From the IMG/VR virus record IMGVR_UViG_3300022918_000007, positions 1 through 40,632 of that record: a stretch of DNA of 40,632 nt; one strand, written 5' to 3'. The notes below the pieces were generated by a model. The model saw only the letters and a program-made list of their open reading frames with translations. It was not told the origin of the DNA and made no database searches. This document shows, piece by piece, positions 1 to 40,632 of the stretch. Numbering within the stretch: the first letter of the stretch is position 1; every line of letters starts with the position of its first letter. The translations under genes were made by a program, and so were the position numbers. The DNA is from a virus.

Positions 1-127
1 TTCGTAGCACCGTAATCGAAAGACAGAACTATTCTGCTCCAGTCATTGATCGCATATTTATCCAGGAGAAATAATGTTGCGATGCAAAGCTGGAAAACAC
101 CGGTGCGCATCACAAACATCATCATCT
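1..127. repeat. Terminal overlap: identical to 40506-40632 (circular closure; unique genome about 40,505 bp)
   Basis: Both ends read base by base: ttcgtagcaccgtaatcgaaag...cacaaacatcatcatct is present at both termini. A minus-strand ORF stays in frame across the junction. Confidence 0.9.
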
Positions 128-302
128 GATTGTAGACAGCGATGCATTTTCGGGACTTGGCAATGTCGCGCTTCCTGATGCGCCACAACTCCGTTATGAA
201 GTGAGCAAACAGAACGGCTCCACACGTGAGCATTAGCGGCAGTGCCGGGAAGATAATGGCCATGAGGCCAGTCAGGGTGAAAGAAAGTAAAGTCGTTTTC
301 AT
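1..302 (-). CDS. 5' part of wrap-around multi-pass membrane protein (continues at 39872..40505; about 311 aa in total)
   Basis: ATG at 302..300 (cat on the plus strand). Translation MKTTLLSFTLTGLMAIIFPALPLMLTCGAVLF...NQMMMFVMRTGV joins the listed ORF 39872..40630 in frame. Several hydrophobic segments. Confidence 0.65.
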   Translation of the reverse strand, partial: MKTTLLSFTLTGLMAIIFPALPLMLTCGAVLFAHFITELWRIRKRDIAKSRKCIAVYNQMMMFVMRTGVFQLCIATLFLLDKYAINDWSRIVLSFDYGAT

Positions 303-303
303 G

Positions 304-1227
304 TTATAACCATTCGGCTTTTTGTACGAAGTCCTCAGGCGCTGCAGCGCCGAACTCCGTCGGGTGATCTTGAAACAATTTCTCTGCAGCGGAGATGAAC
401 CGGCGGCCGGTATCCATATATTCTTTGATGTTGCTTGAAATGGCGGCGAGCTCGCCTTTCGATTCCACCTGGTTGGAAGTAGCGGGAGTGTGCTCAATCA
501 CCCGAACACCATCCTGGGTAACTTTTACCAGGCCTTCAGACATTGCTGTAGCCTGGGTGAAATAAGCAACTGCTTTCTGAATGTGCTCCCGGAATGTAGC
601 CTGAACGGTAGTCATCGGGACTGGCGCCAGCACAACGCTGATCACTGCCGAAGAAAAGCGGCTTTCCACATACAGCTGCTGCACTGTTCTGATCGTCGGA
701 TACAGGAATTGATACGTCCGGAACTTGTGATAGATCCGGATCAGCTTGTCGAACTCGGATGCAGATCTGATGAACAGGGATTCGTTCCTGATGTAGCCAG
801 GCGCGTTGAGCCAGTCCAGGAACTTATTCTCGTTGGCGTACATTAACTCCTGCAGGCGCTCGAGCTGCGTAAACGCTTTGTCGTACAGTGAGGCAGCATG
901 CCGGATGATCTGCTGAAGATAAGGCGTGGTTACCTGATCATTTTCGGGCCGGAAGATTCCTCCGGAACTGATCTTCAGCTCACCGGTGGCCAGGTATTCC
1001 AACAGCATCAAATTAGCTACCGCTTTTTGCATGCGCTTAAATGCCAGCAGCTGTTCCGGAATCGGAGAAACACGGTAAAGATCGAGCGATACGATTAGGG
1101 CTCCGCCGAAATGATCCAGGAAGTACTTATCCAGTATCTCAGATTCGGATTCGAGAATAAACACGCTGTCGAGATCGTTATCGATACGCACATGCTTTTG
1201 GAGCTCTGCAAATGTTGATATGAACAT
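304..1227 (-). CDS. Hypothetical protein downstream of the portal candidate (virion-associated by position only)
   Basis: 307-aa ORF separated by 5 nt from the upstream gene. No recognisable motif. Confidence 0.65.
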   Translation of the reverse strand: MFISTFAELQKHVRIDNDLDSVFILESESEILDKYFLDHFGGALIVSLDLYRVSPIPEQLLAFKRMQKAVANLMLLEYLATGELKISSGGIFRPENDQVTTPYLQQIIRHAASLYDKAFTQLERLQELMYANENKFLDWLNAPGYIRNESLFIRSASEFDKLIRIYHKFRTYQFLYPTIRTVQQLYVESRFSSAVISVVLAPVPMTTVQATFREHIQKAVAYFTQATAMSEGLVKVTQDGVRVIEHTPATSNQVESKGELAAISSNIKEYMDTGRRFISAAEKLFQDHPTEFGAAAPEDFVQKAEWL

Positions 1228-1232
1228 ACTAT

Positions 1233-2594
1233 CTATTGTTTTGTTTCGGTGCCGGATGGAGATTCATTCAATGGAACCGGCACGTCGTGCTCAAATCCCC
1301 AGCAGATCTCCGGTGGCCAACCGTTGAAAGCCTGGACAATGCGCAGCGGGTGAGTAATTATCCATTGGTGGGCGTGCGACATCGATACAGCGTTGGTGTG
1401 GGCCACACGCTTGTCGGATCCGGATCCCGCGCCCATTTTTCCTCCAGCTGGCTGCAAGCCGGCCAAAGAAGAGTCCATGTCGAGAGCTCGCGCTGTTTGT
1501 GTGTCTGCTTCCTGGGTAGAGGTAAGCATAGCATCGGGACTTGTCTTATTATCCAAAACCGTAATAATCCATCCGGCAAGCGGTTTCCCTGTTACTTCGT
1601 CCGTTGCGAAATGTGTGATAAAGCTTTTCCCGGAATTCTTGTCGCCTTTTAACCAGTCCTGCATTACTGTAAGCTTATCATCGATGAATGCTTTTTGAGC
1701 TTTATCGTCCAGCCCGTCGAAATTGGAGTTGATCGATCGCCAGTATTCATAAGGGATTTGGATGTGGTACTTGATATTCAATCCGTTTTCATTGATCGTG
1801 TTCATGATCACCGGCACGGAGCTCGCATAGTCGAGCCAGCCCTTGTCCTTGAAAAGCGCTGCGTGCGGAGCGATCGCGTAAAGCGGGCGCCCTGGTGAAG
1901 GGAAGCAGATATGCATAGCGAATTTCTTCTTGCTTTTTGCGATTTTTCTGATGTTATCCGGGCTGGCATATCTCCGATTAACGTAAGGAATTTCAGATTT
2001 CGTTTTCGGATCAGCCCAGTTGCCATCGTAAACGATAGTCTGGATCTCGTTTTTATCGTTAGCTGGCCCGAATCGAGAAAATTCCGCCTCGAGGTGGGAA
2101 AAGTTGGTGATTTTCTTTAACGCCTTATCCAGGATAAATTCACAAAAGAGATTGTTCAATGAATTATGGTCCTGCAGCCGCTCGAGCATGAAGTAATTAG
2201 CATCGTTTTCAGCGAGAAAAGTTTCAATTTCCGGAACCCGTGAATAGTCTCGTAACCAGGTGGTCTTATCTTCATCTAAAAATGGTTTCCAATAGACCAG
2301 GCCCTTCCCATACATCAAAGCCGTTTTTTTCGCGATTAACGGAAGTGCTGTTGTTGAAGCTTCGAGTTTTTTCCTGGCGTTTTGAGGATATTGGTTGTCG
2401 GTTCCCCAGGGCTGATACTCTGCAGAGGTATCGAGATCTTCTGTTTTTTGTTCCGGAACGTAGTCCGCGCCGGCGTCAGGTGATAATACCGAGAAAAGCG
2501 CATTGGAACCCTCACCCAAAACAACCGCTTCGATACTCATTACGCCACCATTGACGCCTGCTTTTTTCTGGGAGACTACCCTGTTTTTACTCAT
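1233..2594 (-). CDS. Putative portal protein
   Basis: 453 aa, a size typical of portals. The Gly/Ser-rich segment AGGKMGAGSGSDKR and the overall composition resemble portal proteins. Called from position and resemblance only. Confidence 0.45.
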   Translation of the reverse strand: MSKNRVVSQKKAGVNGGVMSIEAVVLGEGSNALFSVLSPDAGADYVPEQKTEDLDTSAEYQPWGTDNQYPQNARKKLEASTTALPLIAKKTALMYGKGLVYWKPFLDEDKTTWLRDYSRVPEIETFLAENDANYFMLERLQDHNSLNNLFCEFILDKALKKITNFSHLEAEFSRFGPANDKNEIQTIVYDGNWADPKTKSEIPYVNRRYASPDNIRKIAKSKKKFAMHICFPSPGRPLYAIAPHAALFKDKGWLDYASSVPVIMNTINENGLNIKYHIQIPYEYWRSINSNFDGLDDKAQKAFIDDKLTVMQDWLKGDKNSGKSFITHFATDEVTGKPLAGWIITVLDNKTSPDAMLTSTQEADTQTARALDMDSSLAGLQPAGGKMGAGSGSDKRVAHTNAVSMSHAHQWIITHPLRIVQAFNGWPPEICWGFEHDVPVPLNESPSGTETKQ

Positions 2595-2893
2595 AACATG
2601 ACTTTTTTGCCATTCACCTCCAACAGGAGAGAAAGATGAAGCTTGCGAATAACTGAAGACGGGATGCCATTCATACAGATCAGGACATTGCGGGTGAAAT
2701 TGTCGTAATGATTCGCGGCTTTCGGTTTCGCCACACTGGATGGTACCTGCTCGGATTTTTCAGGTTGCGAATACACTACTTCGGCGAATTCTCGAATTTT
2801 CCCGCCGGTGCCCCTCTTCTTATCGAAAGTGACAACCTTACAGGAGAACGGCTTCCCGGACTCTATTATCTTCAATGCTTCAGCAAGCTTCAT
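2591..2893 (-). CDS. Hypothetical protein, first gene after hairpin cassette A
   Basis: 100-aa ORF with a 4-nt overlap onto the portal candidate start. Its ATG is part of the conserved 49-bp cassette. Confidence 0.6.
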   Translation of the reverse strand: MKLAEALKIIESGKPFSCKVVTFDKKRGTGGKIREFAEVVYSQPEKSEQVPSSVAKPKAANHYDNFTRNVLICMNGIPSSVIRKLHLSLLLEVNGKKVML

Positions 2894-2939
2894 AAAGCAA
2901 AAATCCCCACTTGCGCGGGGATTCTATAGGACAGGAAAT
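2891..2939 (-). promoter_or_regulatory. Conserved 49-bp hairpin cassette, copy A (stem 2902-2908/2917-2923, U-tract, ATG)
   Basis: 45/49 identical to 17475-17523. Minus-strand RNA reads AUUUCCUGUCCUAUAG-AAUCCCC-GCGCAAGU-GGGGAUU-UUUGCUUU-AUG. Confidence 0.75.
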
Positions 2940-2940
2940 T

Positions 2941-3171
2941 TTAGCCAATTCTTTGCTCTAGTGCTTTCCTCGTTTCTATGTAGTTGTCGTAATTTCCCCA
3001 CCGTGGGCCTGTTTCCATAAATGAAGAAAAATTGCGGCCTCGAGTATCGTTTATTCCAGAGACCCGAAAATAGTTCTTGTCGCCAGCTTGTTGGTTAATA
3101 AATTTACGAAAGTGCATTTCATTCTCGCATAATACAGCGATCGGGTGACCGGGACTACTTTTATGTTTCAT
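2941..3171 (-). CDS. Hypothetical protein (last gene of the early-type accessory block)
   Basis: 76-aa ORF packed in series with its neighbours. Confidence 0.5.
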   Translation of the reverse strand: MKHKSSPGHPIAVLCENEMHFRKFINQQAGDKNYFRVSGINDTRGRNFSSFMETGPRWGNYDNYIETRKALEQRIG

Positions 3172-3176
3172 GTTTA

Positions 3177-3410
3177 TTACGTCGTTACTTCGATAAAAAC
3201 TCTTTCAATTGCGTTCACTATGCGAACCATATTGAATTCATTGTCCTCTACTCTGAGGGTATCACCGTTATGCTCGAAATGGATGAATCCCTTTTGAATG
3301 GTTATCTCAATGGATTCATCGAAACACACCAGCTTCTCACCATCACTAGCGTAATTTTCATACTGGAAATCAAAGCCATATTCTATGAATTTTGCTGCTA
3401 TCTTTTCCAT
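3177..3410 (-). CDS. Hypothetical protein
   Basis: 77-aa ORF with 3-5 nt gaps to its neighbours. Confidence 0.5.
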   Translation of the reverse strand: MEKIAAKFIEYGFDFQYENYASDGEKLVCFDESIEITIQKGFIHFEHNGDTLRVEDNEFNMVRIVNAIERVFIEVTT

Positions 3411-3413
3411 ACT

Positions 3414-3809
3414 TCAATTAATTGGATTGACATTCGTTTCGTAATCATCATCGCTCGTTATGATTTTTACCAGCAATCCATCGCAAAAATCAGCGTCAGG
3501 AACTTGCTCAATTTCTCCAGTCTCTCTGTTTTTACGATGGAAAACGAGCACGTGACCGTTAGACCGCTGAATGCGAATATATCCGAAGCCCTCATGCCGC
3601 CCATGATCTTCACCATTACTGATCATCGAATGGGCTACATGGATGGCCATGTCTTCGAGATATTCCACGTCTGTAAAATATTTAGACCACTCGGCCAAAT
3701 ACTCAGAAGTCCATATTTCCTGATCAAAATGAATTTCATATTCATCTGTCCGGGAGATTTCTACGTTATACTTTTTCATTCTTCTTGTTTTTAGGTTTTG
3801 AACGTTCAA
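3414..3809 (-). CDS. Hypothetical protein (start more likely the internal ATG at 3779, MKKYNVEIS...)
   Basis: 131-aa ORF. The longest form overlaps the upstream gene by 44 nt; the internal Met reduces this to 14 nt. Confidence 0.5.
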   Translation of the reverse strand: MNVQNLKTRRMKKYNVEISRTDEYEIHFDQEIWTSEYLAEWSKYFTDVEYLEDMAIHVAHSMISNGEDHGRHEGFGYIRIQRSNGHVLVFHRKNRETGEIEQVPDADFCDGLLVKIITSDDDYETNVNPIN

Positions 3810-4596
3810 TTTCCCTGGCCATCTCGACCAGGATTATAAGCCAATTTTGGAGATCGGTCTGATCGATCGGGCCAAACTTATTTCCACTCATCTCCAGGAG
3901 TGGGTCCAGCCATCCCAGTTTCGAGGTTTTATTGGAGGCGCCTTTAAAAAGGGGCGCAAGCAAGCTATTATTCACAAGCTTCGCATCGCGGGCCGACCAA
4001 TAGTAAAGCAAAGCACCAACTGCGTAGTGGGGTTTCAGGCGCTTCGCGTAGATCTTCGCGCGATCGACGGCCATGTTCTTGTTGAATGGTTCCCGGACGT
4101 CACCGTTCCACCTGGTTGGATCGTTCCTGAAGCTCGAGAGATCTTTCCGCTCCGGACGCCAGAGAATGGCAAACAGTAACCAGATTGAGTCGTGACTTTT
4201 TCCGTTGGTAAATGCCAGGAACGCCTCGTCAGCTGCACGGAATTCACCGAACGACAAATCGTTCAGCAATTCCTGCGGTCCGAACACAGATCCCCGGAAC
4301 CGGCTGAGCCTGATCACAGGCATTGGGTTCGTCCGGAGCTTCGGCGATCGGAGCGCCCAATCGGTGTGAGGCAGGATATCCAACCACTGCTCAGGGTCGA
4401 TATCGCCAACCAATTTCTCCGGAACGTTGCTGAGGATCCGGAACAGCAAGATCCTGGTTGCATTGTACTGGATCACATCATTCGAATCGGTGTAGTTGGC
4501 CAGCGCCCAGAAAACCCTCATGGTTTCTTCCTGGTCCATTTCAGACCAGGAAGATTTTAGAAGGTAACTTGTTTCATCAAATTTGAGATTGATCAT
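3766..4596 (-). CDS. Hypothetical 276-aa protein preceded by three GTGCTAC repeats
   Basis: Long ORF with no recognised motif. The repeat triplet lies 21 nt upstream of its ATG. Confidence 0.6.
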   Translation of the reverse strand: MINLKFDETSYLLKSSWSEMDQEETMRVFWALANYTDSNDVIQYNATRILLFRILSNVPEKLVGDIDPEQWLDILPHTDWALRSPKLRTNPMPVIRLSRFRGSVFGPQELLNDLSFGEFRAADEAFLAFTNGKSHDSIWLLFAILWRPERKDLSSFRNDPTRWNGDVREPFNKNMAVDRAKIYAKRLKPHYAVGALLYYWSARDAKLVNNSLLAPLFKGASNKTSKLGWLDPLLEMSGNKFGPIDQTDLQNWLIILVEMAREIERSKPKNKKNEKV

Positions 4597-4616
4597 AATT
4601 TTTGAAGTAAATAGGT

Positions 4617-4639
4617 GTGCTACCGTGCTACCGTGCTAC
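4617..4639. repeat. Three tandem copies of GTGCTAC(C) (8-bp period), the same motif family as the 18.4-18.7 kb array
   Basis: Plus strand reads gtgctaccgtgctaccgtgctac. It overlaps the last codons and stop of 4620..5297 and lies upstream of 3766..4596. Confidence 0.8.
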
Positions 4640-5297
4640 TTTCTGAGCTTGATAAGTTAACAATGCGATGGCCGGAAATGGATTGTATCTGTTCTTTAGT
4701 AACCACGTTTTGCGTGCAAAATATTATCCGACTAGGTGGCGAAATATTACTGGGCTTCTCAATACGGTGGATAATTTCTTGAATAAACTTTACATCCGTT
4801 ACTTCGTCAATTATATAAAGCATCTCACTACTGTCAGCGAAAGTATCGACTAAATCGACCTCGACGTCGAACTGCCTGATCTGCTGAACATTTTTATGGT
4901 ACTTTCCTATTGCTTCTGACAAAACGGTCTTCCCTGATGCGGAAGGTCCGGATAGCACTAAAAACTTATCCCTCTTATCAAAGAGTTGTTTAGCATCAAA
5001 TTGTAATTTGAATTTCCTGGCTTGAAGCACGAGTTCTGACATGTAAGCCGGCTTATCCAAATCGCTTATGAAAGCATCCTGATATTTCTTCAGGCCACGG
5101 GTTTTCATCTTCCCTGACGGAACCGCGCCTGGCTCGGGGAAAAAGAAGTACGCTTCATATTGGAGGTCATACAAATAGGTAAAGAGAAATCTAACAGTAC
5201 GAAGCTCTTTTAATTGTGTTTCCGGGTTTACCTCTGACCAGTTTTCTTCTACGTGATGAAGAAATAAGTTGGATTCTAATTGTTTATCGATTTGCAT
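4620..5297 (-). CDS. P-loop NTPase
   Basis: Walker A LSGPSASGKT and Walker B-like MLYIIDEV. 225 aa. Confidence 0.6.
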   Translation of the reverse strand: MQIDKQLESNLFLHHVEENWSEVNPETQLKELRTVRFLFTYLYDLQYEAYFFFPEPGAVPSGKMKTRGLKKYQDAFISDLDKPAYMSELVLQARKFKLQFDAKQLFDKRDKFLVLSGPSASGKTVLSEAIGKYHKNVQQIRQFDVEVDLVDTFADSSEMLYIIDEVTDVKFIQEIIHRIEKPSNISPPSRIIFCTQNVVTKEQIQSISGHRIVNLSSSESSTVAR

Positions 5298-5313
5298 TAT
5301 TTATTGCGTTAAA

Positions 5314-6243
5314 TTATTTGAGTTCTTCGCCGATTTTCATCGGCACGTTTTCGTTAATAAGAAGTTCAACAGCCTTGTTCCATTGGATTACCTCTTCGAA
5401 GTTGTTTTCGTTGAATTGCTGGAGAGTGATAAATGTCTGATGCCATCGGATAATTCGCGCGGTTGGACATATCTTTTCGACTTCGATGAAGTAGGGATAA
5501 AGAACGACTCCGCCTTCCAGCAGTCCTGTCTCGCGCTGATCATCTTGAACATATTTGACATAATCCTTACCGAAGGCAGCGAATTCGATTCGCAGCACTG
5601 GAATCTTTGTAAATTTTAGCTCCAGTTCTTCTAACGATCGTTCTGATTTGTCATCAAAGAAAATGGGGCTGGATCCGACAGCAGCTGCAGGGGTAGCTTC
5701 CTTCATTTTTTTATGCTCGAGTAGTGCCTGGTAACTGTGAGTTTTAGAATCTCCCTTCAGGTAAAGAGGATGTGCAGGATGGCCGCCGACTGTCAAGGTG
5801 AATGCATGGGCCCAGGGAAACAATTTGATGATCTCCTTGTCCCGATCGAACAGTTCTCCATGGTTGCCCCAGGCAAAAACAGTCCTGGTACATTTTCGGT
5901 CCATCTCCAGAAGGTGCTCAATATTTACCTTTTTGTATTCCGGAGATTGGTTCGGCTTAGGGTTTCTTTTCAGTTCTGCCGGATCCGTGGAACGAAAGGG
6001 AAACAGATTTCCTACCCAGATACCACCGAATCCCCAAGATTTGGCAAAAGCGACGCATCGGGTAATCGTTGGATCATTAATTAGAGCGCCGGCTTTACTG
6101 GGATTAAGCATGATGAAGAACACCATTTCTTTACTGGCATCCCATAGTCGGTAAAGAGAGAATCTGAACTGCTTGTTTTCACTAAAGGTTGCGCCGGTTG
6201 CACCGCTTGGAACCAACATGTAAGCTTCTGTTATTTGTTTCAT
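5314..6243 (-). CDS. DUF1643-like domain protein with a C-terminal extension of about 130 aa
   Basis: The N-terminal half carries RFSLYRLW, FIMLNPSKA, DPTITRC and NLFPFRSTDP, the pattern I associate with DUF1643. The ATG overlaps the upstream stop (ATGA). Confidence 0.55.
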   Translation of the reverse strand: MKQITEAYMLVPSGATGATFSENKQFRFSLYRLWDASKEMVFFIMLNPSKAGALINDPTITRCVAFAKSWGFGGIWVGNLFPFRSTDPAELKRNPKPNQSPEYKKVNIEHLLEMDRKCTRTVFAWGNHGELFDRDKEIIKLFPWAHAFTLTVGGHPAHPLYLKGDSKTHSYQALLEHKKMKEATPAAAVGSSPIFFDDKSERSLEELELKFTKIPVLRIEFAAFGKDYVKYVQDDQRETGLLEGGVVLYPYFIEVEKICPTARIIRWHQTFITLQQFNENNFEEVIQWNKAVELLINENVPMKIGEELK

Positions 6244-6551
6244 TGAAAAAGATTTAATTGTTCATTATTGTTGCCGTACTTCCTGGTAGTTGCACGCTGG
6301 CCAGTGTCGTGTTTCAAGTGGCAGCGCTGGCACCAATGCCGTAGATTTGAAAACCGGTTGTTTTTGATATCCTGATCCAGATGAGCCGTTGTGAGAATAA
6401 CGATACTTCCAGTGACCGGGTGCAGCCGGCCATGGATCGCCCGGCAATCCGGATAGGCTGGAGAACCTTCGCACCGGTTCCCCGATCGCCGGCGTATCAT
6501 CCGAACGATCAGGGTCCATTTTGGATGGTAATTTTCGAGATTAATCGGCAT
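6240..6551 (-). CDS. Small HNH endonuclease ending in a QLNLF clamp-binding-like motif
   Basis: Cys/His-rich protein: CEGSPAYPDC, AHLDQDIKNNRFSNLRHWCQRCHLKHD (H-N-H with flanking CxxC). The C-terminus is EQLNLFQ. Confidence 0.65.
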   Translation of the reverse strand: MPINLENYHPKWTLIVRMIRRRSGNRCEGSPAYPDCRAIHGRLHPVTGSIVILTTAHLDQDIKNNRFSNLRHWCQRCHLKHDTGQRATTRKYGNNNEQLNLFQ

Positions 6552-6792
6552 TTGGCAGGAGGTTTTTCGGGTTTAGTTCTGAAAAATAGGTTGAGCCTTT
6601 CAGGGCGCCAGTTATTTTTAAGAAGTCTACTTCCACCTTGGAGCTCTCTACTATTTCCTTGGAGATCTCGGCAACTGCTTTCGCACGTTTACACTCTGCA
6701 GCCAACTCATCACCTTTCAATTCCTCGTCATTAAGTCGCTCTAATTGCGCGAAGAGGTGATCTCTTAGATCTTCGATTTTATTTCTCGCCAT
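6541..6792 (-). CDS. Hypothetical coiled-coil protein
   Basis: 83-aa charged, helical ORF that overlaps both neighbours by a few nt. Confidence 0.5.
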   Translation of the reverse strand: MARNKIEDLRDHLFAQLERLNDEELKGDELAAECKRAKAVAEISKEIVESSKVEVDFLKITGALKGSTYFSELNPKNLLPNAD

Positions 6793-7417
6793 GTTGTTTG
6801 ATTTTACGTTTAATTTTTGCTGTTAATCGGAGAACTTCTTTTAGATCCTCCGGATAATTGTGAATCGTATTTCGTTGCATGAGCTCTGCGTCAGTCAAAA
6901 GCTCCAGATTGTTGAGTTCTGCATTCAATGTATTGCGATCCTTAAATATGAGGTTCATTCCTTTCGGAATTGGCCCATGCGCCTGCATCCAGTTCCATCG
7001 ATGAAGCGACTCCCATTTTCCGTTGGAAATCCGAATGAATTGGTAGAAAATCCCCCTTTTGTCCGCTCTGATGGTTATGTCACCATCCTTTTTCGTGTTA
7101 TGAGGAAGATCCCCTTTCTTAAACATTGTTGGCTCTGCTTTTGCCCGTACCTCTGCGGACATTTTCAGGCCTTTATTAGCTGGAGAGTTACCAGGCATGA
7201 AGCGGAAAGAAGCGCCTAATTTACTTCCCGGTGTTATCCTGCCAGAAGCTTCAGATAAGTGGAACTCAGGACTTTTTTTTAGCCCAAGCTCTTTTGCCTT
7301 TCCATACACCGACGAAAGCGAATGTTGAACCTGGAAGGATATTTCCCTCGTGATGGTGTGGGGATAAAGTTGGTGAAGCAGATCAAGTTCCTCGATTGTC
7401 CATTTTCGACGACTCAT
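6779..7417 (-). CDS. HNH_3-like (homing-endonuclease-like) protein, possibly degenerate
   Basis: HRWNWMQAHGPIPKGMNLIFKDRNTLNAELNNLELLT resembles the HNH_3 pattern, but the usual His of VxHxDGN is replaced. Confidence 0.45.
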   Translation of the reverse strand: MSRRKWTIEELDLLHQLYPHTITREISFQVQHSLSSVYGKAKELGLKKSPEFHLSEASGRITPGSKLGASFRFMPGNSPANKGLKMSAEVRAKAEPTMFKKGDLPHNTKKDGDITIRADKRGIFYQFIRISNGKWESLHRWNWMQAHGPIPKGMNLIFKDRNTLNAELNNLELLTDAELMQRNTIHNYPEDLKEVLRLTAKIKRKIKQHGEK

Positions 7418-7428
7418 AACTCAGCTGA

Positions 7429-7749
7429 TTAAATGGGGAGATTTAGCGAGCTCACGGGGATCAGTTTGATATCGACCAGGCTGTAGATCCGTTTTCGTTT
7501 TAAGTGGTCATCTACCCAATGGACGGATTGAGGATCCCACTCCAGAGGTTTACACCTGGAGGTACAATCTAACTCCGCGCGTTTTAATACGCCATCGAGT
7601 AGATCTTCTGCGAATTTAAGGCTGGGAACAAGCAGGCCGTCCATTTCTTTGAATGATTTCATTGCCAGCTTCTGCATCTGGTTTTTAGGTGTGTAGTCCG
7701 CGTTAACGTGGATCAGTACCATTTCTGTCATGTGGAATTTCATAGTCAT
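7429..7749 (-). CDS. Hypothetical protein
   Basis: 106-aa ORF with a 4-nt overlap onto the upstream gene. Confidence 0.5.
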   Translation of the reverse strand: MTMKFHMTEMVLIHVNADYTPKNQMQKLAMKSFKEMDGLLVPSLKFAEDLLDGVLKRAELDCTSRCKPLEWDPQSVHWVDDHLKRKRIYSLVDIKLIPVSSLNLPI

Positions 7750-8429
7750 ATTATAAAATCAGGATTAGTTATTTTTTCGACGGTAATCACCCAGACCCAT
7801 GGGTTCCAATCTGTTATTTTTGGGCCGTAAATTGACCGCATCAGTGTACGGAAGCTCGATTCAGGGAAATACTCTGAGTAAATTCCTGTTTCGTAGTTCA
7901 GGTATGTATCTGTGCTTTTTTTGACACCTTCCGCTTCAGCCGCAGAGAAAGTGATGTCGCTTAAACGCTCTAGGTCGATTGCTGTTATTTTTAACCAGAT
8001 CCGCGAATGTGATTTAGGCATGTCTTTGATCGGGTTCCATTTTTGGCCGAGATATTCTCCGTAACGTTCATTAGCCTTAAACAATACCTGATCGCCAGCA
8101 TTCGCCCATGCTTCACACACATAAAGTATATCACCAGGTATGCCGTAAGGACATTGGATGTCTATATTTTCACCAGTAAAGTCAGCTTTCGAGTAAGCGT
8201 TAAAACGTGCATAGGGAGAACGCGGAAATTCCCTCACTGATTTCCATTTCCCAGGATGCTTATTTATAGCCTCAAGACCATCTAACCTTCGGGTTTCGGT
8301 CTTGCGGTTGTCAAGAAAGGAGTGAACCATATCTGCATTACATGATATCGACCTTACAACAGGATTCGATCCCAATTCATTAAGAGATGAAGGATAACAG
8401 CCCCTTTTAATAGTCTTCTGGGCTCTCAT
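7746..8429 (-). CDS. ASCH-like domain protein (tentative)
   Basis: VHSFLDNRKTETRRL near the N-terminus resembles the GRKTQTRR motif of ASCH-type phage proteins. Confidence 0.35.
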   Translation of the reverse strand: MRAQKTIKRGCYPSSLNELGSNPVVRSISCNADMVHSFLDNRKTETRRLDGLEAINKHPGKWKSVREFPRSPYARFNAYSKADFTGENIDIQCPYGIPGDILYVCEAWANAGDQVLFKANERYGEYLGQKWNPIKDMPKSHSRIWLKITAIDLERLSDITFSAAEAEGVKKSTDTYLNYETGIYSEYFPESSFRTLMRSIYGPKITDWNPWVWVITVEKITNPDFII

Positions 8430-8677
8430 AACAACTTAAGTAATTGTAACATGGACCCGAGAAAGAATCCCAGTGTAAAAAAACCCAACATCAACCATGA
8501 CCATGAACGCCTGTTGATTTGATAGACTGCTTTTCTGAATTCCAGCTCGGCTTTTATCATTTCAAACTCTGCTTTTGTCTCAAGAATTTCCTGTATTAAG
8601 TCAAAAAGATCTGTTGAATGCTGTAGACGCTCTGCTGTCTGCGGCAGTGATTCATGTTTGTTACTAAATGATCTCAT
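8426..8677 (-). CDS. Small tail-anchored membrane protein
   Basis: 83 aa: an N-terminal helical region followed by the C-terminal hydrophobic segment SWSWLMLGFFTLGFFLGSMLQLL. Confidence 0.5.
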   Translation of the reverse strand: MRSFSNKHESLPQTAERLQHSTDLFDLIQEILETKAEFEMIKAELEFRKAVYQINRRSWSWLMLGFFTLGFFLGSMLQLLKLL

Positions 8678-9111
8678 CGCTGAAATGTTTTTTTAATTTT
8701 ATGCAGAAAAACCTGCGCTGAAAAGCATTTTCCGAGAACGATGTTCATTGTAGGAACGAGCTTACCGTTATGGAAAACGATACCAGGAATCGGAAGACTG
8801 GAGTCAGAGAAATACTTTTCTGAATCATACTCTTCAGATATGTTGTCCGGACCGGCCGCGGCGATCATTTCCGCATACTCATCCTGGGTAGCGTGAACGC
8901 AATATTCCCCTTCCCATAGTATCCTTACTGCTTCCAATTCTTCAGATGTGAGCAGATTTTTTTTGCGGCGACCATCTTCGGCTTTTGCCTGGCGGCGGCG
9001 TAGTTCTCCACCAAGTAGAAGATCCAATTCCTGCAGCTCAGTGTAACTACAGGATGACAGGAATTGCTCAACAGTAATAGTGAGCGTGTATTGTTTATTA
9101 AGAGTTGGCAT
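8674..9111 (-). CDS. Hypothetical protein
   Basis: 145-aa ORF with translationally coupled overlaps. Confidence 0.5.
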   Translation of the reverse strand: MPTLNKQYTLTITVEQFLSSCSYTELQELDLLLGGELRRRQAKAEDGRRKKNLLTSEELEAVRILWEGEYCVHATQDEYAEMIAAAGPDNISEEYDSEKYFSDSSLPIPGIVFHNGKLVPTMNIVLGKCFSAQVFLHKIKKTFQR

Positions 9112-9826
9112 GGCAGGTGTTTTTAGTTAACTGAAGGAAAACTTCAAAGCAACATTGACGGCTACTGGCTGAAATGGCGGACGGGTTTAAGATTAGTTTC
9201 CCTCCCCGGAACAGAATTCCAGTGCAGCCGATCATTTTAATTGGATATCCGTTTAGTCGAGAGTCATCAATTATTTGTTGATATTGTTCGACTGTCCCGC
9301 CAATGAAGTAATCACCATCACGGAGTTGTATGTTCCAACGCGCAATTCGTACAGCGATTAGCGGAAAAGAATAAACAGAGTAAGGCAAAACTTCCAGGAA
9401 GTCAGCCATTGTATCCCAGTAGTGGCCACAGGAGTTTGGAATATCACCGATTTCTTTGACAAGATCAGGATTGTTTTCCGGATCCATACGTAAGAATCCT
9501 GTCTGTAAAAACAAAGCGTCGCTTTCACTATAAGATAAACTCTCTGTTACTTCGTCCAAGATTGCAAAATCGATATTCAGACCACGCATGGATGAATTTC
9601 CTATAGCCAAAGTTTTCGTTTGTGTAGATTGATGTTCATGCTTAAAAAGCAAGTTCAGTTGTAAACAAAGCTCTTCCCCAAAGACCTTCCTCATGAAATC
9701 ATTATGTGCCATATCTAAAATCGCTCTCATAAAGGCGAGGATATCCTCATCGAATGTAAGCCTGGCCGCATGTCCAACAAGGCTATCTTCCTTGCGTAGC
9801 TCTTGCATTAATTCTTGATGGTTCAT
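9098..9826 (-). CDS. Hypothetical protein
   Basis: 242-aa ORF with no recognised motif. Confidence 0.55.
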   Translation of the reverse strand: MNHQELMQELRKEDSLVGHAARLTFDEDILAFMRAILDMAHNDFMRKVFGEELCLQLNLLFKHEHQSTQTKTLAIGNSSMRGLNIDFAILDEVTESLSYSESDALFLQTGFLRMDPENNPDLVKEIGDIPNSCGHYWDTMADFLEVLPYSVYSFPLIAVRIARWNIQLRDGDYFIGGTVEQYQQIIDDSRLNGYPIKMIGCTGILFRGGKLILNPSAISASSRQCCFEVFLQLTKNTCHANS

Positions 9827-9831
9827 ATCTA

Positions 9832-10056
9832 TTACATTAAGTCAATAGCTGATTCCAGATCAGAGAGCGCCGATTCGAAGCCCTCAACTACTCCCTGTAG
9901 TGTATCAGTGATTTCCTGGTAGGCTTCACCTTTTTCCGATTCCTGCCATTTTTCGGATCGGTCATCGTAGTAAGATTCACGGTCTTCAATAATCTGTTCG
10001 AACTCAGCCTTCAATGCTGAGGCCTTCTCTTCTAATTTTTGTACTGTCTTTTTCAT
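9832..10056 (-). CDS. Small, highly acidic helical protein
   Basis: 74 aa, very rich in Glu/Asp (EEKASALKAEFEQIIEDRESYYDDRSEKWQESEKGE...). It is the second gene of the operon. Confidence 0.55.
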   Translation of the reverse strand: MKKTVQKLEEKASALKAEFEQIIEDRESYYDDRSEKWQESEKGEAYQEITDTLQGVVEGFESALSDLESAIDLM

Positions 10057-10093
10057 CTGCTTTTTTTATATTGATTATTAAATAGGCACCGGA

Positions 10094-10585
10094 TTAACGG
10101 TGCTGGAGTTGCTTTTTTTTCAATTCAATGGACCGCTGCTGCCGACTGACCTCGAGCTGAACAGACACGGAATTGCGTTCGGTTACTTTATCCAGGAAAT
10201 CTGGGTGAGTGGTGTTATTTAATATCCAGTCAGTCAGCGTTGCATGCTTCGAAAGCAGGTCGTTGTAGATGCGCTCAGGGCTTGTGCCTGAGGAAAGTGT
10301 CCTTCCCTTTAATCGGTTCACCTGTAGAATGTTTCTAGCTATAGCTGCGGCCTCTAAGTCGAAGTTTTTAATGAGCGTGAACCCTGAATGCTGATTGCCG
10401 GAAGATAATGGCGCACCGTAGTCCAGCCTTAATGAGACAAGATCGCCGGCCAGCGTGTGGACCGAATAAGATTTTCCGGGAATAGCTTCCCGAACTTTAG
10501 TATGCAAGTTGTTTCTGGACAGTGCTCCAGGGAACTGTTGAATTGCTTCAACAATAACTTTTAAACGATCGTATCTGTTACTCAT
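10094..10585 (-). CDS. Putative winged-helix (HTH_11/YafY-like) DNA-binding regulator, first gene of the accessory block
   Basis: Start moved to the internal ATG at 10585 (MSNRYDRLKVIVEAIQQ...), because the listed N-terminus MFLFCFFFVSF is a translation of the A-tract promoter repeats. The pattern RxDRLxxIxxxI...SxxTLxxDLxxLRxxxGAPL resembles HTH_11 regulators. Confidence 0.45.
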   Translation of the reverse strand: MSNRYDRLKVIVEAIQQFPGALSRNNLHTKVREAIPGKSYSVHTLAGDLVSLRLDYGAPLSSGNQHSGFTLIKNFDLEAAAIARNILQVNRLKGRTLSSGTSPERIYNDLLSKHATLTDWILNNTTHPDFLDKVTERNSVSVQLEVSRQQRSIELKKKQLQHR

Positions 10586-10600
10586 TGGAAATGTTTTGCC

Positions 10601-10656
10601 CAAAAGTAGAATAAAAGAAACAAAAAAGAAACAAAAAAGAAACAAAAAGGAAACAC
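10601..10656 (-). promoter_or_regulatory. Promoter with a TACTTTTG -7 box (10601-10608) and four GAAAC units phased at 11 bp
   Basis: The minus strand reads GTGTTTCCTTTTTGTTTCTTTTTTGTTTCTTTTTTGTTTCTTTTATTCTACTTTTG, then 15 nt, then ATG. It matches the Bacteroidota TAnnTTTG consensus and is near-identical to 37126-37180. Confidence 0.65.
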
Positions 10657-10827
10657 TTTTGGTAATTTGATGGAAATTCTCAAAATGAAAAGGCTTTATA
10701 ATTGTGTTACAACCCTTTAAATCCGGTGGATTCGATAAAAAATATCAAAATCAAAGAGTAACGCGCGTCTATGGGTGTGACGATTTGTTTAAACAATTGG
10801 TACAGTTTTCAGGATATGTGTGGGGGG

Positions 10828-12354
10828 TCAATCGAGCAGTCGCGTCTCGATTGCCGCGTTGCTGCTGGTCATCAGGCGAACGAACATACCAACAACGATC
10901 ACGTCGAACGTGTCGCTGAAGTGGGTGGCGTGCTCCTGGGGAATGACCTTGCTCTTTTCAGAACGCTTGTCTTTCTGGATCTTGGATTTGGTTCCGGCTT
11001 TTGCTGGAGCTGATACGATCGAGATGATGAGCTCACGGCAATTGGTTCGGTTCATCCGGATGCGCGGATACTTTGGGTTGTTCTCCTGGAGGATCTCTGC
11101 CATCAGTCGGTACTTTACATCGTGCTTCTCATTGTAGTTTGACCTGGTCATTGGCCTGACAGTCCACCCCAGCGATCGGAGGATAGCCATCACCTGCTCG
11201 GCATAGGTCTTGCGGCTGTTCGCCTGTGACACGTTCCCGGACGCGTCGTACCAGAAGTAGATCACCTTGTTCTTCCTGGTCTTGTAGTAGGGGTGGAACT
11301 GGTGTTCGATCAGGTCATCGATGATCTGCGGTGAGGTAACAAAGAAGTTCTTCAGTACCCTGAGCTCATCCGGATATTGTTGCGCGGCTACCAGGCAGTT
11401 GATGTTCGCACCCCAGTCAATGCCAATGATCAGCGGCATTACCTCGTTGTGATCAGCATCACCCTGACAGTTGGCGGTTGCACCTTCGGCCAGGTCACGG
11501 TAGTAGTCGTTATTGAAGGAGTCGTAGCAATGGAGCTTCTCGTTGAACTTAGGATAGAAGCCATCCTTTATCCTGGTGATCCGTTTGTTCAGGACTTCAG
11601 CATCATAGAGAAAGGAAGCCATTGTTGCCTTAGCATTCTTGAAGAAGTCGCTGCCCAGGTTAGCCAGATTCGCTGTTGCTGCAGCGGAAATGAACTTCAC
11701 CTTGGCTGGATTTTTCCGCGCTTCAGCTTCATACTTCAGTACCCACTGGCCGGCAGGCGTAAGCGGTGTACTTGTAGCCAGGAGGAGGGAATGGTGGCGG
11801 TCGCAGTCCTTATAGTACTTCCAGGTGCCGTCTGGGTCGATAGCTTTCTGGTGCAGGTTTCCCCTGATGGTAAGCAGTACATCTGTATTGAACTTCGCCT
11901 CATCGAACAGAGCCGCCTCGTCACCAATCGCCCAATCGATGTTAAGTCCACGCCCGGAGGAGGCGCCGCCGTCCAGGGAAATGAACACGGTAACCGCGCC
12001 GTTCCACCAGAAGATACAGTGGGTAGGATCCAGGATAGCCTGGTAGGCTTCCGGCCAGTCCCATTCTTTAGGTGGGCGCCGGCCAATGAAGTAGTGTTTA
12101 TCTTTGTAGATGCCGTGCTGCTCGAGGCCCTGAATGGTAGAAGGTAGGGTCCTGGTTTTGATCTGAGCATAGGTAGCGCCAACGATCGCACCTGTTGATC
12201 GGGGCATCTCAACCACACAATCGTACAAGTGCCGGCCGATAATTGTGGACTTGCCTGTTCCGCGGCCCCACTCGAGCACCCAGATCTTCGCTTTCGAGAA
12301 GATAAACATCAGCTGAGCGATGTTGTATAGCAAATCCTTGATTACAACATTCAT
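10828..12354 (-). CDS. terL: Terminase large subunit
   Basis: Walker A LEWGRGTGKST and Walker B NIDWAIGDEAALF, with a nuclease-type C-terminal half. Start set to the ATG at 12354, 1 nt after the upstream stop. Confidence 0.85.
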   Translation of the reverse strand: MNVVIKDLLYNIAQLMFIFSKAKIWVLEWGRGTGKSTIIGRHLYDCVVEMPRSTGAIVGATYAQIKTRTLPSTIQGLEQHGIYKDKHYFIGRRPPKEWDWPEAYQAILDPTHCIFWWNGAVTVFISLDGGASSGRGLNIDWAIGDEAALFDEAKFNTDVLLTIRGNLHQKAIDPDGTWKYYKDCDRHHSLLLATSTPLTPAGQWVLKYEAEARKNPAKVKFISAAATANLANLGSDFFKNAKATMASFLYDAEVLNKRITRIKDGFYPKFNEKLHCYDSFNNDYYRDLAEGATANCQGDADHNEVMPLIIGIDWGANINCLVAAQQYPDELRVLKNFFVTSPQIIDDLIEHQFHPYYKTRKNKVIYFWYDASGNVSQANSRKTYAEQVMAILRSLGWTVRPMTRSNYNEKHDVKYRLMAEILQENNPKYPRIRMNRTNCRELIISIVSAPAKAGTKSKIQKDKRSEKSKVIPQEHATHFSDTFDVIVVGMFVRLMTSSNAAIETRLLD

Positions 12355-12355
12355 A

Positions 12356-12934
12356 TCAGATCTCCTCGAAGTCGATATCGGTAACATCATTCAGATCGAT
12401 CACGCCGGCAGCTGTGATCTTCTCAAGCATCTTAATGTGCTCCGGAGATAGCCCAACATTAAACGTTTGCGGTATGAGCTTGGAAAAATCAGGAAGGTTT
12501 GGGTCGTCCAGCTTCAGACCTGAAGCTTCAATGATGCGTTTCTCTGCAGAGTCTTTTACTCCCATGATCGCTACCCACATCTTATCGGATGCGGTCCTTG
12601 CTCGCTTGGAGCATTCCTTAATGTCATTGATGGCCGATTCGATGATGGTCATCCGGAGGAATTCCTTGTTGAACTTCCGTATAGGCGCGAACAGTTTTTC
12701 CGCTTCCGACAGATCACGGTATGCCTGGGCAACCGAAATGCCTTTTCCCTTCGCTTCCTGGAGAGCAATGAATTTTGAAATGGCTGCTTTTTTCGATCGA
12801 GTCTGGCAAAATATGGAAAACACGAGCTCGAGCCGGTTGCAGATCTCCAGATCCTTTTCACTAAGCTCGCCGTTCTCCAGGTAGTATTTCTCCAGGCGAT
12901 CGAACGTTGTATCTTTTGGTACCAGGTTATTCAT
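12356..12934 (-). CDS. Candidate terminase small subunit (by position only)
   Basis: 192-aa ORF abutting the terL start. No diagnostic motif. Confidence 0.35.
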   Translation of the reverse strand: MNNLVPKDTTFDRLEKYYLENGELSEKDLEICNRLELVFSIFCQTRSKKAAISKFIALQEAKGKGISVAQAYRDLSEAEKLFAPIRKFNKEFLRMTIIESAINDIKECSKRARTASDKMWVAIMGVKDSAEKRIIEASGLKLDDPNLPDFSKLIPQTFNVGLSPEHIKMLEKITAAGVIDLNDVTDIDFEEI

Positions 12935-13637
12935 GCGATTTCAGTTTCAGTTCGTACTTCAGGATCTTCGCCTCCAGCTTTCTTTTCTTCTCAGGATCCG
13001 TTTCCCTGGATAATTGCAATCGGTAGCGGTTGATATAGGATTTGCAGTTAGCGATCGCTTTGAATTGCTCGGCTGTCATAGTCTCCTTCAGGAAGCGCTC
13101 AGGGAGATTACCCTTGTCGAATGCTGCGAGCTCATTGTTGAGCCGATCGATCCGCGGCTGCAGCTCCATGAGTTGTGCGGCAATCTCATACCTGACTGTA
13201 ATAGTAACTGCCTGGTGTAGGCGGCCATGAAGGTGACCACGTAAGCTATAAGCTTCGACCCGGGCGTCGAGGATCTGCTGACGAATCCCAGATGCTTCGG
13301 CAACCTTTACCGCTTCCCGGAAGACAACAACTTCCTTAACTTTTAGTGGTGGCTCAGGAGCTGGTACCGGCTTTGGTGTAGGCACCGGTTCCGGGATTAT
13401 CTCCGGAGACACAAACGCCGGCTGAACTTTCCTTTTGGCGGCAACAGACTTCCAATAGCCAGGTTGCGCCTGCAGGTATTTCTTCAGCTGATAGTTGAGA
13501 GTAGACCGGTTAGTCCGGGAGTCGGATTTGAGCAGGTTCAGGGCCAGCGCCTTGTTCGGGCTAATCGATAAAAAAAGGGAACACCCAACTTCATAGCTGA
13601 GTGTTCCCTTTAAATAGTCCTGGATCTGTTCAATCAC
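12927..13637 (-). CDS. Hypothetical protein with a Pro-rich linker and a coiled-coil C-terminus
   Basis: 236 aa, including PEIIPEPVPTPKPVPAPEPP. Confidence 0.55.
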   Translation of the reverse strand: MIEQIQDYLKGTLSYEVGCSLFLSISPNKALALNLLKSDSRTNRSTLNYQLKKYLQAQPGYWKSVAAKRKVQPAFVSPEIIPEPVPTPKPVPAPEPPLKVKEVVVFREAVKVAEASGIRQQILDARVEAYSLRGHLHGRLHQAVTITVRYEIAAQLMELQPRIDRLNNELAAFDKGNLPERFLKETMTAEQFKAIANCKSYINRYRLQLSRETDPEKKRKLEAKILKYELKLKSHE

Positions 13638-13915
13638 TTTGTTTCAGTAGCTGGCGTTTTCTCTGCAGGGATCTTCGCCGCTGCGGGTTTCTCTGCCTTT
13701 GGCTCGATGAGCTTCAGGTAAGGGAATTTCTGACTGACCAGCTGAGCTGCTCGAGCAGGTGAAAGTGTTGAAAAATCGATCTCTCCGTGCTTGGCTGTCA
13801 TCAGCCTGGTAGAGGTGCGGTTCGACAGGCCTACTACTTCGTAGATCTTCGCAGTGTCGGCTGGTAGAATCGAATTGAATTCGGCCGACGTCAAATGTGA
13901 GTTTTTCTTTTCCAT
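13634..13915 (-). CDS. Hypothetical protein
   Basis: 93-aa ORF with a 4-nt overlap onto the next gene. Confidence 0.5.
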   Translation of the reverse strand: MEKKNSHLTSAEFNSILPADTAKIYEVVGLSNRTSTRLMTAKHGEIDFSTLSPARAAQLVSQKFPYLKLIEPKAEKPAAAKIPAEKTPATETK

Positions 13916-13917
13916 GA

Positions 13918-14451
13918 TTATGCTGTTAAATCAATTAGTCCCTGGTAGTGGTAAGCCACATTCCCTGGCGAAGCTTTCAGCTGGAAGGTCCAGTCGCGTG
14001 CCGACTCGTTGTTCGTTCCGCTGATAGATTCAGCCGTTTCGAAATAAGCTGGAGAACCAAGCGTTCCCATAACTCTCAAAGCGCCGCTTTTCTCCTTGAA
14101 CAAAGCAATCACGCAAGCGTTGCGGTTCTTGTTGAAGAACTCGTCGTGGATAACATCATTGTTAACCGTCTTGCCATCCATCGTCTGAACGTAAGATTTA
14201 GAGCTTCTTACACCAACCAGCGTGTTTTTAATTTCGCCCGTGTCCGAGATGATTTTGAACTTGATGAATTTCTTTCCTGCCTTTAGGACAATGTCCCCGT
14301 CCAGGATCATGCTATCACCTGGAGCAGTCGTTGCCAGCACATCTGGATAAACATCCACATCGCAGGAGCAGACCAGGTAAAGCGTTTCTTCAATTCCCGG
14401 AGTGTTTTCGTCTTCACAATCGTGAAGGACATCAGCATTTAAAAATGACAT
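13918..14451 (-). CDS. Hypothetical virion protein (possible tail tube or head-associated protein)
   Basis: 177 aa with beta-rich composition, located in the head-proximal structural cluster. Confidence 0.4.
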   Translation of the reverse strand: MSFLNADVLHDCEDENTPGIEETLYLVCSCDVDVYPDVLATTAPGDSMILDGDIVLKAGKKFIKFKIISDTGEIKNTLVGVRSSKSYVQTMDGKTVNNDVIHDEFFNKNRNACVIALFKEKSGALRVMGTLGSPAYFETAESISGTNNESARDWTFQLKASPGNVAYHYQGLIDLTA

Positions 14452-14469
14452 AATACTTGTTTTTAGAGA

Positions 14470-15015
14470 TTAATCTTCCGGAACGATTTCGATGCAGCCG
14501 GCTTCCATATCGATGAGTTCTTCCATGAGCTCGTCGTCCTGGATGACTTCCTCGGACAGCATAACCTCACCTCTGAAGTTGATCTTAAGGTGGCCGGTCT
14601 TGAAACGGTAGGTGTTTCCATTGTCCGCTTCGTAAGTACCTGGTACTTCTTTCGTAAGAACACCCTGGGCACGTTTGAGATCAGAGATCTCTGTATCTCT
14701 CGCAGCGATCAGCTCAGCATGATCGCTAAATGCCTGTTCCAATACCGCAACTTCCCCCTCGAGCTCGAGGATCCGGGCAAGATCCGCAGAGGATTGAGTT
14801 GCAGTATTGGAAGCCTGGGAAGTAGCCAGGATTAGCTTGTTTTTCTGGTCCAGCGTATCACGCAGAACCTGTTTTGTCTCGTCGTCAGCTTCAAGCTCGT
14901 CGATTAACTTGATGACCTGAGCATCTGCATCTACAGGAGTAGCTGCCGGAGCAGCTGGATTTACTGGCGGTTGCGCTGCACCAGCGTCAACGGCCGTTCT
15001 ATTCGTTTTTGGCAT
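14470..15015 (-). CDS. Hypothetical coiled-coil/acidic protein downstream of the capsid candidate
   Basis: 181 aa with an Ala/Pro-rich N-terminus and a central coiled coil. Confidence 0.5.
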   Translation of the reverse strand: MPKTNRTAVDAGAAQPPVNPAAPAATPVDADAQVIKLIDELEADDETKQVLRDTLDQKNKLILATSQASNTATQSSADLARILELEGEVAVLEQAFSDHAELIAARDTEISDLKRAQGVLTKEVPGTYEADNGNTYRFKTGHLKINFRGEVMLSEEVIQDDELMEELIDMEAGCIEIVPED

Positions 15016-15052
15016 AATTGGTCTTGTTAAATGAAAAAATCAGAGGGGGATC

Positions 15053-15075
15053 AAAAGGGGGAGAAGATCTCCCCC
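15053..15075 (-). terminator. Intrinsic terminator after the capsid candidate
   Basis: The minus strand reads GGGGGAGA-UCU-UCUCCCCC followed by UUUUG. Perfect 8-bp stem at 15057-15075. Confidence 0.7.
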
Positions 15076-15081
15076 AGTTAA

Positions 15082-16185
15082 TTATGGCTGGTCGTTAACG
15101 TAAAGGCGCTGAAGCGTCCCGAAGCCGTATCCCCGCCAGAAGTCAGATAAGAGACTGACAACACGTAGATTCTGCTGAACAGAGATCTGGTTGGGAACAG
15201 CGATCTTATCGTAGAGTAAAAGCAGGTTTTCTTTCGGGGTGAAGAGCATGCGCTGGCTGGATCCGAAAGCGGCAACTCCCTGAACGTTGATTTCGAAATC
15301 GTCCATTTTAAGGTTGCCTTTTGAATCTTTTGAATTCGTGGATCCGAACAATGTACGGTAGTTCCGCATGTACTTTTTAGCATTTCCTTTGCTCATGAAG
15401 ACAGTACCGCCTTTCAGCGTTTCCAGCTCAGGGATTGTATCCAGGAACAATTCTGTTTTATCTACCGCATTGGAAGTGGTGATCGCGCCGGTTACGATCG
15501 GCACCAGGTTACCTGCTGTGATCTCCCGGGTAATGATACTAAGGTGACCATCGGCGGAAGTCATAAATCCGCCCGCGGTTCCAGGCGTTGGAGCTGCATA
15601 TACCCCGCGAGCGGAGATGATGTTCAGTTCTTCCATAACTTTAGGGATAATCGACTCGTCGATGATCCACCTCACGAATGGCCAGTCCTTACGTTCTTTT
15701 GTTTCGTCTGACATGAATTCAACCCATCCATCGTAAAGGTTATTCATATCACCGAGCGCGTAATCGATCTTCATGTGAAATGACTCACTGATGTACGGAT
15801 GCCAGGTTGCGGTACCTTTAGGAGTCCAGGCACTTTGGTAGGGCTGGGTAACTTCGGACTGTGTACTGTTTAAATAGGCACTTTTGCCTTTCCAGTTTGG
15901 CACCTTGGTCATGAACTGTTCCCATTCAAGCCCCTGCTTGAGAGTGGTCCAAATTTTTGTTTTATTCAGAAACACATACTGACCGAGCTGAGTAGCGATC
16001 GCACTTACGTCGACACCATCAGCTGCAGCGTGTTTAGGAAGTGATGCGAAGAACGCACCGGCAACAAATATATAGCCGACTACTTCCGGTTGCGGAATAC
16101 CTCCGGCCAGCCCGATTACGGAACCGAAAGTGTAAGCGAGGGACAGCTTAAGTACCAGGAGAAAAGTTAAAAGAATTGGTTTCAT
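15082..16185 (-). CDS. Major capsid protein candidate
   Basis: 367 aa, directly downstream of the prohead protease and followed by a strong terminator. The N-terminal ~50 aa are unusually hydrophobic. Confidence 0.5.
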   Translation of the reverse strand: MKPILLTFLLVLKLSLAYTFGSVIGLAGGIPQPEVVGYIFVAGAFFASLPKHAAADGVDVSAIATQLGQYVFLNKTKIWTTLKQGLEWEQFMTKVPNWKGKSAYLNSTQSEVTQPYQSAWTPKGTATWHPYISESFHMKIDYALGDMNNLYDGWVEFMSDETKERKDWPFVRWIIDESIIPKVMEELNIISARGVYAAPTPGTAGGFMTSADGHLSIITREITAGNLVPIVTGAITTSNAVDKTELFLDTIPELETLKGGTVFMSKGNAKKYMRNYRTLFGSTNSKDSKGNLKMDDFEINVQGVAAFGSSQRMLFTPKENLLLLYDKIAVPNQISVQQNLRVVSLLSDFWRGYGFGTLQRLYVNDQP

Positions 16186-16223
16186 TATTTTGAATGATTA
16201 AATGAGTAATTAAGGGGAAGGCC

Positions 16224-17477
16224 TTAGACCTTTCCGAGATCTGCGTCCAGTTTGGCCCACATAGGATCATTGGGATCCTCCCAGCTGGCCAGTACCTTTC
16301 CGTCCCCGGAAACGATTGGCTTATCTTCAGCTGCAGCTCCAGGCTTAGCGCCGATGATATCCACTTCGGCTTTCAGTGTAGATAGGCCTGTTTTAAGCTC
16401 TGTAACGCTTGCGGTTATCCCGGCAAGTCCTGCTGCCACCGCATTGGTAACAGCTGCAGAGATCTGCTCAGTTGTTAATGCCGGTGATGTTGCTGCTTCA
16501 GGTCTGGAATCAGCAGAAGGGACCGTCAGGGCCGCATTCACTTTTTCCCAATCTTCTGCAGACATCGTTGTAGCATCGGTAACTTCTCGTCCGAGAATCG
16601 CCGAAATTTTTACGAATTGATCTTTCATTGATTTTTTATTTGTTTGTTTATTATTGCGTAGGAAATTGAAGCGCCAGCTCATATTTTTGATATTTGATTG
16701 GACATATTGAATAGTTTCGGCCATTGATTGAATGCCATCGATCAGCCCCAGGGCAAGCGCCTTGTCGGAAGTCATTATTTTGCCTGTAAAAACAGATTTG
16801 TCGACATCCGGACGTGCGCCGAGAACAGCACTGTGAAACACTTCGTTGATAGGGTCAAGAATGCTCGTTCTCATCAACTCGTATTTTCCCTTCAGTGCTT
16901 CAGTGAACTCGAGATTTTTTTCAGTGGATTTTGTAGCGTTGATGATGTGGGTAACCATTGGCTGCTCAACGCTCGGATTAGCCGCGCGAAAAGAAGACAG
17001 CGTTCCGATAGATCCGACCAGGTCGGTTGAAACAGAAGCAAAGATTTTATCGGTCTGAGATGCTATGTAGTAGCAAGCCGAGGCGCAGGTTCCGGAGTAG
17101 TAGGAAACAATTGGTTTGGAGAAGTTCTGAATAGCGATTGCAACGTTTGGCATATAAGATGCCTCACCGCCGCCTGAGTCGAGATCCAGGATAACGGAGT
17201 GGATTGTAGGATCCTGGTCAAGTACCTGGAGCAGCGAAACGAAGCTCTTCATACCCATGTCGCCGCAGTTATCGTGCTTCATGATCACGCCGGTGATCGA
17301 CACTATCGCCGTTTTACCGCCGGCATCGGCAGCATGCGTGGTTGATGACTTGGAGGATACGTGTGTAAGGTCGACAGTTTCGCCCGCTAAGATTCTCTCA
17401 ACGATCGGCGCAAGTGATAGAGCGTAAGACTCATCAATTGCCCAGGTTCCCCTTAGAATGGAATGCAACAAATTCAT
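16224..17477 (-). CDS. S49 (SppA/ClpP-fold) prohead protease with a scaffold-like C-terminal extension
   Basis: ILDLDSGGGEA and GTCASACYYIAS motifs of S49 peptidases. The C-terminal ~140 aa are Ala-rich and helical. Confidence 0.75.
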   Translation of the reverse strand: MNLLHSILRGTWAIDESYALSLAPIVERILAGETVDLTHVSSKSSTTHAADAGGKTAIVSITGVIMKHDNCGDMGMKSFVSLLQVLDQDPTIHSVILDLDSGGGEASYMPNVAIAIQNFSKPIVSYYSGTCASACYYIASQTDKIFASVSTDLVGSIGTLSSFRAANPSVEQPMVTHIINATKSTEKNLEFTEALKGKYELMRTSILDPINEVFHSAVLGARPDVDKSVFTGKIMTSDKALALGLIDGIQSMAETIQYVQSNIKNMSWRFNFLRNNKQTNKKSMKDQFVKISAILGREVTDATTMSAEDWEKVNAALTVPSADSRPEAATSPALTTEQISAAVTNAVAAGLAGITASVTELKTGLSTLKAEVDIIGAKPGAAAEDKPIVSGDGKVLASWEDPNDPMWAKLDADLGKV

Positions 17478-17523
17478 GAAGCAAAAATCCCCACTCGCGC
17501 AGGGATTCTAAAGGACAGGAAAT
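17475..17523 (-). promoter_or_regulatory. Conserved 49-bp hairpin cassette, copy B (stem 17486-17492/17501-17507, U-tract, ATG of the protease)
   Basis: 45/49 identical to 2891-2939. The single stem substitution is a G-U wobble only in the minus-strand RNA. Confidence 0.75.
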
Positions 17524-17529
17524 AAGCGC

Positions 17530-18039
17530 CTAAATGAAGAGATTCAGCTGAGTAGCTCGTTCTTCCGGGGTTTCTTTTCTCATGACTGGAGGGTTGCGCC
17601 GGCGGTAGAACCTCTTCTGAACGGTATGGAGCGCCAGGACATCTTCCGGGATCTCGTAGTAATGGAGAAACTGAGCGATCGCAAGCTCAATGTTCTGTCC
17701 CATATCATGGCGGCGGTTGGCGAAATGGAAGAGCTCGTCATCGAAGAGCTCTTTCAGCACGGTGTCAATTCTTAATATGACATCCGGATCGATCGTAAAT
17801 TTTTTCTCCCTGGCCATTTCCGTACTCATCTCGATCTCGAGAATCGAATCGAATTTTGGATCAATCTTGAATTTCGGGCGGATGTAATCCTTTTTGATAG
17901 GTTCCAGGATCAACGCTGATATGTGACATGACTTGTTGGTGAGCTGGAAGGGCTCAACGCTTTTTTTCTTACCGATGTAGAGCTTCAGATAGTACTGAAT
18001 CGGAATTTTAACGGAGAACTTCATATAGATAGTAAGCAA
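17530..18039 (-). CDS. Hypothetical protein ending in a QLNLF clamp-binding-like motif
   Basis: 169-aa ORF (the alternative ATG at 18024 removes most of the overlap). The C-terminus is ERATQLNLFI. Confidence 0.55.
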   Translation of the reverse strand: MLTIYMKFSVKIPIQYYLKLYIGKKKSVEPFQLTNKSCHISALILEPIKKDYIRPKFKIDPKFDSILEIEMSTEMAREKKFTIDPDVILRIDTVLKELFDDELFHFANRRHDMGQNIELAIAQFLHYYEIPEDVLALHTVQKRFYRRRNPPVMRKETPEERATQLNLFI

Positions 18040-18325
18040 GTTGATCAGTTGATGAAGCGTTACTTCTGCTCATAACATGAGCAGTACATTCAGAAGCACG
18101 AACGCCTTCTGCCAGGTAAGCGAAGACATCCGGGATCAGATCAGATATCCGTACCAGGGCAATGAGCTGTACCTGGTACTCGATATCCGTTTCGGGATCG
18201 TAGATCGTTACGGGAATTGGGAAGTGAGATGAGTTTAGCCGGCCGGCTTTATACCGGGCAATATGGCTCACAAAACCACTTAGGATTTTAATAGTCGCGT
18301 TTGGGACAGGTATGACTTTTTCCAT
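18008..18325 (-). CDS. Hypothetical protein, first gene downstream of the repeat region
   Basis: 105-aa ORF. Confidence 0.5.
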   Translation of the reverse strand: MEKVIPVPNATIKILSGFVSHIARYKAGRLNSSHFPIPVTIYDPETDIEYQVQLIALVRISDLIPDVFAYLAEGVRASECTAHVMSRSNASSTDQLAYYLYEVLR

Positions 18326-18369
18326 TCTCCCACTAAATTATCTAAAATTGCCGATAAAAAACCATAAAT

Positions 18370-18387
18370 GGAACAAAAAGGAAACAC
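18370..18387 (-). promoter_or_regulatory. Partial copy of the GAAAC/A-tract promoter element
   Basis: The minus strand GTGTTTCCTTTTTGTTCC shares 17/18 positions with the 10639-10656 unit. It lies between the octamer array and the ATG at 18325. Confidence 0.45.
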
Positions 18388-18400
18388 ATTTGGGAAAAAC

Positions 18401-18674
18401 GTGCTAACGTGCTAACATTTTTCATTAAACTGAGCATCAGTGTAATTACAAAATAGAGTTTTTAGCCGAAATCGGCTGTAACCATAATGTTTATAAAGGT
18501 TAGCACGCAATTAACCATTCGTGCTACCACCGTGCTAACCGTGCTAACCGAAAAACAGGCGTGCTAACACCGTGCTAACGGCGTGCTAACAGGTGTATAT
18601 AGATGTATATTATTGATATATAGTATAATATATACTTACTACACCCTACGGTTAGCACGTTAGCACGTTAGCAC
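18401..18674. repeat. Array of 12 CGTGCTA(A/C)C octamers: 8 forward, 4 inverted
   Basis: GTGCTAAC at 18401, 18409, 18532, 18541, 18561, 18572 and 18583. GTGCTACC at 18521. GTTAGCAC at 18499, 18651, 18659 and 18667. Confidence 0.9.
18592..18645. other. AT-rich core (6/42 G+C) bracketed by the inverted hexamers GGTGTA/TACACC
   Basis: ggtgta-tatagatgtatattattgatatatagtataatatatacttac-tacacc, lying between the convergent octamer clusters. Confidence 0.8.
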
Positions 18675-18761
18675 GGTATTCGTGTCAAAATTAAAAACAC
18701 CATTTTTTAGTGTCCTATAAAAATTACTTTAGACTCCTCTTAAATTTTGGGATTTCAATAA

Positions 18762-19349
18762 TTACTGAATTCCGGTCATAAACCTTTTCAGATAGTCATC
18801 CGTCCTTCGTAACCAGCCAGCTTTGTTAATTGCATTCTTGCCGATGGCAATGCTGATCAGGAATTTTTTACGTTCAACAACGATCGCCTGGATAAGCGTT
18901 TTCGGATCGATCGCGTTTGCTGCAGCAAGGGTAAGATTGCCTATATTGCCATCATCCTCTAACACTTTTTTTCCTTTCAGATTATTAATCGCTCGCTGCA
19001 GTGTTTTTACCCCGCGATCCGGGCCAGACATCCAGGACATATCCGTAACAACAGCTGCAACGTTGATGCTTTTGAATGAATCAAATTTCACAGGATTTGC
19101 AAAACGGGTTTTGAATACAAAAAACCAGTCTTCATCGGACATTGCAAAGAATCGTTGATCCTGATTCTTTCCGAATACGCCCACCCACGTTCCGTAAGTT
19201 ATTCCTTTGACTGTATGCCAGCCGTATTGACCGTCAAATGGCGTTGGACAAGGATACTTGGATGCATTATCCGTTGTTCTTCTTCCCATGGGTTTGGTGC
19301 GAACACCTTCCCATTCCTGGCACAGCCAGATATAATACTCAATAGTCAT
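18762..19349 (-). CDS. Putative endolysin (GH108-like lysozyme with a PG_binding_3-like domain)
   Basis: WEG...KGITYGTW resembles the GH108 N-terminus. LEDDGNIGNLTLAAANA resembles the peptidoglycan-binding domain 3 motif. Confidence 0.5.
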   Translation of the reverse strand: MTIEYYIWLCQEWEGVRTKPMGRRTTDNASKYPCPTPFDGQYGWHTVKGITYGTWVGVFGKNQDQRFFAMSDEDWFFVFKTRFANPVKFDSFKSINVAAVVTDMSWMSGPDRGVKTLQRAINNLKGKKVLEDDGNIGNLTLAAANAIDPKTLIQAIVVERKKFLISIAIGKNAINKAGWLRRTDDYLKRFMTGIQ

Positions 19350-19912
19350 TAAAAACTGATTTGTTCGATAATTGGCTCTCCGGCCGAGACACCGAAAGGT
19401 TCGCTGTAGCCGGTCATTTTACCGAGGATTTTTCCTCCGGCCAAGTAAATGGCTTTTGGTGTTTTATACTGCGCACCTTCGATGCCTGCGCAATTGGCAA
19501 TAAATTCAGAACAGAACTGCCGCTGATCCTGCCGGCGTTTACTGCTACCCAGCCAAATCCCGCGACGCAGGTAGATGAACATCCATATCAGGCCGGTGAA
19601 GTCATATTTAATGATGCCTTCGCAGCCTTCAGCGTAAGAGATCATTCGTTGTCGTTTGGATGTGTAATAGCTGTTCTCCTGGATCCAGGCGTCGAACCTG
19701 GTAGCAAACTTCCAGTTGAATAGTGGCTGGATCTGCACGCGGCCTGTTGTAGCCTCTGCCTGGCGCCAGTGACCAAACTTGAAATAGATAAACCCGACAT
19801 GATCCGGCTTCCCGGAGATCTTCCTGATCAGGAAGGATATCCACGACTTTGGATCCAGCAGCCGAAGCTTCCTGGTGCAAAGCAGAACGTATACTTTATC
19901 CTGGTCCAGCAT
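19349..19912 (-). CDS. Putative permuted papain-fold (YiiX/C92, NlpC/P60 superfamily) cell-wall peptidase
   Basis: PDHVGFIY (His) and QFCSEFIANC (Cys) resemble the catalytic motifs of this family. Confidence 0.4.
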   Translation of the reverse strand: MLDQDKVYVLLCTRKLRLLDPKSWISFLIRKISGKPDHVGFIYFKFGHWRQAEATTGRVQIQPLFNWKFATRFDAWIQENSYYTSKRQRMISYAEGCEGIIKYDFTGLIWMFIYLRRGIWLGSSKRRQDQRQFCSEFIANCAGIEGAQYKTPKAIYLAGGKILGKMTGYSEPFGVSAGEPIIEQISF

Positions 19913-20301
19913 CAGGTCAGCGGTGTTGGTTGCGGAGTACGGAGCTCGCCCAGAAATGCGACTTCTGCAGCTTCGAGCTGGGTGATCGTAATGATCACCT
20001 TTTTTGCCACATCGTCGAACATTTGATCCCAGCTTTGATAGTTCCCTGGAGAACTTTCTTCCTTATCGATCAGAAGCATGCCGCCGGTAAAAAATTTACC
20101 CTCCTTTTCCCACTCAGCAATGTCGGTCAGCGTAATCGGTGGTTTTCCCTGGAGGAAAGATTCCTCGTTGTAGTAAACCGCGAAGGAGCCGCATTGCGCC
20201 AGCTGGTCCCAGTCGGTTGTAAGCTGATATTTCACCACCGCACCTGGTGGGATCGTTCCTCCGGAGATCCGGGTAAGTTCCTTGTTTATTATTAACGTCA
20301 T
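19912..20301 (-). CDS. Hypothetical protein downstream of the tail fibre
   Basis: Start set to the ATG at 20301, which forms an ATGA overlap with the upstream stop. 129 aa. Confidence 0.5.
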   Translation of the reverse strand: MTLIINKELTRISGGTIPPGAVVKYQLTTDWDQLAQCGSFAVYYNEESFLQGKPPITLTDIAEWEKEGKFFTGGMLLIDKEESSPGNYQSWDQMFDDVAKKVIITITQLEAAEVAFLGELRTPQPTPLT

Positions 20302-21134
20302 ATTACGGTTGTTTGTGTACGGATATCGCACCAGCTGCTGCCGTCCCAGAAGCAGAGGGTTCTTTCATTATTGCCCGCGCCAGCATTATGGACAGTTATC
20401 CAGGCTACATATCCTCCGGGAGCTGATGTTGAAGGAAGAGCCGATTTGGAAAAGGATCCTCTAAGATTAATCCCGGCAAATTTACTCGAGTAACCAGCGG
20501 ACGGAGTGTGAATCGCCTGGAAAACTATACCGCCGTCATTGCCATAACCAACAATCGGATAGTCCGCCTCTGATTGAATTCCTATACCTGATCCAGCCGT
20601 ATTATTCACCTGGAGGCAAAGTGCTGTGCTCGTCTGAAAAACGCCAGCTCTTCCGGAAGACATGAACACCTGTACGCCGGTTCCTGTCGCGCCTGCCATC
20701 TTTAACGCTACTCCGGTTTCCGGAGAAGTTCCAAAAGCTACAGGCCCATTAAAACGCGCACCAAGATCGTCGTAGATTTCAGCGGCCACAGATCCGGCGC
20801 CGTTACGGGAAACGAAGTTCCTGGTGGATCCTGTGGTTCCGGAGCCGGTGATATCAAATGTTCCGTTCCCGGACGGCGGCGCCACACCACCCGCGTTGAG
20901 CTTTAACTGGCTGGCATTGGTGAATGAAAGCTTGAAGCCGTTGAAATTAAGGACACGAATTCCGGACATATCCAGGTTCGTATTTCCTATATTTTCGCTG
21001 CCGGAATTGTAACAGTTGAGAATGATCTGTCTTAAGACCTCATTTTCTATCGACCCAGTAATAGCTCTGCGGCCATTGGTGTTAATGCTCGCATCGAGCA
21101 GGTCTAATAATTGCGCCTGAGAAAGTGTTGCCAT
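20298..21134 (-). CDS. Putative tail fibre / receptor-binding protein
   Basis: 278 aa. Gly/Ser/Thr/Asn-rich, beta-helix-like repeats (GSGTTGST, GATGTGVQV, TAGSGIGIQ). Confidence 0.5.
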   Translation of the reverse strand: MATLSQAQLLDLLDASINTNGRRAITGSIENEVLRQIILNCYNSGSENIGNTNLDMSGIRVLNFNGFKLSFTNASQLKLNAGGVAPPSGNGTFDITGSGTTGSTRNFVSRNGAGSVAAEIYDDLGARFNGPVAFGTSPETGVALKMAGATGTGVQVFMSSGRAGVFQTSTALCLQVNNTAGSGIGIQSEADYPIVGYGNDGGIVFQAIHTPSAGYSSKFAGINLRGSFSKSALPSTSAPGGYVAWITVHNAGAGNNERTLCFWDGSSWCDIRTQTTVI

Positions 21135-21137
21135 GCT

Positions 21138-23009
21138 TTAAGAAAAATCTGAGCTAAAATCGTCGTTATAGTCTCCCCTGGAAAGGACACGCCGGGGCAC
21201 CTTAAAATTGCAGCTCACCGGTTCCAATCCCTGGTTGGTGATGGTCCCCGAGATCTTGGCCAGGTAGCCAACAATATTCCCGCGCCGGTCCTCAATGATA
21301 TGCTTGATACTTTCGAATTCCCGCATTTTTTCAAGCTGATGAGGAGCGAGCTGCATAGTCCTTGTAATCGAATCTGCGTTATCAAACAGCTTAAAGTAGT
21401 ACTCAAGCCAATTGTCGTAAGTGCCATTGTTTTCAGCCAGATAGAGGCTCGTTCCGAAAAAGTGTTCAAAGCCGGTGGTCATGTTCCTGGTATCCCAGGT
21501 TGTTTTATCCCAGGAGTATGGCCAGCAGGTGATATAAGTCTCTTCGTGCGGCTCCCCGTCTCCATCTAGGTACTTGCGCGCCGTATCGAATCTACCCCGG
21601 TAATAACCAATGTTCAGCCGTTCCTGGCGTTTATCACCGTTGGCGGTTCCGAAGCTCTGGATCCCGAATGGAAAAATGAACCTGGGCATAAATTCCCCGA
21701 ACCCACGCCTGGTCAAATCGGTTCCGGCCAGGTATTGCGCCCGGTCCTGATCATAGCCTTCGGTCACAAAGAAATTCGATTTCATCGGGTAGTGGGTGAT
21801 CGGGAATTCCTGGTTGACATCCTCCGGATTTTCGAATACAGATCTCCCAGAATGATCCAGCTGGAAATCGTTCCCGCCGGTTACGGCATAGTCCCAGATT
21901 GGCAGGAATATTTTCTTTAGATCGTTTTCTTCAGCTGCTTCGTAAAAGACATGCGGTGAGCTTCCGTCGCTGAGCTCGGAGTTGAGCTCGCTGGTAAAGT
22001 ACCTACTCATATTGACCGGCTTCCTGGACAGGATTTCTTTGTATGTTCTGAAATGCACCTTTCCCTTGGAAACTATTACCATCGCTCCGTAAGCTTCGTT
22101 GAGCATATTGAAGATTGACATCACATTCACATCCGGAACAAAATCCTGGAGGCGGAACGATCCGCCATGTACGTTCAGTTTGTAAGGAGTGCTTCCCGGT
22201 CCTAGAGTACTGTAGCTTTTGTTATCATCCAGCACGACTCCGGAGAAAGTAACCAGCTGCTGCAGCTCCACATCCTGGAGGAGATCTCCGGTGGCGATCC
22301 GGATCCCGAAAAAGTCGAAGATCTTCTGCAGCAGGTAGATGATCCTGGGGCACGGAGACACGGTGAACGGCCACCACTGATCCTGAGGACTGTTCAGGTC
22401 AACATCCAAAACTCCCCAGCTGGAGAGGAAATCGCCTTCGGCCATCGCGTTAACGACAAACTGGTTTCGGCGATGCAGCATGTTTTGCTCACCATAGCTT
22501 CCGTCGTAGCCGGCGGTGTAGATCTGCGGATACTTGTGAGAGCCTTCAGTGGGCGCTTCCAGGAACATTCGAAGGAACTGCTCATTGTGCCAGGCGTCGA
22601 GCCGCTCGTTGGCCGTAGCCGTCTCTTCATCGTACAGGACAACCGAATCCATAGGGATGTCTTTTAATAGCTTGTCAGTACAGCGCTGCGCGAAATCAAT
22701 TCCGTCGGATATCACAGTAACCGAAAACGCCTTGCCGCCGGTATCTGAGGTCACCTTCGCAATTCCGGACATGAGCGTCGAGCCCTGGACAATCAGCTTG
22801 AAGTCGTAAGAATGTTTTTTCTGAACATCGATACGATTGCTGTGGCTAAATCTTTTTTTGTTTCCTGGAGAAAACGGAAGACTGAAGCTAAAGGTGTATT
22901 CGGTATTCATTTTGGAATCAGAAAACATCGGGTTGATGAATTCAAATTCAATGCTAAAGTCGCCGTAATCGGCAGGCTGGTTGTCGAAGAGGATCTGTAT
23001 GTTCTTCAT
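21138..23009 (-). CDS. Tail/baseplate structural protein
   Basis: 623-aa ORF in the tail-tip cluster, overlapping the upstream gene by 1 nt. Confidence 0.5.
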   Translation of the reverse strand: MKNIQILFDNQPADYGDFSIEFEFINPMFSDSKMNTEYTFSFSLPFSPGNKKRFSHSNRIDVQKKHSYDFKLIVQGSTLMSGIAKVTSDTGGKAFSVTVISDGIDFAQRCTDKLLKDIPMDSVVLYDEETATANERLDAWHNEQFLRMFLEAPTEGSHKYPQIYTAGYDGSYGEQNMLHRRNQFVVNAMAEGDFLSSWGVLDVDLNSPQDQWWPFTVSPCPRIIYLLQKIFDFFGIRIATGDLLQDVELQQLVTFSGVVLDDNKSYSTLGPGSTPYKLNVHGGSFRLQDFVPDVNVMSIFNMLNEAYGAMVIVSKGKVHFRTYKEILSRKPVNMSRYFTSELNSELSDGSSPHVFYEAAEENDLKKIFLPIWDYAVTGGNDFQLDHSGRSVFENPEDVNQEFPITHYPMKSNFFVTEGYDQDRAQYLAGTDLTRRGFGEFMPRFIFPFGIQSFGTANGDKRQERLNIGYYRGRFDTARKYLDGDGEPHEETYITCWPYSWDKTTWDTRNMTTGFEHFFGTSLYLAENNGTYDNWLEYYFKLFDNADSITRTMQLAPHQLEKMREFESIKHIIEDRRGNIVGYLAKISGTITNQGLEPVSCNFKVPRRVLSRGDYNDDFSSDFS

Positions 23010-25450
23010 CAGCTTATACTAAAACTAAATCCATAATCGGCCGAAAGTCCTTCACCGGTGTAAATGCCGGCTCCGTCGATCATTGCCTGTGCCTTGCTGG
23101 AAAACGCAGTAGGCCCGCAGCCGGTGAATGTTACTTCCGGTAAGTGGAGGAAATGCTTCCGGTATTGCCAGATCTCGGCTATCAACGCATCAACAGAATC
23201 AATAGACAGGGAAAGATCATCGAGGGTAATCAGCAGCAGCTGTGGCATGATGCCTATTTCGATAGCGGAAATTGACATTCCGTTCAGTACCAGGATCTTC
23301 ATTTCTGCGAGTCCATTCAAGTATAATTTACCAGCGATCCCGGCACCTGCCAGGTTTAAATACTGCAGGTTTTTCAGTCGTTTGAAATCCATGCCGATCA
23401 GTTGCATGTTGCCGGTTCCAAAAGTGATGATATCGTCGAAGCACGGCTTCTTCAGTATCAGCTGCTTTTCACCGGTTATTGCTACGGATTTACTGTAATC
23501 ATCCAGCGTGCTGGTATAGTTCACTGTATCCGGAGCGGCGCCGGTTCCCCAGTCAATGGAAATAGATGCGGCCGGCAGGGAAGATTGCAACCCGAGGGAC
23601 ACGGTACCGGTGGCTGTGTAGTAGGCGAAGATCCGTTCATGTGTAAAGCTGCTGGTAATCGTAACTACATGCTGAGAACCTGCAGCATCGATAACAGTTA
23701 CCCGGGCATCGTATGTTTTTTCATCGGTTAACGCCGGGTCGCAAACGTAGGCCTTCAGATCGGTATCCCAATTTGCATCCTGAACGAACACCCCTCCGGA
23801 AGAGATCTGCAGCTGATCATAATCAGCGATCGTAAGACCGTTTTCTTCCAGGTCAAATTGCACTATTCCACAAGCGTAAACCGGCTTCAACTGCGGGATG
23901 AGCGAATAAAAGCTTGCGCGATCGTTCTCGTTGGCCAGTAGCAGCTCCACCTCGAGCTCGGTGGTAAACTCCGATTCTATCTTTACTACCTTTTTCTCCG
24001 TCATTACGATCGCCGGCACCCATCTTTCGTTATCCTGCCAGGCGAATGCAACCAGTGTATTAAGCATCGACTGGAGGCGGTAGGCTTCCTGTTTGAGAAT
24101 CCTGGGCGTTTCGGTCTTAATCGCGTTACGATGTGTCGAGTCGAAAATAAACGAACCTGGCCGAAGGCGGTAGTTATTGAACTGCATCGACCGGTCGGCC
24201 ATCTGGCTATTAACCTGCATCGACTCTTCCCAGACGCCGGTTGTGGAGAACGTTTCCGCTACTCCGAAGGAATTGTAATACATGATCTGGTTTTGCACGC
24301 AGGAGCTCACATCTGTATAGTAGGTCATCAGTGGCGAAACGTTATTTGGCCCACTGCGTATTACGATGGCCCACTTGATAAACGATTCTCCTGGTGCCAG
24401 CATCGATTCCAGGTCCAGCTGCTGATAGCCCACAGGGATGGTGATCGACTCCCAGCGCTGCAGTGTCTGCGTTCCCAGTAGTACATCCTGGGCGCCGGTG
24501 TTTTTGTAAAGCACCAGGTAAATGCTGAAGTCCTGCTGAATGCCGGTGTTCATCCAGCTTAGCCAGTCCTGCTGCGATTTATACAATCGCTTCCCGGACG
24601 GCATCCAGGTCAAGAATTGGTTATTGGACTGAAGATATGCCAGCGGCTCTCCCAGCAGTTGATCATTGGTAGACACGCCGCCCCAATGAGCGAACAACGT
24701 TTTGGTTGTTGTTTTTTCGCCGGCAGAATTACCCGTCCAGGATTCCAGGAACTCGACATAATACCGTCGGAGGTTCCGCGCCGTCTCGATCGCTTGCGCC
24801 GGCATTGGGACTTCATTCCAACCGGCTTCAATCTCGCTATCGATCACATTTCCGATCTCGAGCTGAGCAATACTGCTTTCATCCGGGATGCAATTCATGT
24901 TCGCTACGAGCTCGAATGATCCGGATAGATACTCCCGCTCGAAGTAAACCATTGCCCGCATGCTGTAATCCTGTCGTTCCTCCGGGTCGTTGACAAGCTC
25001 CTGAACGGTATGCTTGATCTTTGGCGTGCCTGGTTGGTTCGTTTCCAGGTTCATCGGGATAAGCTCCCTGAGCGCTTGCCTGGCCACCACATGCACAAAG
25101 ACGTCATCAGTGTAGATCTCGTAGAAGGCATTCAGTTCAGGGATTTCCTTCAGGCGCTGAGCTACTGCAACAGCGTAGGCATATCGTGGGCCGGAAAAAG
25201 CCCAGACGGGCAACGATCCAATGAACACGTTGTTGCTTGTGGCAATGTAGATCTTCACCAGCTCCTGCGTTTCCGGGTTGGTGAAGCTCCACCGGAAATG
25301 AATTCCGGCAGTTGGATAAGTCGCATTGATCTCGAACGTTATTCCAGGGAAAACGCGTTTCGATGGATACTGCATGTTCGTTTGAACCTTGAACCCGATC
25401 GGGTTCTTCGTGAATGAGCACGCATACGGCTCTTTGATTATACTGATCAT
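23009..25450 (-). CDS. Large tail-tip protein with a leucine-rich-repeat-like C-terminal region
   Basis: 813 aa. LKNLQYLNLAGAGI, LAEMKILVLNGMSI and MPQLLLITLDDLSL near the C-terminus. Confidence 0.5.
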   Translation of the reverse strand: MISIIKEPYACSFTKNPIGFKVQTNMQYPSKRVFPGITFEINATYPTAGIHFRWSFTNPETQELVKIYIATSNNVFIGSLPVWAFSGPRYAYAVAVAQRLKEIPELNAFYEIYTDDVFVHVVARQALRELIPMNLETNQPGTPKIKHTVQELVNDPEERQDYSMRAMVYFEREYLSGSFELVANMNCIPDESSIAQLEIGNVIDSEIEAGWNEVPMPAQAIETARNLRRYYVEFLESWTGNSAGEKTTTKTLFAHWGGVSTNDQLLGEPLAYLQSNNQFLTWMPSGKRLYKSQQDWLSWMNTGIQQDFSIYLVLYKNTGAQDVLLGTQTLQRWESITIPVGYQQLDLESMLAPGESFIKWAIVIRSGPNNVSPLMTYYTDVSSCVQNQIMYYNSFGVAETFSTTGVWEESMQVNSQMADRSMQFNNYRLRPGSFIFDSTHRNAIKTETPRILKQEAYRLQSMLNTLVAFAWQDNERWVPAIVMTEKKVVKIESEFTTELEVELLLANENDRASFYSLIPQLKPVYACGIVQFDLEENGLTIADYDQLQISSGGVFVQDANWDTDLKAYVCDPALTDEKTYDARVTVIDAAGSQHVVTITSSFTHERIFAYYTATGTVSLGLQSSLPAASISIDWGTGAAPDTVNYTSTLDDYSKSVAITGEKQLILKKPCFDDIITFGTGNMQLIGMDFKRLKNLQYLNLAGAGIAGKLYLNGLAEMKILVLNGMSISAIEIGIMPQLLLITLDDLSLSIDSVDALIAEIWQYRKHFLHLPEVTFTGCGPTAFSSKAQAMIDGAGIYTGEGLSADYGFSFSIS

Positions 25451-25974
25451 AGATCCCAGTCGTTAGAGTTAAAGCAAGTGTCAAACGGCACATTCAACAG
25501 GATCGAAACCTGCCAGCCGGTATACGGCAATGCGCCGACCCTGGTGTGAGGAACGACCCGGACATTACTAATAACATCAAAAGCGCGCTTCAAGACGGGG
25601 TCGCCGTTCTTTGAGTCAAACTTCATTCTCGCCAGGATCTCGTTAACCACATTTTGGCAAGCATCCTTCGCCTGGCGCTCCTTAATCGTATCACCACTTT
25701 TGTAGGCCTGGAGAACGAAGAACATAACCTGGTGCTTATCCAACTCTTTAGCACTTCCCTTCTGCCAATCAATCGTTCGCACGTAGTCGATGAAGTGCAT
25801 GAACGGTCCTAATTTCGGATCGGGAAGATAGGTGGTGGTTGCAAGGAAGAAGTTTTCCAGGGTGGTACAGAAAAATTTCTGATGGTGGGGCTGAACGCCC
25901 ACGGCGTGCTTGATTTTCTTGTTCTGAATTGCGAGCGTTTCAAAATAGGATACCCACGTTGTGTAAAAAGCCAT
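25447..25974 (-). CDS. Hypothetical tail protein (distal-tail position)
   Basis: 175 aa with an ATGA overlap onto the 813-aa gene. It is the first tail gene after the moron island. Confidence 0.45.
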   Translation of the reverse strand: MAFYTTWVSYFETLAIQNKKIKHAVGVQPHHQKFFCTTLENFFLATTTYLPDPKLGPFMHFIDYVRTIDWQKGSAKELDKHQVMFFVLQAYKSGDTIKERQAKDACQNVVNEILARMKFDSKNGDPVLKRAFDVISNVRVVPHTRVGALPYTGWQVSILLNVPFDTCFNSNDWDL

Positions 25975-26023
25975 GAAGCGAATTTCTCAATACGCGCGCG
26001 GGCGCGAAAGGACAGCGATTACT

Positions 26024-26031
26024 TACCTTTG
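26024..26031 (+). promoter_or_regulatory. -7 box TACCTTTG for the plus-strand moron gene
   Basis: Exact TAnnTTTG match ending 15 nt upstream of the ATG at 26047. Confidence 0.5.
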
Positions 26032-26046
26032 TTCCAAAAAAAATCA

Positions 26047-26349
26047 ATGATTCATAACACAAGATATTTCGCGGATAAGGTGAAGGAAACCGGAAGGGTT
26101 CCAGTGCTCAATGCAGAGCAGTTTTCCCGAATGATGAATATTATCTTTCTCGAAGCCCAGGTTCAGGCGCTCAGATTGACAAAGGTAAAGGCTGACTATC
26201 AGACAAGTCACCGTGAACGATTTGAAGAAGTTGAGGATAAGCTGATCTTGTTGTTGAAAGGCAAACAGCCGCGCGAGCTCTACCAGGAAATGCTGGATCT
26301 TTCGGCCGCTCATCCGGATCCTGTAGAAGAACAAAAAAGCCCCGAATGA
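26047..26349 (+). CDS. Hypothetical 100-aa moron protein
   Basis: The internal ATG of listed ORF 25882..26349 is preceded by a promoter box. The stop codon lies in the loop of a terminator. Confidence 0.55.
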   Translation: MIHNTRYFADKVKETGRVPVLNAEQFSRMMNIIFLEAQVQALRLTKVKADYQTSHRERFEEVEDKLILLLKGKQPRELYQEMLDLSAAHPDPVEEQKSPE

Positions 26350-26360
26350 TCGGGGCTTTT
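26333..26360. terminator. Bidirectional intrinsic terminator
   Basis: aaaaaa-GCCCCGA-atga-TCGGGGC-tttt between convergent genes. Confidence 0.75.
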
Positions 26361-26362
26361 GC

Positions 26363-26515
26363 TCAGGGCTTTCTTCCCAAGAGGTACCTTGTGAGCTCCC
26401 AAAGTGGGTTTGCCTTTTTTTCGGTTTTTTGCTTAACCTGATCAATGATCACCTTATCGGCTTTGATCTCTACGTTTCCCAGGTAAATGGTACCTGTGTT
26501 AATTATCGTATACAT
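26363..26515 (-). CDS. Possible 50-aa ORF (below the ORF-track cutoff)
   Basis: Hand translation gives MYTIINTGTIYLGNVEIKADKVIIDQVKQKTEKKANPLWELTRYLLGRKP, ending 3 nt before the terminator. Confidence 0.3.
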   Translation of the reverse strand: MYTIINTGTIYLGNVEIKADKVIIDQVKQKTEKKANPLWELTRYLLGRKP

Positions 26516-26595
26516 ATCTCTGATGTTTTGTTATTAGCAAAGATCAGAGCTGCAGGCGCAAGATTCAGCGGACGAATAAAAACTACGTAGAACCG

Positions 26596-26841
26596 TTATC
26601 GGGATTCTGAATAGTGCTGGATTATAGGATCCTCGTCATCACGGTGTTGTATTATCCTATCCGCCTGGTTAAGAGAGTCAAGTCGATCGACTGCTTTGTC
26701 TCTTTCGTTTACCAGCTTTTGAATTGCTTTATCATCTTCAGCCGCCGACTCCCTTATATTGAGTTTCAGACCTATGATTCCGCCAATGCAGAGCATTGCA
26801 ATGGATAAAAGTACTGCCGGTATTAGTAGATTTTTTTTCAT
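26596..26841 (-). CDS. Small N-terminally anchored membrane protein
   Basis: 81 aa. MKKNLLIPAVLLSIAMLCIGGIIGL followed by a charged helical region. Confidence 0.55.
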   Translation of the reverse strand: MKKNLLIPAVLLSIAMLCIGGIIGLKLNIRESAAEDDKAIQKLVNERDKAVDRLDSLNQADRIIQHRDDEDPIIQHYSESR

Positions 26842-27041
26842 TTTTTTGTCTGGTTAAATTCTACGTTTAATTCTTCAAGGGTAAAGCTTCCAGTCGCATA
26901 CTTCTCATCAATACTACCGTAAATAGTTGCGTGGAACCTAATAAAGCTATCAGGCTCAGCGAAACATAGATTAAATTCTTCAGCTCCTTTTTCGCCCGAT
27001 GCAGATGATCGTTCACACGATATCAACCGTAATTTTCCCAT
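26838..27041 (-). CDS. Hypothetical 67-aa protein
   Basis: ATG at 27041 (the listed start at 27047 is GTG). 4-nt overlap with the downstream gene. Confidence 0.45.
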   Translation of the reverse strand: MGKLRLISCERSSASGEKGAEEFNLCFAEPDSFIRFHATIYGSIDEKYATGSFTLEELNVEFNQTKK

Positions 27042-27174
27042 ACACACCTTTTGAATTACTTTTCTTGTACTTGCTTGCAGTACCTAATTTCCCATTAAAG
27101 TACTAAAATACTTCATTTTAACATTTCAGACAATTTACTGTATATTCGTCGCTCACTTTAAAAGAAGAATCACT

Positions 27175-27510
27175 ATGAAAAAAATGATCCTGGTAGCTTT
27201 TGCTCTATGCTGCCTTAACCAGCTTTCTGCCCAGACGGCTGACACAACCAAATTTGTTTACTGCGAAATCGTCGGAACGCAGAAGCTCCTTTCTACGAAA
27301 CTGAACATTGTAGTCGACTATGGAGAACAACGCTCGATGTTTAAGCAGAACTGGGTGCGTGACTCGGAAGGAAAGATCCAGACGTTCTTTTCGATGGTAG
27401 ACGCCCTGAACTACATGGGCGTAAACGGGTGGGAATTTTCCCAAGCATACGTTGTTACGGCCAACAACCAGAATGTCTACCATTACCTGATGAAAAGGAA
27501 AAACGAATAA
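27175..27510 (+). CDS. Small secreted protein (signal peptide)
   Basis: MKKMILVAFALCCLNQLSAQ has the features of a signal peptide. 111 aa, with its own terminator. Confidence 0.6.
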   Translation: MKKMILVAFALCCLNQLSAQTADTTKFVYCEIVGTQKLLSTKLNIVVDYGEQRSMFKQNWVRDSEGKIQTFFSMVDALNYMGVNGWEFSQAYVVTANNQNVYHYLMKRKNE

Positions 27511-27513
27511 AAG

Positions 27514-27542
27514 AAAAAGCCCCGATCACTCGGGGCTTTTTT
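27514..27542. terminator. Bidirectional intrinsic terminator
   Basis: aaaaa-GCCCCGA-tcac-TCGGGGC-tttttt. The stem sequence is the same as in the 26339-26356 terminator. Confidence 0.75.
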
Positions 27543-27546
27543 GTTG

Positions 27547-27825
27547 CTAATCGATTCTGTTCAGGATCTCGAAAACACAGTAGAGCGCTACTGCTTCTTC
27601 TTCCGATACCGCACTGTCTTCATTGGCCAGGTAATCGACGGTCATCATAAAGAAAAGCTTCCGTGCCTTTGCCGGAAAGTCTTTTCCCTGGTCCAGCAGA
27701 TCTCTGACGGGGCCGGCGAGCTTTAGCCCGTAGTCAATTTCTTCTTTACCTGGTGAATCATTGAGTTGCTGCATGAACTCTTCCAGACGCGCAGCCTGCG
27801 TCTCTTCCTCTTTTACTTGTTGCAT
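27547..27825 (-). CDS. Hypothetical acidic 92-aa protein
   Basis: Start set to the internal ATG (MQQVKEEETQ...). The upstream part of the listed ORF is hydrophobic low-complexity sequence. Confidence 0.5.
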   Translation of the reverse strand: MQQVKEEETQAARLEEFMQQLNDSPGKEEIDYGLKLAGPVRDLLDQGKDFPAKARKLFFMMTVDYLANEDSAVSEEEAVALYCVFEILNRID

Positions 27826-28008
27826 GAGAAATATAATATAGATCCCGCGGGCACTGCAACAAAACTTTGCAAGCAAAGAAAGAGGCGTCTCTTAAACGCA
27901 TACCCACGGGAAATGGATGAATGATAGTTACTGACATAATTGTAAGCTTGAAAATTTTGTTGCACTACAAAGTTACTGCAGCTGAAGGAATTATACACAT
28001 CCATTGTT

Positions 28009-28056
28009 GTGTCTATTTTGTTTCCTTTTTGTTTCTTATTTGGCACTATTTGGCAA
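28009..28056 (+). promoter_or_regulatory. Plus-strand copy of the GTTTC/T-tract promoter element, followed by a duplicated TATTTGGCA
   Basis: GTGTCTATTTTGTTTCCTTTTTGTTTCTTATTTGGCACTATTTGGCA. GTTTC units at 28020 and 28031 (11-bp period). No ORF lies downstream. Confidence 0.4.
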
Positions 28057-28132
28057 TAAATGCTACATTAGCACTTTCATAATTATTCTTTAATCTGTTT
28101 GTGAAGAATGCCTTTCTCCCGGGGGCGAAAAG

Positions 28133-28167
28133 AAAAGCCCACCTTTAGCTAGGGTGGGCTTTTTTTT
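28133..28167. terminator. Bidirectional intrinsic terminator after the tape measure gene
   Basis: aaaa-GCCCACC-tttagctag-GGTGGGC-tttttttt (stem 28137-28143/28153-28159). Confidence 0.75.
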
Positions 28168-28181
28168 GTGGTTATACCTGA

Positions 28182-31100
28182 TCACCGGAATCGATCCAGC
28201 TTATCCGTTTCAGTTTTGATATCCTGAAGATTCTTATCCCCGATGTTAATGCCCAGCCCCCTGCTAATCTGGGTATTCAGTCTATCCTGAGTTCTGAGGA
28301 GTTCCTTCAGCACGGTTGTCAGATCATCACCGGTTCCTCCGGCGCCTGATGTATATCCGCCGTCGGCATATTGCTGAACGCGGTTGGTCCGGATCGCATC
28401 GATCGCCTCCACGTGGTTGGCAACTACCTGGTTTTTCATCAGGTGATGGGGAACGAAATATTCACCGCCTTTTTCGGATATCAACGCAGTGGCCGGGAAA
28501 TTTGGTGTCATTCCGCCACGCAATTTGCCGATGTGTTTTGCACGGTAACGCAGACCATCTTTTTTGCCTATTACATCAGAGTAACCACCATCGGCATATT
28601 GTGGCAGCGGTTCGTTTTTAATTGCCTGAACATTGAGATAACCTTGAGCCAAAGCCAAACCTGCGGGAACAAGTCCTAAAGGGAACGGTAAACTTGCGAA
28701 AGACTTCGCTGCTGCGAGTGTAGCCTGGATAATCGCCTGGAATATGGCAACCTTGCGTTCTTTTTCCGCTTGCTCGAGTTGGGCTTTGCCAAGTTCCTTC
28801 CGGTTTTCTTCATCCATTATTTTTTTCTTGTCATCGTACTCCTGTTGAGTGATCTCCTTATTGGCCAGCTGGGCGTCCAGGGCGTCGAGTTCTGCCTTTT
28901 GTTTCGCCTTTATAGCGTTGTTCTCTTTATTCGCCTGGATCTTATTAAGTTGGTTGATGAAGCCAAAGGCCGTTTCCATTTTCTCAGTGACCTTGTTTAT
29001 CCGCTGTTCATCAATTTCCATTAACTTCTTCGAAGCCTGCTTATTCATTTCCTCGATCTTGGCCAGGTGCTCGAACTCCAGCTGCTCTTTGCGCAGCTTC
29101 AGCTCCTCTGCATTGATCATGTTATCATCGAACTGATCCATGAGTGCCTCGAGGCGTCTTTTCTTATCGTGCTCTAGCTGTTCTTCCAGTGCGGCACGGA
29201 GAATAGCGTTTGCTCGATTCTGCTCTTCCTGGGATTTGGTAAGAGCAGCATTGGCAGCCGCCTGAGCATGCAACACTTTCAATTCAATAATTGCATCCTG
29301 AAGGGAAGTTTCCTGGGTGATCGCCTCGAGGTTTGCCTGTTTCTGAGCTTCGTATTTGGCGGCCTTTTCTTCCTTGGCGTATTTGTCCACCAGCAGCTGC
29401 CTCTGCTGTGCATAGTCCTGGTCTTCGATAAGCAGCAGCGCATTGTATTGCTTGGCCGCCTCAACGCCGATTTCTCCCTTTTCCTTCATGAGCTCACGCG
29501 CCTTGGCAATTTCTGCTGCGTATTTTTTCTCGATCGTGTCCTGGAGAACGAATAATTCTTTGTTCAGGCCATCTTCATAAGCATTCAGCCTTGCGTCGTA
29601 ATCTGCACTATGCTGCAGCTGCTCGGTAGCCTTGATTAGTTCGGCGAGCTCGCCTCGAAGCTTCTCGTAAGCTTCGGCCGCTTTCTTCGCTGCTTTTTCC
29701 TGCTCCTTGGTCTGATGAATTACTACTTCTGTTTCCGCGGCCAGGTTCTTTGATTCCTCTGTTGCGGAGCTGAGCTCGCTGGAATAGATTCCAATTTTTT
29801 CACCGGTGCCGCCGATTCGAGCATCGAGTGTGGCGATCTTATTAATCAGCTTACCAACGGGAGTCACGTCAGCGATCCCGTACATATCCTCCGCCATCTG
29901 GCCTTGCATCCGTTGGGTTTCAAAAAGCGTTGTTCCCATTTTTGCTTTCAACGCCTCCAGCTCTTTTACAGCTGCTTCCCGGTCGGCGATGTATCCTTTC
30001 TTCCGTTGGGAAACGGCGTCCAGATCGTATTTTGATTGTTTGGCCGTGGCGTCGATCAGCGCCTGTTTATCTTTCAGCAGCTTCGCATTAATGGCAATCG
30101 TGTTCTTGCCATTTTTGGCAATGTCGATGGCGGCCTGCCTTTCCAACGCGGCGATATCTTTCATCAATTTCTCCTGGCGTGCATCTACCCGGCCGCCGGC
30201 ATTCTTCCCGGCGATCGATTTCATTTGCTCTAGCTTTTTTAAAGCCTCCTCAGCTTGCGCTGCGCCTGATGCGATGTTCCAGATCTCTGTTCCGAGTTCG
30301 ACAGCCATGGCGGTAATCGCGGCCCAGCCGACACTCTTCAACGCTGATCCGAAGCCTTTGGTAGACTTTCCTCCATCTTCTGCAGCTTTACTTACCTTGA
30401 AGAAATTGGAAGCAAGATCCTTCAGTCCGCCGTTACTTACGAAGGTGGCAGCGTTCATGGCGGCCATCGCTACCTTGTAGGCGATGAATGTTTTGATTCC
30501 TTTACCGATCAGTGAAAAAATGGTACTCATGTTCTGAGCCAGGAAGTCAAGCGTTTTGATGAAACCGTCGCCGCCTTTTTTCAGAACCAGGAACTGATTC
30601 ATGAATGACGTCGTTAACCGCTCGATGGATTCGCCCATTGTGTGGCTATTGGCATCAGCCATTTTTTGAGTAGTGCCAGTTTTGTCATACTGAGTTTCCA
30701 GTTTCTTAAGCTCTTCGCGCTCTGCGATGAGTGTTTGGATCGCCAGGAGGTTTTCTTCGCCGTATTTCTCCTTCAGGTAGGTAACGTCTTTTACTTTATC
30801 GCCCAACAAGTCGAGCTCATTCGTGAACCCGGAGAAAGCCCGGCCGCTTTCCTGGGCGGAAACCTGCATTTTAATTAAAATTCCGCGCATATTGGTGCCG
30901 GCAGTAGATGGCTCTTTGATTTTCTTTCCGAGTATTTCCAGCGCTGCAGCGCTTGTGGCAATTCCAACACCTGTTTGCTTTGCCACGCCGCCAAATTTAC
31001 CAAATGCTTCAGTCAGATAAGGGATCTCCTGTACTCCAATTTGCGAAGCATTCGCTAGTGTATCCATTACTTTCCCCGCTTTAGACGCTGGTTCGTTAAA

Positions 31101-31715
31101 AGCGCTGAGGGTGGAGGTCAGATTCGCGATCGATGTAGGAACATCGTCTCCGGATGCCTGGGAGAGAATGATGGCCTTTTCTGTGAGATCGGCCATGGCC
31201 CGTGCGTTTTTCAGAAGCTCCGGACGTGCAGATCCGGCTAGCTTTATAGCCGTCACAATATCAGCTGCAGATTTGCCGTATTGACTTGAAAGCTCGATAG
31301 ATTTCTGTTCGAACACTTTCATCTGGTCAGCAGTGGCGCCGGTTACAGCTTTCAGATCTCCCAGCGCTCTATCGTATTCAATAATTCCCTTAATTCCGGA
31401 CATTATGCCACTAAAGAATGCGTTTGCAGCGGACGTTAGTACGGAGAACGCCAACGCCATGGGCGCGAAATTCTTCAGCATGCCTTTCATGTTCTGAATG
31501 GCTTCCTGGAAACTATTGGAAATCCCTTTGACGTTGTTCTTGTGAACCTTCAATTCCTCGCCTTTCGATAACAGCTGCTTCAGCTTCAGATTGTATTCGT
31601 TGGATCCGATTGTCAGATCCTTTAGCTCCCGGTTGAGCTTGTTGTATTCTTTAGTGAGAATTCGTGCGGTCGTGCCAGCCTCGGTGCCGTCAATGATGAT
31701 TTTCGTTTTAGCCAT
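28182..31715 (-). CDS. Tail tape measure protein
   Basis: 1177 aa. The N-terminal DLKAVTGATADQM...SAADIVTAIKLAGSA resembles the TP901-type TMP domain. Hydrophobic segments and a long coiled coil are present. Confidence 0.85.
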   Translation of the reverse strand: MAKTKIIIDGTEAGTTARILTKEYNKLNRELKDLTIGSNEYNLKLKQLLSKGEELKVHKNNVKGISNSFQEAIQNMKGMLKNFAPMALAFSVLTSAANAFFSGIMSGIKGIIEYDRALGDLKAVTGATADQMKVFEQKSIELSSQYGKSAADIVTAIKLAGSARPELLKNARAMADLTEKAIILSQASGDDVPTSIANLTSTLSAFNEPASKAGKVMDTLANASQIGVQEIPYLTEAFGKFGGVAKQTGVGIATSAAALEILGKKIKEPSTAGTNMRGILIKMQVSAQESGRAFSGFTNELDLLGDKVKDVTYLKEKYGEENLLAIQTLIAEREELKKLETQYDKTGTTQKMADANSHTMGESIERLTTSFMNQFLVLKKGGDGFIKTLDFLAQNMSTIFSLIGKGIKTFIAYKVAMAAMNAATFVSNGGLKDLASNFFKVSKAAEDGGKSTKGFGSALKSVGWAAITAMAVELGTEIWNIASGAAQAEEALKKLEQMKSIAGKNAGGRVDARQEKLMKDIAALERQAAIDIAKNGKNTIAINAKLLKDKQALIDATAKQSKYDLDAVSQRKKGYIADREAAVKELEALKAKMGTTLFETQRMQGQMAEDMYGIADVTPVGKLINKIATLDARIGGTGEKIGIYSSELSSATEESKNLAAETEVVIHQTKEQEKAAKKAAEAYEKLRGELAELIKATEQLQHSADYDARLNAYEDGLNKELFVLQDTIEKKYAAEIAKARELMKEKGEIGVEAAKQYNALLLIEDQDYAQQRQLLVDKYAKEEKAAKYEAQKQANLEAITQETSLQDAIIELKVLHAQAAANAALTKSQEEQNRANAILRAALEEQLEHDKKRRLEALMDQFDDNMINAEELKLRKEQLEFEHLAKIEEMNKQASKKLMEIDEQRINKVTEKMETAFGFINQLNKIQANKENNAIKAKQKAELDALDAQLANKEITQQEYDDKKKIMDEENRKELGKAQLEQAEKERKVAIFQAIIQATLAAAKSFASLPFPLGLVPAGLALAQGYLNVQAIKNEPLPQYADGGYSDVIGKKDGLRYRAKHIGKLRGGMTPNFPATALISEKGGEYFVPHHLMKNQVVANHVEAIDAIRTNRVQQYADGGYTSGAGGTGDDLTTVLKELLRTQDRLNTQISRGLGINIGDKNLQDIKTETDKLDRFR

Positions 31716-31717
31716 GG

Positions 31718-32104
31718 CTAGAGGTTGGGGTTTTCTAAAGCGTCAATAATATCCTGGACAATCATCTGAGCATATAACTCAGCGTAATCGAGATCGATCT
31801 GCTCGATGTGAGCATTAATCGCCTCACTTCTCCAGTGTTTCGGTGTCAGATCAACGCCTTTTCCAAAAACATTACTTGCTCCATTTTCCCAGAGAAAGCC
31901 GTACCACTCGTAAGAGAAAGTAAGGGAGTCAACCACGCTGTCTTTTGTTGTGACAGCACCTTTGAGTGAGTTGAGTAAAACGGACTTGTCGACAAGATCC
32001 ATCGCGTGAAGGTTCCTGGCCATGTCACCAAGCACCAAATCGATAGATTTCTTTCCAAGCTCCTTTGCTTTGGCTAGATCGTAATTGCTCCAGTCCAATT
32101 TCAT
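31718..32104 (-). CDS. Candidate tail assembly chaperone (by position)
   Basis: 128-aa acidic ORF, 2 nt upstream of the tape measure gene. Confidence 0.35.
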   Translation of the reverse strand: MKLDWSNYDLAKAKELGKKSIDLVLGDMARNLHAMDLVDKSVLLNSLKGAVTTKDSVVDSLTFSYEWYGFLWENGASNVFGKGVDLTPKHWRSEAINAHIEQIDLDYAELYAQMIVQDIIDALENPNL

Positions 32105-32143
32105 CTTGCGAAAATGGCTGTAAACGCATGCTCAGGAAAGGAC

Positions 32144-32173
32144 AAAAAAAAGCCCCGAACGAGCGTCCGGAGC
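32144..32173 (-). terminator. Strand-specific intrinsic terminator ending the early operon
   Basis: Minus-strand RNA has a 9-bp stem containing two G-U pairs (C-A mismatches on the plus strand), followed by U8. Confidence 0.7.
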
Positions 32174-32197
32174 TATCCTTTATGTCAGTAAAGAATG

Positions 32198-32428
32198 TTA
32201 TTTCTGTTCAGGGGATCGCTTCAGTTTCCTGGAAAAGAACAGCCAAATTTTGACCACCAGCAACACTGGCCAGAACCATGCTACGCGCACCAGGTCAGCT
32301 GTTTTTCCACTGGGATTATCCCAGGTGCTCTGCGTTTCTGTTCGACTGGGGTAGTTCCTGATCAGGCTTGCTGCTACAAATGGAATAACAGCCAAGTAGC
32401 CGATAATTATTAAAAGTGTTGTCGTCAT
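32198..32428 (-). CDS. Small two-pass membrane protein
   Basis: 76 aa. LLIIIGYLAVIPFVAASLI and VAWFWPVLLVVKIWLFF. Confidence 0.5.
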   Translation of the reverse strand: MTTTLLIIIGYLAVIPFVAASLIRNYPSRTETQSTWDNPSGKTADLVRVAWFWPVLLVVKIWLFFSRKLKRSPEQK

Positions 32429-32877
32429 AAGTTCATTGCTTTATTAAGTTTTGCGGTCACATGCTCTAATTCTGAAAACCAGTCGCCAGGCTCGAGATTC
32501 TTATCAATGATCTCGATAATGCCTTCCAGCATTCCTAAACTGCCTGTTGCAGCTCTTAATATTGGAAGCAATTCTTCTGGCTTGCCTGTGTCTTTAGTAG
32601 TCTTCTGAACGATGTAGCTGTTCAACGACCGGCCGAATTCATCTATATTCCTGATCAGATCCTTTGCGCAAAGGAATTCCGGATTTTCTGAGGATCTCTG
32701 CAAATCGAGAATAAGCTTGGCCAGATCCGCTAATTCATCACCGATGTTAATCGACTTGTAGAGTCCTGGGTTGGCAGCAGCATCCCTAATGGCGATGTTC
32801 ATGATTTGAGTTACCACCTCAGCTCCCTCATGCGTGGAAAAGTAAGCACTAACGATGGTTTTGATTGTGTTTTGCAT
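32425..32877 (-). CDS. Hypothetical protein
   Basis: 150-aa helical ORF. Confidence 0.55.
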   Translation of the reverse strand: MQNTIKTIVSAYFSTHEGAEVVTQIMNIAIRDAAANPGLYKSINIGDELADLAKLILDLQRSSENPEFLCAKDLIRNIDEFGRSLNSYIVQKTTKDTGKPEELLPILRAATGSLGMLEGIIEIIDKNLEPGDWFSELEHVTAKLNKAMNL

Positions 32878-33013
32878 GTGTAGTTTTTATTAAATTGATG
32901 TGGAAATTAACAATATTTCAGGGTTTTGTTGTTATTAAACAAACGATTGCTATGTACGTGACCAGCAACACTATTTTCAGAATTATAAGGTTTCTTAACT
33001 GTGGCATGCTTCC

Positions 33014-36272
<3,259 letters not shown>

Positions 36273-36295
<23 letters not shown>

Positions 36296-36566
36296 GATCT
36301 TTATACCTTACGTGAGAAATAACAGGGATTTGAAGTGCTTGTGCAATCATCACCAGCTGCTTGAGTAATTTGTCATCATGCCAGTTATCGAGGGTGACCA
36401 CAAAGTCTACTTTTGTCATTCGTCCTGTGGCTTCACTCAGGTCTGAATAGTCGATCATCGGACGTGCTAATTGAATTCCTCGAAGTCCAGGAGTATCAAA
36501 CTGGCTTAGGGGGTAAAGCTTAAAATCGTCATTCGTTCCGACGATCATGATTGTAAAGTTCCGCAT
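36273..36566 (-). CDS. Hypothetical protein
   Basis: 97-aa ORF in the early operon. Confidence 0.5.
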
Positions 36567-36819
36567 AGAATTTTTTCTTGATTGTTTCTCCGGACTTGTT
36601 ATCCGGAATTAGGTAAGAAATGCTTGTTTCGTTTCGCCTGGCAAAATCTCTCCAGCCTTTTGAGTCCCACTTTGAGCCGTAAGCGGCCATGTAGTTGTTC
36701 AGCTCTGAGATGTAGCGCAGACAGGTGATCTTGTTTTTGCCACTGGTATCCCGATCGATCAATCGTTTCCGCATGGAAATGATGGTTTTGATCGTTGCAT
36801 GAATACCGATGGCGGACAT
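36529..36819 (-). CDS. Hypothetical protein
   Basis: 96-aa basic ORF in the early operon. Confidence 0.5.
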   Translation of the reverse strand: MSAIGIHATIKTIISMRKRLIDRDTSGKNKITCLRYISELNNYMAAYGSKWDSKGWRDFARRNETSISYLIPDNKSGETIKKKFYAELYNHDRRNE

Positions 36820-37106
36820 TAGCTTGCTTTGGCTTGTCGCCGATTGAACATCCTGGCTCTTGCTACTTTTCGTTCCTGGATCTTGAATAGCTCAAATGCA
36901 GCAGCCAGGATCGGTTCGGATGCATATTCCGCATTTAGGAGAGATTTCCGAATATAACCTTCTGTGTAATTTTCGCCATTTGATTTTTTAACCATTCCCT
37001 GAATCGTTCTTGCGTACTTTGGACCAAGCCCATTTCGCAACCGGGTAAAGTCCTGCACGCTCATTTCAGCGGCCTGCTTGTTCGATAGTTCTTGTTTTAA
37101 ACGCAT
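36819..37106 (-). CDS. Cro-like early regulator candidate (first gene of the leftward operon)
   Basis: 95-aa basic protein, divergent from the repressor gene. Called from position only. Confidence 0.4.
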   Translation of the reverse strand: MRLKQELSNKQAAEMSVQDFTRLRNGLGPKYARTIQGMVKKSNGENYTEGYIRKSLLNAEYASEPILAAAFELFKIQERKVARARMFNRRQAKAS

Positions 37107-37125
37107 GAGATATTTGTTGTTTGCT

Positions 37126-37180
37126 CAAAAGTAGAAAAAAAGTAGAAAAAAGAAACAAAAAAGAAACAAAAAAGAAACAC
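37126..37180 (-). promoter_or_regulatory. Early promoter with a TACTTTTG -7 box (37126-37133) and five units phased at 11 bp (GTAGA x2, GAAAC x3)
   Basis: The minus strand reads GTGTTTCTTTTTTGTTTCTTTTTTGTTTCTTTTTTCTACTTTTTTTCTACTTTTG, then 19 nt, then ATG. Confidence 0.65.
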
Positions 37181-37221
37181 AATTGATTCATTTTTGGGAT
37201 AAAAAGAAACGAAAAAGACAA

Positions 37222-37229
37222 TAACTTTG
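37222..37229 (+). promoter_or_regulatory. -7 box TAACTTTG for the repressor gene (very short leader)
   Basis: Exact TAnnTTTG match ending 12 nt before the ATG at 37242. Confidence 0.5.
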
Positions 37230-37241
37230 GGAAAAAATGAA

Positions 37242-37616
37242 ATGAAAGAAATTACACATAGAGGAAAGTGGTTGTCAGATCAGATAAAGGAAAAAGGAAT
37301 AGCGATTGACCTTATGGCTACAGCGCTAGGGATGGTTAGAACATCGATTTACAAGTGGCGAGACCAGCCATCGTTGAGCTTTAAGGTTATGAAAGCCGCC
37401 GCAGACTTCATTGAAATTGATCTTCGTGACCACTTCAGTAATGTTGATTATCTCTATGCTGAACCACTGCGAGTTTCCGATAAATACATTGAGCTACTGG
37501 AAAAACACTCTGCACTGCAGGAAAAATGTATACTTCAATCTGAGCAATTAGCTGAATATGAACGCCGTTTCGGCGTCTTACCGGGACTGTATCGGGACAG
37601 TAACGATAAAAAATAA
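37242..37616 (+). CDS. XRE/CI-like HTH repressor
   Basis: IDLMATALGMVRTSIYKWRDQPS helix-turn-helix with a coiled-coil C-terminus. ATG at 37242; the listed TTG start at 37227 lies inside the promoter box. Confidence 0.65.
   Translation: MKEITHRGKWLSDQIKEKGIAIDLMATALGMVRTSIYKWRDQPSLSFKVMKAAADFIEIDLRDHFSNVDYLYAEPLRVSDKYIELLEKHSALQEKCILQSEQLAEYERRFGVLPGLYRDSNDKK
37581..37603 (+). repeat. 23-bp perfect direct repeat, copy 1 (CCGGGACTGTATCGGGACAGTAA)
   Basis: Identical to 37741-37763. It encodes the repressor C-terminus PGLYRDS. Confidence 0.9.
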
Positions 37617-37694
37617 GCGCTGCAGCTCAACAAAACCGTTGAATTTTCACGATAAAATGGCAGTAAAGAATCCTACATTCTCCGCAAAAGGTAG

Positions 37695-37722
37695 GGAAAA
37701 CCCAGCATTAGCTGGGTTTTCC
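37695..37722. terminator. Perfect 12-bp-stem hairpin between the repressor and integrase genes
   Basis: GGAAAACCCAGC-atta-GCTGGGTTTTCC. The U-tract is weak, so a terminator function is uncertain. Confidence 0.5.
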
Positions 37723-37730
37723 GCTTATAT

Positions 37731-37763
37731 CCCGGAAATTCCGGGACTGTATCGGGACAGTAA
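37731..37763 (+). repeat. 15-bp palindrome CCCGGAAATTCCGGG (37731-37745) overlapping 23-bp direct repeat copy 2 (37741-37763)
   Basis: Read directly. 7-bp arms CCCGGAA/TTCCGGG. Confidence 0.9.
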
Positions 37764-37783
37764 GTGTTTAGGGGTCATTTTTA

Positions 37784-38935
37784 ATGTTCCTAAATAAAAA
37801 AATGTCTAAAATTTCAGCAATTATAAGTTTTATTCCAGCTCAGCTCTACGAGGGAAAAGAGTGGTTTGTCGGCTATTATTGTTTTAATCCAGTAACATCA
37901 CAGCTGCAGCGAAAGAAAGTTAAGATCAACCGGATCCGCTCGATCGTTGAGCGCCGGAAGTACGCTCAGACCGTAATCAGGGAGATCAATTCGAAGCTTC
38001 ACTCCGGATGGAATCCTTTCCTGGAAGAAGAGGCTCCAAAAGGGTTCGTCCTGCTATCGGCCGCAATGAACACCTTCTTCCGGAGTAAAGAGCGCGAGCT
38101 TCGGCCAGATTCTCTCCGAAGCTATTCCTCGTACATCAAAATGCTCAACGCGTACCTGGCCACGATCGATCAGCAAAAAATATTCGCGGTTAACTTTACC
38201 TCGAGCATGGCCATGTCATTCATGAACGAGATGTACAACTCGAAGAGACTATCGACCACAACCTTCAATAACTACCGTATATTCTTCCTGACTCTCTGGA
38301 ACTGGCTGAAGGAAAACGAATACGTTGCCTCGAACGCTTTCTCCAGGATAAAGAAAAAGAAAGCAGGAGAGAAAGAGCGGATCATGATACCGATTCCGGT
38401 TCGGGATCTCGTTAAAGATCACCTGGAGGCCACCGATTATAACTTCCTGATCTGTTGTCTGCTGGTGTTTCATTCATTACTGCGTCCAAAAGAGATCTGC
38501 TGGCTGAAGCCAAATTGCTTTTTCCTGGCAGAGCAGACGATCAGAGTAACGTCGAGCTCAGCGAAAAATGGTCATCTCCGGACGGCTACCATTCCGGACT
38601 CCCTAATGCCATTCCTGGTACAATGGGACTTTAATAGGGCGGCCAGTGAGGAGTTTATCTTTTCTGATGGAATGCTACCTGGGAAGGTTCCTGTGAATCC
38701 CCGTGAGTGGTCCCGGAAATGGTCAAACATGCGGAGGGAACTTAAGATCCCGGCACCAATGAAACTTTACTCGCTCAGGGATACTGGAATAGTTCAGCTG
38801 CTTCGAGATGGCGTCTCTCCGGACGACGTCATGAGACACGCTGATCACTCCTCCTTGGCCGTAACATCGATCTACCTGAGGTATGCCAATCTCTCCGGAT
38901 CCGATCAGATCCGGAGAAAGGGATCAGCTTTTTAA
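37784..38935 (+). CDS. int: Tyrosine recombinase / phage integrase
   Basis: LLRPKEICWLK (Arg), LYSLRDTG (Arg) and HADHSSLAVTSIYLRY (His...Tyr). An N-terminal SAM-like region is present. The start may be the ATG at 37802. Confidence 0.85.
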   Translation: MFLNKKMSKISAIISFIPAQLYEGKEWFVGYYCFNPVTSQLQRKKVKINRIRSIVERRKYAQTVIREINSKLHSGWNPFLEEEAPKGFVLLSAAMNTFFRSKERELRPDSLRSYSSYIKMLNAYLATIDQQKIFAVNFTSSMAMSFMNEMYNSKRLSTTTFNNYRIFFLTLWNWLKENEYVASNAFSRIKKKKAGEKERIMIPIPVRDLVKDHLEATDYNFLICCLLVFHSLLRPKEICWLKPNCFFLAEQTIRVTSSSAKNGHLRTATIPDSLMPFLVQWDFNRAASEEFIFSDGMLPGKVPVNPREWSRKWSNMRRELKIPAPMKLYSLRDTGIVQLLRDGVSPDDVMRHADHSSLAVTSIYLRYANLSGSDQIRRKGSAF

Positions 38936-39735
38936 ATAGGATAATTCGCAGTCATAGCTTCTGTTTTCCTGCTGGTTGGCAAAGAGCTTGCTGAAAGCGG
39001 CATGTTTTTGTCCGATGAGTACCATTCGTGTCGATCTCTGTACTCTTGTAAGGTATCATTGGGATAGCTTGATAATAAGAATTTGCCTTTTAGAGTGCTG
39101 AGAACATCAAGCAGAGTGTTGAAGTTTTCCTGTGTATAACCTCCGTAATGCCCTTGATTACTATTAACATAAGGCGGGTCGATATAAAAGAAAGCTTCTG
39201 GGCAATCACAGCGCTTAATGAGTTCTACAGCATCCATGTGCTCTATTTGCGTTAGATCTAATCGTCGGGACAGATTAACATCGAACGATTCACGTTTATT
39301 AAAGCACATATTACTTTCTTTACTTGTAATCGAAGAAGATCTCCAGGATCCGATCTTATTTGAAAATCCCTGGACTGTTCCTACCCAAAATGCCCAGGCC
39401 CGATGCACTGAAGAAAAAAGATAAGGGCAGTTATATATGGTCATGGCGTTTTTGTAGACGTCCCTACTGAATGGGGTTGCATCTACCATCAACTTTAATT
39501 CAGTGAAATTGGTTTTTAGCTCACGATAAAACGTTATGACATTTCCGTTATAATCGTTAATTATTTCGACTTCAGAAGGTCGTTTGCCCCAGAAAACAGC
39601 ACCTCCACCAAAGAAAGGCTCGCAGTATACGCGATGCTCTGGAATTAGTGGTAGAATGTGCTTCAGCATTGATTGTTTGCCACCGTAGTAGCTGATTGGT
39701 GTTTTAAGGCCGATTTTGGCCGGTGTTTTACTCAT
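38932..39735 (-). CDS. dam: N6-adenine DNA methyltransferase (Dam/D12 class)
   Basis: YYGGKQSML, FFGGGAVFW (motif I) and FFYIDPPY (motif IV). Confidence 0.9.
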   Translation of the reverse strand: MSKTPAKIGLKTPISYYGGKQSMLKHILPLIPEHRVYCEPFFGGGAVFWGKRPSEVEIINDYNGNVITFYRELKTNFTELKLMVDATPFSRDVYKNAMTIYNCPYLFSSVHRAWAFWVGTVQGFSNKIGSWRSSSITSKESNMCFNKRESFDVNLSRRLDLTQIEHMDAVELIKRCDCPEAFFYIDPPYVNSNQGHYGGYTQENFNTLLDVLSTLKGKFLLSSYPNDTLQEYRDRHEWYSSDKNMPLSASSLPTSRKTEAMTANYPI

Positions 39736-39751
39736 CTTATCTTATATTTGT

Positions 39752-39847
39752 GTTCCTCAACAAAATTTACAGTACACATCCACTGCAAGGGATATTACCC
39801 CCTGGTCAAGTGCAATGTGTACTGTATTTTTTATTTTGTTGAGGAAC
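39752..39847. repeat. Composite inverted repeat: 15-bp and 12-bp perfect sub-arms around a 35-nt loop
   Basis: Left arm GTTCCTCAACAAAAT-tt-TACAGTACACAT (sub-arms overlap by one T). Right arm ATGTGTACTGTA-tttttt-ATTTTGTTGAGGAAC. A TATATTTG box lies at 39743-39750 on the plus strand. Confidence 0.85.
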
Positions 39848-39871
39848 TAATAAGAGATGGCCGGGGGTTCT

Positions 39872-40632
39872 TTAATCGAGCCGGCGCTTTTGTAAGATCC
39901 AAGTCTTCCTAATTCTAACCCAGCCCAACATCAACGCAGCGCCAAGGAAGAACAATATGAATGCTCCAATAAAAGGCCTGTAATTGATAGTTTTCTCAGT
40001 GACCTTCTTTTCAATCTTTTCGTCCGTTTTTGTTATAGTTGAGCTCAAACGCTTTTCGTATTCTCTAAGTAAGATTAATGCTGAGTCCAGTTTTGTTTTA
40101 AAGATCAGATCACCGTTAACATATCGAACCTCTGTTCGCCAGTTTCCGTTCTGCTGGCTCAGCAGTCCTTCCTCCAGGAGCGCCTGCAGCGCAAAAACAG
40201 AAGTGTTTGAATCGGCAGGAATGTAGACTGGTCGCACTGTCTCTTTCTCATAAGTGAAGGTGCTGTCGTGATAATAGTGTTTCTCCGTTGCTTCATTAGT
40301 AAGCCGTTTCAGTCGGTCGCAGGATCCGAGCGTTAAGGCGCTAAAAAGCACCGCTACCACGAATAGTCCTTCCTTTTCCTTTTTGATCGCTCTGACGAGT
40401 CCCAGGGCTTTCCTGATCGCGCCAAGCAGGCCTTTGCCGGTTATTTGTTTGCAGATTGAGTCCATCATGTAGGTTTCGAACGCAACCAGGATAATGCAGC
40501 CGAGCTTCGTAGCACCGTAATCGAAAGACAGAACTATTCTGCTCCAGTCATTGATCGCATATTTATCCAGGAGAAATAATGTTGCGATGCAAAGCTGGAA
40601 AACACCGGTGCGCATCACAAACATCATCATCT
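39872..40632 (-). CDS. 3' part of the wrap-around multi-pass membrane protein (5' end at 1..302)
   Basis: Listed ORF 39872..40630. It has no true start in this copy, because the reading frame continues through the 127-bp overlap. Confidence 0.65.
   Translation of the reverse strand, partial: MMMFVMRTGVFQLCIATLFLLDKYAINDWSRIVLSFDYGATKLGCIILVAFETYMMDSICKQITGKGLLGAIRKALGLVRAIKKEKEGLFVVAVLFSALTLGSCDRLKRLTNEATEKHYYHDSTFTYEKETVRPVYIPADSNTSVFALQALLEEGLLSQQNGNWRTEVRYVNGDLIFKTKLDSALILLREYEKRLSSTITKTDEKIEKKVTEKTINYRPFIGAFILFFLGAALMLGWVRIRKTWILQKRRLD
40506..40632. repeat. Terminal overlap: identical to 1-127
   Basis: Base-by-base comparison. Confidence 0.9.

What the first reader, a model, noticed from the sequence alone, without database searches (positions are those of the whole stretch)
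2891..2939. Conserved 49-bp hairpin cassette marks the boundary between the accessory block and the portal operon
The gap between 2941..3171 and 2591..2893 is filled entirely by a cassette that recurs, 45/49 identical, upstream of the prohead protease at 17475-17523. On the coding (minus) strand it reads ATTTCCTGTCCTATAG, then a 7-bp stem AATCCCC/GGGGATT with an 8-nt loop, then TTTTGCTTT and the ATG. A terminator-shaped hairpin placed directly against a start codon, and conserved well beyond the stem, is not an ordinary terminator. It could be a regulated terminator (an antitermination target), a late-promoter/leader cassette, or a translational operator.
Basis: partly seen in the sequence, partly recalled or inferred. 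Interest (0 to 1): 0.65.

Follow-up and report, generated by a model that had tools for sequence, protein, structure and literature searches.

The report
Phage late promoter with built-in terminator
The repeated 49-bp cassette is most likely one of four late-gene promoters of a temperate phage of Bacteroidota, placed so that transcription would start on the ATG itself; its hairpin is an ordinary terminator for the upstream operon, tucked into the promoter's spacer.

Summary
The two copies, 2891-2939 and 17475-17523 on the minus strand, are 45/49 identical and each has a strong hairpin followed by a U-tract.

The hairpin is not the conserved core. The conserved feature is a two-box motif, TGTCCTWT-N20-[not T]AnnTTYG-N4-ATG. 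It occurs four times in the window against 0.01 expected. Each copy abuts the first ATG of a structural operon: TMP, tail, protease/capsid/terminase, and portal.

Relatives only 30-52% identical in protein carry the same motif at the same four operon starts, mostly at the same 35-nt spacing. They include the cultured Polaribacter phage Leef_1.

Box 2 matches the Bacteroidota sigma-A -7 box (TAnnTTTG, at -12 to -5) except that its first base is never T. In that register the predicted start site is the A of the ATG, which would give leaderless late mRNAs.

Each cassette has an intrinsic terminator either directly upstream of box 1 or nested in the spacer, never both. The cassette with a divergent upstream gene has none.

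Best reading: factor-dependent late promoters, each insulated by a terminator. No transcript data exist, and the trans-factor is unknown. A conserved 164-aa protein with no known fold match is a candidate.

"Not an ordinary terminator" is not.

The parts
2926..2933 (-). W1 box 1 (TGTCCTAT), predicted -40..-33 of the portal-operon late promoter
   Evidence: T-40, G-39, T-38, C-37 and T-35 are invariant in 19 cassettes.
2900..2925 (-). W1 nested hairpin AGAATCCCCGC-GCAA-GTGGGGATTTT in the promoter spacer, followed by TGCTTT. Read as the intrinsic terminator of the upstream accessory operon (10585..2941).
   Evidence: -19 kcal/mol, z = -3.4. One search lists it as terminator-like. The closest relative, L023, keeps 28 identical nt here.
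2898..2905 (-). W1 box 2 (GATTTTTG), a sigma-A -7-like box at predicted -12..-5
   Evidence: The register comes from PMC9723704.
2891..2893 (-). ATG of the 100-aa gene that heads the portal operon. Its A is the predicted transcription start (+1).
   Evidence: The 35-nt spacing from TGTCC to ATG holds in 22 of 23 cassettes.
17510..17517 (-). W2 box 1 (TGTCCTTT), protease/capsid/terminase operon
17484..17509 (-). W2 nested hairpin. It has one C-to-T change that keeps a G-U pair, and a GCGA loop. Read as the terminator of the 105-aa/164-aa operon.
   Evidence: -15.7 kcal/mol
17482..17489 (-). W2 box 2 (GATTTTTG)
17475..17477 (-). ATG of the S49 prohead protease; predicted +1
   Evidence: Peptidase_S49. 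The N-terminus MNLL is shared with relatives.
25972..26014 (-). W3 cassette (TGTCCTTT-N20-GAAATTCG-CTTC-ATG) heading the tail operon (175 aa, 813 aa, 623 aa and onward). It has no hairpin and no upstream terminator; its upstream neighbour is a divergent + strand gene (about 26049-26349).
32102..32144 (-). W4 cassette (TGTCCTTT-N20-CATTTTCG-CAAG-ATG) heading the 128-aa plus tape-measure operon
32145..32174 (-). Intrinsic terminator of the early (primase) operon. Its T-run abuts W4 box 1.
   Evidence: (upstream fold -17.3 kcal/mol)
17530..18024 (-). 164-aa conserved protein directly upstream of W2. Candidate (unproven) late-transcription factor.
   Evidence: A family member is found in every related genome whose relevant region was retrieved. 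AF2 gives pLDDT 93. There is no PDB fold match. It is a homologue of Leef_1 gp39.
18008..18325 (-). 105-aa protein co-transcribed with the 164-aa gene; function unknown
   Evidence: Synteny in L001-L003, L009 and L012. No Pfam or PHROG hit.
10595..10663 (-). The contrasting promoter class: a canonical sigma-A-type promoter (TACTTTTG -7 box) behind 11-bp phased TTTGTTTC repeats, which drives the accessory operon that W1's hairpin ends. Similar elements lie at 18340-18395 and 37120-37220.

Best explanation
The cassette is a phage late promoter fused to a terminator.

Shown directly:
- A two-box motif, TGTCCTWT-N20-[G/C/A]AnnTT(T/C)G-N4-ATG, heads each of the four structural operons of this roughly 40.5-kb temperate siphophage.
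- The same motif heads the equivalent operons of its relatives.

Inferred:
- Box 2 acts as a host sigma-A -7 element. It lacks the consensus T at -12.
- Box 1 replaces the host -33 TTTG element with a phage-specific TGTCC site centred near -38. These two departures would make the promoter silent without a phage factor, either a class-II-type activator or a sigma-appropriation or alternative-sigma-like protein.
- Because Bacteroidota -7 boxes lie at -12 to -5, transcription should begin at the A of the ATG, giving leaderless late mRNAs.
- The hairpin plus U-tract in copies W1 and W2 lies in the duplex spacer (-32..-7), so the promoter's own transcript does not contain it. It is transcribed only by polymerases arriving from the upstream early or accessory operon, and it terminates them. 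This insulates the late operon. The terminator's T-tract doubles as the TTTG of box 2.
For: - The motif gives 4 hits in the window against 0.01 expected. All are on the coding strand and abut the first ATG of the TMP, tail, protease and portal operons.
- Twenty-three non-redundant cassettes were collected from the window and relatives with 30-52% protein identity. They lie at the same four operon starts, with 35-nt TGTCC-to-ATG spacing in 22 of 23.
- With no start-codon constraint, 18 of 21 motif hits still have ATG at exactly that position.
- In the position matrix, TGTC, T-35, A-11, T-8, T-7 and G-5 are invariant, G-14 is present in 17/19, and -12 is never T.
- The sigma-A TAnnTTTG box is reported at -12 to -5 in Flavobacterium (PMC9723704).
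- The host is of Bacteroidota type. Zero of 43 genes have an SD core, the region upstream of start codons is A-rich, and three other intergenic regions hold canonical or near-canonical -7 promoters (exact TACTTTTG in two). Related prophages sit in Pontibacter and Fibrivirga.
- Terminator placement is complementary. Each cassette has either an upstream hairpin (-11 kcal/mol or stronger) abutting box 1, or a spacer hairpin (-13.6 kcal/mol or stronger), never both. W3, which has a divergent upstream gene, has neither.
- The 5' arm of the nested hairpin shifts by 1 nt between phages while staying complementary to a fixed 3' arm. Its variable positions keep G-U or A-U pairs.
- Cultured Polaribacter phage Leef_1 has six TGTCCTTTT boxes (0.9 expected), four of them directly after a near-identical terminator, and they precede its portal, neck/TMP and protease operons.
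- Mea-Yong924-1 has five ACGCTGTCCTT boxes (0.02 expected).
- No phage RNA polymerase or sigma factor was found by Pfam or PHROGs.
Against: - There are no transcript data. The start site, the late timing and termination are all inferred.
- Box 2 fails the canonical consensus at -12 and box 1 lacks the -33 G, so recognition by sigma-A is an assumption.
- Leaderless mRNAs are uncommon in Bacteroidota: 5.5% in F. psychrophilum, and 3.7% with a UTR under 10 nt in B. thetaiotaomicron.
- In distant relatives some boxes sit 15-35 nt from the annotated start (Leef_1 gp13 and gp41; Mea-Yong 17597), so leaderlessness is not universal.
- All seven nested hairpins share the same arm sequence (ATCCCC/GGGGAT). 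This could also indicate a protein-binding palindrome.
- L007 has neither type of terminator despite a co-directional upstream gene.
- No trans-factor has been identified.
Confidence: 0.62

Rival explanations
1. Regulated terminator or antitermination target. The late genes are transcribed from one distant promoter, and the TGTCC box or the hairpin is where an antiterminator (Q-, N- or put-like) acts so that polymerase reads through.
For: The hairpin plus U-tract is terminator-shaped and sits between operons. All genes of the region are co-directional, so read-through is geometrically possible.
Against: - In about 14 of 23 cassettes the TGTCC box lies downstream of the terminator; in 7 it lies upstream. 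A cis-acting antitermination site must precede the terminator.
- W3 follows a divergent gene and a bidirectional terminator, so it needs its own promoter.
- The box is locked to the ATG, not to the hairpin.
- In one relative the tail module is inverted relative to the head module.
Confidence: 0.08
2. RNA-level element. The conserved boxes plus the AUG form a translational operator or an RNase processing site in a polycistronic transcript, for example a site that generates mature 5' ends at the AUG.
For: The distance to the ATG is fixed at 35 nt in 22 of 23 cassettes. The 4-12 nt just before the ATG are conserved.
Against: - Strong terminators directly precede the element in most copies, so little transcript would carry it.
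- W3 has no co-directional upstream transcript.
- Box 2 equals the DNA -7 consensus in 7 of 8 positions.
- Some distant relatives keep the box1-N20-box2 unit but vary its distance to the start codon.
- No Rfam family matches at gathering score.
Confidence: 0.07
3. The inverted repeat ATCCCC...GGGGAT is a DNA operator for a dimeric phage repressor or activator that sits between the -33 and -7 regions of some late promoters. In this reading it is not a terminator.
For: The arm sequence is the same in all seven nested copies, across phages with only about 40-50% protein identity and across different operons. Upstream terminators, by contrast, vary freely in sequence.
Against: - Nested hairpins occur exactly where an upstream terminator is missing, and never together with one.
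- Each is followed by a T-tract.
- The 5' arm shifts by 1 nt and the loop length varies from 8 to 9 nt.
- Arm variants keep G-U pairs, which matter only in RNA.
- The shared GGGGA can be explained by promoter constraints at -14, -12 and -11.
Confidence: 0.1
4. Promoter for a phage-encoded single-subunit RNA polymerase. ...CCTATAG superficially resembles the T7/SP6 ...CACTATAG.
For: ATTTCCTGTCCTATAGAA resembles the SP6 promoter ATTTAGGTGACACTATAGAA by eye. This comparison is from memory, not a test.
Against: - No RNA polymerase domain was found in any ORF by Pfam or PHROGs. The large unassigned ORFs (813 and 623 aa) lie in the tail module.
- The TATAG is not conserved: most copies read TGTCCTTT.
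Confidence: 0.02

Closest known systems
Bacteroidota primary sigma-factor (sigma-A / sigma-ABfr) promoters: -33 TTTG and -7 TAnnTTTG
   Same: Box 2 (nAnnTTYG) matches the -7 consensus in 7 of 8 positions. About 20 nt separate it from a T-rich -33 region. The phage's own early promoters carry the exact TACTTTTG.
   Different: The first T of the -7 box is never present. The -33 G is missing and is replaced by an invariant TGTCC at -40..-36. The register places +1 on the ATG, whereas typical Bacteroidota 5' UTRs are 24-32 nt.
Phage T4 middle promoters (MotA box plus sigma-70 -10 element; sigma appropriation by AsiA/MotA), and class-II activator-dependent late promoters generally. This comparison rests on established knowledge, not on a test run here.
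   Same: The logic is the same: a host-type -10/-7 element is kept, the -35/-33 element is replaced by a phage-specific box, and the box recurs before each regulated operon.
   Different: No MotA or AsiA homologue, or any other known activator, was detected. The box sequence and position differ (T4: TGCTTtA near -30; here TGTCC near -38). The host RNA polymerase is of Bacteroidota type.
Rho-independent (intrinsic) terminators
   Same: A GC-rich stem of 8-11 bp, a tetraloop, and a following U-tract (UUUUUGCUUU), directly after a stop codon.
   Different: The hairpin is nested inside the spacer of the next promoter, so its T-tract is also the -7 box. Its arm sequence is constrained (always ATCCCC/GGGGAT), unlike the free-standing terminators in the same phage group.
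Leaderless phage and bacterial mRNAs, for example lambda cI from PRM (established knowledge)
   Same: The predicted start site coincides with the A of an AUG. All cassette starts are ATG, never GTG or TTG, in the close group.
   Different: Here leaderless starts would apply to whole late structural operons, in a phylum where leaderless mRNAs are only about 4-5% of transcripts. This is not experimentally verified.

Membership tests
Intrinsic (Rho-independent) terminator | Stable GC-rich stem-loop immediately followed by a U-rich tract, downstream of a coding region on the transcribed strand | tested here: met
   W1 folds at -19.0 kcal/mol (z = -3.4) and W2 at -15.7 kcal/mol. Both are followed by TTTTTGCTTY and lie 1-7 nt after the stop codon.
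Intrinsic (Rho-independent) terminator | Transcript 3' ends form at the U-tract | not testable with these tools
   Needs Term-seq or 3'-RACE.
Bacteroidota sigma-A promoter | -7 box TAnnTTTG at -12..-5 | tested here: inconclusive
   A-11, T-8, T-7 and G-5 are invariant and T/C-6 is present, but -12 is G, C or A and never T in 19 cassettes. The position relative to the start site is assumed, not measured.
Bacteroidota sigma-A promoter | -33 TTTG/TTG element about 19-21 nt upstream of the -7 box | tested here: not met
   Positions -35..-32 read T-W-T-(A/C/T) with no G. TGTCC occupies -40..-36.
Sigma-54 promoter | GG and GC dinucleotides with the fixed -24/-12 spacing (TGGCACG-N4-TTGCW) | tested here: not met
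   In W1 and W2 the GG-to-GC distance is 8-10 nt, not 12. The C after TTTG is not conserved (11/19).
T7/SP6-type single-subunit RNAP promoter | Cognate phage RNA polymerase gene in the genome | tested here: not met
   No RNAP domain was found by Pfam or PHROGs in the ORFs scanned, which include every large one.
Antitermination site (nut/qut/put type) | Site lies promoter-proximal and upstream of the terminators it suppresses | tested here: not met
   The box lies downstream of the terminator in most cassettes.
Known structured RNA families (Rfam 15) | Match at or above the gathering score | tested here: not met
   No hits at gathering score in the whole window. The best sub-threshold hit over the cassette is CRISPR-DR21, at 24 bits against 48 needed.
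T4-like sigma appropriation (MotA/AsiA) | MotA- or AsiA-family proteins encoded by the phage | tested here: not met
   No such Pfam or PHROG hit. The resemblance is functional only.

The most novel reading that the evidence does not exclude
A lineage of temperate Bacteroidota siphophages (Helgolandviridae-like, including cultured Polaribacter phage Leef_1) runs its late programme through a previously undescribed transcription system. In this reading a small phage protein redirects host RNA polymerase to TGTCCTTT-N20-nAnnTTYG promoters that start on the AUG, so all structural operons are made as leaderless mRNAs. The protein would be from the 164-aa / Leef_1 gp39 family, which has no match to any solved fold. 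Terminators would be nested inside promoter spacers as a compaction device.
Probability: 0.3. Interest if true: 0.7.

Novelty: new variant of a known kind. Interest (0 to 1): 0.55.

Why it matters
- Promoters of Bacteroidota phages are almost uncharted. This work gives a concrete, family-wide late-promoter consensus that can be tested in a cultured system, Leef_1 on Polaribacter sp. AHE13PA.
- The consensus improves start-codon and operon annotation. For example, it predicts an upstream ATG giving a signal-peptide-like N-terminus for Leef_1 gp04.
- It names a candidate regulator family with no detectable structural relatives.
- If the factor is found, the 43-nt cassette could serve as a compact, orthogonal, terminator-insulated expression module for Bacteroidota genetics.
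- Leaderless late operons would bear on how SD-less Bacteroidota ribosomes initiate translation.
- The motif also flags "Microcystis phage" Mea-Yong924-1 as using Bacteroidota-phage signals.

Tried and rejected
- Megablast of 20 kb against the phage collection found no match.
- An exact cassette pattern and the protease protein found nothing close in IMG/VR.
- A capsid-protein profile found only 2 loci in GTDB genomes, 2 in IMG/VR and 1 in JGI metagenomes, so the group is rare in those sets.
- A word-indexed homologue search with the 164-aa protein returned only itself. The full HMMER scan was needed to find relatives.
- The single-sequence AF2 model of the 164-aa protein was unusable at pLDDT 39. 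The alignment-based model reached pLDDT 93 but matched nothing in the PDB. PDB sequence-profile searches were also negative, as was Pfam on 46 family members.
- A sigma-54 reading was rejected on spacing.
- A T7/SP6-like promoter reading was rejected because there is no RNA polymerase gene and the TATAG is not conserved.
- A CRISPR-repeat resemblance was sub-threshold, and there is no array.
- Literature searches for the motif, or for late promoters in Bacteroidota phages, found nothing relevant. The Leef_1 paper does not mention promoters or terminators.
- I did not build a covariance model. The hairpin arms are nearly invariant, so there is no covariation to model, and no large collection scans remained.

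Full report
**1. The observation**

On the minus strand, 2939..2891 and 17523..17475 are 45/49 identical. A 22-nt core pattern finds only these two sites even with 3 mismatches; shuffles gave 0.00 expected. The first copy fills the 47-nt gap between the stop of ORF 2941..3171 and the ATG of ORF 2591..2893. The second fills the gap between the 164-aa ORF (stop at 17530) and the S49 prohead protease (ATG at 17477; Pfam Peptidase_S49).

Both copies fold into an 11-pair hairpin with a GNRA loop, followed by UUUUUGCUUY. Copy 1 folds at -19.0 kcal/mol (z = -3.4) and copy 2 at -15.7 kcal/mol (z = -1.9).

**2. The genome**

Bases 1-127 equal 40506-40632 exactly, so this is a circularly closed genome of about 40.5 kb. 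It encodes:
- an integrase;
- a primase-helicase;
- a tape-measure protein;
- an S49 protease;
- a large terminase;
- a portal (weak PHROG hit, confirmed by homology to the annotated Leef_1 portal);
- a DUF6712 protein;
- a GH108 endolysin.

Nearly all genes are on the minus strand. No gene out of 43 has an SD core at -20..-4, against a 14% background, and the region upstream of start codons is A-rich. Two of the three other intergenic regions carry an exact Bacteroidota -7 box (TACTTTTG) behind 11-bp phased TTTGTTTC repeats; the third is similar but has no clear -7 box. Distant relatives are prophages of Pontibacter and Fibrivirga, both Cytophagales. The closest cultured relative is Polaribacter phage Leef_1. 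The host is therefore a member of the Bacteroidota.

**3. What is actually conserved**

A scan for TGTCC-N35-ATG found four sites in the window, not two. The fuller pattern TGTCCT-N23-A-NN-TTYG-N4-ATG gives exactly these four hits even with one mismatch allowed, against 0.01 expected. All four are on the coding strand, and each abuts the first ATG of a structural operon:

| Cassette | TGTCC starts at | Operon headed |
|---|---|---|
| W4 | 32144 | 128-aa gene plus tape measure |
| W3 | 26014 | 175-aa, 813-aa and 623-aa tail genes through to the endolysin |
| W2 | 17517 | protease, capsid and onward to terminase |
| W1 | 2933 | 100-aa gene, portal, DUF6712 |

I fetched relatives through protease and portal homologues. 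They have only 30-52% protein identity and no detectable DNA similarity. They still carry the motif at the same operon starts. In total there are 23 non-redundant cassettes, and 22 of them have exactly 35 nt between TGTCC and the ATG. With no constraint on the start codon, 18 of 21 motif hits still have ATG at that position.

The position matrix from 19 cassettes shows:
- T-40, G-39, T-38, C-37, T-35, A-11, T-8, T-7 and G-5 are invariant;
- C-36 and T-33 are present in 18/19;
- G-14 is present in 17/19;
- position -12 is G, C or A and never T;
- the 20-nt spacer is otherwise unconstrained.

The hairpin is therefore not the conserved core. W3, W4 and most cassettes in relatives lack it.

**4. 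Why this is read as a promoter, and why as leaderless**

Box 2 matches the Bacteroidota primary-sigma -7 consensus TAnnTTTG in 7 of 8 positions. In Flavobacterium that box occupies -12 to -5 (PMC9723704). Applying that register puts +1 on the A of the ATG in every close-group cassette.

Box 1 occupies -40..-33. Its 3' TTT lies where the -33 TTG would be, but without the G, and the invariant TGTCC lies just upstream. A weakened -7 box, a missing -33 element and a phage-specific box centred near -38 together form the classic layout of a factor-dependent promoter, whether through a class-II activator or sigma appropriation as at T4 middle promoters. That last comparison rests on established knowledge, not on a test run here.

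Independent arguments for a promoter:
- About 14 cassettes have a strong terminator ending directly against box 1. The downstream operon must therefore be re-initiated within the remaining 43 nt.
- W3 follows a divergent + strand gene and a bidirectional terminator.
- In one relative the tail module is inverted relative to the head module.
- More distant phages keep the box1-N20-box2 unit but sometimes move it 15-35 nt from the start codon (Leef_1 gp13 and gp41; Mea-Yong 17597). This argues against an AUG-linked RNA operator.

Leaderless mRNAs are a minority in this phylum: 5.5% in F. psychrophilum, and 3.7% with short UTRs in B. thetaiotaomicron. The leaderless prediction is therefore the least secure step.

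**5. The hairpin**

Across the 23 cassettes, a stable hairpin lies in one of two places:
- immediately upstream, with its T-run abutting box 1 (fold -11 to -22 kcal/mol);
- inside the spacer (-13.6 to -16.5 kcal/mol).

No cassette has both. Neither is present in W3, which has no co-directional upstream transcription, or in L007, or in one doubtful hit in L005.

Nested hairpins occur in:
- W1 and W2;
- the portal cassette of the closest relative, L023, which is 28 nt identical to W1 including the GCAA loop;
- the tail cassettes of L001, L002, L003 and the IMG/VR contig.

The simplest reading is an ordinary intrinsic terminator for the upstream operon. Here W1 would end the sigma-A-driven accessory operon 10585..2941, and W2 would end the 105-aa/164-aa operon. 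The terminator is simply placed inside the next promoter's spacer, so that its T-tract is also the TTTG of box 2.

All nested hairpins share the arms ATCCCC/GGGGAT, unlike the freely varying upstream terminators. Promoter constraints at -14, -12 and -11 fix most of the 3' arm, which explains this. The 5' arm shifts by 1 nt between phages, and its variants keep G-U or A-U pairs. This favours RNA pairing over a fixed DNA contact. An operator function for the palindrome cannot be excluded.

**6. Breadth**

- Leef_1 (NC_062750) has six TGTCCTTTT boxes against 0.9 expected. They precede gp02, gp04, gp05 (portal operon, spacing 35), gp13 (neck/TMP), gp41 (protease) and gp46. Four of them (gp05, gp13, gp41 and gp46) follow a T-rich tract, and three of those a near-identical terminator CCACTCT...GAGTGGTTTTTTTA. 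Box 2 in Leef_1 is often nAnnTTGY.
- Mea-Yong924-1 has five ACGCTGTCCTT boxes against 0.02 expected.
- The Pontibacter prophage uses the variant TGTCTTTT three times.
- The Leef_1 paper does not discuss promoters, and literature searches found no description of this motif.

**7. The trans-factor**

No RNA polymerase, sigma factor or known activator was found.

A 164-aa protein (17530-18024) lies directly upstream of the protease cassette in the window and in all close relatives. A profile of its family finds a member in every related genome whose relevant region was retrieved, including Leef_1 gp39 and a post-primase gene of Mea-Yong924-1. The alignment-based AF2 model is confident (pLDDT 93) but matches no PDB fold. 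Its only match in BFVD is the Leef_1 homologue.

In the window, its gene sits behind a promoter flanked by 12 GTTAGCACG repeats. Relatives keep a version of these repeats. This protein is a reasonable candidate regulator, but co-occurrence could simply reflect shared ancestry. This step is inference only.

**8. Verdict**

The cassette is best explained as one of four factor-dependent late promoters, predicted to be leaderless, with a conventional terminator nested in the spacer. This is a new variant of known kinds of element: a phage late-promoter class and an intrinsic terminator. It is not described for Bacteroidota phages in the literature I could search.

The finding is of moderate interest. 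It rests on solid comparative evidence but has no expression data.

Noticed in passing
window 1-127 and 40506-40632: An exact 127-nt terminal duplication. The window is a circularly closed genome of about 40,505 bp.
   Followed up: partly
window 18400-18675: Twelve copies of GTTAGCACG (8 on the minus strand, 4 on the plus strand) flank an AT-rich palindromic stretch near 18600-18650, between the endolysin gene and the 105-aa/164-aa genes. Relatives keep GTTAGCACGGTAGCAC just upstream of their 105-aa gene. It looks like an iteron or operator array, either a replication origin or a regulatory switch.
   Followed up: partly
window 10595-10663, 18340-18395, 37120-37220 (minus strand): A second promoter class. 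It consists of 11-bp phased TTTTTTGTTTC repeats followed by a Bacteroidota -7 box (exact TACTTTTG at 10.6 kb and 37.1 kb, unclear at 18.3 kb) and a 10-20-nt leader, and it heads the accessory, regulator and early (primase) operons. The same architecture is found in relatives (L012, L014, L017).
   Followed up: partly
window 26335-26360 and 27514-27541: Two near-identical bidirectional terminators (AAAAAGCCCCG...CGGGGCTTTTT) bracket a small island that includes a + strand gene at about 26049-26349, divergent from the tail operon. It may be a moron or lysogeny island.
   Followed up: no
window 13574-13611 (minus) and 15057-15075: A perfect 17-bp hairpin plus T7 lies at the junction of two head-module genes. 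A palindromic terminator lies right after the putative major capsid gene. Both may be internal attenuators of the protease-to-terminase operon.
   Followed up: no
L022 (MZ447863.1, 'Microcystis phage' Mea-Yong924-1) 13084, 17593, 19628, 23765, 28685: This phage, reported as a cyanophage, carries five ACGCTGTCCTT late boxes with TTTG-type -7 boxes, the same portal and protease module, and the 164-aa family gene. All of these are typical of this Bacteroidota-phage group, so its host assignment deserves a second look.
   Followed up: partly
L017 6119-7075; L020 7017-8177: Relatives encode a reverse transcriptase (RVT_1) in the accessory block between terminase and portal. The window has HNH, DUF1643 and AAA-ATPase genes at that position instead.
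   Followed up: no
L021 (Leef_1) 1808-1850: The cassette register predicts that Leef_1 gp04 starts at an ATG upstream of the annotated one. That start would give an MKKIFLLFCLMF... signal-peptide-like N-terminus.
   Followed up: no
window 18711 (+ strand): A lone TGTCCTAT on the plus strand with a box-2-like AAATTTTG placed 3 nt too far away, pointing antisense into the endolysin gene. It is probably chance.
   Followed up: no
L014 8894: A TGTCCTTT-N20-GAAGTTTG unit lies about 20 nt upstream of the ATG of a 122-aa accessory gene. It may be a leadered member of the same promoter class.
   Followed up: no

What the first reader, a model, noticed from the sequence alone, without database searches (positions are those of the whole stretch)
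17475..17523. The second copy of the hairpin cassette carries a strand-specific compensatory change and follows two small candidate late regulators
Copy B differs from copy A at four positions. The only stem change turns a C-G pair into U-G in the minus-strand RNA, whereas it would be a C-A mismatch in the plus-strand RNA. This indicates the structure is selected at the RNA level on the coding strand. Two small genes (18008..18325 and 17530..18039), served by a partial early-type promoter element, lie upstream. The head morphogenesis genes lie downstream. This layout resembles the lambda Q / tR' logic, so one of the two small proteins may act on the cassette as an antiterminator or activator.
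Basis: partly seen in the sequence, partly recalled or inferred. Interest (0 to 1): 0.65.

Follow-up and report, generated by a model that had tools for sequence, protein, structure and literature searches.

The report
Phage late promoter with built-in terminator
The repeated "hairpin cassette" is most likely one of four late-gene promoters of a temperate Bacteroidota phage, here with a transcription terminator folded into it; the same promoter signature recurs in hundreds of related phages and appears undescribed.

Summary
Copy B (17473-17523, minus strand) differs from copy A (2889-2939) at 4 of 51 positions, and its one stem change gives a U·G wobble only in the coding-strand RNA. That single change is weak evidence, because almost any transition in the A/C-rich 5' arm would do the same.

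The cassette is more than a hairpin. It carries TGTCCT at -40 to -35, then 23 nt, then AnnTTTG at -12 to -5, which is the host sigma-A "-7 box", then the ATG at +1. A matrix trained without the window finds exactly four sites in it. All four are on the gene strand, before the tape-measure, distal-tail/lysis, protease-capsid-terminase and portal gene blocks.

In about 50 related Bacteroidota prophages and phage contigs, 96 of 98 sites lie on the gene strand. Many directly follow a classic terminator.

In copies A and B the terminator-like hairpin sits inside the promoter spacer, and its U-tract doubles as the -7 box.

A lambda Q/tR' antitermination reading is poorly supported. The two small genes are conserved in the same position and remain candidate activators, but they match no known family and sit beside an iteron field that suggests other roles.

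The parts
17473..17523 (-). Cassette B: late-type promoter with embedded hairpin, ending at the ATG of the S49 protease gene
   Evidence: Scores 33.1 bits with a matrix trained without the window.
17512..17517 (-). TGTCCT box of cassette B (-40 to -35 relative to the A of the ATG)
   Evidence: This hexamer lies exactly 40 nt before an ORF-starting ATG in 51 of its 333 occurrences across the loci, against a background of about 2 per distance.
17484..17509 (-). Hairpin of cassette B: AGAAUCCCUGC-GCGA-GUGGGGAUUUU, 11 bp including two G·U pairs, GNRA loop
   Evidence: The spacer folds at -13.9 kcal/mol, z = -4.0 against shuffles.
17482..17489 (-). GATTTTTG: a -7-type box (-12 to -5) that is also the U-tract of the hairpin
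   Evidence: Logo: A-11 38/40, T-8 38/40, T-7 40/40, G-5 35/40. The host sigma-A box lies at -12 to -5 (PMC9723704).
16224..17477 (-). S49 prohead protease, the first gene of the head/packaging operon; its ATG is the predicted +1
   Evidence: Pfam PF01343, E = 5e-12.
2889..2939 (-). Cassette A: same promoter plus hairpin (hairpin 2900-2925, TGTCCT 2928-2933, ATG 2891-2893), before the 100-aa gene and the portal gene
   Evidence: 33.1 bits. The portal assignment is weak but the gene is 30% identical to the Leef_1 portal.
25972..26014 (-). Cassette C: same box, spacing and start, with a different GC-rich spacer; before the 175-aa gene, the distal tail genes and the lysin
   Evidence: 17.5 bits; shuffle maximum 13.2.
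32102..32174 (-). Cassette D: a classic terminator (32151-32174) directly followed by TGTCCT (32139-32144), -7 box CATTTTCG and ATG 32104; before the 128-aa gene and the tape-measure gene
   Evidence: 34.5 bits; tape measure.
17530..18024 (-). p164: conserved small protein of unknown function; candidate regulator or iteron-binding protein
   Evidence: Homologues at the same syntenic position in most loci. 641 clusters at 50% identity. No Pfam, PHROG, NCBIfam or PDB match. AlphaFold2 pLDDT 77. Matches Leef_1 gp39.
18008..18325 (-). p105: small protein overlapping the start of p164 by 17 nt; conserved only in closer relatives
   Evidence: The structure model is poor, pLDDT 52.
18326..18399 (-). 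Early-type promoter block upstream of p105
   Evidence: Repeat families D1, D2 and D9 shared with 10584-10668 and 37120-37236; sequence.
18400..18675 (.). Iteron field: 13 copies of GTTAGCACG in two opposed blocks around an AT-rich core
   Evidence: The architecture is conserved in L001, L002 and L004.

Best explanation
Cassette B is a phage late-gene promoter with an intrinsic terminator built into its spacer.

The promoter has two parts. One is a phage-family box, TGTCCT, at -40 to -35. The other is a host sigma-A-type -7 box, (G)AnnTTTG, at -12 to -5. This places the start site on the A of the ATG, so the first gene of each late operon would be translated from a leaderless mRNA.

Transcripts arriving from the upstream early-type operon (p105-p164 for copy B; the long early operon for copy A) form the hairpin. 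They would stop in the U-tract, which is the same TTTTTG as the -7 box, a few bases before the ATG. Late genes would then be expressed only by fresh initiation at the cassette.

Initiation probably needs a factor that reads TGTCCT in place of the host -33 TTTG element.

Shown: the motif, its spacing, its strand, its position before the four morphogenesis blocks, and its frequent link to terminators.

Inferred: that it is a promoter, the start site, late timing, actual termination, and dependence on an activator.
For: 1. TGTCCT lies exactly 40 nt before an ORF-starting ATG in 51 of 333 occurrences. Background is about 2 per distance, and control words reach at most 6.
2. The positions that were not used for selection match the host -7 box in sequence and place: A-11 38/40, T-8 38/40, T-7 40/40, G-5 35/40. 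PMC9723704 puts TAnnTTTG at -12 to -5.
3. The box-to-box spacer is rigid: 81 hits at 23 nt against 0-6 at 21, 22, 24 or 25 nt. The pair also occurs with a leader instead of an ATG in 40 of 81 cases, so the unit is a promoter and not a translation signal.
4. A matrix trained without the window gives four hits in it (34.5, 33.1, 33.1 and 17.5 bits; shuffle maximum 13.2). All four are on the gene strand at ORF starts before the virion gene blocks.
5. 96 of 98 sites in the fetched loci are on the gene strand.
6. Of 206 non-redundant sites, 80 directly follow a strong hairpin with a T-run, so transcription must restart there.
7. In-spacer hairpins of -12 kcal/mol or stronger occur in 6 of 220 sites against 0.2 expected. 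They have three unrelated stem sequences and all end at A-11 followed by TTTTTG. Four of the six have a co-directional ORF ending 5-14 nt upstream, which leaves no room for a separate terminator.
8. The terminator scan lists copy A.
9. The motif is present in the cultured relative Polaribacter phage Leef_1.
Against: - There are no transcript 5' or 3' ends for any of these phages, so the start site, the timing and the termination are all inferred.
- Leaderless mRNAs make up only about 5.5% of mRNAs in a Flavobacterium host.
- The hairpin class is a small minority, about 3% of sites. In L002 and L003 it sits after a divergent gene, where no co-directional transcript needs stopping.
- Exclusivity between an upstream terminator and a spacer hairpin is not statistically established.
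- A hairpin-forming, GC-rich spacer might hinder promoter function.
- Copy C scores only 17.5 bits.
Confidence: 0.7

Rival explanations
1. The cassette is a terminator or pause site in a long late transcript, and p105 or p164 is an antiterminator that lets RNA polymerase read through it into the head genes.
For: - The hairpin plus U-tract sits between the small genes and the head genes on the coding strand.
- The small genes are conserved in that position.
- They have an early-type promoter.
Against: - In relatives the terminator lies upstream of the conserved TGTCCT/-7 module. Most copies of the module have no hairpin.
- The conserved nucleotides are a DNA promoter signature with rigid spacing.
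- Four separate cassettes head four operons. A processive antiterminator would need only one promoter.
- No similarity to Q, N or other antiterminators was found.
Confidence: 0.08
2. The cassette is a late promoter as described, and p164 (alone or with p105) is the factor that reads TGTCCT and recruits or re-targets host sigma-A RNA polymerase. This would work like Mu C/Mor, P2 Ogr or T4 MotA/AsiA.
For: - By BLAST, only head and packaging genes, the 100-aa gene and the integrase are shared between the window and Leef_1. p164 joins that shared set at profile and structure level, and no other early-expressed gene does.
- p164 has an early-type promoter and lies directly before a late promoter.
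- Loci with strong p164 matches nearly all carry the motif, and loci with weak or no matches mostly lack it.
- The model begins strand-helix-helix, and the weak fold matches are to ribbon-helix-helix proteins and to an F-plasmid relaxosome accessory chain.
- No sigma-like or LuxR-like regulator is detectable elsewhere in the window.
Against: - The fold matches are not significant (E = 0.3-0.5).
- The co-occurrence is confounded by shared ancestry.
- The residues on the putative DNA-facing side of the N-terminal strand vary between lineages, while TGTCCT does not.
- In some loci the p164 gene itself lies behind a TGTCCT site.
- The adjacent iterons offer a different target.
Confidence: 0.3
3. 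p105 and p164 are not late regulators. They bind the adjacent GTTAGCACG iteron field and serve replication-origin, partition or autoregulatory functions. TGTCCT would then be read by a host factor or by another phage protein.
For: - Thirteen iterons with an AT-rich core lie directly upstream, and two abut the operon's promoter.
- The same layout occurs in L001, L002 and L004.
- Lineage-specific iterons sit upstream of p164 homologues in L011, L018 and L020. This pattern parallels the variable strand residues of p164.
Against: - There is no direct evidence of binding.
- Residue variation does not track iteron sequence cleanly: the window and L001 share the iteron but differ in those residues.
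- The two roles do not exclude each other.
Confidence: 0.3
4. The inverted repeat is a DNA operator for a dimeric repressor or activator, not an RNA terminator.
For: - It is a dyad located inside a promoter.
- In L002 and L003 it is kept where no co-directional upstream gene exists.
Against: - The same position holds hairpins with three unrelated stem sequences, each followed by the T-run. A sequence-specific protein would not tolerate that.
- The G·U pairs (G·T mismatches in DNA) break the DNA dyad but not the RNA stem.
- The loops are GNRA or UUCG types.
Confidence: 0.07

Closest known systems
Bacteroidota sigma-A promoters (-33 TTTG / -7 TAnnTTTG)
   Same: The -7 box has the same core (AnnTTTG) at the same place, -12 to -5. 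The window's own early promoters use TACTTTTG.
   Different: The upstream element is TGTCCT at -40 to -35 rather than TTTG near -33. Position -12 is G or C in 31 of 40 sites rather than T. About half of the sites put the ATG at +1.
Activator-dependent phage middle and late promoters (T4 MotA-box middle promoters with AsiA; Mu Mor/C; P2 Ogr)
   Same: A host-type downstream element is combined with a phage-specific upstream box that replaces the normal -35-type element. Several copies head the later operons. This comparison rests on my own knowledge of those systems.
   Different: No homologue of MotA, AsiA, Mor, C or Ogr was detected. The trans-factor is unknown. The box sequence, its position and the host phylum all differ.
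Lambda Q / PR' / tR' late antitermination
   Same: A small early-expressed gene lies directly upstream of the late genes, with a terminator-like hairpin between them.
   Different: There are four separate promoter cassettes rather than one promoter. In relatives the terminators lie upstream of the conserved element. No Q-like protein is present.
Intrinsic (factor-independent) terminators
   Same: A GC-rich stem, a tetraloop and a U-tract, with an A-tract upstream, placed 7-12 nt after a stop codon.
   Different: The terminator is embedded between the two elements of a promoter, and its U-tract doubles as the -7 box.
Polaribacter phage Leef_1 (Helgolandviridae)
   Same: It has the same gene order: p164 homologue gp39, then protease, capsid-position gene and terminase, then the 100-aa gene homologue, portal and adaptor. 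TGTCCTTTT boxes follow terminators.
   Different: Protein identity is only about 20-40%. Its -7 boxes are more degenerate, and some sites have leaders. The paper describing it does not mention promoters or terminators.

Membership tests
Bacteroidota sigma-A-type promoter | -7 box TAnnTTTG at -12 to -5 | tested here: met
   AnnTTTG is almost invariant at -11 to -5 relative to the ATG. Cassette B has GATTTTTG. The first T is replaced by G or C in most sites.
Bacteroidota sigma-A-type promoter | -33 element TTTG about 20 nt upstream of the -7 box | tested here: not met
   Positions -36 to -33 read C-T-W-T. The conserved element is TGTCCT at -40 to -35.
Bacteroidota sigma-A-type promoter | A mapped transcription start 5-7 nt downstream of the box | not testable with these tools
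   No transcript data are available.
Intrinsic terminator | A stable GC-rich stem-loop in the transcript | tested here: met
   An 11-bp stem. The spacer folds at -13.9 kcal/mol (B) and -16.8 kcal/mol (A), with z = -4.0 for B.
Intrinsic terminator | A U-tract directly 3' of the stem, on the transcribed strand only | tested here: met
   The stem is followed by AUUUUUGCUU on the minus strand. The plus strand has no T-run. Copy A passes the consensus scan. Copy B is absent from the scan's list, and its 8-nt tail has 4 T where the scan asks for 5.
Intrinsic terminator | Termination activity | not testable with these tools
   This needs Term-seq or in vitro transcription.
Lambda Q-type antitermination module | A Q-family protein | tested here: not met
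   p105 and p164 have no Pfam, PHROG or NCBIfam hits. p164 also has no PDB or Foldseek hits.
Lambda Q-type antitermination module | A single late promoter followed by a terminator that must be read through to reach all late genes | tested here: not met
   Four cassettes head four operons. In relatives the terminator precedes the conserved element.
Leaderless mRNA | AUG at the predicted transcription start | tested here: met
   True for all four window cassettes and for 41 of 81 motif sites in the loci. The 5' ends themselves were not tested.
Ribbon-helix-helix DNA-binding proteins (for p164) | An N-terminal strand-helix-helix fold with significant similarity to known members | tested here: inconclusive
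   The model shows strand 2-9, helix 11-21 and helix 34-44. The best matches have E = 0.3-0.5, and no sequence profile hit was found.

The most novel reading that the evidence does not exclude
A large, uncharacterised group of Bacteroidota siphophages and prophages (Helgolandviridae-like) may run its whole morphogenesis programme from one undescribed promoter class. That class pairs TGTCCT at -40 with a host -7 box and often yields leaderless mRNAs. It would be switched on by the equally uncharacterised p164 family, which re-targets host sigma-A RNA polymerase. Terminators abutting or embedded in the promoter would insulate late operons from early transcription.
Probability: 0.25. Interest if true: 0.75.

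Novelty: new variant of a known kind. Interest (0 to 1): 0.55.

Why it matters
Little is known about how Bacteroidota phages time their gene expression, although these phages are abundant in marine, freshwater and gut habitats.

A sharply defined promoter signature that is conserved across the family would be useful in three ways:
- It would allow late operons and gene starts to be annotated directly in such prophages and metagenomic contigs.
- It would give a switchable, insulated promoter part for Flavobacteriia, where genetic tools are scarce.
- It would point to a concrete, testable search for the factor that reads the box.

The terminator-inside-promoter layout also shows how compact phage genomes can merge two signals into about 40 nt.

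Tried and rejected
- Rfam (gathering threshold) found no RNA family anywhere in the window.
- Megablast of 20 kb against GenBank phages found nothing.
- A protein-pattern scan and an exact cassette scan of IMG/VR found no close relative.
- The word-index search with p164 alone found only itself.
- Pfam, PHROGs and NCBIfam gave no consistent hit for p105 or p164. PDB sequence profiles and Foldseek (PDB) gave none for p164.
- The single-sequence structure of p105 was too poor to use, pLDDT 52.
- The E. coli-type sigma-70 promoter scan is uninformative for this phylum.
- I tested whether the TGTCCT-to-ATG distance marks a translation or RNA element. I rejected this because the box pair keeps its 23-nt spacing in 40 of 81 sites that have no ATG at +1.
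- I looked for a sigma-like or LuxR-like regulator among 20 further window proteins and found none.
- I looked for double-sided covariation within the homologous hairpins (window A and B, L001, L002). Only one-sided wobble changes exist, all in the 5' arm, so classical covariation support is nil.
- Full-text searches found no paper describing the TGTCCT motif. This does not prove that none exists.
Full report
**What the window is.** The 40,632-base window ends in a 127-bp copy of its own start. It carries an integrase ORF that matches the annotated integrase of phage Leef_1, and almost all of its genes are on the minus strand. It therefore looks like a circularly assembled temperate phage genome. 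Nothing closely similar exists in GenBank phages or in IMG/VR. Homologues of its S49 prohead protease (about 40% identical) led to syntenic metagenomic contigs L001-L004. They also led to 42 prophage loci in GTDB genomes, nearly all in Bacteroidota and mostly Flavobacteriales such as Polaribacter, Tenacibaculum, Flavobacterium, Arenibacter and Aquimarina. The only cultured relative found is Polaribacter phage Leef_1 of the Helgolandviridae, which has the same gene order.

**Checking the observation.** Copy B (17473-17523) and copy A (2889-2939) match at 47 of 51 positions. On the minus strand both read TGTCCT-W-TAGAATCCC(C/T)GC-GC(A/G)A-GTGGGGATTTTTGCTT(T/C)ATG. The minus-strand RNA forms an 11-bp hairpin with a GNRA loop. 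The plus-strand RNA of B does not. The C-to-U change at 17501 does give U·G on the coding strand and C·A on the other strand.

As evidence for selection this change is weak. The 5' arm is rich in A and C and pairs with a 3' arm rich in G and U. Almost any transition in the 5' arm therefore gives a wobble pair on this strand. Among the homologous hairpins (window A and B, L001:855, L002:687) only such one-sided changes occur, and the 3' arm never varies. All four A/B differences fall where the family tolerates variation: -34 (W in the logo), a wobble in the stem, the N of GNRA, and -1.

**What the cassette really contains.** In the close relatives, the region before the protease gene has a separate, ordinary terminator. 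It is followed at once by TGTCCTWT, then 27 nt, then G(C/T)T(C/T)(C/T)ATG, with no hairpin. The region before their first distal-tail gene has TGTCCT plus an ATCCCCAC/GTGGGGAT hairpin like the window's. The conserved unit is therefore the box and its spacing, not the hairpin.

- Across the window and the loci fetched by then, TGTCCT lies exactly 40 nt before an ORF-starting ATG in 51 of 333 occurrences. Background is about 2 per distance, and control words reach at most 6.
- In 40 non-redundant sites the positions I did not select on are highly informative: A at -11 (38/40), T at -8 (38/40), T at -7 (40/40), T at -6 (30/40) and G at -5 (35/40). There is also a T-rich tract at -47 to -42.
- AnnTTTG at -12 to -5 is the sigma-A -7 box of Flavobacteria, in the position reported from genome-wide start-site mapping (PMC9723704). 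The predicted start is then the A of the ATG, which would make the mRNA leaderless. That paper finds leaderless mRNAs in about 5.5% of host transcripts.
- The distance between TGTCCT and the -7 box is rigid: 81 hits with a 23-nt spacer against 0-6 with 21, 22, 24 or 25 nt. In 40 of the 81 the box pair is followed by a leader rather than an ATG. This argues for a promoter rather than a translation signal.
- 96 of 98 sites lie on the strand of the structural genes.
In 46 of those, a second same-strand site lies within the short stretch that is stored.

**The window has four such sites.** A weight matrix trained only on non-window sites gives exactly four hits in the window, against a shuffle maximum of 13.2 bits. 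All four are on the minus strand at ORF starts:

| ATG position | Score (bits) | Genes that follow |
|---|---|---|
| 32104 | 34.5 | 128-aa gene, then the tape measure |
| 25974 | 17.5 | 175-aa gene, the large distal-tail proteins and the lysin |
| 17477 | 33.1 | S49 protease, capsid-position gene through large terminase |
| 2893 | 33.1 | 100-aa gene, portal, adaptor-like gene |

The four sites thus head all the virion and lysis blocks.

The early-type regions have a different architecture. These are 37106-37240 (the divergent switch region next to a repressor-like gene), 10595-10668, and the partial copy at 18326-18399. They carry 11-nt phased TTTCTTTTTTG repeats and a canonical TACTTTTG box followed by a leader. 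That contrast is the basis for calling the TGTCCT sites "late". The timing itself is inferred.

**The hairpin.** Of 206 non-redundant sites with enough flanking sequence, 80 are directly preceded by a strong hairpin with a T-run. In those, the upstream ORF ends a median of 55 nt away. Six of 220 sites instead carry a hairpin of -12 kcal/mol or stronger inside the spacer, against 0.2 expected from shuffled spacers (maximum 1 in 30 trials). These six fall into three sequence-unrelated stem families:
- ATCCCC(G/A)C...GTGGGGAT in the window, L001 and L002.
- AGCCGCC or GGTCGCC, loop TTCG, then GGCGGCT in L116 and L070.
- AGCCCGC...GCGGGCT in L155 and L158.

All of them end at A-11 followed by TTTTTG. 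In four of the six, a co-directional ORF stops 5-14 nt before TGTCCT.

A structure that recurs with unrelated sequences, with tetraloops of the GNRA or UUCG kind and a U-tract on the transcribed strand only, is what an intrinsic terminator looks like. A sequence-specific protein site would not look like this. My reading is that in compact intergenic regions the terminator has been moved into the promoter spacer and shares its U-tract with the -7 box. Early-type transcripts from the p105-p164 operon (copy B) or from the long early operon (copy A) would then end a few bases before the late ATG.

This part is supported but not proven. The class is rare. In L002 and L003 the hairpin follows a divergent gene. 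I could not show statistically that upstream terminators and spacer hairpins exclude each other.

The near-identity of A and B most likely reflects a recent copy or conversion between two promoters of this genome. No relative has this hairpin before its protease gene, whereas relatives do have it before the tail operon.

**The two small genes.** p105 (18008-18325) and p164 (probably 17530-18024) overlap by 17 nt. The pair recurs in the same place in all close relatives. With a profile, p164 homologues are found at the same syntenic position in most loci and in Leef_1 (gp39). The family has at least 641 clusters at 50% identity, all of them stand-alone proteins of about 150-210 aa.

It has no Pfam, PHROG, NCBIfam or PDB-sequence match. 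The AlphaFold2 model (pLDDT 77) starts strand-helix-helix. Its only non-family fold matches are insignificant, to ribbon-helix-helix proteins and to an F-plasmid relaxosome accessory chain whose identity I did not check. The p105 model was unusable. No sigma-like or LuxR-like protein is detectable elsewhere in the window. By BLAST, the window and Leef_1 share only head genes, the 100-aa gene and the integrase. p164 joins that set at profile level.

This is elimination, not evidence.

A competing clue lies directly upstream. Thirteen GTTAGCACG iterons sit in two opposed blocks around an AT-rich core, with two more at the operon's own promoter. The layout is conserved in L001, L002 and L004. It is replaced by lineage-specific iterons upstream of p164 homologues in L011, L018 and L020. 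The small proteins may bind these iterons instead, or as well.

**Against the lambda Q/tR' reading.** Four points count against it:
- The conserved element lies downstream of the terminators in relatives.
- Most copies have no hairpin.
- Four cassettes head four operons.
- There is no Q-like protein.

The layout works more like activator-dependent phage promoters that keep a host-type downstream element and swap the upstream one, such as T4 MotA-box, Mu Mor/C or P2 Ogr promoters. That comparison rests on my own knowledge of those systems. No membership is claimed, because no homologue was found.

**Novelty and limits.** In the searchable library I found no description of this motif. The paper that describes Leef_1 and the Helgolandviridae mentions neither promoters nor terminators. 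That is weak evidence of novelty. All functional statements (start site, timing, termination, activator) are inferences from sequence patterns. Transcript-end mapping in Leef_1 or in an inducible lysogen would settle them.

Noticed in passing
window 18400-18675: An iteron field with 13 copies of GTTAGCACG (12 exact). Three point one way, then an AT-rich core of about 60 nt follows, then a block pointing the other way. Two more abut the promoter of p105/p164. The layout is like a replication origin or an operator field. It is conserved in L001, L002 and L004, and different iterons sit upstream of p164 homologues in L011, L018 and L020.
   Followed up: partly
window 10595-10668 and 37120-37236 (partial copy 18326-18399): The early-type promoter regions carry 3-4 copies of TTTCTTTTTTG phased at 11 nt upstream of a canonical TACTTTTG -7 box. 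At 37106-37240 they form a divergent switch next to a repressor-like gene (37242-37616, plus strand).
   Followed up: partly
L009:17308, L046:16357, L018:16826, L020:15439, L021:17206, L011:14560, L130:6894: In other lineages an inverted repeat brackets the -7 box and includes the start codon, for example TTGCCAT-N9-ATGGCAA or CTTCCAT-N9-ATGGAAG, with changes on both sides between loci. Repeats of 7 bp or more occur in 8 of 142 sites against 1.9 expected. One possibility is that it hides the AUG in read-through transcripts while leaving the leaderless transcript translatable.
   Followed up: partly
window 2889-2939 vs 17473-17523; L001:855, L002:687: Hairpin-type cassettes sit before different operons in different phages: tail in L001 and L002, portal and protease in the window. 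This suggests that promoter cassettes are copied or converted between operons within a genome.
   Followed up: partly
L035:13669, L037:5742, L053:6973: A variant box, CGTCCT in place of TGTCCT, with the same spacing. It occurs in a Hymenobacter prophage, in a contig binned as Janthinobacterium, and in one close relative.
   Followed up: no
L010:7122-7541 and 8863-9369: A Tenacibaculum prophage carries two p164-family genes about 1.3 kb apart.
   Followed up: no
L048 (Leef_1) 30638, 10520, 1808: In the cultured phage Leef_1 the TGTCCTTTT boxes are sharp but the -7 boxes are degenerate, and some sites have leaders of 5-30 nt. The annotated start of gp04 (1878) may be 30 nt too far downstream, since an ATG lies at 1848.
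   Followed up: no
window 26047-26349 (+) and 25975-26046: A short plus-strand gene diverges from late cassette C. A bidirectional-looking terminator lies at 26335-26360, and a near copy lies at 27514-27541.
   Followed up: no
window 15057-15075: A strong terminator-like hairpin (GGGGGAGATCTTCTCCCCC followed by TTTTG) lies just after the capsid-position gene inside the head operon. It may set the ratio of capsid to downstream proteins.
   Followed up: no

What the first reader, a model, noticed from the sequence alone, without database searches (positions are those of the whole stretch)
18401..18674. Twelve CGTGCTA(A/C)C octamers converging on a 14% GC core: candidate origin or packaging recognition site
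The 436-bp gene-free gap between the lysins and the head-proximal genes holds eight forward copies (18401, 18409, 18521 variant, 18532, 18541, 18561, 18572, 18583) and four inverted copies (18499, 18651, 18659, 18667) of one octamer. Spacings are 8, 9 and 11 bp. An 8-mer is expected about once per 40 kb on both strands at uniform composition. The forward block and the inverted triplet face each other across a 42-bp core with only 6 G+C, itself bracketed by GGTGTA/TACACC. Iterons plus an AT-rich unwinding element is the classic origin layout. Repeats flanking a cleavage region also resemble P1-type pac or cosB-type terminase sites. It is not a CRISPR array.
Basis: partly seen in the sequence, partly recalled or inferred. 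Interest (0 to 1): 0.8.

Follow-up and report, generated by a model that had tools for sequence, protein, structure and literature searches.

The report
Phage-specific octamer array around AT core
The repeats are real and belong to a strictly conserved protein-binding region found upstream of the head genes in a whole family of Bacteroidota phages, each phage using its own 8-base word; it is most likely a replication origin that also controls the head operon, and it is not the DNA-packaging site.

Summary
There are 11 GTGCTAAC copies plus one GTGCTACC variant, all in 18400-18675. The core is 42 bp at 14% GC and the gap is 436 bp.

The window is a complete circular assembly of a 40.5-kb, Bacteroidota-type, cos-packaging phage related to Polaribacter phage Leef_1.

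At least 13 relatives (protease 30-45% identical) carry the same layout upstream of a conserved 169-aa gene and the head operon:
- three forward copies at period 8;
- an AT core of 44-94 bp, usually containing ATCAAT;
- three reverse copies at period 10-11;
- mixed and palindromic copies;
- about 91 bp of spacer;
- a reverse doublet at period 8;
- a Bacteroidetes-type promoter.

The octamer itself differs between phages (GTTAGCAC, GGTAGCAC, GTTGGCAG, CTTGCAC, AAAAGCGG, AATAGCGG, GATTACAG). This implies a cognate phage-encoded binding protein.

Physical genome ends lie just after terL, 7.7 kb away, so the pac/cos reading is rejected.

Best reading (0.4): a SaPI/P4-style origin, with convergent iterons around an unwinding element, coupled to head-operon control.

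Main rival (0.3): a purely transcriptional control region.

The binder is unidentified. The adjacent 169-aa protein family has 797 cluster representatives and no known fold.

The parts
18651..18675 (-). Distal triplet: three contiguous copies at period 8. Read on the coding (minus) strand it is GTGCTAAC x3 (called 'Fx3').
   Evidence: The same triplet at period 8 is present in relatives L071, L072, L074, L076, L080, L082, L083, L085 and L089.
18598..18639 (.). AT core: 42 bp at 14% GC, bracketed by GGTGTA/TACACC. The conserved central ATCAAT (minus strand) lies at 18612-18617.
   Evidence: In relatives the core is 44-94 bp at 10-25% GC, and ATCAA is present in 9 of 13.
18560..18590 (+). Three copies at period 11, convergent with the triplet across the core ('Rx3' on the coding strand).
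   Evidence: The period 10-11 triplet is conserved in relatives.
18499..18548 (.). Middle cluster: the variant at 18520, copies at 18531 and 18540, and one opposite-strand copy at 18499-18507. Together they form palindromic pairs.
   Evidence: Relatives have equivalent R/F palindromic pairs.
18400..18416 (+). Promoter-proximal doublet at period 8 ('Rx2' on the coding strand), followed by a T-run. It is a perfect 19-nt inverted repeat of the distal triplet.
   Evidence: repeats I1, I2. It is conserved in all relatives about 91 bp after the middle cluster. It lies 30, 37-39, 47-49 or 60-61 bp from a -7-like box.
18333..18378 (-). Promoter-like segment: the T-rich unit TTTTGTTCC (18370-18378) and the -7-like box TAATTTAG (18333-18340), which ends 7 nt before the ATG at 18325.
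   Evidence: Relatives L089 and L080 have a perfect TATTTTTG at the same place.
18686..18758 (-). Upstream flank: a conserved block ATTATTGAAATCCCAAAA (about 18738-18758) and a perfect Bacteroidetes -7 box TAATTTTG (18686-18693), which ends 10 nt before the triplet.
   Evidence: The block is ATTCTTGGATTCCTAA in relatives.
4617..4639 (-). Second site: GTAGCAC(G) x3 at period 8 on the coding strand. It ends 20 nt before the ATG of the 276-aa gene and overlaps the stop codon of the preceding gene.
   Evidence: A homologous site exists in the relative contig IMGVR_UViG_3300033068_001909 (L079 9757-9778), whose main array is L089.
17530..18039 (-). The 169-aa gene. It lies downstream of the array in every relative, either first or after the optional 105-aa gene, and is the candidate cognate binding protein (inferred).
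   Evidence: AF2 model pLDDT is 83. The only structural match is Leef_1 gp39.
18008..18325 (-). The 105-aa gene between the array and the 169-aa gene. It is absent in L080 and L081.
33041..36295 (-). Primase-NTPase fusion (1084 aa): a DnaG-type N-terminus, a P-loop near residue 700, and an uncharacterised C-terminus. It is the alternative candidate binder.
10775..10827 (-). Conserved post-terL sequence (CACACATATCC...) ending at the inferred physical genome end (about 10775). This is the likely cos region.

Best explanation
The gap is a dedicated assembly site for a phage-encoded, sequence-specific DNA-binding protein. Most likely it is the phage's replication origin.

Proposed mechanism, all of it inferred:
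1. The protein binds the convergent triplets on either side of the AT core. One triplet has period 8. The other has period 11 and so lies on one face of the helix.
2. A host IHF/HU-like protein may bend the conserved ATCAAT centre.
3. The 14%-GC core melts.
4. Two oppositely oriented helicase assemblies are loaded, using the 1084-aa primase-NTPase either directly or through the adjacent 169-aa protein.
5. The same protein occupies the promoter-proximal doublet at about -60, -70 or -80 of the head-operon promoter. This ties head-gene expression, and expression of the 169-aa gene itself, to origin occupancy.
6. The isolated triplet at 4617-4639 would be an auxiliary cis site, as crr is for P4.

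What is shown: the array, its conservation, the concerted change of the octamer between phages, its position relative to the promoter, and its distance from the genome ends.

What is inferred: binding, melting, helicase loading, and the identity of the binder.
For: - Statistics and anatomy of the array.
- The same modular architecture is present in all 13 related arrays, with protease or 169-aa protein identity of 30-45%. Spacings are near-identical: 8, 8 / core / 11, 11 / about 20 / ... / about 91 / 8.
- The octamer changes in concert within each phage while the layout stays fixed. Examples are GTTAGCAC, GGTAGCAC, TGTAGCAC, GTTGGCAC, GTTGGCAG, CTTGCAC, TAGCAAAA, AAAAGCGG, AATAGCGG and GATTACAG. 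This is the behaviour of iterons co-evolving with an initiator.
- SaPI origins are described as 6-12 short iterons with an AT-rich centre. At least two iterons on each side point in opposite directions, and they are bound by a self-loading helicase that in SaPI5 is fused to the primase (PMC9371898). The window encodes such a fusion.
- The P4 alpha protein has the order DnaG primase, SF3 helicase, winged helix (PMC2777425).
- A second cis site with the same word exists in two phages.
- No other iteron-plus-AT-core candidate exists in the genome.
- An unrelated viral contig (L019) has the same octamer in a 2F+1F+3R+2F arrangement between a PriCT primase-like gene and a UvrD-like helicase gene.
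Against: - The array is 14.4 kb from the primase-NTPase gene in the window and 5 kb from it in Leef_1. SaPI origins abut rep. Cognate site-protein pairs in mosaic phages are normally adjacent.
- The array always travels with the head operon in a fixed orientation, whatever lies upstream: a lysin, an integrase, or a divergent tail module.
- The proximal doublet is phased with a promoter. Transcription control explains this without invoking replication.
- There are no DnaA boxes in the array.
- The GC-skew switch seen at the array in the window is not reproduced in relatives.
- Neither the 169-aa protein nor the C-terminal half of the primase-NTPase shows detectable similarity to any known initiator or winged helix. 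The model of the latter is unusable, with pLDDT 33.
Confidence: 0.4

Rival explanations
1. A purely transcriptional control region for the head (late) operon. A phage-specific regulator, perhaps the adjacent 169-aa protein acting on its own operon, binds the promoter-proximal doublet as a class-I-type activator or repressor. The distal convergent triplets and the bent AT core would form a loop or higher-order complex that sets the timing of head-gene expression. The triplet at 4617-4639 would do the same for the portal operon.
For: - The array sits upstream of the 169-aa gene and head operon in every relative, in one orientation. Most relatives have a strong intrinsic terminator just before it.
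- A Bacteroidetes-type promoter (T-rich 11-bp units with TTTG, then TAnnTTT[G/A]) lies between the doublet and the start codon. The box is a perfect TATTTTTG in L089 and L080.
- The same promoter design occurs at 10647-10601 and 37182-37126 in the window.
- The distance from doublet to box takes values 30, 37-39, 47-49 and 60-61 bp. These are steps of about one helical turn.
- The second site has the same orientation relative to downstream genes and precedes the portal operon in two phages.
- Adjacency of a variable site to one particular gene fits a regulator-operator pair.
Against: - Twelve or more sites, with a strictly conserved convergent-triplet layout around a 10-25% GC core, is far more elaborate than known late-promoter activator sites.
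- The steps of about 10 bp could simply come from gain or loss of the 11-bp T-rich units.
- The second site in the window ends 20 nt before the ATG, with no promoter-like box in between.
- No octamers lie upstream of the tail genes.
- The 169-aa protein has no recognisable DNA-binding fold.
Confidence: 0.3
2. A packaging recognition site (P1-type pac or cosB-type). The small terminase binds the repeats and the DNA is cut in or near the AT core.
For: - The layout resembles P1 pac, with short repeats on both sides of a cleavage region and an IHF site. This resemblance is from my own knowledge.
- The site lies at the start of the head-packaging operon.
- The 169-aa protein has the size of a small terminase and a long central helix.
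- Two relatives' contigs (L075, L087) begin inside the array.
Against: - Defined ends lie after terL. The L071 and L072 contigs stop at the same homologous base, and L072 continues into an adapter.
- Leef_1 has terL at the record end, and PhageTerm predicts Cos 3' ends for it.
- A sequence conserved in all relatives lies at that point.
- The array is 7.7 kb from that end and 5.4-6 kb from the terS-candidate/terL pair.
- A 192-aa gene overlapping terL is the natural terS candidate.
Confidence: 0.04
3. An RNA leader or attenuator. The region is transcribed from the TAATTTTG box at 18693-18686. Alternative pairings of forward and reverse copies, including the triplet with the distal doublet followed by a U-run, would form terminator and antiterminator structures.
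For: - There is a perfect -7 box ending 10 nt before the triplet in the window.
- The doublet is a perfect complement of the triplet and is followed by a T-run in all relatives.
- Variant order is mirrored between the triplet and the doublet in L071 and L074.
- The fold z-score is -6.7.
Against: - The upstream -7 box is not conserved in relatives, whereas the promoter downstream of the doublet is.
- Periodic repetition of one word, and an isolated triplet with no partner at 4617-4639, are not explained by base pairing.
- There is no Rfam family; the only hit is a sub-threshold hairpin.
- The low fold energy follows trivially from the inverted repeats.
Confidence: 0.05
4. A centromere-like or partition-type site, or another structural site such as an operator array of the ParR/ParG/omega kind. 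A small dimeric protein encoded just downstream would coat repeats spaced 7-11 bp apart.
For: - Repeats at period 8 and period 11 in direct and inverted orientation lie directly upstream of a small gene. This resembles R1 parC-ParR, TP228 parH-ParG and omega heptads (my own knowledge).
- The N-terminal strand of the 169-aa protein alternates conserved hydrophobic residues with hypervariable polar residues.
Against: - The phage has an integrase and no partition ATPase next to the array.
- There are no plasmid relatives of the 169-aa protein.
- The model pairs the N-terminal strand within the monomer rather than forming a ribbon-helix-helix. RHH matches are insignificant, with E values of 3-4.5.
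Confidence: 0.06
5. A recombination site: attP with arm-type sites, or an invertible segment bounded by the 19-23 nt inverted repeat.
For: - The combination of short repeats in both orientations, an IHF-like site and AT-rich DNA resembles attP.
- In Leef_1 an integrase gene abuts the array.
- The outer repeats form a 19-23 nt inverted repeat 234-242 bp apart.
Against: - In the window the integrase is 19 kb away and has its own repeats (CGGGACAGTAT doublets at 37582 and 37742).
- The array is intact inside a 108-kb contig (L081).
- All 13 assemblies show the inner segment in the same orientation.
Confidence: 0.03

Closest known systems
SaPI / PICI replication origins (self-loading Rep helicase; PriRep5 fusion)
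   Same: Both have 6-12 short repeats and an AT-rich centre. Both have at least two repeats on each side pointing in opposite directions. Specificity differs between elements. In both cases the genome encodes a primase fused to a P-loop NTPase (PMC9371898).
   Different: - The repeats here are 8 bp rather than 5-6 bp.
- The array is 5-14 kb from the primase-NTPase gene rather than immediately downstream of it.
- There are extra conserved modules: palindromic pairs, a spacer of about 91 bp, and a promoter-proximal doublet.
- There is no detectable sequence similarity to SaPI Rep.
- The hosts are Bacteroidota, not Firmicutes.
Phage P4 ori and crr with alpha protein (DnaG primase - SF3 helicase - winged helix)
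   Same: Both use octamer repeats in both orientations at an origin, plus a second distant cis site carrying the same octamers. The initiator begins with a DnaG-type primase domain. The domain order is taken from PMC2777425. The ori/crr details are from my own knowledge.
   Different: An SF3 helicase and a winged helix are not demonstrated in the 1084-aa protein. The second site was seen in only two of the phages for which that part of the genome was available.
Iteron plasmid origins such as pSC101 (AT-rich region with IHF site, iterons, inverted repeats over the rep promoter, rep gene)
   Same: The order of elements matches: an AT-rich region with an IHF-like ATCAA motif, same-face direct repeats, inverted repeats, a promoter, then an adjacent small gene. 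The pSC101 order is from my own knowledge.
   Different: - The repeats are 8 bp, not 17-22 bp.
- There are no DnaA boxes.
- The adjacent protein has no Rep_3 or winged-helix similarity.
P1 pac / lambda cosB
   Same: Short repeats flank a central region that contains an IHF-type site, and specificity differs between phages. This resemblance is from my own knowledge.
   Different: The site is not at the genome ends. Those lie after terL, 7.7 kb away.
Class I activator sites at bacterial promoters (e.g. CAP at -61.5/-72.5/-82.5)
   Same: The proximal doublet sits at distances from the -7 box that differ by about one helical turn between phages.
   Different: The binder is unknown. The doublet is only one of at least 12 sites. 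Copy-number changes of the 11-bp T-rich units could generate the phasing.

Membership tests
SaPI-type origin (self-loading helicase) | 6-12 short iterons | tested here: met
   12 copies of an octamer within 276 bp. Relatives have 6-15 copies.
SaPI-type origin (self-loading helicase) | AT-rich centre with at least 2 iterons on each side in opposite orientation | tested here: met
   A triplet at 18651-18675 faces a triplet at 18560-18590 across a 42-bp core of 14% GC. This is conserved in relatives.
SaPI-type origin (self-loading helicase) | [quoted passage not shown] | tested here: not met
   The primase-NTPase gene is at 33041-36295, about 14.4 kb from the array. In Leef_1 gp27 ends at 23901 and the array starts at 29135.
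SaPI-type origin (self-loading helicase) | Rep with a C-terminal winged helix that binds the iterons | tested here: inconclusive
   No PDB sequence hit for residues 450-1084, alone or as a 3-sequence profile. The single-sequence AF2 model has pLDDT 33.
SaPI-type origin (self-loading helicase) | Supports replication when Rep is supplied | not testable with these tools
   This needs a plasmid replication assay or marker-frequency mapping.
P4 ori/crr system | A second distant cis site carrying the same octamers | tested here: met
   The window has one at 4617-4639 and L079 has one at 9757-9778. None was found in the sequenced parts of L075, L081 or L082.
P4 ori/crr system | Initiator built as DnaG primase + SF3 helicase + winged helix | tested here: inconclusive
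   The DnaG domains are clear. The P-loop GQPKTGKT is present. The helicase class and a winged helix are not shown.
Iteron plasmid origin (Rep_3 type) | DnaA boxes next to the AT-rich region | tested here: not met
   There is no TTATCCACA with up to 1 mismatch between 16955 and 22840.
Iteron plasmid origin (Rep_3 type) | Adjacent gene encodes a Rep-family winged-helix initiator | tested here: not met
   The 169-aa protein has no Pfam, PHROG or PDB match and no significant fold match apart from Leef_1 gp39.
pac / cosB packaging site | Lies at or next to the physical DNA ends | tested here: not met
   The ends are inferred 55-90 nt after terL in L071 and L072, with an adapter junction in L072. 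The homologous window position is about 10775. Leef_1 is reported as Cos 3' and has terL at the record end.
pac / cosB packaging site | Adjacent to the terminase genes | tested here: not met
   terL is at 10828-12390 and the terS candidate at 12356-12934. The array is 5.4 kb or more upstream of them.
Activator/operator site of a Bacteroidetes promoter | Fixed helical phase relative to a -33/-7 promoter | tested here: met
   Offsets from the doublet to a TAnnTTT[G/A] box are 30, 37-39, 47-49 and 60-61 bp in 11 phages. Promoter activity itself was not tested.
CRISPR array | Repeats of 23-50 nt separated by unique spacers of similar length | tested here: not met
   The repeats are 8-9 nt and many are contiguous.
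Known RNA family (Rfam) | Match at the gathering score | tested here: not met
   The only hit is a sub-threshold hairpin to mir-2513, at 27.8 bits against 89 required.

The most novel reading that the evidence does not exclude
The array and the gene that always follows it would form an undescribed cis/trans pair. The 169-aa protein family has 797 cluster representatives and no known fold or annotation. Under this reading it would be a new kind of sequence-specific DNA-binding initiator or regulator, whose 8-bp specificity has been re-programmed many times around a shared N-N-N-N-G-C-N-N frame. It would assemble on convergent triplets to open an AT core and, through the phased proximal doublet, switch on the head operon. 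That would physically couple origin firing to late gene expression in a large group of Bacteroidota phages.
Probability: 0.2. Interest if true: 0.7.

Novelty: new variant of a known kind. Interest (0 to 1): 0.55.

Why it matters
Origins and late-gene switches of Bacteroidota phages are essentially uncharted. These phages are abundant in oceans and guts.

This locus gives a precisely delimited, evolutionarily validated cis element. It comes with a natural series of specificity variants and a cultured representative (Polaribacter phage Leef_1) in which it can be tested.

If it is the origin, it would supply replicon parts and specificity rules for genetic tools in Bacteroidota. It would also assign a function to a large family of unannotated phage proteins.

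If it is a late switch, it would be an unusually elaborate one.

Either way, the packaging-site annotation should not be applied to it.

Tried and rejected
- **Pattern scans for the octamer.** Genome contigs gave 50 hits. Nearly all were trivial tandem repeats in unrelated bacteria, some of them coding, so they were not informative. The IMG/VR doublet hits L002, L006, L007, L009 and L010 lie inside capsid genes and are chance matches.
- **Close relatives.** Nucleotide search of INPHARED and protein-pattern scans of IMG/VR found none. Relatives came only from protein homology searches.
- **Single-sequence word-indexed search with the 169-aa protein.** It returned only the query itself.
- **GC skew.** The window has a cumulative maximum at the array. 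The switch is absent in L071, L072, L074, L083 and Leef_1, so it was dropped as evidence.
- **DnaA boxes.** None lie near the array.
- **Function of the 169-aa protein.** No Pfam, PHROG or PDB sequence hits. Foldseek against PDB gave nothing below E = 2.7. BFVD returned only Leef_1 gp39. There are no plasmid or INPHARED tblastn hits.
- **C-terminal half of the primase-NTPase.** No PDB hits. The AF2 single-sequence model is unusable, so the last fold search was not spent on it.
- **Co-variation between octamer and 169-aa residues.** Variable polar positions in the N-terminal strand and in the 'ET-x-x-K' helix partly track the octamer. They are confounded by phylogeny, and the window shares TAGCAC with L071-L076 yet differs at those residues. 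The result is inconclusive.
- **Module A motif (TTGRAWTCY).** It does not recur at other operon starts.
- **L019.** It has the same octamer in a replication module but no protein homology to the window. I treat it as analogy only and possibly coincidence.
Full report
**1. The observation**

The sequence is as described.
- GTGCTAAC occurs 11 times in the 40.6-kb window, and every copy lies between 18401 and 18674. Dinucleotide-preserving shuffles give 0.71 on average and never more than 3.
- All 11 extend to CGTGCTAAC. A twelfth copy, CGTGCTACC, lies at 18520.
- Start-to-start spacings are 8 (18401/18409 and 18651/18659/18667), 9 (18532/18541) and 11 (18521/18532 and 18561/18572/18583).
- The stretch 18598-18639 has 6 G+C in 42 bp and is bracketed by GGTGTA and TACACC.
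- The gap between the flanking ORFs is 436 bp.
- The upstream neighbour is an endolysin. The genes downstream are a 105-aa ORF, a 169-aa ORF, an S49 head-maturation protease and a capsid-size ORF.

**2. What the window is**

The two ends of the window share an exact 127-bp direct repeat, so it is a circular assembly of a 40,505-bp genome.

Almost all genes are on the minus strand and none has a Shine-Dalgarno sequence. TAnnTTTG boxes preceded by T-rich 11-bp units containing TTTG sit at 10647-10601 and 37182-37126. These are Bacteroidota features; the -33 TTTG / -7 TAnnTTTG promoter consensus is from my own knowledge.

The gene order on the coding strand is:
1. primase-NTPase fusion (36295-33041)
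2. tape measure and tail genes
3. endolysin
4. the array
5. the 105-aa and 169-aa genes
6. protease and capsid gene
7. five small genes
8. terL (12390-10828)
9. an HNH gene and DUF1643
10. the second site
11. the 276-aa gene
12. portal
13. DUF6712
14. a methyltransferase
15. an integrase, on the opposite strand

The nearest cultured phage by TerL (40% identity) is Polaribacter phage Leef_1 of the Helgolandviridae.

**3. The array is a conserved, modular element with a phage-specific word**

Protease homologues and a profile of the 169-aa protein led to related contigs: L071, L072, L074, L075, L076/L077, L080, L081, L082, L083, L085, L086, L087, L088 and L089, plus Leef_1 (L084).

In every one, a gap of 410-820 nt precedes the 169-aa gene, with or without the 105-aa gene between them.

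Read in the direction of transcription, the gaps contain these modules:
- usually an intrinsic terminator of the upstream operon;
- a conserved block ATTCTTGGATTCCTAA (ATTATTGAAATCCCAAAA in the window);
- a T-run followed by GAAAAA;
- three contiguous forward copies at period 8;
- an AT core of 44-94 bp at 10-25% GC, with a conserved centre (T/A)AATAATCAATAATATA;
- three reverse copies at period 10-11;
- about 20 bp of spacer;
- further reverse copies and reverse/forward palindromic pairs;
- a conserved TTTTTCGCAAAA(A/T)TCAA block;
- a reverse doublet at period 8, placed about 91 bp after the previous copy, followed by a T-run;
- a T-rich promoter-like segment and the start codon.

This layout is documented.

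The spacings are nearly invariant. In the TAGCAC group the last interval is 91, 91, 91, 92, 92 and 92 bp.

The word itself differs between phages:

| Phage | Octamer |
|---|---|
| Window | GTTAGCAC |
| L076, L089 | GGTAGCAC |
| L074 | TGTAGCAC |
| L087 | GTTGGCAC |
| L081 | GTTGGCAG |
| L082 | (A/C)CTTGCAC |
| L083 | TAGCAAAA |
| L085, L086 | AAAAGCGG |
| L088 | AATAGCGG |
| Leef_1 | GATTACA(G/A) |

Within each phage, all copies carry that phage's own word. This concerted change on a fixed scaffold is what one expects of a cis site co-evolving with a cognate, phage-encoded, sequence-specific protein. It rules out chance, a simple slippage repeat, and a universal host factor as the primary reader.

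**4. It is not the packaging site**

- The contigs of L071 (Logan) and L072 (JGI) end at the same homologous nucleotide, 55-90 nt after the terL stop.
- L072 continues directly into AGATCGGAAGAGCACACGTCTGAACTCCAGTCAC. From my own knowledge this is the Illumina TruSeq adapter. Many sequenced fragments therefore ended at that base, which marks a physical DNA end.
- The sequence just before it (GCGCACATATCC, a T-run, GTTTCAAC-like) is conserved in every relative and in the window.
- Leef_1 has terL at 35950-37464 of a 37,547-bp record. Its authors report PhageTerm-predicted Cos 3' ends (PMC8776804).
- The homologous position in the window is about 10775. That is 7.7 kb from the array.
- A 192-aa gene overlapping terL is the natural small-terminase candidate.

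One point goes the other way. Two contigs (L075, L087) begin inside the array. I attribute this to assembly or coverage problems at an AT-rich inverted repeat, but I could not test that.

**5. What the position says**

The array keeps its orientation and its link to the 169-aa gene and head operon whatever lies upstream:
- a lysin in the window and in L071-L076, L082 and L083;
- an amidase in L081;
- an integrase in Leef_1;
- a divergent gene in L080 and in the P0010 contig.

Between the proximal doublet and the start codon there is a -7-like box TAnnTTT[G/A]. It is a perfect TATTTTTG in L089 and L080, and it is preceded by TTTG-containing 11-bp units. The two clear promoters elsewhere in the window have the same design.

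The distance from the doublet to the box is 30 bp in L083, 37-39 bp in L071, L072, L074, L080 and L089, 47-49 bp in L075, L076 and L081, and 60-61 bp in the window and L088. These are steps of about one helical turn. This would place the doublet near -50, -60, -70 or -80 on one face of the helix, like class I activator sites. Gain and loss of the 11-bp units would also produce such steps.

The second site (4617-4639) has the same orientation relative to downstream genes. It precedes the 276-aa gene and the portal operon. The relative whose main array is L089 has the homologous site at L079 9757-9778. The sequenced parts of L075, L081 and L082 show none.

**6. What the layout says**

SaPI origins are described as follows (PMC9371898). 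They have 6-12 short iterons and an AT-rich centre. At least two iterons on each side point in opposite directions. [quoted passage not shown] In SaPI5 that helicase is fused to the primase.

P4 alpha has the order DnaG primase, SF3 helicase, winged helix (PMC2777425). From my own knowledge, it recognises octamers at ori and at a distant second site, crr.

The window's 1084-aa protein has:
- a zinc-ribbon/DnaG/Toprim N-terminus;
- a P-loop GQPKTGKT near residue 700;
- a C-terminal half that matches only a PHROG of long 'DNA primase' proteins.

The convergent triplets around a 14%-GC core, the additional sites and the second locus therefore fit this class of origin well. The genome has no other candidate of this kind.

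Four points count against it:
- The array is 14.4 kb from the primase gene in the window and 5 kb from it in Leef_1.
- There are no DnaA boxes.
- GC skew gives no consistent signal.
- No initiator-like fold could be shown, either for the C-terminus of the primase-NTPase or for the 169-aa protein.

**7. The neighbouring protein**

The 169-aa protein is the only gene invariably adjacent to the array.
- Its family has 797 cluster representatives at E <= 1e-3 in a library of 1.84 billion proteins. All are 100-210 aa and none is fused to a known domain.
- It has no Pfam, PHROG or PDB sequence match.
- A confident AF2 model (pLDDT 83) has no significant PDB neighbour.
- Its only BFVD neighbour is Leef_1 gp39, the first gene after the Leef_1 array (E = 3.4e-7, TM 0.74-0.77).
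- Its N-terminal strand alternates conserved hydrophobic and hypervariable polar residues. A conserved C-terminal 'ED-x-x-x-x-ET-x-x-K-x-YYR-x-R' segment is basic.

These features are compatible with DNA binding but do not demonstrate it. By the rule that variable cis sites sit next to their cognate genes, it is my preferred candidate for the binder. This is an inference.

**8. Verdict**

The array is a real, strongly constrained, protein-binding element.
- Origin of replication of the SaPI/P4 kind, with the proximal doublet coupling head-operon expression to the same protein: 0.4.
- Purely transcriptional control region of the head operon: 0.3.
- The remainder is spread over centromere-like arrays (0.06), an RNA leader (0.05), packaging (0.04) and recombination sites (0.03).

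It is a new variant of a known kind. If the 169-aa family proves to be the binder, it would add a new DNA-binding family with naturally re-programmed 8-bp specificity. The cultured phage Leef_1 makes every decisive experiment feasible.

Noticed in passing
window 1-127 and 40506-40632: There is an exact 127-bp direct repeat at the two ends of the window. It is the signature of a circular assembly, and the true genome is 40,505 bp.
   Followed up: yes
window ~10775-10827 (minus strand); L071 16333-16387; L072 16508-16566: A conserved sequence follows terL (GCGCACATATCC, a T-run, GTTTCAAC-like). Two relatives' contigs end at the same base, which makes it the likely cos end. The public JGI contig behind L072 carries an Illumina adapter at its end (L072 16567-16622).
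   Followed up: partly
window 10613-10655 and 37127-37179 (minus strand): There are period-11 arrays of TTTTTTGTTTC (3-4 units), each followed by TACTTTTG. They are probably strong Bacteroidetes-type promoters, one just inside the genome end and one at the early region facing away from the integrase. Relatives have analogous period-11 arrays with different units: AATGCAAAAAC in L081 and ATTGCATT in L082.
   Followed up: partly
window 37582-37602 and 37742-37762: Two doublets of CGGGACAGTAT (period 11) lie 160 bp apart, just upstream of the integrase gene (37784-38935). They are candidate integrase arm-type sites (attP) or operators.
   Followed up: no
window 17478-17507 and 2894-2923 (minus strand): Near-identical hairpins AATCCC(C/T)GCGC(A/G)AGTGGGGATTTTTGCTT(C/T) abut the ATG of the protease gene and of the 100-aa gene upstream of the portal gene. 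They look like intrinsic terminators or processing sites placed directly before a start codon.
   Followed up: no
window 33014-33045: A (TTA)x10.7 microsatellite overlaps the stop of the primase-NTPase gene.
   Followed up: no
L075 position 1; L087 position 1: Two relatives' contigs begin inside their arrays. L075 starts right after the forward triplet. L087 starts about 70 nt before the proximal doublet. The cause could be an assembly or coverage break at an AT-rich inverted repeat, or a real discontinuity. This is unexplained.
   Followed up: no
L019 1810-1996 (IMGVR_UViG_3300012041_000063): An unrelated viral contig uses the same octamer GTGCTAAC as 2 forward + 1 forward + 3 reverse (then a T-run) + 2 forward copies. 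Degenerate GTGATAAC copies lie nearby. The array sits between a PriCT primase-like gene and a UvrD-like helicase gene.
   Followed up: partly
window 10094-10585 (minus strand): The first gene after the inferred genome end encodes a 163-aa protein. By eye, its N-terminus resembles a DeoR/HTH_11-type winged helix (RLKVIVEAI...SVHTLAGDL). No Pfam or PHROG hit supports this, and it has no homologue in the relatives examined.
   Followed up: partly
window 12356-12934 (minus strand): A 192-aa ORF overlaps the start of terL and is conserved in all relatives at 28-48% identity. It has no family hit and is the likely small terminase.
   Followed up: no
L081 (ENA ERZ25072922 contig_67, 108,593 nt): A family member lies inside a 108-kb contig, so it may be an integrated prophage. 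The host flanks were not fetched. They could identify a host and attB.
   Followed up: no
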